A stretch of 56,238 nucleotides of DNA, counting the filler, from Jimgerdemannia flammicorona (Eukaryota), in the NCBI GenBank assembly GCA_003990765.1. It is 3 parts of 3 records of this genome, joined end to end, with 100 filler letters (N's around TTAATTAATTAA, not from the genome) between each part and the next. Parts side by side here need not be neighbours in the genome. Positions count along the whole stretch, not along the records: positions 1 to 18,681 come from RBNJ01002137.1; 2 more parts are not named here. One strand, written 5' to 3'. Shown here piece after piece: positions 1-56,238 of the stretch. Under the pieces are notes generated by a model, which did no database searches, was not told the DNA's origin, and worked only from the letters and a program-made list of their open reading frames with translations. The translations under genes were made by a program, and so were the position numbers. How positions within the stretch are numbered: the stretch's first letter is position 1; every line of letters begins with the position of its first letter.

Positions 1-410
1 GCCCCCAGCCACTGCCCCTCCAGCCCCTATGCTCGCACCCCCAGCCTGGGGACCTCCCCCCTCCCAAGGCTCGCCTTGTCCTTCCCCACAGCAGCACCAG
101 CCCTGTCTCCAGCTGGCCATCCACTCCCCTTCACCTTGTCAGCAAAGCTCAAGGGACCAGCCTTTCCACCAACACCACCTGTCGCCAGTCCTCCTCAAGA
201 GCCCTTACCACCGTTTGACCCTCCAAAGGCCCCCATCTCCAGGCCATAACCCCTCCCCACTTGCTGCCAGCCGAAAGCCCCAGCTCCCCCCAACCCAGTA
301 TGCCTGTCGGAACTCTTGCTTGAAGACATATTGCTAGTACCTTTACTCCTAGTTGTGTCGAGAACTGTTGCTTGAAGTTTTGTGTAACGTGAATTGTACA
401 GGAGAAAGGC
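1..410 (-). mobile_element. 5' end (5'UTR and ORF1 N-terminus) of an L1/Tx1-like LINE running off the left edge
   Basis: Colinear with the 5' end of the LINE at 42960-43360 (GGAGAFGWQQVGRGYGLEMGAFGGS vs GGPGAFSWQNVRRGYGLGMGAFGGS). Shares the terminal motif tgtaacgtgaat..gagaaaggct with 12479-12507. ORF1 ATG at 329. Confidence 0.85.
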
Positions 411-756
411 TGTCAATAAGACCCTCTTCATCCTTGACTTGCTGGGTATAGTGCAAGAAGTTCGGTGAATAGGGTTTCACCTATTTGCTGGTTTAACTTG
501 AGTACTTCTTTCTTTGAATGAAGTTTGTCCCACTTGTTGCAGGTGTGGAGGTCAAATTGTCCTTGTATGTCAGGTTCAATTCTCTCCAGATTGTCAGATG
601 GTTCAGGATAAATTCCAGTTCAGAGGTTGGGCTTTATACCAACTTGTAGGAATTCGCAGAAGGGTTTGTAGCAGGGTGAGGAAGCGTCTTGAAGCAGAAT
701 TGGATTGTAAACCGCTGCTACCAAGTTGTCAGAGGGTTACTTTTTAGGGTGACCAT
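411..756 (-). pseudogene. Degenerate putative Ty3/Gypsy Gag N-terminal extension, cut off by the LINE
   Basis: Minus-strand translation ends ...TELLALYPASQG*, resembling ...TSRLANYPASEGSQ in the Gag N-terminus at ~34730-34770. The similarity is weak and local. Confidence 0.4.
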
Positions 757-1189
757 TATGTAGTTCTGGAAGGGTTTTCTGGAAGTTCTGGATATTCTGG
801 AAGACCATTTTCTTATGGTCAAGATCAATTTCGTATGGAGTACGTCCTCTATGCTTATTGATTTCAAGATCAGGTTGACATCTCAACCAAAGTCCTTTTC
901 TGGACTAGTTCTGGATGTTCAGGATTTTCTGTATTTCAGGAAGTTCAAGAAACTAAGACCAGCTTAGTTGAATTGGCGTATCGCTGCAGACAATACCCAA
1001 TTAGGAAATTTCGTGACGGGGTTAGGAGTAGGACCTAACAGGGAGCAGATTTACTTAAGAGTGGTTTGTGGGTTATGGAATAGATTTATTTGCTATTCAT
1101 GATATTGCTATACTAGGAGTAGTTGTGTAAAGGGATATTGTGGGGAAGTGCTCAGGAGTTGTGTTCGGATTGTTCAAGTCTGAGATTCT

Positions 1190-1400
1190 GAGGTCTGGGG
1201 GAGGGGGTATTTATACTAGTGAGGGGCTATCTAGACTATGCTAGATATGGATGTAGCACTAAGTGCCTTGCTGAGTCGGAATACAGTCATGTAGTACAAG
1301 TGTGATCTGACATGTCAAGAGATCGTCTGACTGCTGAGTCAGTTCACAGTCACGTCGTACAAGGCTAATCTAACTATACTATGACTGCTAGACTATTTAT
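1190..1400 (-). promoter_or_regulatory. LTR U3-like promoter (TATA box and duplicated TGAGTC enhancer-like module)
   Basis: TATAAATA on the minus strand at 1215-1208. Imperfect direct repeat ctgagtc..cagtca.gt.gtacaag at ~1271-1300 and ~1334-1363. Same layout as the TATA region at ~36001-36010 of the large Gypsy element. Confidence 0.5.
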
Positions 1401-1404
1401 AGGT

Positions 1405-2502
1405 TTAGGTACTATCTGGGTAGTCTTCGATAATATCACTATTGATTGCATCATCTCTGATGAAGTAGTCGTCTAGGAATAATGGTTCGCGGATTACTTC
1501 TCCTTGTTGGCTGAGGTAGTAATACATTGGGACTTCATCTCCATCCCACAGGATAGCATCATCTGTTTCATATGCTGGATAAGGTGTTGGTGGGTGAAGG
1601 ATGGGTGTACTGTCTTCACTTTCATCGGATTCGCTGTCTGCATACCTTCTATAGGTTACAGCACTATGAGTCATGGGGTTGTAGTAAGCTGGCGGCTGTG
1701 GTTCAAGTCGCTCATACTCAGGTGGTGGAGTGGTTGGTTTGATCTTGAGGGTTGTCTGAAGGTACAGGTTGTGTTCTCTGGTCTCTTCATTATAGTTGAA
1801 GTAATCGGGGGTAAATGCGGATTGGTATTTGTGCCAGTGGTCATTGTCCCAATAAGTCTCGTATGCAGTTATGAACTGTTGTAAGTTCATCGGCAAGATT
1901 GGCGGGGTGATCAGGATTGGCAGAGATCCTTGGCTAGAGGTCATGTCGGCATCAGAGGGATCATTGTCTTCTGCTTCATCTTCATCGAAGTGGATTATAT
2001 CGTAGATGTCCTTCATGGCATATCCGACTTGAGGCATTTGCAGAATGTGGTCATCAGGGTGCAGGAAGGTTCTGTCTGTGGTTTCGACATACTCGAGGTA
2101 CTTGTGGTGGAGTTCTTGTATCATGTCATCGATTTGGCCATAGGACAGGGTAGCAACCATTTCGCTGGTAGTGACTCGGAGGCGGGGAATAAAGGTGTTG
2201 TACTCATAGAAGAGTTCTCGATGTTTGCGGGCGATGAGCTTCTGGTGTTGAGACATCTGGGTAATGTCTGTATCATGGTGGTGTTCAACCATATCTTCCA
2301 AGAGGCAGCCGATCTGGTAGTAGCTTGAGATTTGTCCAATTCGGTGGGCCTCGCTAAGCATGTTCAGGGTGTTCCATTGGGCTTCCACGAAGTAGAGGGG
2401 TGCCAGGCTATGGATATTCATGAGGGGCAGAGGGGGTGTGGCTCGGTTGACAATGACATTCCATATGTCAGCGCGGATGCGGTTGTAGATCTCAGTGGTC
2501 AT
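1405..2502 (-). CDS. Intact 365-aa orphan protein: predicted helical N-terminal domain and acidic/Pro/Tyr-rich tail; putative retroelement accessory protein
   Basis: Uninterrupted ORF with an A/C-rich leader (CACACAAACATG), an upstream TATA and retained CpGs. A decayed homologue is at 43717-44589. Confidence 0.8.
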   Translation of the reverse strand: MTTEIYNRIRADIWNVIVNRATPPLPLMNIHSLAPLYFVEAQWNTLNMLSEAHRIGQISSYYQIGCLLEDMVEHHHDTDITQMSQHQKLIARKHRELFYEYNTFIPRLRVTTSEMVATLSYGQIDDMIQELHHKYLEYVETTDRTFLHPDDHILQMPQVGYAMKDIYDIIHFDEDEAEDNDPSDADMTSSQGSLPILITPPILPMNLQQFITAYETYWDNDHWHKYQSAFTPDYFNYNEETREHNLYLQTTLKIKPTTPPPEYERLEPQPPAYYNPMTHSAVTYRRYADSESDESEDSTPILHPPTPYPAYETDDAILWDGDEVPMYYYLSQQGEVIREPLFLDDYFIRDDAINSDIIEDYPDST

Positions 2503-2559
2503 GTTTGTGTGTTTGGAAGTTGTGGTTGTTGTTTGTTTTGGTTCTCTGATCCGACGCGT

Positions 2560-2792
2560 CTCGGTGCTCAGTATATATATGCATTTGATCCTGATTGGTA
2601 AGGTTCCGTTTATATAGATCTTGTGTTCCGTGACTTCATATTGACTCAGCTTTGTATGCTGTGACTTCGGTTTGACTCAGCTTCATGATTAAGCAGGTGA
2701 TTTCCAGATTTGTTCAGAGGTCATGTGTAATTTTGGTGGCTTGTTCAGAGGGTGACGTGTAATTTCAGTAGCTTGGAGGTTGTGCACTTACA
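2560..2792 (-). promoter_or_regulatory. Promoter / LTR-like 5' terminus upstream of the 365-aa ORF
   Basis: Minus strand begins TGTAAG at 2792, a typical Gypsy LTR start. Two pairs of ~31-bp tandem repeats (2630-2683, 2710-2774), two TGACTCA sites (AP-1/Gcn4-type; 2642, 2673) and TATA-like boxes at ~2572-2580 and ~2608-2615. Confidence 0.55.
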
Positions 2793-2799
2793 GCTATAT

Positions 2800-4112
2800 T
2801 TCTCTTGCTAGATAGAAATTAATCCTAATATTACTGAATGTCAAAGTTATGATATCTGGCAAATTATATAGACCTTCTGGCATAAGTGGTAAAGAGATTG
2901 TTGAAGATAGCTAAGGACTGAATTTGGTCCAGAAGGTACAGCCAGATAAGTTGAGAGATCTTGATAGCTTTGATAGATAGGCAAGGTTTAGGTCTAGTGG
3001 ACCTCTCAAAGTGATTGTATTGTCTTAGTACTTAGTAGTTAAAGAGAGTTATTAAGTTACAGAGTTATAAGTAGATACCTTTGATATAAAAGAACTGAGA
3101 GAAAAGATTCTCTCTACAAGAATCTCTGGTAATTTATTATTGATAGTTGAACTATAAGATAGTAAACACTTGTAGTATTAAAGATTCTAGTAGGGGGTTG
3201 AAGAGGGGGCTCACTGAATTGATCTATGATAGTGAGATATAAGGGAGAGATATAATGAAAATCTGCTATATAAAGATAGAAAAGGCTTCTATTAGTAGTT
3301 TACCAATATTGGATTTTGATATTAGTACTAATTTTGAGTGTCAATAGGAGAGAAACAGGATCTGTAACCATTGGGCTGATAATTGGCAGACATTAGTAAG
3401 ATATAGGACTGAGCTAGAGTCTGGTCTTAGTATACTAAGGTGTAGCAGTGGTTTTCTCTAAGGTTCTGGATAGTGTGGTGACATATCTTACAAAGAAATA
3501 TCATATTGAACTTTTAATCAGATCACTTAGTAGATGGAGGGGTTTTTGAGTATAAGGATTTCTACAATTTTAGATAGGTGAAGAGTATTATTCAGATACT
3601 AGAATATTGGTTTGGAGAGTGCAGGATACTTAGTGACTTCTGGGTGAGAGTTGAGAGTTATCTGGGAGTGTGACAGAGAGATAGTAGAGAGGGAGAGAGA
3701 TGAGATAGCTTGAAGGAGCAGTTGGTGAGTTATATCAGTAATAAGTAACTTACTATTAGATGAGTATTAGCAATATAGAGGTTATTGACTAGATACTAGC
3801 AGTGTGTATTTGAGGATAGAAGACAGATGGTTTTCTGAAAAGGATAATAAGGTGAGAAGAATTAATAGTAGATATTCAGTCAGACTGGTGAAAGGCGTGG
3901 GGTTCTCAAGGGGGTCACTGTTGATGTCTGATGGAAGAGATATGTGAGGAGAGTGGTGGGTGGATTGAAATAGTTAATAATATAGTTGTTTTTAAGAGAG
4001 AGAGAGTAGGAGATAAGGAGTGTATTGGGGTAGGTTAGAGTGAGATTGGGTTGGGGCTACTAGTGTATTATGAGGATCTTATAATTATTATAGATTAGTT
4101 AATAAAGAGACC
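2800..4112 (+). mobile_element. Heavily mutated, 5'-truncated LINE copy (3' part of ORF2 and 3'UTR)
   Basis: Translates to SKL*YLANYIDL..., LYCLST**LKRVIKL and QILEYWFGECRILSDFW, matching PKLWYLAYHLDF / LHCLRAWWLRRAVEL / QIPEHWLGECEVLGDFW of better-preserved copies. The 3'UTR matches the reverse complement of 18231-18330. Confidence 0.85.
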
Positions 4113-5911
4113 TAGGATGATAACCTTCATCTTTTTATTAAATTGTTTATAGTTGGTCTTCTTGATTCAGTACTTCTTTTCTCTATAGTTGATTTGAGTA
4201 CCTATTGATAAATATCAATAACTATATTAATTTCTTTCATTCATCTAGTTGATACTAAGGATCATTTTATAAGTAATAGCTTTGATAACAACAGTCTTCA
4301 GAATAGAGAACTAGATATATTCAAGTATGATAGTAGTATTTCATACTTCTTCTAGAGGTTGAGTTTAGGGTTTTAACTTCTGTTCTCTAATATCTCTATA
4401 TAGATATATACTGATCTATCTTTTGGCAGCCTAGATAGTAGTTGGTACAGATTTATGTTATAGGTTTGGAACTTGAACAGTGCTGTATCTGATAGTTCTC
4501 AATAGCTATTTTTAATACCAGGAGATGTCAATTGCAATAATTGCAGGAGAGGAACTTCTATCTTAGCTTCTTGAATATTTTTTCAGACTTTTTTATAGAT
4601 GTCTTGAGGCATAGTCTTTAAGGTATACTTCTTCTTAGATTTCGAAATTGTTGGCTCATATTCTTCCTGCTCTATCTCTTTATCTGTAAAGAGTAGACTT
4701 TCTTTATGAATCATAGTTTCAGAAATAAAAGATAAAGAAGACTTGGGAGATATTTCAAAATACTTCTCCTCATCTTCACTATTTTCCTTCTAAATAGTTT
4801 TTCTATCTACTCTTCTAGATGGTTACCAAATTGCTCTTTTCTTCTCTTCAGTAAGATAAATTGTTTTCTTAGAGATGACATTGACTGGATATAGGTCTAG
4901 ATAACATAGTCTTCACTATTACTTTCTTCAAAGTCTTTTATAGTATAGGCTTTAGTCATTTTATACTCAGTTGCATTCTTTTGATTTGGTAATTCTGAGT
5001 CTCTTTGGTCACCTCTTCTATTGCCACATTCTATACTATAATATTTAAACTGTCCATAGCATAAGTATTGGACTTGAGCTCTAGCTCAGAGTTAATACCT
5101 TCTCTCTTCTTATAACTGATAGTTTCTATTGTCTCTAGGTAAGTAGTCTTGGTTCCCTCATAGTATATAACCCTCTATTATATATCTTATAGGTAGCTCT
5201 AATTATCATATAGTAAGTTTTTTAATTTGCCCAATAAACCTGTCTAGTTTGGAGATGAGGTCTTGGATTTTGTTCTTGTTCTTCTTCTATTTCTTTATAG
5301 ATTTCTTCTCTCTTAAGATACCTTAGAGAATTTCTTGGAGAGTCTTGATCAAGAGGTCTTTTTTGTCTTTTTCATTATTATTTCAAGGATTACTACTTGA
5401 CATTAAATAATCCTTAGACTGTATATAGTTTTTATCAAGTTTCTTAATATCAAGAGTATAGATTTACTGAGTAATATTGAGAGAAATTCTATATATAAAG
5501 TTCATTGGACTAATAATATCTTAATTTGTATTACTGAATCTAGTAGTATATATTCTCTTCTGAATTCTTATAAAGTATACTTCTAGAGATTATCTAAGAA
5601 TCACCTTCATTCTTATAATAGATTTCTGGACTTTGTAATGAGTTTCTATTTCTATATACTTTTTATAAGTCAGTAAGTGATGGCTTCATCCTGATCTACA
5701 TAGTAGTGTATATTTACTATAGCTTGTCCTAGGTCAGTGTTTGGATTATTTAATATTCTAATGAAGATTTATTTAACTGATTATCTCAATTATATCTTGA
5801 AGATGACAATTTGTCTTATGAGAGCAAGTTTCTTCAAAACTGCAATTTCTTCAAAAATATCTGGAATTTCCTTGAGTCTTCTTGGAGGTATTCTGCAAAT
5901 ATAGATAGTGA

Positions 5912-6314
5912 TAGTACTCTCAATAAATTGAATCAAATTGAATTTGACCCAAATTAGATTAGATTTAATTGAATCAAAGATCTAATTCATTTTGATTTAA
6001 ATTAAATAAAGGCTAATTTGATTTGAAATTCAAATTGAAGCATATTTTTCAAATATAATAACTAGATAATATTACATTCAATATTAAATTCCTTTATATA
6101 AATGGAATCTAACAAGCTAAAGATAGTTAAATTTTGAAATATATTTATTAAGTTATTATATTTTGAAAAATAGAGTTTGATTTAAACCCTCAATTTAATT
6201 TGAATTTTATTTGATTCAAACTTTATTCAAATTGAAAAATCCCAAATTAAATTCAATTTAAATGAATCTCATTTTGATTCAATTCAAATTAATTTAATCT
6301 ATTTGAGAGTTCTA
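5912..6314. mobile_element. 403-bp AT-rich MITE, hAT-like
   Basis: Imperfect ~32-bp TIRs starting TAG(T/A)ACTCTCAA. The 8-bp flanks GATAGTGA (5904-5911) and GGTAGTAG (6315-6322) both derive from GGTAGTGG by G>A. Removing the element restores the gag frame. Confidence 0.8.
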
Positions 6315-6580
6315 GGTAGTAGTACTGTTATTTCATCATTACTATCTCCTAGTTCTTCCTCAGTTCATAAATCTGTTTTATTTGTTAAAGATATACTAAG
6401 TCTGGTTGAGCTGCTGAGAGTTGAGAGAGTTGAAGAATATGTACTTGGTCTTTAGAGTACTGGAATTTCTCTTGTTATTCTCAAATATACTATACTTAGA
6501 ACTTCTGCTAGTCCAGATATAGATGAAATAAGTAGGACTTCTAGAGAGAATGAAAATCTGATGATATGGTCTTTAAGTTC

Positions 6581-6650
<70 letters not shown>

Positions 6651-6729
6651 GTCCCTTGTACTCCGTCTTTATTACCAGTCTATGAATAAGTATACAATAT
6701 CACCACCCACTATCCGATCCCCACCAGGG

Positions 6730-9700
6730 GGCCCCTCTCCACCTCTTCATATATAAAGACCACCCTCTTACTAATAACTCCAACTCTCCCACCACTCTGA
6801 CCACAGATTTTCACCACTAAGTGGCGCCTCTGACCCCTGTAGCCCCCAACCAAGCCACCAGCCTGTCAAGGTATCCTCCATAAGGCACTGCCACCATGAT
6901 AACCTGCTCCCCAAGCTCTGTCGCCTCTCCTCCTCAAATACAAATAGCCAGTAACTGGCCAGCCCAACCCAAATAGCCAATGCCCAGCCTAGAGTAATCC
7001 ACTCCTCCCCTACCCCTTCTATCAATCGATCCCTCAGGTCCTCCCACTGCCCCCATATCTCATCACCCCTATGTCTTACCCCCAAGCAGTCCCCAATGGC
7101 CTGCCAAAAGTCTCCCAACACCTCACACTCCCCTAGCCAATGTTCTGGTATCTGTACAAATCCCCCTTCCTGCTCTACATTATGGCACTCCTCACAGTCT
7201 AAGCAGCCCCCTACAACAAGGTGTCCTGAGCGGAAGTTGAGCATCACATTCCTCCTCAGCATGCGCCACTAGACCACCCAGTACTTTGGCGGCATCCAAT
7301 TTTTCACTGCAGCACTCCAGGTCCAAACCCCATTCCAGTCCCACTCCTCACCAATTCCAACTCCTTGCCAACCACCAGGCCACAGATCCTGGCCTGGTCC
7401 CCTTTGGCATTCGATTCCATCACCAATGTTGAACTCAAGTAAAGGCACACCTCCCAGAAGAATGCCATCCCATCTCTACATCCCCAGGCCCCAAGCCCTC
7501 TCCCCCTCATCCCCTCGCCAGTGAATACCAATACAGTGTGCTCCCTCAGCTATCCCCCACCAAAAGCCTTTATATCTCAGTTGCACAATGTTCTGAAGCC
7601 CAACTAATGAAAGAAGATCACCAGTCAAGCCTCTTGGTGATGTCTGCCTCTCCCATACCTTCTGCAGCAGGGGAACCCAGCCCCCACCCCGCAGCTCCAC
7701 TGCCCTTCTAAGCCACCATGCCCTCAAGCAGTGTAGTCTTTTGGGGAAGTCTACCAGCCCAAGACCACTTCTCAACACCGGTAGGGACAAAGTCTCCCAG
7801 CCAATCTGACTCCATCTGCTAGCCCAAATCCATCTCTTAGCCACCTTCACAAATCTCTTCACCACCCAGACTGGGAAGTCCAGATGATAAGCCAAGTACC
7901 ACAGCTTTGGCAGCCAGTATACATTCAAAATCGAGATCCTTCCTGCCAGAGAGAAGTGTCTTCCCCCCCAACCCCACAGGTCCTCCTCCCAAATTCCAAT
8001 CCTCCACTCCCACCACAGTCTGGGCAGAACAGACCCATAGACCAACAAATAGATGCCCAAGTACTGCACTGCCTCTCCGATGGGGACAATTGTTCCAATA
8101 ACTTCTCCACCCACCAGGCCATTGCCCAGCACCATTGTTTCGTACTTGTGACAATTCAACTTTGCCCCAGAGTTCACCTCATACCACTCCACTGTCTTCC
8201 TGAGCTTCTCGACATCCGCAGTCACTCCCAAACCAACCACCATGTCATCTGCAAAGGCTCCAACTTTCCAGCCAACTCTATAGATAGAGAGCCCCACTAT
8301 CCTCTGCCGAATCCTATCCATGAGGGGTTCCAAGGAAAGAGCATACAAAATGGGGGACAGTGGGTCCCCCTGGGGCACTCCCCTACCCAGAGGGAATGCT
8401 ACCCCTCTATACCTATTACACACAAGCGCAGCCCTACTCCTTTCCAGTAGGCTGACCATCGCTGACTGAAATGGGACTGGAACCCCAATTCTATCTAATA
8501 CTTTTGCCAGCCAGACATGCTGCACCCAGTCATAAGCCTTCTTCTGGTCCAAGAAGACAAGATGTCCATCCAGTCCACAGGCTCAAGCACCTTCAATAAC
8601 TCCATGTACCCAGGCCGTGCCATCTCTAATAAGCCAACCCCCTATGAAGCCCCTCTGCTCAACACTCACAATTTGCTGGGCTACCTTCTGTAGCCTTGTG
8701 ACCACCACCATAGTCACCAACTTTCTGTCCATATCTAGTAACATTATCAGCTGCCAGTTCTTCCAATCCTCTTGCCTTCCTTTGTTCTTATAAAGCAGTG
8801 TCACCAGCCCAAGATCCTGCTCCCCCACCCATCTTCCTGACTGCAATATAGAGTCGCACAGTGCTGTCAACTCCCCCAACATGCCTGGGACTCCAACCAT
8901 TTGCTTCCAGAAGTCCCAGGGGAGGCCATCCTCCCCAGGCGCCATACCCAAGGCTGTCGCGGCAAGAACCTGGTGAATCTCGTCCTCCTTTTCAGGCATC
9001 ACCAGATCACCTAATCCCTCAGCATGTGGTGGGTGCCAATCTTCTAATGTTTGGTCAATAGCTGTAGCATCTGCCCCACCCTCCTCCTCACTCCACAATC
9101 CACTCCATCATGCCTTCAGCATTCCAAGGATATCCTGTACACCATGTACTAGTATATCATCCAAGTCAAGTACCCCTTCCCACCGCTGCTGTACCCTTCT
9201 CGCTCGAAGTATCCTTATGAGAAACTTGGAAGGCCTCTCCCCTTCCTCCAGCCCCTGCCAACAAAGCCATGCCACCAGGCCTTGTATCCTTGACTCTTCC
9301 TCTTCCTGCAGCACCTGTTGTAGTTCCCCAACCTCCATCTTCACCCTCGTTATTCTCCAATCCTCTTCTCCCTCCGCTACTGCCAGTCTTGCCCACTCCT
9401 CCAGGAGCCTGGCCAATCTAGTAGAAGCCCAATGCACTCTCTGCCTATGTTGCTTCCCAGCCACTCTGCCAGCCTCGCTCCAAAACATCCCGGCCATCTC
9501 TTTTATCCTCATCTACCGAACCCCAATTGCGGCCCCTTCCTACTGCCAATTCGCCACCTTCAGCTGAATGACTTTTGTCCACTCCTCTGACCAAGACTCA
9601 TCATCCAACAAGGAGGAATTTAGGCGCCAATGTCCAGGCCCATCACCACTTCCCCCAAAACACCCCTGTCCCAAAAGCCCCCAGTGATCTGACCATGGAC

Positions 9701-10364
9701 ACCATTCTACCTCTAGCACCTTCCAAACATTGCAGCCCAAGCAGTCAGCCATCAGAATCCAGTCAATACTTGTCCCCAGACCTCCAGCCCAATGTGTATA
9801 TACCCTCCTGTCCCCCCAGTACTCCCTACCAGCATCCACCAGTGCCCCTAGCCTTTCAACCTCCTCCCACACTGCCAGCCCCCCACTCCTGCTCTCAGCA
9901 CCCTGTCCTCCATCAGTTCTATCCAGCCATACATCCCGAACCATATTGAAATCTCCTCCAAGCATATCCAACCCAGCTTCAGCAAGGATCCCACTCTCCA
10001 GGAGCCCTTTCACCCAATCCACATACTCCCCCTGCACAGCAGGGCAGTAACAGGAGCCAACTGTAACTGGCTCCCAACCTGCATGAATCCACTCACCCCA
10101 GACCAGTCTCTCCCCCCAGCTCCTCACATCTCTTATCTCTCCTCTGCCTTTCCAAACCAGAATCCCGACCTTGCTATTCCAAATCACTATGCCACCCCAT
10201 TCCTTAGTCCATTCCATCCTATCAGAATCATCCTTGCACCTGACATCCTGCAAGAGGAAGAGATCAGCCTCCAATCCCTTCAGCCAAATAAAAATGTTCC
10301 TGCATCTAACTGTGCCCCTTAGCCCATTCACATTCAAAGAAAAAATGTTGGTTGTACTGTTCAT
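6730..10364 (-). pseudogene. LINE ORF2: APE endonuclease, reverse transcriptase, C-terminal CCHC
   Basis: Motifs IFSLNVNGL, LLQD, GGDFN, IDWIL and SDH (APE); PGEDG, DQKKAYD, GVPQGDPLSP and FADD (RT); CEEC...EHWLGEC. Several in-frame stops. Confidence 0.92.
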
Positions 10365-10394
10365 AATGAAATACGGTTTGTACTCAATCAATCT

Positions 10395-12425
10395 CTACTG
10401 CTCCATGCCCATCTCCTCCTGTGCCTTGTCCAGATTATGTTCAGCCATCACCTCCTCCTCTTCAGCCCTCTGAGGCTCCAGTCCAGCCAACAGCTCATTC
10501 ATCTCCTCATCAGCCTTCTCCTCAAACTCCTCTCTGTACTCAATGCAAGCCTCTTGCCAAAGCTGCAACCCATGACGCCTGTTCCAACAGTACTCAGCCT
10601 TCTCTCCAGCAACAACTGCCAACTCTGCCTCCCTCTCCTTGTCCACCTCATACCCTTTCTCCTCCAGATACACTGCGAGAATTTCCGCCTTCAGTGCCAC
10701 CACCACTCCTTCCCCCTGCAAAATTCTCATCCAGTGCTTGTCACCCATCCCATGCAGGTCCACCTCCCCCAGCTCTTCTGCTGCCAGGTTATTCATCATC
10801 CGGTATATCCAAAGTAGGTTCCCCACCTCCTTCCCACCAGGGGTCACCAGCCTCCCTCTGTCCAGCATTGTGGTGTCAGCTCCAGTACTCGCATCCTCAT
10901 TCCACACCTCCAGGACATCCACCAGTTCCTCCTCCCTGGCCACCACTACTTGGTCCCCATCCATTACCTCTGGAATGCTGAATTTCACCTGCTGTGTCCC
11001 CAACATCATCACGTCCTCCCCAGACTTGCACCTGGAAGCTGGGCCATACCTGATAAGAGGGGAAGGGGTGGGGGAGTTCTCACAGACTTCATCCCAAACC
11101 TCCAAGGTGCCATCTGCATATGGGTCGCTAATCTTCACCTTGTTTGCCTTCCCTGTCTTTGCCCCATTGTTCCTACTCCTCTCACCAGCCCAGACACTCG
11201 CTCCAGCCTCTTCTGCACCTGTCTTCATGCTCACATCCTTCAGTGGTCCACCCCCCAGTTTAGCCAGCAGATCCTTCTGCCTCTTCCACCCCTGAGCCCT
11301 TTCCCACTACACTTTGTCCACCCGAATCCGCTTTCCATCCACTACCTCCAGATGCATTGACTCCTCAAAAGTCTTCCAGGCCTTAGCTCGTCATTCCACA
11401 GTCCCATCCAGCTCCTCCAGTGCTTCCAATAAATCTTCCTCCTCTTCTTCACTTCCTTTTACCCATGTCACCTTACACAGGAATGCTCCCCAAACCATCA
11501 CCAAAGGCCAGTCCCTCATCTTCCCAGTAGCCTCTTTTCCAGCCAGCCGAATCCTCACATCCACATCCCCAGTCCTGAGCATGGTTCCTTCCCAGACTCT
11601 GAATCCGATATCCACTACCTCTCCATACTCTGCCATGACATCCTCCACTCTCTTCCTCATCTCTATTGCCGTCACCATGGGAACTCCTTTCACCAGCAGT
11701 TGGACCACCCTCAGATCCCATTTCAAACACCTTGCCATCAGAACACACACCTCCCCAACCACCAACCCAACCTTCAGTGCCTCTTCTAGTGGTTCAACCT
11801 CCTCAAAACCCACCTCCACCCCCTCTAGCCCCTTCAGAAACTTCACCAAAGCCACTCCTGCCACCTGCGTAGCAATAAGCCCCAACACCATTTTCACCAT
11901 CACTGCTAAGCCCCGGAAGCATAGCATGACTGCAAATGCTAAGATCGACTTCTTGAGTAATGGAGCCACCACCAGTCCCATTACACCATCTGCCAGGTCC
12001 CCAGGCCTCGTGCCCTTTCCACTGCTCAACTCACCATCAGCAGTCCCATCTAGATTTTTTTCCAGATCACCTGTCACACCCCCATCAGCAGTCCCTGCCC
12101 CAGCCGCTACCCCCCCAGCTCCCTCCCTATGGCCCTCCAGAGAGGAACCCCCAAGAGGTTGCTGCCTGGTAGCCTTCACCAGTACCTTCCCCCCTCTCAG
12201 CCAGCTCTCCAGTCCAGCTCCCTGCCGACCCCCCTTCACCTTCTCCGCAAAGCTCACCCTATCAGACCCTTGACCTCCAGCTCTGCCCCCTCCTCCACTG
12301 CAGCCTCCTGCCAGCAGGCCCCTCATACTTTCCCCCAAGCCGGGGCCTCTCCCCACTTGCTGCCATTCAAATGTGTCAGGGCCACCCTGCCCAGTACACA
12401 CCTCCGGATGATCATTGCTCGCCAT
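10395..12425 (-). pseudogene. LINE ORF1 (Gly-rich N-terminus, RRM-like core, acidic coiled-coil-like C-terminus)
   Basis: ORF-track pieces 11391-12425 and 10395-11234 are in the same frame. The core LLVKGVP...MAEYGEVVDIGF...TGDVDVRIRL resembles L1/Tx1 ORF1 RRM regions. Confidence 0.8.
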
Positions 12426-12762
12426 GATACTAGTAGCTTTTCTCCAGAAACTGTGTCGAAAGTGTTGCCAACAGATTGTGTAACCTGAATGTTATCAGAG
12501 AAAGGGCTGGTCTTTAATTTCTATTCTAAGTTTGTTAAAATTTTAGATAGAATTTTCTACGTTATCTGACTATATCTGATCTTTTAGTGATAAGTCTGTT
12601 AGTACTTCTGAAGTATTTATAAGTTAGATATACTCTTAGTAATTAGACTAGTGCTGATTGAGGATTCTGTATCCTTTTAATACTAGAAAGTTGATAAGTC
12701 TTAAATTAATTACTTCTTTTCTTGTCCAAATACTAATGATGATTCATTCTTCTGTTATAACT

Positions 12763-13500
12763 AGAAGTAGAGGAAGAGAGCATAATAGAAGTCCAAGAAG
12801 GAAAAAGGGCAAAGCCCAAGACAGAATTGAAGGAGATAAAGAGAAAGCAAGATATGAGAAAGATAAGAAATAAGAATAGATAAAGAATAGAGCAGAAATT
12901 ATATCTATTATTTATTGCTATGTAAAAGTATAGTCCTTATATATAAAATGAAGTCTAAAAAAGAAATAATATGCTACAATATAGAGATAACTGAAGTAGA
13001 AGAGAAAGAGGGTACAATGAAAGTCTGAGAAGATAGAGGGGTAAAGCCTGAGTCAAGGTCAAAGGAGATAAAGGAAAGGTGATATATGAGAAAGATGAGA
13101 AATAAGAATAGACAAAGAATAGAGTAGAAATTACATCTATTGTTTATTGCCATACAAAAGTATAGTCCTTATATATAAATATGAAGTCTCAAAAAGAAAC
13201 AATACACTACAATATAGAAATAACTGAATTAAGAACCTCATATTATATAAAGATAAAAGAGAGCCAATTCTAAAGTGAGAATAAAAATCAGAAACAAACA
13301 AATTCAAATTAAGATTAAAAAAACATCTACAGACCCTAGTGGAGTAAGTAAGAGTGAGGAGTAGAGGTCAAGTTAAGTAAGTCACAGTGAGTCCAAGATG
13401 AATCCAAGGGGTCAAAGGCTATTGAAGGGAGTAAAGTGAAGACTAAAGACCCTGGGGCAAGAGTGAGACCCTAGAGAAGACCAGAATGTTTTTTAATCTT
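12763..13500. repeat. PLE 3' pseudo-LTR with a ~235-bp tandem duplication
   Basis: Units 12763-12996 and 12997-13228 share gagaaagat.agaaataagaataga.aaagaataga...aaaagtatagtccttatatataaa...ataactgaa. 12997-13500 recurs at ~16610-17120. Confidence 0.85.
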
Positions 13501-13799
13501 CTCTGGCAGAGCCAGAGATATTAAAAGATAATAAAAACCAAAATGAGAATGATGAATTAGAGAAGAAACAAAAGAAAGATATAAATAAGTAATGAAAAGA
13601 TACTGAGAAAGAGATGACAGACTATGATGATAAAGAAAAGAGTACAGGACAGCATCAGGGCATTATACAGCTCAGTGAGCTGATCAAATAGTATAATGAG
13701 AATTGAAAGAGAGAAGGAAGAGGGGGTACAGAGTAAGTAAGAAGAAAGAGAGAGAAGTGAAGATGGATAGAGAAGAGAAGAGTGAATAACAGATTATTC

Positions 13800-14980
13800 A
13801 ACAGAGATAAGCAGATGGTAAATGATAGAAATGAGATAAGTATCGCAGTAGACCATAAAGTTACCAAGAATCTGAATAGTAGACACTTAGTCTGAACAAC
13901 AGAAGTAGCATAAAGTAAGATAAGAAATCTATCTTAAATATACTTATAAAGAGTGTGATGGAGATGATTTGAATAATAGTTAGAGAACTGTTAAGAATGG
14001 GGAAACTTAGAATAAACAATAGTTTGGAAGAGAAAAGAGAAATGAAAAGGTCTAAAAAGGAGATACTGATCATACTGAGCACCCAAGTAATAGAATAATA
14101 GAGTGAGTAGATACTATAAAATATACTAGAAAATAAATACCAGAAATAGTAAGGACAATAAAGTTATTAATATAATAGCAAAAGAATATACCTCTAGCCC
14201 AGAAGACAATAGTGAGCAGTAAAGTAGGATTATGAATCACATAAAGTTCATACACTAAGCCAATAAGGTTGGCAAGGGTGGAGGCATAAATAATTCTCAA
14301 AGTGATATTAGAAGTCTGATGAATGGAGCCAAAGGCCAACTTAAAATAATTAGAGTAGTAGATATAGAGCATAAGCTCAATAATTGAGTTCAATAAAATA
14401 GAGAAATTTAGAGAGAAAACAATAGAACCCAGGAAGTGAAGACAATTATTAATCTTATTAAAATAAATAGCAGTATAAAAAGAAGAGAAGTCACTAGAGA
14501 CCAAATGGAAGAAATGATAAATAGGTACAATAGTGAAGCAAAGAAGTATGAGCTCCTGAGTGATACAAAGAATAGTGTACTCAGGTCCAAGATGACATTA
14601 TAAAAGTATTATCCAAGAGAGAAAGAAATGAGATAATAATTTCAAAATCTCAGTGGTCTGAGAGCAATAGGTAGCTGTAAGAGTTGCTAAGCCAAAACAG
14701 GCTTATAAATTTTGAAAAGAGTATAAAAAACTCAGAGACAAATATCTGGCAAGGACAAAGAGTCCTATAAGAAGTGAAAATTGGAAGACACTAACAGAGA
14801 ATCCAAAAGTAAGAATATATGAGCCAATTCAATCCAAAGAAGGAAAAGTATTTTATCTAATCCAAGAGCATATAGCTTGTAAGCCACATTATTGAGGAGG
14901 GCCAAAAAGCCACCAAGGTAGAGTATATGTGAAATGAGAGCAAAATCTTAGTTTTATCAGTAACTGTAAAGACAATAGCT
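13800..14980 (-). pseudogene. Penelope-like reverse transcriptase (degenerate)
   Basis: Motifs in order on the minus strand: IVFTVTDK (~14960); FYTLFKIYKPVLA* (cf. FYxLPKIHK..RP, ~14690-14728); LVSSDFSSFYTAI (~14470-14505); QTSNITLRIIYASTLANL (cf. QxxGIAMGxxxAPxLANL); YYINNF (cf. RYIDD); ITW...ISFLDL. Most deviations are C>T/G>A. Confidence 0.78.
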
Positions 14981-16807
14981 TGATCAATTTAAGCCCAGTA
15001 TATATGATATAGCCCAAAATCAAGCAAGAGAAAGTATAATCAGAAGAGGTCAGCTAGTAAGCCATGTTGAGAAATACACTATTTAAAGAGATATTGATAA
15101 GGAAGACCTACTTGCTGGAAATGAAATAGTGAGAGAGCAACTCAGTACAATCTTTAAAGAAGATTGCAAGATCAAGTATATGATGGAAGCACTTAGGATG
15201 AGCTGGGACAACAAAGAAAAACTGGAAATAAGTTACTGGAAAAACAAAATAAGAACTCAATGAAAGTGTAAAGGTTTGAAGAGGAGAAAGAAGACAGTTA
15301 GTCTAAGAGAAAAGAGGAGATAGAAGAGCTTTAGAAGAAGAATAAATCTAAAAGTTCAGGACAAGTAACTGGAAAAAACAAAGAAGAGACTATATGAGTA
15401 ATTACTCAGGGTATATCAGAAGTAATAACAGGATACATGATGAGATGAAAATACCAGAGGAGAACTAAGCTAGAGAGAAGTTTAACTGTGAGAGGACTTC
15501 TCCTTCTCTTAGACTTTTTATGAGAGAGATATAGTGGATGAGTATGAGTAAACCCAATCTAAATATCAGACCTTGTAGTTACAGTCCTTTGTGCAGCCCT
15601 TATATTCAGGGACGTATAGAGAGTGAGATCTGAAAGAGATAGCAGAAGAAGAGAAGGGAGAGAAGAAGCATGATAGTACCTTAGAGGAGAAGGAGAGGGT
15701 AGTAGAAGCAACTAGAGAAGGAATACCACTATATGAACAAGTGGCTTTAGCAGAATGTCAGTAGGTCTGTTTGAGGTAGTCAGAGCAGATGAAGTATAAC
15801 CAAGAGTCTGTAAGTTAGATACCAAGAGTGTAACTATGTTTGAAGTTAGAGAGAGACTTCACTACTAGTAAGAAGGAGTGGAAAGAGACTGAAGAGGTCT
15901 TAAAGAGAGAGGTTGAGGATTTGGTACCTTTGGTGGCAGTAGTGGTAATGGAGTAAATATCTGCATAAATGGTTGTATAGACTTTAGCTCAAATGGTCTC
16001 AGAAACTGAGTTCTCAGGAGAGGCCAGAGAGGAAGCTATAGTAGTGGTACAAGTAGTAGTAGTAGTTTGAGAAACCTCTGCCTCATGGAGGCAAGCTAGA
16101 AAGGAGTAGCCAGTGAGCAAGAAGTAATGAATAGCTTTGATATCAATAGTAGCAGAAGAGACTTCATCAGTTATAAAACCACAGAAGGAGACAGCATCAG
16201 AGAGATAAGAGGAGGTAAGAGTCAAGAAGGTGACACAAGTTAGATAGAACTAGATGGAGGTGGTGGTAGTGACATTATATATCATATCAGTAATAGCAGT
16301 CTTGGTAGCAATAGAGGCAGTATAGATCTCCTTAGAGAAGACCTGGTGACACTTCTCAGTAAGAATAGGAAACTTGATAGCAGGTGAAGTAACAGAATTA
16401 ATGTTATAGCAAAGATGAGTCTCCTTAGTAGAGAGCAAGAGAACTGAGCAGAACTGAGTAAGAAGAAGGTAGCCCAACAAGTGAAGGTTGAGGGAGAGAG
16501 AGAGGATGGCAGAAGATATATAAGTATCAAAGAAGATATCGACAGAAGTGAAGCAGAGGGAAAGGAAAAAGGACTGTATCATTAGTGGGGGCCCTGGAGA
16601 CAGAAGTGGTAGCAGTAGAGAAACAGGGTATAATAAGATCTTGAGAAGAAAGAGGGGCAAAGTCCAAGCCAAGATTAAAGAAGATAGAGAGAACATAAGA
16701 TATATATGAAAAAGGTGAGAAATAAGAAGGAACAAAGAACAGGGCAGAATTTGCATCCATTGTTTATTACTATACAAAAGTATAGTTCTTATATATAAAT
16801 ATAAAGT

Positions 16808-17243
16808 TCCAAAAAGGAATAATATACCACAATATACAAATAACTGAATTAAGAACCTCATATTATATGAGATAAGGAAAGAGCCAATCCTGCAGTAAGA
16901 ATAAAAATCAGAAACAAACAAATCCAAATCAAGATTAAAAAAACATCTGCAGACCCCAGAGGGGTAAGTGAGAGCAAGGGGTAGAGTTCAAGTGAAGCAA
17001 GCCACAGTGAGCCTGAGGTAAAGCTGAGAGGCTGAAGGCAGTGGAGGGTAGCAAAGTGAAGACTGAAGACCCTAGAGTAAGCACAAGACCCTGGAGGGGG
17101 CCAGGATGTTTTTTTAATCTCATTTTGGATTTGTTTATTTCCGATTTTTATTCTCACTCTGGGATTGGCTCTTCTCTTATCTTTGCATGACATGAGGTTC
17201 TTAATTCAGTTATCTACATGTTGTGGCGCGTGATTCATTTTTG
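16808..17243. repeat. ~140-bp inverted repeat with a ~155-bp spacer at the PLE 5' end
   Basis: The reverse complement of 17104-17243 matches 16808-16948 (ataactgaattaagaacctca...gagccaatcc...gaataaaaatc.gaaa.aaacaaatccaaa...gattaaaaaaacatc). Confidence 0.9.
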
Positions 17244-17457
17244 ATGCAGATTTTACAGTTAACAAAGGCAACTGTAGCTTGCTACGGAACACTCGATTCA
17301 TTCCTATATTGAATATGATGAATGTGGTTTATACCTCACCACTGGGAAACAATATATGTGCACCTCCAGTGTTGATTTCGATTTAAGCCGTATGTTTTAT
17401 CAAGAAAGCTCGTGATAATGCGCTTGAGTTTCATTTTTCAGATTGCCGACAATGTAG

Positions 17458-17685
17458 ATGTTGGACCGCAAAACTAGGACCCATGTTTCCAAGAAACCCT
17501 CCGCACGAGACGCCAAACTAAAAGCAGCAAAGAAGGTTTCGGCCATCCCCATGCCTAATAGGAAATGCCTTTCGCAACCAAGCCCGAAATTTGGGCCCGA
17601 TTCCCTCGCAAACGTTGTTGAGTTGTCTGAGCAAGCAGTCATAATTCTCCGGATCCAACAACTTTGGAGAATAGGAACATCATGA
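17458..17685 (+). CDS. Possible small basic host ORF or exon in a non-repetitive, CpG-normal island
   Basis: 75-aa Lys/Arg-rich ORF in the only stretch (17245-18210) with no visible repeat similarity. No recognisable domain. Confidence 0.25.
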   Translation: MLDRKTRTHVSKKPSARDAKLKAAKKVSAIPMPNRKCLSQPSPKFGPDSLANVVELSEQAVIILRIQQLWRIGTS

Positions 17686-18213
17686 AACAATTGAGGATGT
17701 CGTCAGTCGCCACCCTATGTAGGACAGGCTAGATACTAAAATCCATTTCTATAATATACCTATATGTATGGCTGTGACCGGGATATGCAAAATATATTAC
17801 ATGCTGCTCCATCGAATGTTTACGAAATCCATTAATATAAGTAGAGATATACATTATCTTGGCGAATTTGGGTTGAGAATATAATTAGAAGACGTGATAT
17901 ATTTTTCTACAGTAACTCTCAACGATCACCGAATGCATATCGTGAAGATAACCTCTCATTTGTATTCCATTTTTACAGATATTGCTGATATGGAACTATT
18001 CATTTCCCACTAGGCACGGATTTTTCCGCCTTGTGGTCAAGCAAGTTGTGTAGCACTTTCAGTGTCAAAGCCGAAATCCCTAAGCCACGAGGAGCGCTGT
18101 CGGGGTTTGGCCACAACCCCTCTTCTACTTATAAATACTAACCACTGAAGTTGTGCCACCACTGCAGCCGCACAAGAAGGATATGAGCTTAATAACAAAT
18201 ATTAAATATTCTC

Positions 18214-18340
18214 TTTTTTTTTTTTTTTTCTATAGGCTGTAGCCTCATTTATTAACTATCTATAACATGCTACATATCCTCATACAACATCAGTAGCCCC
18301 ATTCCACCCCAATCTCAACCCACCTTCACCCTCACCCAGT
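18214..18340 (-). mobile_element. LINE-family 3' tail with polyA
   Basis: PolyT 18214-18229. Reverse complement ...ggggctactgatgttgtatgaggat...tagatagttaataaa matches the 3'UTR at 4050-4106. Confidence 0.75.
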
Positions 18341-18492
18341 CTTGCACCTTTAGGGTGTGAGTTGCGACCTCACTGCCCAAGTAACTAGATCCTCCTACCC
18401 AGCCTGCCCCACTCAATGGGTATGGGTTGTGAGCCCCAACCACCTCAAGTACTTGGCATCTAGTGCACCTGACCTACCCCTATTAGTGCCTC

Positions 18493-18681
18493 CTGTCTTG
18501 CCCATCTAGCCTGTCTTGCCTGTCTTGCCTGCCCATGTTGCCCATGTTGCCCATGTTGCCATCTTGCCGTCTTGCCCATCTTGCCCGTCTTGCCCGTCTT
18601 GCCCGTCTTGCCCGTTTTGCCCGTCTTGCCCGTCTTGCCCGTCTTGCCCGTCTTGCCCATGTCGCCCGTCTTGTCGTCTTG
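18493..18681. repeat. 9-bp minisatellite (CCGTCTTGC)n abutting the gap
   Basis: About 20 units; distal units read CCATCTTGC, CTGTCTTGC or CCATGTTGC. Confidence 0.95.
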
Positions 18682-18781
18682 NNNNNNNNNNNNNNNNNNN
18701 NNNNNNNNNNNNNNNNNNNNNNNNNTTAATTAATTAANNNNNNNNNNNNNNNNNNNNNNNNNNNNNNNNNNNNNNNNNNNN
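18682..18781. other. Assembly gap with synthetic TTAATTAATTAA linker
   Basis: 100-nt N block with a central six-frame-stop linker. Confidence 0.98.
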
Positions 18782-19360
18782 GAAAGACCAATTTATCCAA
18801 CACCATCGCCACCCGCCCACTACTCTGTTCACAGATCCCTTCTACCAGACAGTGACGCTGCCCACCTTGTGGTCCCCATCCAACCCACCACCCCATCAGC
18901 AGATCCGCCACCAACTCCTCCCATCTCAACAACTTCTCCTGTATCCCTATCTGTCTCCCTTCCTCAAAAACAAAGAGCCAATGACCAGCCAACCCCACCC
19001 ACACTGCCACAACCCATCCTACAGTAAGCCACCTATTGCCCACACCACCCACAAGTCTAGATTCTAAATCTTCCCAGCGACCTCTCTCCCCTTTCAACCC
19101 CTAGCTGGTCTCCTATAGCTATCCAAAAGTCCCCCAGCACCTCACATTCCCCCAGCCAATGTTCCGGTGTTTGTACAAATTCCCCAGCTTGCCCAACATT
19201 ATAACACTCCTCACAATCCAGCTGACCACCATCCACCAGATGCCCAGCATGGAAGTTCAACATAACATTCCTCTGCAATATTCGCCACCACACTACCTAG
19301 AATTTGGGAGGAAGCCATTGCCGCACCTCGGTACTCCAGGACCAGATCCTTGCCCAATCT
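18782..19360 (-). mobile_element. LINE ORF2 3' fragment (CCHC region)
   Basis: WWRILQRNVMLNFH...CEECYN...QTPEHWLGECEVLGDFW. Confidence 0.9.
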
Positions 19361-19740
19361 GAAGATATCCTATCTCTGATCTCTAGCCTTAATGATAGTG
19401 ATGAAGGTAAAGCCCCCATGATCCTGAACATTCTGCTCTAAGTTCCTTATAATATCTAAATCTTCTGGAATTCTTTTCTTATATAACTGAAATCTACTGG
19501 TATCCTGAACTTGTGCAATTATTTATACAGGCACTTGAATTTATTCTTACAACCAAAGTTTTCTGTATTCTAGTATTTTATTTGATTATTGAAATTTATA
19601 TTTAGCTTTATATCTTAGTAACCATTGATTTATATTTTGTATAAATATCCCTCTTTAAAATAAAGTAAGTTTTCTCAGTTCTCTTAGTTTACTTATACTC
19701 AATTCTATACAAGCAATCTAAGAGATAATAAGACAATTTA
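19360..19740 (+). pseudogene. C-terminus and 3' flank of a further copy of the accessory-ORF cassette
   Basis: ...DSDEGKAPMILNILL* (stop 19439-19441) and the downstream DNA match the reverse complement of 43362-43790 (SDDEDEAPMVLNILL*; attgaaatttatatttagctttatat; caagcaatctaa.agataataagaca). Confidence 0.8.
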
Positions 19741-20239
19741 AAGATAAGAAGTTTGAGGATCATAAGATCTTGAGAAGGTACTCCAATAAGAACTTGCTTA
19801 TAACAAACTTGTAGTTAGTCTAAGAGATACACCTTAAAGAGAATCTGACATATTTGAAGGACTCAGTATCTACTATGTGACAGTATATGTATCTATCTTT
19901 TAATTATCTATCTATATAATATATATGTAGTTTTATTTATAAAATATAGTGTTAAAAAATTTATATAGTATTATAAAATTTATATGATGATTTCCTTTTT
20001 AAGATATATGTAACTGTCGCTATAATCTGACTTAATATAATAAAAATTATTTTTTTTAAAATTATATAAAAATATGAAAAAAAAAAAATTAGATGAAAAT
20101 TCTAGCTCTATTATATTGTAGTAAATCAATCAAAGAATTATTTTATAGAGTTAGATTTTTAATATATATATTTTTTGTTATGTTTTATTCCTTCAAAGTT
20201 TATCAAAATGTTTTGAGATTTATAGATACACCACACTAT

Positions 20240-20700
20240 AGATAATAGACCCAAAGACAATATATTAATATAAGATACTATTTCTATTATAATTAGAGTC
20301 ATTACTGAATAAGCTAAAAGATACTCCTACTGTCTCAAAAGATATAATACCCGAAATATTCTTCTAAGATTATTGGAATTAAAAACTTCTCTAGTATTAC
20401 ATGCTCTGAATGTGGAAAAAGAAAGAAGAAATGAAACTACTCACTAAAGATATGTATAACTGAAGCTGCAGAATTATAAATAATCAAGAGATAAGAAATA
20501 GTAGATAAAAAAGTATCTAAACCAGAAGAACACTCTGAGTTAATCTCTAGAGATAACTCTTACTAGATATCATCAGAAGATAATGACCCTGGAATATTGA
20601 AGAAGGACTAAGTATAGTTGCCATAGTTTTAGATAAAATATAAACCAGTAAAGAGTCTTTTGGCTAGGAAAATATTAGTATCAGAAGGCTCTCAGAAAAG
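20240..20700 (+). mobile_element. Gypsy Pol fragment (PR-dUTPase linker with CxxC)
   Basis: Colinear with the reverse complement of 31855-32320 (ctaagat.attggaa, ctgaagctgcagaa, gaagataat.acccc.g.aatattgaagaaggact). Confidence 0.75.
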
Positions 20701-20949
20701 AAAAAAAAGACTAAGAAATAGGTTCTCAGTAAAGATAACTAATAGAATTTTACAATATTCCAAAAGATTCTATAACTAAATACTTAGTACTGCTTGATAC
20801 AGAGAGAAGACAAAAATGTTCTAGTAATGTTTTAGTATTAAGAGAAGATTTCTAGGTATTTGAAAGATACTAGAATATTGTAGAATATTTAAGAAAAGAT
20901 AAGAAAAGACTACTAAAAAATGTGAAAAAAGGACAAGACCATAATATAA

Positions 20950-21935
20950 CTATAAAATTATTATAGCTAAACAATAAACTCAATTCTAATATAGTCTCAA
21001 TTTTGGGTGAGAATTGGTAGTAGCTATAGTGCTCTAGCTAAAACTTTATTACTGGTTTTGTATCTTTTTTTTTTTTTTTTTTTTTTTTTTGGACTTCTGG
21101 TTTTGTATCTTTAGCAGATATTATAGGATATAATATAATTCTTTATATCAGCTATCATTTTGGCCCATTAGAAGTCTCAGGTGATATATTGATATATCTT
21201 GTCAAATTATATATAACTGACTATAGATATATAATAATTCTTATAGAATTTGTTTATAGATTGAAATATTTGAGATCCAAATTCTTATATTATCAAGATA
21301 TATATATCTGGTTTGAACTGAAATATTCTTATTATACTTCTTTATGATGTTTACATTCTTTTTCAAAAATTTGCTTAGTAATTTCCTATATTTTAGTATT
21401 CTTGGTATATTAATTCTTAACTTCTTTGAATAAACTAGTAATAATATTACTGATTGCTATAAGGTCATCCTTCTGAGTACTTCAGGAAAGTATATCTACT
21501 GCTTCAGTCTTGGTATCAGCAATGTACATAATTTTAACATCAAAGGAAGTGAGGATTAGTTGTGTCTACCTATATTAGAGAACTTAATAGTTTATTCATA
21601 AGGTGAATTTCTTACTAAGGAGGTAATATATCTATATTTACAGAGATTTGATGATAGTAAGAAGTTCCTTGTCTTGTATTGTATGGTTCTTTTCATATGC
21701 ATTTAGCTTCTGAGATAGATATACAACTAAGTATTTGTACTAGATTAGTATAGCTCTAATAGTGAAGTTAGAGATATCTGTAGTGACAGTAAAGAGTTCT
21801 GTTAGATCAGAGCTGATTCAGATTATAGCTTTGATTAGTATTCTCTTGAGAATATATATTGCTATAGTCTATTCTTCTGTCTATTCTTTTTTAATATTAG
21901 TTTTCTTCTTATAGAAGTTTGTAAGTAGAACTTTC
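20950..21935 (-). mobile_element. Gypsy RNase H / integrase N-terminal fragment, highly decayed
   Basis: FTVTTDISNFTIRAIL...YLSQKLNAYEKNHTIQDKELLTIIKSL...YYLLSKKFTL, the Ty3 RNase H pattern. Confidence 0.8.
21052..21109 (-). mobile_element. Ultra-short TPRT insertion: AAGTCC(A)26 with a perfect TSD
   Basis: CTGGTTTTGTATC at 21052-21064 and 21097-21109 flanks T26 followed by GGACTT. Confidence 0.85.
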
Positions 21936-22122
21936 TCTGATATAATTCACATTATATAAATACTTTTTAATATTTTCTACATAGTTTTTGGAGATAAGAT
22001 ACTATATAGCAATATATCAATATAGGAGAGATCTGATAGATATATTGGATTAGATAGATCTGCTCCAGGCTCACTCTCTGACTTCATCTTGTCTGCAAAA
22101 CTCCTCAGCCCTTGTTCTTCTC

Positions 22123-23189
22123 TTTTTTTTTTTTTTATAGTCACTTGGACTTTGCCATTTATTACCAGTCTATTAATAAGTTTACAGTATCACCTCTCAC
22201 TATCCATTCCCCATAGGGGAGCCTCTCTCCACATCATTATAAATAAAGACTACCTTCTCACCCACTACTCGAACTCTCCCCCCACTCTGCCCACAGATTT
22301 TCTCTACCAAGCAATGCCTCCAACCACGCTGCAACCCCCAACCAAGCCACCAGCCTGTCAAGGTATCTTCCATAAGTCAATGCCAATGCAGCAATTGGCC
22401 CTCTAAGCCCCACCTCCTCCTATTCTCAAAAACAAATAACCAGTAGCTGGTCAGCCCCATCCAAATTACCAAAACCCAACCTAAGGTAAGCCACTCCTTC
22501 CCTACTCCCCCTACCAGTCTATCTCTCAAATCCTCTCACTGACCCTATGCACCATCTCTCCTACATACTATCTCCAAATGATCCCCAACAGCCTGCCAAA
22601 AGTCACTAAGTACCTCACACTCTCCTAGCCAATGTTCAGGCATCTATACATATCCCCCTTTCTGCCCTACATTGTAGCACTCCTCACAGTCGAAGCAACC
22701 CCCCTTGATGAGGTGACCCAAGTGGAAGTTGAGCATTACATTTCTTCTCAGTATGTGTCACCAGACCACTCAGTACTTTGGTGGCATCCACCTCCTCACC
22801 TCTGCACTCCAGGCCCAGATACTATACTAGTTCTACTCTTCTCTGATACCCACTCCCTGCCAACTGCTGGGCCACAGATCCTGGCCTGGTCCCCTCTGGC
22901 ATTTGATCCCATCACCAATATTGAAGTCAATTAAGGGAATGCCTCCCAGCAACACTTGGTCCCATCTCCATATCGCTGGGTCCCAAGCTGTCTCCCCTTC
23001 ATTCTCCTGCCAATAAATTCCAATATAGTGTACCCCCTCCACTACCCCCACCAAAAGCCTTTGTAATGCAATTGTTTAGTGTTCTGAAGCCCAACCAAAG
23101 ATAGGAGATCTCCTGTCAAACCTCTTGGTGAGGACCTCATCTCCCAGACCTTCTGCAATAGGGAGACCCAACCACCCCCTCTCAACTCT
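22123..23189 (-). mobile_element. 5'-truncated LINE copy (1.07 kb)
   Basis: PolyT 22123-22136, 16-bp TSD AGCCC(T/C)TGTTCTTCTC at 22107-22122 and 23190-23205, and ORF2 C-terminal motifs. The target looks like an older LINE ORF1 5' remnant (SFADKMK). Confidence 0.92.
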
Positions 23190-23439
23190 AGCCCCTGTTC
23201 TTCTCTGCTCCTGTCTGGTAGCTAACTCTCACTCTGTACTCTTTTTCTACTACCACTATTGAAAAATTCCAATCTATATTATAGCCCTTACTAATTGAAG
23301 GTCCCAGATCTATCTGACTCAGTATACTTATCAGATTACTTGTTAGTAACTATATTGCTATTACCTTTCTCTAATAAATAGCTCAAAAGTATATTTGAAA
23401 GTATGTATAATATAAATATTAATAGAGAAAGGATACTAT

Positions 23440-24130
23440 AGTAAAGAGGTCTCAGATATAGTTAATTCCTCTTCTATTTGTAGGGTTAAGGGCTTTCATG
23501 AAGTTGATGACATTCTTTGTACATTTTTGATAAGTTGTATATCTGATGAGAGCTAGAATATCATCTCTTAGATTATAGATCTTGAGGATCCTTTTTGTGG
23601 GTTTCTTGACTTAGTCTTTTCAGATCTTAGTTCTGTCATCTCTTTTCTTGAGTATATATATTATAACATCTTAACTGAGATGTATCTTCTCATACTAGCA
23701 GGTTTAGTAGTTTGGGTGTTTTTCATAGTAATAGTATTCTATTCCTTAGAAGTACTCTTTTTAATTCTTAACTTCTTACTCTCTTGGAAATCAGTAATCT
23801 TCTCTGTTATAGATAAGAGGAAGAGTAGCTAAGGGCTATACTTTTGTGCAGATGTAGTGGCCTTTTCCATGAGATCATTTTGCCAGTATAGTGATTATTT
23901 CTTGAAATATAGTTGTCTATATAACAATTACTAAGAATTCTGGTTCTGGATATTTCTGTCTTTTTTACTGATCCAACAGGAGTCACTGATAGCAGTAATC
24001 TCAGAAAGAGTGGATCCTGTATAAATATCCTTGTTTTCTACTTGAATAATTCTCAGAATATTTTCTCACAAAATTCCTTTAAGTACTCTTAAATCTACAA
24101 GCATCTCTTTTAGCTACTTTAGGTTTTTTT
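23440..24130 (-). mobile_element. Gypsy Pol fragment (PR-dUTPase linker region)
   Basis: Colinear with 31290-31900 (ttttcagatct.agttctgt, aacatctt..ctgagat, cactgatagcagta). Confidence 0.75.
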
Positions 24131-24269
24131 AGAATTATCAGATATTGTTGCTTCCTCTTATAGAAACTAGAACCATTACACTCAGTAGTAGCAGTATCAT
24201 TGTACCTTACCTTATTAAGAAATCTTATACAAATTTAGAAACTAGTCACAACTAGTCATATGAGTACAA

Positions 24270-26757
24270 AATGAACTATAGAGAACCCGTCTACCATCTA
24301 GACCTCTCTGCTACAGAAGAAGCAAATGATACAGAACTATAAGTCAATCTGGAAGAAATAATTATCTCTATGGTCTACCAAATCTGACCACTTTAAGCAC
24401 AAGTAGAATACTAGAAAACTAGAATTATAGCTACATCACATCCTACTACTATACCAGTTAGCTTCAAGCTACTTAAGCTAGATACCTTTGATAGTCACTA
24501 AGAAAGACTGAATACAGATACATAGAACTTCTAGTTGGATAAATACTTTGAACTTACAGAATAGAAAAAGATATATAAGTCCAATTTACCACCATACTTC
24601 TCTGAGGAAATACTACTATTTGGTAATATAATTATATCATGACTATCTCTACCTATTCATATATAAGAATCCAAGATTAGACATTCTTCAAAGAGACTCT
24701 CTATAAGTAGTTCAAGTCTGCTAATACTACTAAGCTAGCCTAAGATTAGCTGGTAAACATCAAGCAACTCAAATCTGTACAAAGTTACAATACACAATCC
24801 TATTAATTCTACTCAACAACTAGTAATATCTGAAGATAAAAAGATAGACTACAATATCTGAGGCCTGAAAGGAAATACATGAGTCAAGGTCAAGCTGGAG
24901 GAGCTACAGACTCTCAATAAAGCTATGAGAATTACTTATATTGATATCATTATCTTTGGTAACTATGTTGAACTAGAATATTATAAGAAAACCTATTTTA
25001 AGAACTATTATAAGAACTAATCCAAAGTAGTTGGCCTGGTACAAATGGACCTATAAGAAGAATAACAAGCTTACCTCTGAAGAAAATCTAGAGCTTATTT
25101 CTTCTGCTGTCAAATAGGATATATTATAACCAAATATCCTAAGAAGACCAGCAAACCCTCAAGATCAGTCACCATAATGTCCAAAGATATACCTATTAAC
25201 CAAACTATTGATCAGCCAGAACTCAAGATCAAGAAGCTTCATCTGAAGGCTCAGATTTCTCAATATTAATTTATTGACCTTAATCTATATTCTATCAAGT
25301 AAGCCACTATTCCAGCCAAAGGCTGAACTCTAGTACCTACTGAAATTGCAGTTTAATGTCCTAAAGAACATTATACTAGAATTATACCATAATCATGACT
25401 TAGTATCAAACACTACTTAGATATGAGTACTGGTATCATCAATTCAGACTATTGAGGACAAGTTCAAGTCTTACTTATCAACCAGAATAATTAAGACTAT
25501 ATAGTCAAGAAAGGAGACCAAGTTGCACAAATGATCTTAGAAAAAGCCAGTCAATCCAAGATTACAGATATCTAAGAACTATCTAAAACCAAGTAAGATT
25601 AGAAAGATTTTGATAACACTGATCAAGCAGTAAGTCTTACTGAAAACTAAGCTCAAGTCATACTTATTTCAAAGGCTTAGTTAAAGGAAAAGAAGTTTAA
25701 GTAATCATAGACAGTAGAGCTATATGAAACTTCATCAACCAGAATCTCATTAAAAATCTTAAGATTCTTATCAAATAAGTACTCAAGAATAATAATATAG
25801 TTACTGCAGATAGTATACTATATCCTATCATGTCAATTGCTGCCAAATTATCCATCAAGATTCAGAAATATTGAGAATGAGTAGATTTTGAAGTCATATT
25901 ACTAGGAGATCATGATCTGATCTTAGGAAAACTCTGGCTTACCAAATATAATCTGAACATCAATTGGTATAAGAATAAAGTTACTTTACTTCAAAATGGA
26001 GTCAATATCACTATCAATACAGACAAGCTTGTGAACAAAATCCAGATTGCAATATTATCAGAAATATAGTATAAGAAAGTACTTAAGATGGAAGTATATA
26101 TCTATATTGTAAATATCTATTCCAAGAAGTAAGACAAGAAGCTTTCAATTAATAAAAGTATCAAGTTATTACTTGAAGAATTCAAGGATATCTTTCTAGA
26201 TAAGCTACATGGTCTACCCTCTGTATGAGAAGTTGATTATAAAATCAAACTAATACTAGAAGCTATACTATATGTATAAGAAATATATATACTATATATT
26301 ATCTCTTAAAATTGAAGCAGTCAACAAAGTACTAGAAGAGTTACTTGTATGAAGAGCCATTTAACTAAGCAAATCCCCCTATGGCTCACCAGTCTTATTT
26401 ATTGAGAAAAAAGATAATATTATATAAATATAAATAGACTACTAAGTACTCAACATATTCATAGTCAAGAACTGATATTTACTACTCTTGATTGATCAAA
26501 TTTTTGATACTTTCAAGAATACACAAGTACTTCACCAAGTTGGACCTTATGTTAGATTATTACAAAATCCAAATCAAGCCAGAATATATTCTTAAGACTG
26601 TATTTATGACCCTCTTTAGACTCTATAAATTTCTAGTCCTAGTATTTGATCTTATCAATATATCTGTCATATTTCAGATTCTCATAAACAAGATATTCAA
26701 GAACTAACTATTCATCTTCTTATCAGTATATCTTAATGATATCCTGATCTTTAGTAC
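24270..26757 (+). mobile_element. Ty3/Gypsy element (gag-ZnK-dUTPase-PR-RT), truncated within RT
   Basis: Gag FKLLKLDTFDS...LDKYFEL; decayed CCHC at ~25092-25143; dUTPase; PR IIDSRA (DSGA); RT SPYGSPVLFIEKKD...FTKLDL...VYLNDILIFST, then interrupted. Confidence 0.9.
25216..25623 (+). pseudogene. Trimeric dUTPase domain between the Gag zinc knuckle and protease
   Basis: LKIKKLH..TLVPTEIAV*CPKEHYTRIIP*S*L..TGIINSDY*GQVQVLLIN..VKKGDQVAQMILEK..KDFDNTD, i.e. motifs RSG, GVIDSDYRG, GDRIAQ and GFGST after reverting transitions. Confidence 0.9.
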
Positions 26758-29700
26758 TGTTGTAATGAATAGAAGATTATATATTACTGATAAATAATAT
26801 AAACTAATGAAATGGCATGTGGCATTAAGTCACATACCCATATATCAAGTTGCCATTCCAATACTCCTACTCAAGGAGATATATATGCCAAAACAAAAAA
26901 AAAAAAAATAAACTATATCTAAAAAAAAAAAAAAAAAAAAAAATCAACAATATCTAAAAAAAAAAAAAAAAATGCAAACTAGAATAAAAAAGCAATACAA
27001 TATATGCCCAAAAACTAGAACTGCATAAAACCCAGAATTATAACTATCTAGGAATTTTTGCAGATTAAAAAGTATTCTGAAATATCTGAAATACCAATAA
27101 AAAAAATGTAATATTTGTAATCTACTCATAGATGAGAGATATATAATATGAGACTTTTAAGAGTCTGAAAAATGTCCAATTAGCTACTAGACTTTATCAG
27201 ATGAATGTATACTTCTGCTTAATCCAATGCTGTTGATGTTGTTGGCAGGTGTCATTATTAGATACAGATGTTATTCCTGTTTAATATAGTTGTCATTATA
27301 ATTAATATATCTTTAAAATATATGATGTTGTCAGCACTGGCTATTATTGTTCCTAGTATATATCATATGCTGTATTATACTGAAATTAGTTAGCAAGACA
27401 TTATCATTATCATTGACTATATTAGTATATTTGATAGATATTGTGAGCAGTACTCACTTTGTTAGTAGTACTATAGTAGTTCCCTCTTCTGAACTATTGT
27501 CTGTCATTATAGTTGCTTCAAATCTTAGTTGATTATACTTACATTGAGCTTGAGTTTGGATTTATCTCTATTGTTATTATTGTTGTCTGTACTTTTGACC
27601 TTGGTATTTCTGCCTCATTAGTCTTGTTGGTCTCTTCTATGACCTTGTAGTCTTGTTGCTGACCTCTTCGGTCTTCTCTATGGTCTTGTCTACATTTTGG
27701 ACCTTTTTGGCATTTCTCTCATCTATGCTTTTGACTTTGGTATTTCTATATTGTCAGTTTTATTGGTCTTTTCCATAATCTTGTCAGTCTTATTATTGAT
27801 CTCGTTAGCCTTCTCTGTAGTCTTATCCATACTTTGGACCTTATTAGTATTTATCTTATCTACACTTTTGACCTTGTTATCCATACTGGCTTCATTTGCT
27901 GTATCTGCATTTTTGAGTTAGATTTTCATTCATACACATCGACCTTATTGCTGATTACATATACTGGCTTTAATAGACTATTCAGACCTCTTAAATAGAT
28001 GCTAGTTCTTCTTATGTTATATACAAAATAAGGTTCTTCCCATTTTGGCTCCAGTTTGGCAGCAAAGTTTATTTCAATCCTGCTTCTTCTAACTAGTACT
28101 AGATCTCTAATCTTGATCTTCTGATCTTTTTTGCTTTTGATCATAGTACTTCTTTTATCTTTCTTGAGCATTGATAATCTGGACTTAGGCTTCATTACAT
28201 AACTGATCTGTCTTCTTGAGGAGATCTCTGAGGTTCTTATAGTCATCAGTTTTGGTCCTCTTGAAAAATATCATTTGAAATGGCTTTTTTTTAATAGAGA
28301 CAGCAGGGGTGTTTTAAATTTTTCATAGGATCTCAGGTAGCAGAGGTCCTAGTTGGTAGGATTGACTCAGATAAGATGGTCTGGTTCATTCATTCTGTTA
28401 TACCATTGATATGAGAGTGATATGATATAGTCTATTTGAGATAAATCTTGTAAATTCAGACATAACTTATAATTATGTTATTGATGAATTCTGTGTCTCA
28501 GTCAGAGATATGTTCTTCTAGGGGTTTATATCTGAGTGTGAGTCTATAGAGGAGGTCAACATTAGTCAGAGTATCTGTGATTTCTATTAGAAAGGCTCCA
28601 GACCACTTGGTCAGATATTCTACAAATACTAGGATATACTTATTCCTTCTTGGTATAACTGGTAGAGGTCTAATTATATCTACTCTCTATCTTTGGAAGA
28701 TGTTGTCTGGTGGTATTATTGGTTGTAATGGTACTTGATAATTCTTCTTCCCTTGATACTTCAGACAGATGTTACATTTTTTGAGTGTGTCTCAGATTTG
28801 TATTCTGAGATTGGGCCAATATTAGTATATTGTTTGCAGTTTTTCTTTTATATTCACCTGTCCTTGGTGGACTTTCTGGTGTTCTTTTCAGATAAGATCT
28901 TCTTGTGCTTTGAGTTTTGTTTAGAATGTAGTTCCTTAGTACACCCTTCTTCTGGTTTATTAGGATTGGTGAGAAAGTACTTTAATATTGTTGTGAGCTT
29001 TCCCTGCCTTGTGGATGATGGTGATTTTGTAATCTTGAAGAATTAGAATCCAGCAGACCAGGATTTCAGTATGTTCCATACAGTTGAATAGCTATTTGAG
29101 AGCAGCATAGTCAGTTATTAGAGTGAATCTCTTTCTAATGAGATAATGCTTAAATAAGATGATAGCCCATATGACTGCAAGGTATTCAAATTTGGTCCTG
29201 CCATAATTGATCTACTGCTGGTAGGCAGCTCAGCTTATATAAGCTATCACATAGTATTTTGGTTCAGTCTTTCTAGGGCCAGAACTACTCTCAGACCATC
29301 TTTAGAAGTATCTATATACAAGATGAATGGCTTCTGTATATTGGAGCACACAATGATAGATACTATAATTATATAGTGCTTGAGTTCCTTGAAGACTAGT
29401 GCTTGTGAATCTGTCTATTTGTATGGTACTTCTTTCTTGAGAAGGATTCAGATTGAGGTAGCAATATTGCCAAAGTTCTTAATAAATCTTCTATAGTAGG
29501 ACATTAGTATCAGGAATGATAGTATTTCCTTAGGGTCTTGGGTACTGGTCAGTTGTTGATCTTCTTGGTTTTCTTTTGATCTGTATGGATTTCTTCTTTT
29601 GAAACTATGAATCTAAGGAATTCAAGTTTCTGTTTCCCAAAGTAGCATTTTATGACATTGAGTCTCAGATAGTTCCTGCAGATAAGCTTGAAAAATTCTT

Positions 29701-30787
29701 CTAGGTAGTACAGGTGTTTCTCAAAATTTTCTGAATAGATATTGGAATCATCCATATATACAATCAGACAGTAGTAGATTAATGAACTATTGACTGAGTT
29801 CATCATTCTCTAGAAAGTGGAAGGTATATTGCAAAGTCCATAGGATATTCAGAGATACTCAAACAGTTTTCCTAAAGCAAGAAAGGCTGTCTTCTGAATA
29901 TATTTGGGATCTATGGAGATCTCATGGAATTCTGTGAAAAGGTCTATACTGCTGAAGTATCTGGTATCTTATAACTAGTCCAAGAGGTCATTGATTCTAG
30001 GCAAAGGATAGACATCCTTCTAGATGACTAAATTGAGTATTCTGTAGTCTACATAGAGTCTCCATCCTCCTTTCTTAGGTACAAAAGTATTGGGCTGGCA
30101 CAAGGGCTGATAGAGGGTCGGATGACTCCATTGTCTAAGAGTTCTTAAATGTACCCCTTTTCAAATGTCTTTAGGTGATGGGGTATGCTATAGAGTTTCT
30201 GCTAGATGGGTGTTGCATTTTCTATATTTATGCTGTGGTAATATGATGGGTTGTATAGTAGGTTGCCACAATTAGTAGTAAAGATATCTTGATATTTATT
30301 GAGAAGTTCTACTAGTTGTTGTCATTATAGGGGTATCAATTCTTCTTCAATATTGGTGGAAGGCTTCACTGTCTCCTGGGTCACAGAGGGACCTTTCCTT
30401 TCTTATGGGACCTTTTGCTGTTTCCTGATAAGTTTAGCTCATAAACTTCTCTATAAGTTCAATTGAGAAAAGGCATCAGATGTCCTATGATGGTTCTATG
30501 ATGGTTCCTTTTGGCAAAATGATACTTTCTCAGCTCTGGTTGGTTGCTTGGGAGTATACAGGGTTCATCTTGTCAGAGAATATATATCTCTCAATTTCCA
30601 GATAATTGATATTTTCATTGAGTTTGAAGAAGAGGTTTCTTGAATAAGGTGGAGCAAAGATTTCAAAAGTGGTTTGCTCTCCTGGTTCCAAGATGAGGTT
30701 CTTGTGTAGTCTAATTGGTTGGTGGTATACTTACTGAGGGGTATCCTTTTTGAAGTAGTTGACCTGAAGGAGATGTACTTTCTTCTT

Positions 30788-31191
30788 ATCTGAGCTTTCA
30801 AATCCTTTAGTTTGTCTTATTCCTTTGGTCAGTTCAGGGACTTGTAATTGTGGTGTCTTGACTTCCATAAAGACCACCTGTATAATCTTCTGTTCTTGAA
30901 GAATTCAGTGTCATTCTATCTCACTGTTATACAAGATGATCTTGATTTCGCCTATATATCCTGGGTCTATGGTTTCTTCTTGTCCATTACTCCTTATATG
31001 GTAAGCCCAGATCTTGAGAGCAGTTGGATGTAAGTTCCTTCAGGTATCTGCATGGCTGCTCCTGTCCAAAACACTAGTATTCTTCCAGGTTTGATAGATT
31101 CATCCTCCAAACTACAGAGAACATACACTATGTCTTTCTGGTGGACTTTGGTCAGGGGTTTGGCCTTGAGAAAGGGCAGCAACATCTTTAC
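30788..31191 (-). pseudogene. Trimeric dUTPase domain upstream of RT
   Basis: IKPGRILVFWTGAAMQIPEGTYIQLLSRSGL...TIDPGYIGEIKIILYN...QKIIQ...RQTKGFESSD. Confidence 0.88.
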
Positions 31192-34100
31192 TAAGTTCAG
31201 GCTGTCCTTGGGCTGAAGCTCTACTGGCTGTAAGCCTCTAGACTATGAGGTTTAGTTGTGGCCATCTGGCTCAAGTAGAGGGATCTCAGAGGTAATTAAT
31301 TTCGCTTTTTTCTGTAGGGTCTAGGGCTTCCATAAAGTTGGTAGCATCTTTTATCCATCCTTGATGAGTTACATATCTGATGAGAGTGAGGATATCTTCT
31401 CTTAAACTATAGATCTTTAGGATCTTTCTTTTAGGTTTCTTGACTTGACTTTTTCAGATCTGAGTTCTGTTGTCTCCTCTCTTTGGTATGAGAACCACAA
31501 CATCTTGGCTGAGATAAATCTTCTGATGTCTGCAGTCTTGACTGTCAGGGTGTCTTCTATGATTATAATATCCCATTGCTCTGAAATACTACTCTGAGTT
31601 GTTGATTTATTATTACTTTGAAAATCAGTATCCATCTTGGTTATAGATAAAGTGAAGAGTGGACAAGGGGTATACATCTGTTCAGGTGAAGAGGCCTTGT
31701 CCCCTAGCTCAACTTTGCCATACTGTGGTCATTTCTTGGAAGATAGTTGACTGTGCAATTGTGGTTGGGAGTTCTGGTCTATGAGGTCTCTGTTTTTCTT
31801 ATTAATCTAGAAGGTACCACTGATAGCAGTAGTCTTAGAGAGAGTGAAAGACCATTTGATACTGGTATCTTCCTAGCCTGAAGGCTTTTTCCAGGTATGT
31901 TTCTTGTTTTAGAATAATGGTAACTGTACTCAGTCCTTCTTCAATATTTCAGGGGTTATTATCTTCTAATAGTATCTAGTGAGAATAATTCTGGAGAATG
32001 AGTTCAGGGAGGTCTTCTGTTCTGGAGCTTCTTGTTCTGTTCAGGGGTTTCTTCTTTCTTAGATAACTCTTGACCCCAGATTGCTTATACTTCTGCAGCT
32101 TCAGCTGTAGGTATCTGTTAGATATATCTATATTTCTTCATTCTTCTTCTACACTTAGAGCAGGCTGTGCCAGGTGAATTCCTTGTTCCAATGATCTTAG
32201 AGGAGTGCTTGGAGCACTTGTGTCTTTTAAGACAGATAAGGCATCCTTTGATCTCTCCTGTAATGGCTCCAATTGTGATGGAGATGATATTTCTGATCTA
32301 CACATTGTCTTCTAATCTGTCATCTACTAGGTTGATTTGGAGATTGAGTCTGGGGATATTTCCATCTTTGGATTCTTCTTCTTCTTCTGAAGTAGACTCT
32401 TCACTACTAGTATATTCTTCCTAGATAATGACCTTCTTCTTCTTCTTTAATTGCTCATAACTGGTCATCTTAACTCTATACATCTTATCTTAGTAATCAA
32501 ACTTGAGTACTTATTGACTGATATCAACAACTGTATTTATTTCCTTCATTTAGTTGGTACTAAGAATCATGTCATAGATAACAGCTTCAGTCTCAATACC
32601 TTTTAGAATAGAGAACTGAATGTGTCCTAAAGAGATAGTAATATTTTACAATTCTCCAAGGAATTGAATTTGAGCTCTATCTGCTACTATAATGCTGAGG
32701 TTGGAGGGTCCATCAAAGGTCTATTGGAGGGTATCCAGAAATCATTTGGCAATGACACAGACAGCTGCTCCTATATCTATGAGGATTTTTGCCTTTTGTC
32801 CTCCAATATCCCTATGTAGATAGGTTCTGACACATCTCTCTACAGCTTAAATAGAGGTGGAAGCTAGTTCTTACTGTGGGATTGGGACCTGGCCAGTGCT
32901 AGACCTGGTGGTTCTTAACAACTTATTTCAAACTCTAGCTGATATCAGTTGCAGGAACTATTGGAAAGAGACTTCCATCTTGGCTTCTTGAATCTTTTGC
33001 TAGGCTTTATTGTAGATATCTCTAGGTATAGGCTTTGGGATATACTTCTTCTTGGGCTTTAGGACAGCAGGCTCTTATTCCATTTCTTCATCCTCTGGAG
33101 ATAGTTTATTTATTTCAGAAATAAAAGATGAGGGAGATTAGAGAGATGTTTCCTCTTTCTCCTCTTTATATTCTTTGTCTTTCTCTTGAATTCTTTTGCT
33201 GGTATTCTGGGATGGTCTTTCTATAGGTCTCTTTCTTTTTTCTGCTAAATAAACTGTCTTTCTGGTAATGACTTTGGTTGGGTACAAGTTCAGGTTACTG
33301 TAGTTTTCCCATTTGCTTTCTTCTTCAAAGTATTCAATAGGATAGACTTCAGTCTTCTTGTACTGGGTTTCATTTCTTTGATTTGGTAGTTCTGAGTCCC
33401 TTTGGTCACTTCTTTTATTATCACATTCAGTAGTGTAGTGTCTGAATTGTCTATAGTGGAAGCACTGGACTTGGGCTCTGTTCTGGACAGGGTATCTTCA
33501 TTCTGCTTACTAGTAGCTCCTGTTATCTCTGAGTAGATAGTCTTGGTTTCTTTGTGGTATATACTCTCTGTTGTCTTGTGGATAGCTTTGATTTTTACAT
33601 GGAGTTTTTCAATCTGTCCAACCAATTAGTCCAACTTAGAACTGAGGTCTTGAATTTTGCTTCTGTCCTTTTTCTATTCTTTAGCTTGCCTTCTTTCTTT
33701 AGTTCTTTTCTATTCTTGAAGGAGTCCTTGCAGGGCTTTGACCAGGATGTCTTTCTTGTCATCCTTCTTGTCATGGTTACTCCAAGTAGTTTCTTGTCTG
33801 ATATCAAAAAATTCTTGTACTGCATCTACTTGCTCTTCAGATCTCCTAATGCCTAAGATGTAGACATGCTGAGCAATATTTGGTAGGATCCCATTCATAA
33901 AGATCATTGGACCTATAATTTCTTAGTTAGTGGCATTGAATCTGGCAGTATATATTCTCTTTCGAATTCTTATAAAGAATACTCTGAGTGATTCTCTAAG
34001 ATTCATCTTTATTTTTATGATAGATTCTTGAGCCTTATGGTGGGTCTTGTTTTCTGCATACTTTTTGATGAGCCAATGAATCATGGCTTGATATTCTGCT

Positions 34101-36065
34101 AGTCAGGTTGGTATTACATTGATGTCAGCTCTCAGATCTGAGTTTATATCATTCATTACTTGGATTAAAATTCCTTTGGCTGGTTCTCTTAGTTGGGCCT
34201 TATAGTAGATATCTTTTCTTTCAGGAGTGAGATTCTTCAGGACTGCAATTCCTTCAATTCTATTAAGGAATTCTCTTGAATCTTCATCTGGGTATCCTGC
34301 AAAGGTTGGCAATGGAGTGGTCATTTCATTGTTACTGTCTTCTAGTTCTGGTTCTGATTCTGGTACTGATTCCAATTCCAATTCTGATTCTGATTCACAT
34401 TCTGAATTGTTACTGAAGTTCAGGACACTTGGGTATCCTGAGGATAGTGTTAGAGTTCTTGGGCAAGGTGGAATGAGTCTGGGTATCCTTGAAGGGGCTA
34501 CTTCATGGTCTTCTTATTCTGTGATAGCTAGTGGTAGAGGTTCAATGAGTGAAATTGGTAGAACTTCTGCAGGTAATCAGGCTTGTTTAATGGAGTCTCC
34601 AAGTTGTTATGCAAGCTTGTCAAAGACTCTGATAGGGCTGCCTGTATAATCTGGTTAATCTGGTTGGTCTAGTAATAAGTCTGTTGGTACTGGCTGGGGA
34701 TTCTGTGCTATGCTGGCTTCCTATTGGGATCCTTCTGATGCTGGGTAGTTGGCAAGTCTTGAAGTGTTTACTTCTCTTCCTGTCCAAATGCTGGTGATGA
34801 CTTGTTCTCCTGTGGTAGCAGAGATTGGTGTTGTATCAAATGTATCCAGTTTGACTGTTGGTCCTTATGAGCAAAAGAGTCACATTGATTTTGAAATCTT
34901 CCCAGTTGAGCTCCCAAATGTAACATGCCTGACTCAATGGAGGCAAATTACAAGATTGGGGGTTGATGTAGTTTGGCTTGAGCCCTCAGTTACTTTTCAA
35001 AAAGCTACAAAATGTTCTAAGATTCTTTGTTGGTGTTTAGTGGTATAATAGTCAATCTGGATACAATGGTCGATTTCCTTATTGGGATGGTTCTTGGGTG
35101 TAGCAGCGATTTCGTATGACGGTTTCTGTGTAGCGCGGCATTTTCCTTATGTGGGATGATCTGGTAATTTAGCGGTTTCCTTCTTGAGTGGCAGCGATCT
35201 CTCTATGTAGCGCGACAATCTCTAAAAGTATGCAATTTCTGGCATGACGATCTTGTGTAACACGACGATCTCCAAAAGTATGTGATTTCTGGAATGACAA
35301 TCTTGTATAGCGCGACGATCTCTGTGTAGCTCGAGGGGATTCCTTATGTAGGCGATTTCTGCATGATGATCTTGATTACAAAAGTATGCGATTTCTGCGG
35401 GTAACACGATTTGGCATGGATTCTCCTGAATCGGCATAATGGCAGATAACTTAGATAACTTGGATGATGCAGACTCTTCCTGAATCAGCTCTTCTGGGAA
35501 TATCAGATAACTTGATAAATTGGATAACTCCGATGACGTGGATAATTCCAATAACTCGGATAACTCGGACGGCATGGATAACTCGGATGAAAGATGATTT
35601 GATAGCTCGGATGCGGATTCTTGGCAAGTTACATCAAGACTGGCTTCGTTTGCACGGAGTTATGTCGATAGACTGGCTCTACTGCGAAGTTGCATCAGGA
35701 GACGGGCTTGTGGCAGGATTCCTTATATCGGGCTCTCTGGGAATGGCGGACTTCTTGATCTTCAGGCTTATCTGGCAAGCGGACCAAAATGTAGCAGCTT
35801 ATTCCTTAAGCAGTGGATTCTTCAAAAGACGGCAAAGTTCTTTACTTGAACTTGGCAGCAAACTCAGGCTTTGTATTGGAAAGTGGACCAGAGTGGAAAG
35901 TAAGCTCACAATCTCCTAGCAGTGGCTGTAGAGTTTCTCTCAGAGTGTGGTAGGCAGACTTGCCTTTTGCTTTGAGGTTTATTCACTCTTGTCTCTGGGA
36001 TATTTTATACAGTTGTGGTTGCTATCTGGTTGCTATGTTGCTAATTATAGATTGCTATTTATGAC

Positions 36066-36160
36066 AGGTGTTTCTGGTTCAGTATAAGTGTTCAGGTTCT
36101 ATACAAGTGTTCAGGTCCTGAATAAGTATTCAGGTCCTGTCCAAGTGTTCAGGTTCTGTA
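36066..36160. repeat. 19-bp-period tandem repeat in an LTR U3-like region
   Basis: aagt(g/a)ttcagg at 36086, 36105, 36124 and 36143. Confidence 0.85.
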
Positions 36161-36739
36161 TAGATAAATGTACCCTTTCTAGTATGACTGGCTAATTATA
36201 TAAGTTGTTATAACAAAGTAGTCCTAGATGTCTCCAGATATGTTTGACTGTCTTTTGTACACCCATGACTATTAAAGTACACCCACTATATAGTTATTTT
36301 ATAATATTTTTAGTATGATTTCTGCATCTTGTCACACTAGCTAGAACTTATAACCTTTGTTGTAACTTTTGTTGCAAATATAGAATAGTAAGAAAGAATA
36401 TTATTATTTATTGATTGGACATATTTTTATATCAAGATATAGCTCAAGGATGATATAGTTATAAAGAATTATATATCTAAGTTACATATAATTGAGATAT
36501 CAAATAATAGAAGTTTCAACAATAGGCTTGCAACTTCATAATCTATCTGGCAAATATTTCTTTAGGTTTGCTTATAGTTAACTATATTCTCTTTCTTCTT
36601 TAAAGGTTTCTCAGTCAAAATATATAATTATTTATATACTTAACTTTATTTTTCTTTTTTGCAAGAATAGCTTCTAGTTATATTTTTCTACAAAATAAAC
36701 TCTTGAGATCAGTGAGATCTTTTTAAGATAGATGAATAG

Positions 36740-37129
36740 ATCAATCGGATCTTAAGAGATTCAAAAGCTTGATACTATCTGCTGGTCTATTTAAACTTAA
36801 TATTCTTCTTGAATAGTTTATAGATCAGACCTACAATATTGAAGATTATTAGATAAATCTTCTGTAGTAGGTAATAAGTCCTCTAAAGACTTGAGCTTCA
36901 GTAACTATAATGAGTCTTAGATAAGCTATCACTACTTGAATTTTGATGTAGTCTGTATAAGGTCTAGCCTGATTGATAATATCTCTAAGATAGAAGATCA
37001 TAATTTCTACAAACTTGTACTTCTTTAACTTAATGAATAGACTGGGCTCTCTCAATTTCTATAGTATTTGGTAAATATTATTTAGATACTTCTGAGATAT
37101 CATACTGAAGATAATTACATCATTTATAT
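36740..37129 (-). mobile_element. Gypsy RT C-terminal fragment
   Basis: INDVIIFS...KLREPSLFIKLKKYKF...FRGLITYYRRFI. It begins at the YxDD-derived motif where an LTR-like sequence interrupts it. Confidence 0.85.
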
Positions 37130-37460
37130 TGTAACAGACCAAAAACGTACCACCTGAATTATAACTTAGCCGGATGACACGAACAATTAGCATACTTACT
37201 CAGCATGATGTGACTTCCAGAGTATCATAGTTACTCATGCCCGCCACACTTATAATTAGCCAAGACACCAGATCAGGATTGTTTACCTGTGTCCTGTGGA
37301 CACACTCATGTCCTGCGGACACACTCATGTCCGGCGGACACACTCATGTCCTGCGGACACACTCATGTCCTGCGGACACACTCATGTCCTGTGGACACAC
37401 CTGTACCCAGAGGACACACCCAAACATTACCAAAGATAGCAAATGTATAATTAGCCACAT
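37130..37460 (+). mobile_element. Young LTR 5' portion with a 19-bp palindromic tandem array, truncated by the gap
   Basis: Starts TGTAAC; (TGTCCTGCGGACACACTCA) x ~6 at ~37290-37400; TATAATTAGCC shared with the LTR ending at 36215; CpG retained. Confidence 0.7.
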
Positions 37461-37560
37461 NNNNNNNNNNNNNNNNNNNNNNNNNNNNNNNNNNNNNNNN
37501 NNNNTTAATTAATTAANNNNNNNNNNNNNNNNNNNNNNNNNNNNNNNNNNNNNNNNNNNN
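37461..37560. other. Assembly gap with synthetic TTAATTAATTAA linker
   Basis: 100-nt N block with a central linker. Confidence 0.98.
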
Positions 37561-40500
37561 CATTAAGCCCACCCCTCATCTGATCCCCCTAGGAGGACCC
37601 CCCCCCTCCCCTCCCCTACTCCTACTCAATGAAAGGTCACTTTGTCTAACACCATCTCTACCTGCCCACCACTCTGTTTACAGATCTTTTCTACCAGACC
37701 ATGACATCACCTACCCTGGGGGCCCCAACCCACCCACCACCTAGTCAGCAGATCTTCCATCAACTCCTCCCACTGTAATAACTTCTCTTGTAAACCCATC
37801 TATCACCTCTCCTCAAAAACAAAGAGCCAATGACCAGCCAGTCCTACCCATACTGCTAAAACCCACTCTACAGTGAGCCAACTATTGTCCACACCACCTA
37901 CTAACTGAGATTTCAAATCCTCCCAGCAACCTCTCACACTATCTGGCCTCCTCTCCACACTCAGCCTATTCCCTACTTCTATCCAAAAGTCCCCCAAAAC
38001 CTCATACTCTCCCAGCCAATGTTCTAGCATCTGCACAAATCCCCCAACTTGCCCTACATTATAACACTCCTTACAATCTAATTGACCACCTTCCACCAGA
38101 TACTCAGTATGGAAATTCAATATGATATTCCTCCACAGCATTCTCCACCATACCACCCAGAACTTGGGAGGAAGCTACCTCTGCACCTTAGTACTCCATG
38201 ACCAAACACCTGCCCAGTCCCACTCCTTGCCAATCCTTGCTGCCTGCCAGCCACTCAGTCAAAGATTCTGGCCAAGACCCTGCTGATACTCCACTCCATC
38301 CCCAATATCAAACTCAGTAAGTAGAGTACCCCCCAGAAGAAGTCTGTCTCATCACTACATATTGGGACCCCACATTACCTCCCTCTCATCACCTCACCAG
38401 CACAGACCAATTCTGTATGTTCTATCTACTACCCCCTACCAAAAGCCCTTATACTGCATCCATCAACTTCCATTCAGCTCTACCAAAGAGAGCAAATCTC
38501 CCAAGGACCCTTGAGGAGAGGATCTCATCTCCCACACCTTCTGCAACAGCAGCACCCAACCCCCTCCCTGTAGTTCAATAGCTCTCTTCAACCACCAGGC
38601 TTGCAGACAGTATAACCTCTTAGGGAAATCCATAAGGCCTAGACCTCCCCTAACCACTAGTGTCACAAAAGTATCTCAACTGATCTGAGACCTCCTCCCT
38701 GCCCAAATCCAATCTCTAGCCATCTTCATCAGCCTCTTCACCACCCAAGCTGGGAAGTCTAGGTGATATGCCACATACCATAGCTTGGGGAACTAGTAGA
38801 TATTCAGAATTGACACCCACCCTGCCAGAGAGATATGGTGGCCCCCCCACCCTTGAAGGGCTTCTCTCCAAATAGTCACCCTGCTCTCCTACTATACTCA
38901 TGGCAAGATAGATCTATATACAAAAAGGAAGATGTCTAGATACTGCACTACCTCACCAGTAGGGACAATTGTTCCAATAATGTCTCTACCTACTAATCCA
39001 TTCCCTAGTACCATTGTCTCACACTTATGCCAGTTGAGCTTTGCCCCAGAGTGTGCCTCATACCATTCCACTGTCTCCTTAAGCACCTCAACATCTGCCA
39101 CAGAACTAAGTCCAACTACCATATCATTAGCAAAGGCCCCCACCTTCCACACTATACTATATATAGAGAGCCCTGCTATCTTCCAGAAAATTCTATCTAT
39201 CAAAGGTTCTAATAAAAGAGCATAAAGAATAGAGGACAGAGGGTCTCTCTGAGGAACTCCTCTTCCTAATGGAAATGCCAGACCTTGGTGCCCATTACAC
39301 ATCAGTACTGCCCAACTGCCCTCCAATAGATTCAATATAGAAGCCCAAAATTATGGGGGAACACTAATTATATCCAGCACCTTGCCCAGCCAAACCTGCC
39401 ATACCCAGTCATAGGTCTTCTCCTAGTCCAAAAGACCAATCTGTCATCCAGTCCACAAGTCTGGGCTCCTTCAATGATACCATGCACCCATACAGTCATT
39501 AGCCTGCCTCCAATAAAGCCCTGCTGCTCCTCACCTAGCACCTGTCAGGCTACTTTCTGTAGCCTTGTAACCATCACCTTAGTCATCATCTTCCTATTCA
39601 TATCTAGAAGCACAATTGGTCTCCAGTTCTTCCAGTCCTCCCTCCTCCCCTTGTCTTTATACAGTAAGGCCACCAGTCCCAAGTCCTGCTCTCCAACCCT
39701 CTCACCATTTAGAAGAACATGGTTATAGAGAGTAGCCATCTCACCCAATACTCCAGGGATCTTTGTCATCTTCTTCCAGAAGTCCCAAGGTAACCTATCT
39801 TCTCCTGGCACTATTCCAAGCTTGGTTGCCACAAGGATACTCTTGATCTCCCCCTCTTGAACTGGTTCAATCAAGTCAATGAGCCCCTCTACTGGCAGTA
39901 GAACCCACTTCTGCAGTGTATCACCAATCACCTCTCCATCTGCACCCCCTTTCTTCTCACTCCACAGCCCCCTCCATTGCTCCTTCAATAGTCCCAAGAT
40001 CTGTTATATGCTATACACTATATCCCCCTCAGCATCAAAGACCCCATCCCATCGATTTTGCACCCTCCTTATTTGAAGAAGTCTAGACAAGTACCTTGTA
40101 GGCCTCTCACCCTCCTCAAGCCCCTGCCATCACAATCTGGCAGCCATTCCTTTCAAATGGATCTCCTCCTCTTCTCTCAATATCTGTTGCAACTCCACCA
40201 CCTCCAATTTTGCCCTCACCAACCTCCAATCCTCCACCCTTTCAGAAGAAAGCAAATTGGCTCATTCCATCTGCAATCTAATCAGCCTATTAGAAACACA
40301 CCTCACTCACTTTCCTCTCTGCCTCCCAGCCTCTCTACTAGCTTCTCTCTAATATACTCTTATAGCCTTCTTCAGCTGCATCCAGTAGTCCCCCACAGAT
40401 GAACCCTCATGTATCCAGAGGGTAATCTTCTCCTGGATTTCCTCCACTCATGGGTCCCACAACCCCTTCTCATCCAGCAGGGAGGAGTTAAGGCCCCAAT

Positions 40501-43360
40501 GTCCAGGTCCATCTCCACTCCCCCCAAACTGTCCCTGCCCCAATAACCTCCAGTGATCAGACCATGGGGCACTACTCCACCTCTAGAGACCTCCAAACAT
40601 TGACTTCCCAACATTCAGCTGTCAGAATCCAGTCAATTCTCATACTCAGCCCATTCACCCAGTATATATAGACCCTCCTGTCATTCCACCATATCCTCCC
40701 TATATCCCCTAAGGAGCTAAGGTTCTCTGCCTCCTTCTACTTATCCAGACTACCACTCCTCCCACCCACACTCCTCCTGCCATCAGTTCTATCTAGCCAT
40801 GGATCCTGCACCATATTAAAGTCACCTCCCAGAATATCAACACTCTCCTTCAAGAGGATGCCCTCCTCCAAAAGATCCTTAATCTACTTAATCTGCTCAC
40901 CCCTAGCCATAGGGCAGTAGCAGGAGCCAACCTTAATAGATTCCCACCCCGGTCTATACCATTCTCCCCAGACTAAGCAGTCACCCCAGCTTCTGATTCC
41001 ACCTAAATCTCCTCTCTCCTTTCTCACCAGAATTGCTACTTTGCCAATCCAAGCAGTAGCTCCTCTCCATTCTCTAGTCCACTCCACTTGATCCTCCTCA
41101 CCCTTACACCATACATCCTGCAATAAGAATAAATCAGCCTCCAGACTCTTAAGACAAGTAAAAATATTCTTACACCACTCAGTATCCTACAATCCATTCA
41201 CATTCAGAGAGAAAATGTTAGTTATACTGTTTATTAGGAATAATGTTCATTATCAATTGCAGCCTCTACAAATCTGCATTTAACTCCTCCTGTGCCAAGT
41301 CCAAGTCATGTTCAGCAGCCAGTACCTTCTTCTCAGCAGCCTGTGCTTCCAACCCTTCCAGAAGTTCAGCCATCACCCCATCCTCCTTTTCCTCAAAGTC
41401 CTCACAATATTCCAGACATGCCTCCTGCCAGAGCTGCAAACCATACCACTCAGCCCAATAGTAGGCAGCCCACTCACCAGTAACAACTGCAAGCTTGGCC
41501 ACCCTCTCCTTATCAATCTCATAGCCCTTCTCCTCCAGGAAAATCATAAGAATCTCTGCCTTCAGTACCCCTACCACCCCCTCTCTCTGCAGAATCCCTG
41601 CCCAGTGCTCCTCACTCATCACTTGCAGGTCCACTTCCCCCAACTCCCCAGCTACAAGGTTATCCATCACCTTGCTCATCTACAGCAGGTGCCCTACCTC
41701 CTTCCCTCCTGGCATCCCTGGCCTTCCTGCATCCAGCATTGTGGTATCAGCCCCTACACTGGCAGTCTCATCTCATCTCTCCTTGGGGACATCCACCAGC
41801 TTGTCCTCACCAACAGCCACTACCTGTCCACTCTTTGCCACATCAGGAACCCCAAAGTGTACCTTCTGAGCACCCCACATCAGCTCGTCCTCTGCCACCT
41901 GACTTCTTGCAGCTGGACCCCTCCTGATTAGAGGGAGAGTATCATCCACAACCGGGTCCCATACCTCGAAAGTACCATTGGCAAACAGGTCCTTGAGTGG
42001 TGCCTTCTCAGCTCCTTCCAGGCCCTTCTCCCTATCACCTCCTCTCTGGCTAGCCCAGTTACTCACCACCACTCTCCCAGACTTTGCAGGGCCCCCAGTC
42101 ATCATCTTAACCCCTCCTTCCATACTCACCAGCAACTCTCTCTGCCTTCTGTGCCCTTAAGCCCTCTCCCACTGTCTCTTGTCAGTGTGAATACACTTCC
42201 CATCAATAATCTCCAGATGCATTGACTTCTCATACAATTTCCAAGCCTTTGCCCTTCTCTCAACAGTACCACCCAACTCCTTCAGAGCCTCCAACAAGTT
42301 CACTTCCTCCTCTTCACTCCCTTTCACCCTTGATACCTTACAGACAAAAGCCCCCCATATTAACACTGAGACCAGTTGCTCATCTTCCCTATGGCCTCTC
42401 TTCCAGCCAGTCTAATCCTCACATCCACATCACCTGTCCTAATGGAGGTCTCCTCCTACACCTAGAATCCAACATCCACTATATTGTCATACTCTACTAT
42501 CACCTCCTCCACTCTCCTCCTAGTCTCCTCCTTCATCACTGTAGGCATCCTCTTTACTATCAGCTGCACCACTCTGGGGTCCTACCTCAGGCAGTACACT
42601 ATAGAGACCACTACCTCCCCAACTGCCACTCCAGTCTTCAGAGCCTCTTCCAGAGGGCCCACCTCCTCAAAGCCCACCTCAACCCCCTCCAGACCTTTCA
42701 GGAACTTCACTGATGTGGCCCTAGTCACCTGCTTCAAGATAAGCCCCAAGATCATCCTAGCTGTCACTACTAAGCCTCAGAAGCACAGTGTCACCACAAA
42801 CTCTGAGATCAATTTCCTGAGTAATAGTGCAACTGCTAGCCCCATTACACCATTGGCCAGATCTCCCTTCTACATTGGGAACCCCTGCCCCACTCTGCCA
42901 TCAGCCATCACATTTCTTTTTTTTTCCTGATTCCCTATTATACTTCCATCAGCAGTCCCATCTATAGCTACAGCACCTCCAGCACCTATGCTTACATCCC
43001 CCACCTGAGTACTTCCCCCCCTCCCTAGGCTCACCTTATCCTTCTCTTCAGCAGCACCAGCCCTAGATCCAGCTGGCCACCCTCTCCCCTTCACCTTATC
43101 CACAAAGCTTGGAGGGTCAGGCCTTCCCTCATGGCTACCAGACACTAGTCCACCTCTAGAGCTCTTACCACCCTTCGACCCTCCAAAGGCCCCCATCCCT
43201 AGGCCATAACCCCTCCTCACATTCTGCCAGCTGAAAGCCCCAGGTCCACCCAACCCAGTATGCTCATCAGAACTCTTGCTCGATGATATTGTTATAATAC
43301 CTTTTCTCTGAGTTGTGTTGAAAAACTGTTACTTGAAGTTAGTGTAACATAAATTATATG
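37561..43360 (-). mobile_element. Near full-length L1/Tx1-like LINE (3' end lost in the gap), inactivated
   Basis: ORF1 (~43290-41266) and ORF2 fragments with APE LLQD/GGDFN, RT GVPQRDPLS/FAND and CKEC..EHWLGEY. Confidence 0.93.
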
Positions 43361-43716
43361 ACTGTCTTATTATCTTTTTAGATTGCTTGCAAGGAATTAT
43401 GTATATTGCACTAAGTAAACTAACTTTATTTCAAAGTAAATAAGAGAGATATTTAAACAAAATATAATTTAATAGTTGCTAAAATATAAAGCTAAATATA
43501 AATTTCAATAACTAAATAAAATGCTAGAATATAGAAAACTACCAAGTTCCAGTATAAGCATAGATGGTTGCACAGATTCAGAATACTGGTATAATTTTAG
43601 TAATACAGGAAAAAGGTACTGAAATAATTCTGAGCCACATAAGATCAGAATGCCAGTAGAGGAATAGCTGTTACACAGGAAAAGAATACTGGCATAATTC
43701 AGTATAACCAAGGAAC

Positions 43717-44589
43717 TTAGAGCAGAATATTCAGGACCATGGGGGCTTCATCCTCATCATCACTAAAGGAGATAAGATCTGCAAATATTTCAGTCTCATT
43801 ACATAGGTTGCTCATTTTGCATATATTATGCAGTTCACATATATTGTACAGGATGACATCATCACTGATGATGTCATCACATTTGGTAGCAGTGGGGAGA
43901 GTGAGGAGATCTAGGGCTCTCTAGTCTATGAGGTTCTCTTCTACAAAATAAGGAACAAATGTGAGATCTTGGGGAGATCTAACCTAGATGCTTGGGCCTT
44001 AGAATACTGAGATCAATTCTTGCAGAAATTGATCTGGGTTGTTCTAGAGGATGAGATGCCAGAAGTCTTCTACTTCATCACTATTGAGAGTAATAGTAGA
44101 CTGGGCTTCTGTAGCCACCCTGACTTCTAGTGCATTGATACAGCAGGCTGACAGATCTCTGAAGTTTGAGACTCTAACATACTCCAAGTTGGGAATTGAC
44201 TATGGTGCATGCCTGAAGATCTGATGAATCTTCTTAGCTGTCCTTGTTTTATATATATCTATAGGAGTGGCATCTTGTAACTCTTGAGGACTGGCCTGTG
44301 AGAACTCTTGGTAGAGAAGGTTTTCTATTTCATACTCCTGCCACACTTGGAGGCATTCAGTAGCAATAGTGATCCTTGTTTCCATTTTATAGCAGTAGAG
44401 AATAAAGTAATAAGAATTCCCAGTACCCAGATTGAGGCTAGGAGTCCTTCTTGTGCAGATCCTCATGGCTATTCTGATGTCTTAAAACATCCTTTCTTTG
44501 ACTGAGATGTCTTGGTGGTTCCTTGACCTTGAGGTTTGGCGAGCAGCAGGTATTTCATTTGTGGTAAGTCTTTGAGAGTTGGTCATCAT
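43717..44589 (-). pseudogene. Decayed homologue (~290 codons) of the 365-aa orphan ORF
   Basis: One frame from ATG 44589 to TAA 43717 with six TAA/TAG stops and no frameshift. Aligns ERMF*DI/NRIRADI, RRTPSLNL/RATPPLPL, EYEIENLL/YYQIGCLL, TAKKIHQIF/IARKHRELF, SIPNL/FIPRL. Confidence 0.7.
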
Positions 44590-44700
44590 TACTTATCTTG
44601 TAGTCTGGATGAGTCATGCTATATAATCTTCTTGTACTCCAATCTGGTGGCTTATAAGGAATTACTGTCTTTTATACTAATGTTATCATTCTGAGGTCAC

Positions 44701-44872
44701 TGTTATAATATATATATATATTTAATAAAGTAGTAAAGTTTTAAGACAAAAGATATATACTAAAATAGCATTAAAGTAAGCTATGAGACTTTGGAGAATG
44801 ATTGATAAGTGACCAATATCTCTTTCTCTAGTACTATTCAGATTATATAATCTTTGAAAAGCACTTACAACA
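44701..44872. mobile_element. Short LTR-like sequence (172 bp)
   Basis: Inverted termini TGTTATAA...TTACAACA with TATA-like and AATAAA motifs inside. No TSD seen. Confidence 0.5.
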
Positions 44873-44914
44873 TTGTTCTTAGAGAAAAGAGACTAGCAAC
44901 ATAGCAATCAATAG

Positions 44915-47900
44915 ACAACCTGAGGTGTATACTGGGCAGAGTGGCCTGAGCATATTCAACTGACAGCATGTGAGGAGAGGCCCTGGTCTGGAGAGAGATA
45001 CAAGGGGTCTGCTGGTGGGAGAATACAGAAGAGGAGGAAGCAGTAGTGGTAGACAGGGGCCAGAGAGGGCAAGCTTTGCAGAGATGGTGAAGGAGAGAAA
45101 GCAGGCATCTAGACTAGAGGGCTAGCTGAGAAAAGGCAAGGAGATAGAGAAGGTAGCAGTATAGGGGAGAGTAGCTCTTGGTGGTGGGGGCAGTAGTGCT
45201 GGGGGTATAGTGGCTGAGGGGAATGTAATAGCTAATGGGGACTTCTTTTGCTCAAACCATTTGGAGCGAGCTAAGCCACATGGACAACCATTTGTGAAAA
45301 GCAATACATTTTCAAGTTTTCACTTTGTTCATACTGGTGTGCAAGGTGTGGCAGAAGTCTGGCAACAATTCACAGCAAGTTTCATCCAAATCTATCAAGT
45401 TTCAGTAGTATGGTGACCCAAGGCTCATTAAGCTTGGAGCACCTAGAGAGGAGGAGGCCTGGCCTGGGCCTCCCCAAGAGTTTTGCAGCAGCAGCTGGTC
45501 AAGGAGGGGCTGGAGGGCAAATGGGAGGTCGTAGATCAGTGGCAGGATTAGGTGGATGGCAAACGGTGGTGGGGAATAAGCGGGCAGCCACTAGGCCTGC
45601 AGTTGGGGGGTAGCAGGAGCATAGTGTTGACAGGGGTGGATGTCAGGTGACTGGTCAGCTGACTGGCCAGAGACCCAGCAGGGGTCAGGGGTCTGGGGGT
45701 GTGATGGCTGGGACTGGCTTTCCTGGGGCTGGGCCAGTGGCTGGAGACAGGACTGCTGGTGGCACAGTAGCTCCTAGCGAGATGGTGGCTAGTATATCTA
45801 GTAGCAAGAACAAGGCAACTCTGGCAGTAGGAACTGGAGAGCTGGTGGTATAACCATTCTTCCATAAGTCAGTATCATCATGGGCAGTCTCTGCCAACTT
45901 CTTGGGCCTTGGTTTGTTGGCCAAGGAAGTTCTATGGCTGGTAGGTGAGGAGGTTACAGGGGCTGAGTCACTGAGATTTATCTCCTTGGCGGAGGCAGTA
46001 GAGGTTGGATTCATTGAGAAGAAGGCCATGGTGAAGGCCTTGGAGAAGGGGTTGATGGTCAAGAGTGTTAAGGTGGGAATGGTGAGGTGCCTGAGATGGG
46101 ACCCACATGCAGTGAGACTGGTGGTGGAAGAACTGCCAATGCTGAGCAGGCAGAAGACTAAGATGGTGATTGCCAAGGCTCTGGAAAGCTATAGCGAGAT
46201 GGTGGATTTTGGGTTTATGTTTTGGGAGGGCACCAAGTTGAGGAATGGTAATTATGAGGTGATGGTGTGGCTGGAGGGGAAGGAGGTGACAGGCCTGGGG
46301 TGAGACTGATCAGAGGTCATTCATGTTGGAGAGCAGAATTGCCAGGTCTGGAGGAGAAAAGGCTCCAAGCAGGAAGAGGAGAAGCTGCTGATAGCCCTCG
46401 AGGAGTGTGATGAGGCAAAGGCTTTGTAGAAAAGAAAATGGGAGGAATTTGCTAAGAATTGGATCTGGATTGAGATGGATGGCAAGAGGAAGCGTTGGTA
46501 TAGAGCAAACTGGGAGCAGCTACAGGCAGTGCTGCGAGCATCTGAGGAGGAGGAGGTTGAAAGGGTAGCATCTGACCAGAATTGAATAGAAGGGGTGGAG
46601 GTGGCAGAGGTGTCCTTCTCGCAGTTGGGGGGAGTGGAGGAATCTGTACATGCACCTGTAACAGGGAAGTGGGCAGGTGGTGAGGAAGAGCAAGGAGAAG
46701 GATTCGAAGAAAATGTGGAAGTGATTCCCGAAACTCTGATGGAAGATACGGTGATGGCTAGGTTGGCAAATGTGCACTGGGAATGTCCAGAAGCAGGGGA
46801 GGTAGTGAGGTTGAATAAGGTCTCTGAAGAGGATGAGCTGGTGGATGTCACTTCAGATGTTTCAGCAGACAGGGAGCTGCTTCAGGAGCTTTGCTGGACT
46901 CCCAGGCCTGCGACTCTGGGGCTGATGGCAATGGTGGCAGATGGTTGGTTCCAGGCAGTTCTGGAGGAGCTAGCAGAGGATGACATTAAGGAAGTGGATA
47001 TGTTTCAGAGTTCTCCAGAGGCATGGGAAGGATTTCTCAAGGTGGCACTGCAGGGACCGAAGCTTGTGACTGCGGTGGTGGCAGCCCTTCTGGAGGATAA
47101 AGGGTATGAGGTGGATGATGACCAAATGGCAGATATCCATAAGGTGGCATCCGAGTGAGTGGACTTCTTCTGCAGCAGTATCAATGGCAAAAGAATTTGG
47201 TGAGCAGTCTGTGAGGAGCATTGAGACATTATTAAGGGCTGGGCTGAGAAGGTGGCAGCAGTGGCAGCTGATATCTAAACTCCAAATTTTCCATAATGAA
47301 GTATGACCTACAAATTCTGTCTATCAATGTCAATGGCTTGTGAGATGGTGTGAAGCAGCGGCGTCTCTTTCGATGGTTGAAGGTCCGGAGGTATGATGTG
47401 GTATTTCTTCAAGATATTCAAGCCTATAGGGAGGAGGACTATGAGTTGTGGAGTCAGGAATGGTTTGGGAACACGGGTTGAAGTAAGCAAGTTGGTATTC
47501 TGGTTGGAGTTGGGAAAGGGGAGTTAGTTGATATAGAATGTTTTGGTGATTATTTGGTGTGGGGAAGGCTGAAGGGAGGGAAAGGAGATGGACTCTTGGT
47601 GGGCTCTGTATATCTGCCAGCGGTTGGCAGAGAGTGAAAGCAATGGGTGGAGGAGTGGCTGGCTTGGGAGGATTGGGCAACTCTAGGGTTGGACATTTTG
47701 GGGGGTGACTTTAACATGGTTAGGGACCATGCACTAGATAGGTCTGATGGTGGGGCTGGGGTAGTGGTCTCTCCAGGACTGTCTCAGTGGCTTCAGGTGG
47801 AGAAGGGCATGGGATTGGTGGATGGTGTACAATTGAGGGTGGGAGACAGGTCAGACCCCTTTACCAGGTGGCATTCCATAGACAATGGGATGGTTGGTAC

Positions 47901-50900
47901 ATGGATTGACTGGGTGCTGGTAGGTAGCTGAATATTGGGGTAATGTTTTCAATGTGGTCAGGGTATGGTGGTGCCCATGGTCAGACCATTGGGGAGTGGA
48001 GGTGAGTGGGAGATTCCAGGCTATTAATGGGGGAGGCGGGTGCTGGCATCTCAATATAGCTCTGCTCTGGCATTCAGCAGAATGAGAGCAATTCATACAT
48101 GTAGCCCAACAAGAAGTAGAGCGATGGGTGGCTGGTAGTCTATCTATTGCAGATTGGTAGGGCAGATTCAAACACCTTGCTGGTGCATATTGGAGAGACA
48201 CTAGGGAAGTGGCAGGAAAGGAGCAAAAGGACAAGGAAAGGAGAGTTGAAAGGGGTCTGAGGTAGTGGCTGAAGCTGTTGGAGGATGGTTCACTGGCAGA
48301 AAAAAGGAAGGATCAACTCACTAGAGAAGTAGTCGACTTACAGGCAACTTTGAGAGAGGCCATGAATAGAGTTGTGGATAGGCTCCTGGTGCACCTAAGG
48401 ACTAGATGACTGGAAGAGGGTGAAAGACTGACTAAGTACTTATCAGGTGTTTTGAAGGCGAGGAATGTTCAACACAGCTGGTCTTCCATTTTGCGGGAAG
48501 ATGGTATTGAGGTCACCAGTATAGCAGATATATTGGAGGAGATCTCAGGACAATAGAGGACCCTTTGGAGTAATGATGACATAGGAGGGGGTGTTAGAGC
48601 AGGGGATGTTGTGGAGGCACCTCTAGTATGTGACTGACCAGTGGTGTCACTACCAGAGATTGGAGCTTCAGTATTTGGCAGAGTTTCTTTGGAGGAGGTG
48701 TTGGAGGTTTTGTGGAAAGCACTGAGTGGTTCTTCACCAGGGGAGGATGGTCTCTCTTGGGAATTTTAGAAGGAGTTTCGGGTGGAATTTGGAGCTTGGC
48801 TTATTGAAATGGTTAATTTTGTACTGGAAGAAGAACGGTGGATTGGGAATGGGAGTTTGGGTCTGGTGTCTTTGCTATATAAGGAGAAAGGTGACAGGAG
48901 GGAGTGGCGTAATTGGTGGCCGATTATGCTGCTAAATGTCGACAGGAAGCTAGTCTCCAAAATCTTAGCGGGGAGATTGCAGCAGTGGGTTGGAAGACTG
49001 GTAGGAGAAGAGCAGAGGGGCTTTGTGAAGGGTTGGCAGATTAGGGACAGTACTGCCTGGGTGCAAAATGTTTTGGAGGGCTGTAGGAGTAGGCAGATCA
49101 ATGGGAGGATGGTCTTTTTGGATCAAGAGAAGGCCTATGATAGGGTGCGGTGGTATTACCTAGAAGTGGTACTCCAGAAAGTAGGATTTAAGCTGAGAGA
49201 GGTTAGATGGTTGATGGGGCTGGTGCGAGGCTGTCGAGGGGCAGTACTGATGAATGGCTGGAGCAGTCCAGAGTTTATCTTGGGAAGAGGGGTTCCACAA
49301 GGAGACCCTCTTTCTCTGCTTCTTTATATCCTCTCGCTAGAACCAGTACTGGCCTGGCTGAGAGGACAGCTGAATGGACTGCATATAGGTAAGGTAGTTT
49401 GGAAGCTGGGGTCCTTTGCAGATGACATGGTGGTGGGGCTTGGCAGTGTGGAGGACATGGACATTTTAAGGGAAGAAATGGAACAGTATGAGGAGTTGGC
49501 AGGTGCAAAGTTGAACTGGGGAAAGTGTGAAACCTTAGAGCTTGGTACAGGCTTAGGGGTAGCAGGGCTTGGAAGAGTAGTGCCTAAGGGAGAGGCAGTC
49601 TGGTACTTAGGGATATGGTTTTCAGTATTCACGACTGTTCTGCTGAAGGAGTGGTGGAATTCCATAGTACAAAAATGGGAAGGTGTACTGACAGGCTGGG
49701 CTGGTCGAAACTTTTCTCTAGCAGGAAGAGTGGTGGTCCTGAATGTATACTGACTACCAAAGCTGTGGTACCTGGGTTATCACCTGGATTTCCCTGGTTG
49801 GGTGGTGCAGCATCTCAAGAAGACTATTGAAGGGTGGCTCTGGAAGGGTAGATGGCCACAGATTGGATGGGAAGCATTGGTGCTGCCAATTCCTGATGGT
49901 GGTTTGGGGTTGGTGGACTTTCAGCAAAGATTAAAGGCACTTAGGGGCTGGTGGGGTCACCGACTAGTAGAGTTAAGAGAAGGGAGCTGGGGCAGATTAG
50001 CGATGGACAATTGGGAGATCAGGTTCTGCCCCTGGAGTGTGGAGAGGAAGGATCTGCAAGGGCTACTTCAGGTTGGATCTGTGGGAAGAATACGGTTCAA
50101 AGGGTTCTGGTGGGGCATCATTGAGGCCTGGCTTATGATGGGCCTGACAGGGCCAGAGGTAGAGGCAATAGAGGAGGGGGTGGACCCTGAGCAGTGGTGG
50201 TGGTGACTTGGGTTACTTAGGGTAGGAGGGAAGGAGCTGAAGGACTATTCTCTGGTTGAGACAATGGAATGGGCCAGGTCAGGCCCTCTTGAGCAGTGGC
50301 CAGTAGGATGGCAGACAGCTAGTATTGGCAAGATGTGGGAATGGGGTAGAATTTGGGGATAGGCCACCACTCTGAATAAGGTGGTACCCCCTCGGTATTG
50401 GGTAGTTTGGTGGATGTTCCTGAGAAGGAATGTCATGTTGAACTATCAGACAGGATGAATGGTGGTTGATGGATGCAGAAATTGTGAATAGTGTATGGAG
50501 ATCTCTGGAGAAGTGGTTCAGACCCCAGAGCATGTCATAGAGGCCTGCCCAGGGGTGGAGGGCTATTGGCAAATGCTGGAGGAACATTGGGGCTCTGATC
50601 GAAGGAGGCAGGGGGAGTCAGTTAGTGTCATCATCTGGAGGTGACTGGTGGGAGATGTTGGGGACATTTGGGGAGGTGTTGGGTGGATTTTAGGAGTGTG
50701 GGTCTTAATGGCAGCACACTGGCAATGGGTCTTTGAAGGCAAATATTGAATGGGAATTGGGGACCTGGTTGAGTGATGGCATTGGCTAGTGCAGGAAGTA
50801 GTACAGGATTGGTGGTACCAGGGGAGGCAACAGAAGTTGGGGGCAGTAAAGAAAGTACAAGACATTGTAGTGTGGAGTCAGGGTCATTTGATATTAGATG

Positions 50901-53900
50901 AGGGTGGGGTATAGTGGAAAATTGGGGTGGGTTGATTGTACTTGTAGGTTTATTTCGCTCAGATAGTAAGGGATAGGATGTTGGCAGGTTATCTTTGTGG
51001 TTAATTCGTATAGACTAGTGGAATAAAGGAGTCCAAGTGACTATAAAAAAAAAAAAAAAATGTAATGGCTAATGGCAATGGAACTGCCAATCTGGAAAAA
51101 AATCCAGATGTGACTGCTGATGGTGGGGCTGAGAGGATGGGGCTTAGATGGTAGGGGAATTTGGTAGATAGTATGATGGGCTTAGCAGTAGCCCCATTAC
51201 TCAAAAAGTTGATCTTGGAGTTTGCAGTTACTTTGTGCTTCTGGGGCCTAGCAGTGATAGCAAAAATAGTGCTAGGGCTAATTGCTAAGCAGATGGCTGG
51301 GGCAGTATTGGTGAAGTTTCTGAAGGGTTTGGAGGAAGTGGAGATGGGCTTTGAGGAGACTGGACCTCTGGAGGAGGTGCTGAAGATAAGACTGACTGTT
51401 GGGAAGATATGTGTTCTGATGACCTGTTGCCTGAGATAGGACCCCAGGGTGGTATAACTACTGGTGAAAGGAGTGTCCATGGTGATGGTGGCAGAGACAA
51501 GGAGGAGAGTCAAAGAGGTTATGATTGAGTATAGAGAGGTGGTGGATGTTGGATTAAATATCTGAGAAGGGACCTCATTCCAGACTGGGGATATTGATGT
51601 CAGGATTCAGTTAGCAGAGAAGAAAGCTACTGAGAAGGCAAGGGACTGGGCTTTGGTAATGGTCTGGGGGGCAATCTTATATAAGGTAATGAGGGTAAAG
51701 GGGAGTGAAGAGGAGAAAGAGGACTTATTGAAGGTACTAAAAGAGCTGAATAGTATAGTAGAGCAGTAGGTGAAGGCTTGAAAGGCCTTTGTAGAGTTGA
51801 CACATTTGGAGGTAATGGATGAGAAGTGGATTCGAGTAGACAAGGGGTAGTGGGAGAGGGCCCAGAGATACAAGAGGCAGAAGAAGCTACTGGCTAAACT
51901 AGAGAGTAGATCACAGAAGGATGCAGGTAGAATTGAGGAAGCAGGGGATACCAAAGTAAGCATCTGAGCCAGTAAGGGTAGAGGAGTTGGGGGGAAGAGG
52001 ATGGGAGAGGATAGGGAGACAACTGGCAATGACATATATACAGATGGTATATTTGAAGAGGACTAGAAGGCCTCACCTACTCCTACCCCTCTTATCAGGT
52101 GAGGTCCAGCTTCTTGTAGCAGGGTGGCAGAGGATATGCCCATACAGAGGGCCCAGTGAGTATAATTTGGAGTTCTGGAGGTGGCAAAAGGGGGACAGGT
52201 GGTAGCAGTTGGAGAGAAGGAACTAGTGGATGTCTCAGAGGTGTAGAATGAGTCTGTAAGTATAGGGGCCAACACTACAATACTGGATGGAGGGAGGCCA
52301 ATGACTCTAGGGGAGAAAGAGGTGGGAAACCTACTTTGGATATGTAGGATAATGAATAACTTGGTGGCTGAAGAGTTGGGGGAGATAGACCTTAGAGTAA
52401 TGAGCAATGAGTATTGAGCACAGATCCTATAAGGAGATAGTGTAGTGGTGGCATTGAAGGTGGAAATCCTTATGGTGTACCTGGAGAAGAAAGAGTATGA
52501 GGTGGATAAGGAGAGGGAGGTGGAGCTGGTAGGTGTTGCTGGTGAGAGGGCTGACTACTGCTGGACTAAGCATCATAGATTGCAGCTCTGGCAGGAGGTC
52601 TGCCTGAAGTACTGGGAAGAGTTTGAGGAGAAGGTGGATGGGGAGATGAATGAGCTGTTGACTGGATTGGAGGCTAAGAGGGCTGAAGAAGAGGAGGAGT
52701 CTGTGGAATACAATCTGGACTTAATGCAGGAAGTAAGGAGCATGGAGTAGTAGAGGATGGACTTGATAACATACAGTATTTCCTTATGAATAGTACAACT
52801 AACATTTTTTCTTTGAATGTAAGTAGGTTATGGAGCTCTTTTTGATGTAGAAATATTTTTTCTTAGCTGAAGGAATTGAAGGCTGATCTCTTTCTTTTGC
52901 AGGACATCAGGTGTGAGGATGATCTGGATAGGCTGAAATGGACAAAGAAATGGAGAGGTGAGGCAGTTTGGAAGGACAAGGTTGGGATTCTGGTCCAGAG
53001 AGGCAGAGGAGAGATACAAAATGTGAGAAGCTGGAGAGATAGATTGGTCTGGGGAGAGTGGATACATATAGGTTGGAAGCCAGTTACAGTGGGGCTGGTG
53101 GTATGGGAGGATATGGAAAGGTTAAGTACTCTGGCAGATGTTAGCAGGGAGTTTTGGGGTAATAGGAGAGTATACACATATTGGGCAGGGGGCCTGGGGA
53201 TAAGGATTGACTGGATTTTGATGGCAAGCTGCTGGGGTTTGGATGTTTGGAAGTTGCTAGAGGTGGAGTGATATCTATGGTTAGATCATTGGGGGCTGCT
53301 AGGATAAGGACATTTTGGAGAAGTAAGGATGGGTCTGGACATTAGTACCTCAATTTCTCTTTATTGGATATAGGGTACTATAGGATAAGTGGGCTGAGGA
53401 CATTCAACAGAGGGTAACAGGCTGGAGACAGGAAGGTGCCCCAGTTGGTGTCTGGTGGATGGGGATGAAAGAGATGGCCAGGGTCTACTGGAGTGAGGCT
53501 GGCAAGGAGGCTGGGAAACAGAGGAGGTGAAGGGTGAGATGGGCTTCTGCTAGACTGGCTAGACTATTGGAAGATTGGACAGGGCTAGTGACTCTGAAGG
53601 GGAGAGAGAATTGGAGATTAATGCAGACAAAAATAGAGGTTGGAAAACTACAATAGGTGTTGCGAGAAAAGGAGGAGGCAAGGGTGCAGAGTTTGGTGGC
53701 ATGGCTTTATTGGCAAGATTTAGAGAAAGGAGAAAGGCCCTCAAAGTATCTCATGAGGGCCCTTTGGGCAAGAAGAGTGAAGCAGAGATAGGAGGGAGTG
53801 CTAGACTCTAATGGTATGCTGGTGTATAGTATACAAGACATTTTTGGATCATTAAAAGAGCAATAGAGTAGTTTATGGAGTAAGGAGGAGGGTGGGGCTA

Positions 53901-56238
53901 GTGCTGCCACCATTGACTGAGCATTGGAGAATTGGCACCCCCCTCAGGCAGAAGGGTTGAGTGGCTTGGTATTACTAGTTCAAGAGGAGGAGATACACCA
54001 GGTTCTTGCTGTAATAATGCTAGACATGACACCTGGGGAGGATGGTCTGCCCTGGGACTTCTGGAAGAAGATAGTGGGAGTCTCAGAGATACTGAGTGAG
54101 ATGATGATATTGTGTAATTTGATACTACAGTCAGAGAGATGGGTGGGGGGACAGGATCTGGGGCTGGTGATACTACTTTATAAGAACAAGAGAAGAAGAG
54201 AGAACTGGAAGAACTAGTAGCTGATCATACTGCTAGATATGGACAGAAAGTTGGTAACTAAGGTAGTGGTCACAAGGTTGCAGAAGGTGGCCCAGTAAGT
54301 ATTGGGTATTGAACAGAGGGGCTTTATAGAGGGTCAGCTCATTAGAGATGACACAGCCTGGGTATATGGAGTTATTGAAGGGACATAAGCTTGTAGACTA
54401 GATAGACAACTGGTCTTCTTAGATTAGAAGAAGGCATACAACTAGGTTAGATAAGTCTGGTTGGTGAAGATATTGGATAAGATCAGAGTCTCTCACCAGT
54501 TTTGGTCAGCAATGGTTGGCCTACTGGAAGGGAGTTGGGCAGCATATGTATAATAGACATAGAGGGGTGGTATTTCTTCTGGGTAGGAGTGTGCTCCAGG
54601 GGGACCCTCTGTCCCCCATTCTGTATGCTCTCTTCCTGAAACCTCTAATGGATAGGATTAGACAGAAGATAGTTGGGCTCTCAGTCTTTGGAATTGGGTA
54701 GAAAGTTAGTGCCTTTGCAGATAACATAGTGATTGGTCTGAGATCCATCACTGATATAGAAGAGCTCAAGAAGATAGTAGAGTGATATGAGATAAACTCT
54801 GGGGCTAAACTCAATTGATATAAGTGTAAAATGATAGTGTTAGGCAATGGTCTGGTGAGAGGGAATATCATTGGAACAATTATCCCTACTGGAGAGATAT
54901 GTAGTATGGTACTTGAGTATCTATTTGTCAGTATATGGGTTGGTCCTACTAAAACTTTGGTAAGAGTAGAGGGTAGCAATCTGGGGGGAGGCCTTGCAGA
55001 GCTGGAGTGGTTGCCACCTGTCTTTGGTGGGGCATATCTCAATCTTGAACATCTACTGGTTGCCAAAGTTGTAGTACCTAGTCTATCATCTGGACTTCCC
55101 AGCCTTGGTGGTGAAGAGACTAATGAAACTGGCCAAGGAGTAGATCTGGGCTGAAAGAAGGAGTCAAATCAGCTGAGAGTTTTTGTCCTTACTGGTGGCA
55201 AGAGGAGGCCTTAGGCTGGTTGACTTTCTGAAGAGACTATACTGCTTGAGAGCATGGTGGTTGAAGAGAGCAGTAGAGTTGAGAGGGGGTGGCTGGGTCC
55301 CTCTATTACAGAAGGTTGGAGATATGAGATCCTCACTGAGAGGCTCTACAGGAGATTTATTATCATTAATTGGACTTTGGAACACTGGGCACATGAGATA
55401 TAAAGGCTTCTGATAGGGGGTAGCAGAGAGAGTACACTGCATTGGAATACACTGGCAAGAAAATTAAGAGGAGATACCTTGAGACCCAGTGATGTAAAGA
55501 TGGGACCAAGTATTGTTAGGGGGCACTCTCTTAGTTAAATTCAATATTAGTGATGGGATCAAGTGCCAGAGGGGACTAGGCCAGGATCTGTAGCCCAGTG
55601 GATGGCAGTTGATAGATATCAGAGAGAAGTGGGACTGGTATAAAGTCTGGACCTGGAGTGCTAAGGTGAGGAGGTAGTTGCTGCTGAAGTACTGGGTGGT
55701 CTAGTGGTATATACTATGGAGGAATATAATACTCAACTTCCATGTAGGTCACCTTATTGAGGGAGAATGCTTTGACTATGAGGAGTACCATAATGTAGAG
55801 CAGGAAGGGGAATATGTACAGACACCTGAACATTGGCTAGGAGAGTGTGAGGTACTTAGTGACTTTTGGAGAGTTGTTGGGGATCAATTGGATATAGTGT
55901 ATAGGGGGGATGATACAAGGGATCAGTGGGAGGATTTGAGAGAGAGATTGATAGGGGGGGTGGGGAAGGAGTGGCTTATCTTAGGTTGGGTTTTGGTGAT
56001 TTGGATGGGGCTAACAGGTCACTGGTTATTTGTTTTTAAGGATGGGAGGAGACTGAGATTGGGGATATAGCTGGCAAGATAGCATGGGCTTATAGAAGAC
56101 ACTATGATAGACTGGTGGCTTGGTTGGGGTTTGTAGGGTGGTTGGAGGCATTGCTTAGTAGAGAAAATCTGTGAACAGAGTGGGGGGAGGGTTGGGGTGA
56201 TAGGTGAGAAAGTGGTCTTCATCTGTAAAGGGGTGGGG
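44915..56238 (+). mobile_element. Older LINE (segments 44915-45238 and 51061-56238) split by a nested LINE; runs to the window edge
   Basis: ORF1 5' part (ASFAEMVK) resumes after 51075 (MGLAVAPLLKKLIL...), followed by ORF2 APE/RT/CCHC fragments with many stops. Confidence 0.88.
45239..51060 (+). mobile_element. Full-length (~5.8 kb) LINE of a divergent subfamily, nested in ORF1 of another LINE
   Basis: 15-bp TSD TGTAAT(A/G)GCTAATGG at 45224-45238 and 51061-51075; polyA 51045-51060; RT ORF 48782-49753 (FLDQEKAYD, GVPQGDPLS, FADD); APE ILSINVNGL/FLQD/GGDFN/SDH. Confidence 0.95.

Follow-up and report, generated by a model that had tools for sequence, protein, structure and literature searches.

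Each LTR of the Cassandra TRIM elements contains a 5S RNA gene. Additional ORFs of elements such as those of bdelloid rotifers are placed between the two LTRs and are not known to occur inside an LTR. LTR retrotransposons, for example those of bdelloid rotifers, are reported to carry lineage-restricted extra genes whose function is unknown or accessory (PMC5408684). For a protein ORF within the LTR itself, the closest described system is sag, the superantigen gene of mouse mammary tumour virus (MMTV), which a second source terms an 'LTR-encoded ERV protein' and an ORF of the 3' LTR; the same source describes Sag as a type II membrane protein encoded by a vertebrate retrovirus (PMC11998498). 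Protein genes inside LTRs are very rare, and a literature search by wording for ORFs inside LTRs returned MMTV sag as the sole clear case, a wording match being unable to show absence.

We analysed a stretch of 56,238 nucleotides, filler included, from Jimgerdemannia flammicorona (GenBank assembly GCA_003990765.1), hereafter called the window. The ORF at 1405-2502 is a real gene. No open frame in the window is longer: from stop to stop it extends for 423 codons; 35 frames reach 150 codons or more, and the runners-up, of 368 and 366 codons, are both LINE pieces. Its ATG at 2502 has an A at -3, and its stop lies at 1405. When the 2,066-bp block that contains the ORF was shuffled, none of 3000 shuffles gave an open frame of at least 365 codons, and the longest obtained was 259. 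The ORF had a CpG observed/expected ratio (o/e) of 0.59, and the 290 bp on its upstream side had one of 0.69, compared with values of 0.01-0.03 for the window's old LINE and gypsy copies. The initial annotation had described this ORF as intact, as long and uninterrupted and as having retained its CpGs; each of these points was borne out, and the minus strand, absent from that description, can now be added. The accompanying statement that every gag, pol and ORF2 is broken was slightly too strong, as an open LINE ORF1 frame of 366 aa spans 11391-12491. The features discussed below are collected in Table 1.

Table 1. Features in and around the ORF-bearing block, in window coordinates
Feature	Position	Strand	Basis or remark
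LINE 5' end (context only)	1-409	minus	Gly-rich ORF1 start at ~335; shared terminus CCTTTCTC
Leader of the LTR element	410-711	minus	related contigs; cut off at 409 by the LINE
Primer-binding-site-like 12-mer, TGGTAGCAGCGG	712-723	minus	begins 3 nt past the terminal CA of the LTR
Proposed long terminal repeat (LTR) of 2,066 bp; the 5' LTR in this copy	727-2792	minus	TG...CA ends; contig ends
AATAAA, putative poly(A) signal for ORF mRNA and element RNA	1090-1085	minus	motif scan
Second TATA box, TATAAAT, putative genomic-RNA promoter	1215-1209	minus	motif scan
TGACTCA site	1341-1335	minus	upstream of the second TATA
ORF, 365 aa, ATG to TAA	1405-2502	minus	open-frame scan
TATATAA box, putative ORF promoter	2616-2610	minus	108 nt upstream of the ATG
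Two TGAGTCA sites, each followed by GAAGTCAC; duplicated enhancer-like unit	2679-2673, 2648-2642	minus	motif scan
Old 5'-truncated LINE fragment (context)	2793-4030	plus	adjoins the LTR start; CpG o/e 0.03
Decayed Ty3/gypsy element, gag-protease part	4111-5899	minus	likeness

Contigs of four public runs (X1 to X4) from three studies, three of the runs being soil metagenomes and one a coded organism, were aligned to positions 1-7000 of the window at 80% likeness. Related contigs covered about 470-2808 in all four runs, with dozens of distinct contigs per position that were 80-99% alike. A given variant at a single ORF position was carried by up to 48 different contigs in X1, 17 in X2, 4 in X3 and 13 in X4, and the likeness classes of X1 across the whole 7-kb stretch numbered 709/1292/1778/617. 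Such diversity is far more in keeping with a dispersed repeat than with a single-copy gene, although several related organisms could contribute to it. A single-copy orphan host gene lying by chance among transposons would agree with an ORF that is intact, has kept its CpGs and has only two relatives in protein libraries. The many distinct contigs per position within single runs, at 80-99% likeness, speak against such a gene, as do the LTR hallmarks at both ends of the ORF-bearing block, and we consider it so improbable as to deserve hardly any weight.

Summed contig depth was greater over 703-1404 than over the ORF and lower over the leader, and 2809-6000 had almost no contig cover. We drew no copy numbers or ratios of LTR to internal sequence from these depths, because contig depth cannot rank the parts and the hole in cover proves nothing. 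Protein and alignment scans of metagenome, viral and genome contig collections returned no related locus. Two 18-mers of the LTR ends were also searched for in viral contigs, giving 0 matches and 2 matches (L001 and L002), respectively; the latter were set aside as chance matches because nothing else about them resembled the window.

On the minus strand, the block begins with TGTAAG at 2792 and ends in ..GACA at 727, with TG at 2792/2791 and CA at 728/727; read on the plus strand, it runs from TGTCAG at 727 to CTTACA at 2792. At position 730, where the window reads C, all 30 contigs of X1, X2 and X4, and none of X3, have an A, and this majority base gives the termini of the family a perfect 6-bp inverted repeat, TGTAAG...CTTACA. 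The termini of the block at 727-2792 are thus of the TG...CA kind with a short inverted repeat, as in LTRs. Four X2 contigs depart from the window exactly past 2792 and share one sequence from there on (agreement 0.89). On the minus strand this shared sequence closes with 13 consecutive purines, AAGAAGGGGAGAG, which stop one base short of the TG, as a polypurine tract preceding a 3' LTR would; the tract was seen in other copies and not in the window. At the opposite end, one X3 contig departs from the window exactly at 727. The evidence from other copies on the block ends thus consists of four contigs at 2792, all from one run, and one contig at 727, which are among the loose ends listed, with 362 further loose ends in existence; among those listed for X1, the deepest run, there was no shared loose end at 2792. 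The dispersed repetition expected of an LTR was also found, at up to 48 contigs per position in one run.

Just beyond the block lies the 12-mer TGGTAGCAGCGG. Allowing up to two mismatches, this word occurs 9 times in the window, compared with 1.63 ± 1.17 times in shuffled sequence, and none of 100 shuffles reached 9. It may correspond to the complementary strand of an initiator-tRNA acceptor end in which A1 pairs with U72. A tRNA search of the window returned 0 genes and an Rfam search returned 0 matches. By its form, its recurrence and this likeness, the 12-mer is a putative primer-binding site. We propose that the window copy of the element consists of a 5' LTR followed by this primer-binding-like site and the leader, and that the element runs towards lower coordinates. 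Within the window, there was no second LTR, target-site duplication or gag-pol belonging to the element of the ORF, which passes out of the window beyond the LINE at 409, and no other copy of the 727-2792 block. We read 727-2792 as an LTR because of its inverted TG/CA termini, the purine tract in other copies and the primer-binding-like site in the window copy. The ORF is therefore probably an accessory gene embedded in the LTR, with a promoter of its own.

Two other arrangements of the block were tried and rejected. An LTR pair formed by 2503-2792 and 727-1404 around a gag-like ORF was abandoned, as the two segments had no mutual blastn similarity (word size 7) and no TGG primer site follows 2503. 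The ORF as gag was likewise discarded; it lies upstream of the primer-binding-like site, has no Pfam domain and is net acidic.

The extent of the LTR deserves separate consideration, as contigs also break at 1396-1425, where records 17 and 18 of X3 overlap. It follows from these breaks that the ORF part and 727-1404 may not always travel together, and that U3 may be modular among subfamilies. Alternatively, the breaks could belong to a short LTR of ~640-700 bp, from ~1400 to 727, in which case the ORF would be the last internal gene before the 3' LTR and the copy in the window would be a tandem or rearranged one, cut short at 2792. There is a TGTACG at 1361, the TATA, TGACTCA and AATAAA all fall within 727-1404 and would be sufficient for an LTR on their own, and extra ORFs occupy such a place in many LTR retrotransposons and complex retroviruses. 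However, the primer-binding-like 12-mer right after the block marks a 5' LTR, and an ORF upstream of it would need a tandem array. There is also no purine tract before 1361-1425, whereas other copies have one before 2792; the TG whose inverted repeat lies at the far end coincides exactly with the break at 2792, so that a short LTR would require a chance truncation at that point; and no joint among the 10 listed bypasses the ORF. We regard a short LTR as unlikely and retain the 2,066-bp LTR in what follows.

The signals within the 2,066-bp LTR suggest how it could be expressed. Four of the 11 TGASTCA sites of the window fall in this 2.07-kb block, and the AATAAA at 1090-1085 is the single occurrence on the sense strand of 400-2800. 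From the placement of these signals, we infer two transcripts of the LTR together with its U3/R/U5 borders, the U3/R border lying ~30 nt downstream of the second TATA. The TGAGTCA duplicate and TATATAA (2679-2610) would start an ORF mRNA of ~1.5 kb, which would end at the only AATAAA of the LTR, and the second TATA would start the genomic RNA of the element. With the genomic RNA starting at the second TATA, the ORF would consequently be situated in U3. Each LTR, whether paired or solo, would then be a self-contained gene.

The neighbouring transposons provide a relative history of the locus. The LINE at 1-409 has 79% identity to 42966-43358. Its terminus is common to 5 of the 6 aligned LINE copies, and the sequences upstream of the terminus are unrelated between copies. 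Because the LINE has its terminus at 409 and these upstream sequences are unrelated, the ORF lies outside the LINE. In its position ~1 kb upstream of the LINE ORF1 start and on the same strand, the ORF resembles the 5'-UTR ORFs of L1 (ORF0-type), but unlike them it is outside the LINE unit; an assignment to the LINE 5' UTR was dropped, as the unit begins at 409. The relatives of the LINE reverse transcriptase were metagenome proteins, and the taxa that the Atlas gave for this enzyme were uninformative. On the other side of the block, the LINE fragment matches 7952-7852 with its positions 2801-2899 and a LINE 3' end with its positions 3926-4013.

The LTR block had a CpG o/e of 0.41-0.69, the LINE fragment beside it one of 0.03, and the LINE at 1-409 one of 0.26. 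Given the difference between 0.41-0.69 and 0.03, the LTR block arrived after the LINE fragment; the LINE at 1-409 must be later than the LTR element, because it cuts the leader of the element. This order of ages agrees with an insertion. The proposed history is that a young, many-copy LTR retrotransposon of a soil eukaryote landed within or next to an old LINE fragment, and that a later LINE insertion cut the leader of this element at 409.

The initial annotation had regarded a stretch at 43717-44589 as a decayed homologue of the ORF, and we compared the two by several methods. With tblastn at E up to 10, the ORF found only itself in the window. Smith-Waterman alignment of the whole ORF with the 43717-44589 frame scored 40, compared with 36.1 ± 5.3 for shuffles, and 66 of 300 shuffles reached this score. 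For residues 1-185, the score with BLOSUM62 was 39 (shuffles 31.2 ± 4.5; reached by 40 of 500), or 51 with cheaper gaps (reached by 35 of 500), corresponding to z = 1.5-1.7. With BLOSUM45 the same residues scored 72 against 43.9 ± 6.9, a value reached by 1 of 500 shuffles (z = 4.1). As the stretch had been picked by eye from 56 kb, we scanned all 864 pieces of the six frames: three unrelated places scored 75-78 with BLOSUM45, compared with the 72 of the candidate, and 35 pieces scored at least 39 with BLOSUM62. No DNA similarity of the ORF to 43717-44589 was detected by blastn (word size 7, E up to 1).

The context of 43717-44589 was also different. Its frame is antisense over a plus-strand ...CA-TT-TGGTAGCAGTGG at 43880-43895, in which TGGTAGCAGTGG is the primer-binding-like word found beside the block of the ORF, one CpG-to-TpG change apart; the sequence suggests that 43880-43895 is the junction of LTR end and primer site of another element. 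The recurrence at 19360-19740 that had been noted for this region is a real repeat, 43363-43777 matching 19735-19375 at 73-75% identity (E 2.8e-41), and in our reading 43363-43777 is the terminal portion of a further, older LTR that lies on the plus strand and is interrupted at 43363 by a LINE.

A single accessory-gene family comprising the ORF and 43717-44589, each just downstream of an LTR terminus, would explain their collinear motifs, similar spacing and single frame, the common stretch D-[IL]-I-x-F-..-DEDE-A, and the z of 4.1, which was obtained against shuffles of the 43717-44589 stretch alone. In view of the empty tblastn search, the BLOSUM62 result, the three unrelated places that equal or outscore it when all pieces are scanned without bias, the missing DNA similarity and the antisense position across the junction of another element, we judge such a family very unlikely. 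Homology was therefore rejected, on the combined evidence of tblastn, Smith-Waterman, the six-frame scan and blastn, and the formal alignment of the ORF with 43717-44589 gave no statistically significant result. A related proposal placed the ORF just downstream of an LTR-like terminus with regulatory motifs. The motifs hold, with two TGAGTCA sites and a TATATAA upstream of the ATG; the location does not, as the ORF, judged by the block ends found here, lies inside the proposed LTR at 727-2792. The broader view of a repeated family carried by an LTR retroelement is supported by the many distinct contigs, 80-99% alike, in four runs from three studies.

The protein specified by the ORF is acidic, with 63 D+E against 22 K+R, and contains 29 Tyr and 29 Pro. 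Its N-terminal domain is likewise net acidic (15 D+E vs 10 K+R), and after the N-terminal ~140 aa the remainder is rich in Pro, Tyr and Asp. Stretches such as those near residues 166-185 and 310-360 combine aromatic residues with adjacent D/E runs. Searches with this protein returned 0 Pfam-A families at E up to 1 and 0 matches in a PDB-sequence profile search at E up to 10, and the best score in the ESM Atlas, 0.79, was below any useful level. An AlphaFold2 model built from a 3-row alignment had a mean pLDDT of 32.5, with five helices in residues 3-141 and little structure beyond; the model hints that the N-terminal ~140 aa may be helical. No hydrophobic span was seen by eye.

When 1.84 billion representative proteins were searched in full with HMMER, two relatives of the protein were found, and both are metagenome fragments. 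One (P0002, 128 aa) has 93% identity to ORF residues 1-128, and the other (P0001, 247 aa) has 66% identity to residues 115-364. Further protein searches around the ORF product returned P0001 and P0002 again and nothing else.

We used these relatives and the contig variants to assess constraint on the ORF. The frame of P0001 is still open across 247 aa at 66% identity. In a neutral simulation down to the same identity, with a substitution spectrum taken from the variants among related contigs, 9 of 1000 runs were stop-free, a comparison that is biased because protein libraries admit open frames only. Among the 20 best-supported ORF variant places of the listing, which has 750 further rows, 10 were synonymous, compared with an expected share of 0.30 (binomial probability 0.048). 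Speaking against constraint, one of the 20 variants turns codon 42 into a stop in a minority of the contigs. Together, these sequence comparisons weakly suggest that the ORF is under constraint.

The ORF might instead be a passenger without a role for the element, whether captured from the host as a gene or as a self-promoted retrogene, or open merely because the copies are young. The putative TATA promoter of its own would suit a captured gene; Pfam, PDB, the Atlas and the protein libraries gave no relative of known function; the constraint signal is weak, its probability of 0.048 coming from 20 chosen places; and a stop variant is in circulation. Set against this are a frame length beyond chance, as it was matched in 0 of 3000 shuffles, the open frame of P0001 over 247 aa despite only 66% identity, and an excess of synonymous changes over expectation. 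A passenger thus strikes us as improbable.

If the ORF serves the element, its product might act in trans, aiding expression of the element or its escape from CpG-methylation-linked decay. Direct DNA binding by the N-terminal part is not favoured, because this part is not basic. The acidic and aromatic stretches are reminiscent of acidic activation regions, and the product could, as a tentative and rather doubtful suggestion, be an acidic trans-acting regulator or adaptor serving the element. A further step, which we offer as speculation that is unlikely to hold, is that each LTR is a complete pol II gene, with enhancer, TATA, ORF and poly(A) signal, and that solo LTRs, persisting once the element itself has gone, remain a source of an acidic protein that acts in trans, as an activator-like or anti-silencing factor, for the surviving copies, in a host that would otherwise erase the CpGs of its transposons almost completely. 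Were the solo LTRs to act in this manner, the LTR would be a gene-dispersal vehicle for a retrotransposon-encoded regulator.

In comparison with known systems, the ORF is similar to the gene of Cassandra in that an independently transcribed gene appears to be embedded in a retrotransposon LTR. Cassandra has an RNA gene transcribed by RNA polymerase III, whereas the unit described here is protein-coding and has signals of the pol II type. With the ORFs of bdelloid-rotifer LTR elements it shares the character of a lineage-restricted extra gene riding on an LTR element (PMC5408684).

The likeness to MMTV sag lies in a protein ORF situated inside the LTR and hence present in every LTR copy. The two differ in that there is no sequence relation (0 Pfam families at E up to 1 and 0 matches by PDB profile), in that the product of the ORF is acidic, shows no hydrophobic span by eye and belongs to a soil-eukaryote host, and in the TATA promoter that the ORF appears to possess within the LTR.

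At present, the ORF stands as an orphan gene borne by a transposable element, with a well-defined anatomy. If confirmed, it would represent a retrotransposon with a self-promoted gene in every LTR, in which solo LTRs can be coding, and would provide a way to ask which accessory functions LTR elements evolve under strong CpG-methylation decay. What seems to be new here is the placement of the ORF within a 2,066-bp block bearing LTR hallmarks. Most likely, the ORF is an accessory gene embedded in an LTR and equipped with its own promoter.

The segment at 43363-43895 overlaps the start of 43717-44589, which the initial annotation had taken for a decayed homologue of the ORF (the 365-aa frame at 1405-2502, minus strand). 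It is probably the end part of an older LTR, distinct from the ORF-bearing one. Its terminal CA (43880-43881) is followed by TT and then by TGGTAGCAGTGG (43884-43895), and it is truncated at 43363 by a LINE 5' end.

The primer-binding-like 12-mer, the word 3 nt past the terminal CA of the ORF-bearing LTR, recurs in the window with one or two mismatches; with up to two mismatches allowed it occurs nine times, versus 1.63 expected from shuffled sequence. Several LTR families in the window may have one tRNA primer in common, and some variants look like the same word after CpG decay.

Transposable elements and repeats located in the window
Feature	Position	Strand	Remarks
Probable older LTR, end part, cut	43363-43895	+	terminal CA, TT, primer-binding-like word
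Probable older LTR, partial second copy	19375-19735	-	counterpart of 43363-43895 (+)
Primer-binding-like 12-mer, 1-2 mismatches	16607-16618, 28335-28346, 34813-34824, 52200-52211, and others	first four +	
LINE family copies	6571-12505 (-), 37631-43358 (-), 44822 to about 51000 (+), 51089-56238 (+)		APE and RT
LINE poly(A) tail	6571-6656		
Repeat region	12757-13499 and 16610-17120		tandem duplication and dispersed copy
Decayed Ty3/gypsy element	about 28700-34300	-	dUTPase, RT, RNase H, integrase zinc domain

The LINE copies have a common 5' terminus, CCTTTCTC, and an ORF1 that begins Gly-rich, and their coding strand carries a marked excess of G (GC skew about 0.45); two stand head-to-head around 43363-44822. 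In the Ty3/gypsy element the dUTPase match had an E value of 7.4e-05, and a second copy of the gag-protease part, also decayed, lies at 4111-5899. In the repeat region, the tandem units (12757-12998 and 12987-13231) are 81% alike and the dispersed copies (12995-13499 and 16611-17120) 80%. The surrounding stretch is strongly A- and G-rich on the plus strand, and a Pfam search of the stretch holding these repeats gave no match.

Codon 42 of the ORF (window position 2379) is changed to a stop in a minority of related contigs, with 179 of 794 depth units in public run X1 and 12.2 of 12.2 in run X4, so part of the ORF family is already inactivated.

Across the window, CpG is nearly absent from old transposable element copies (observed/expected 0.01-0.03) and reaches 0.15-0.69 in younger units. 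GpC in the old copies stays in the normal range (0.6-1.0) and TpA shows no increase, and this loss looks like methylation-driven decay rather than RIP.
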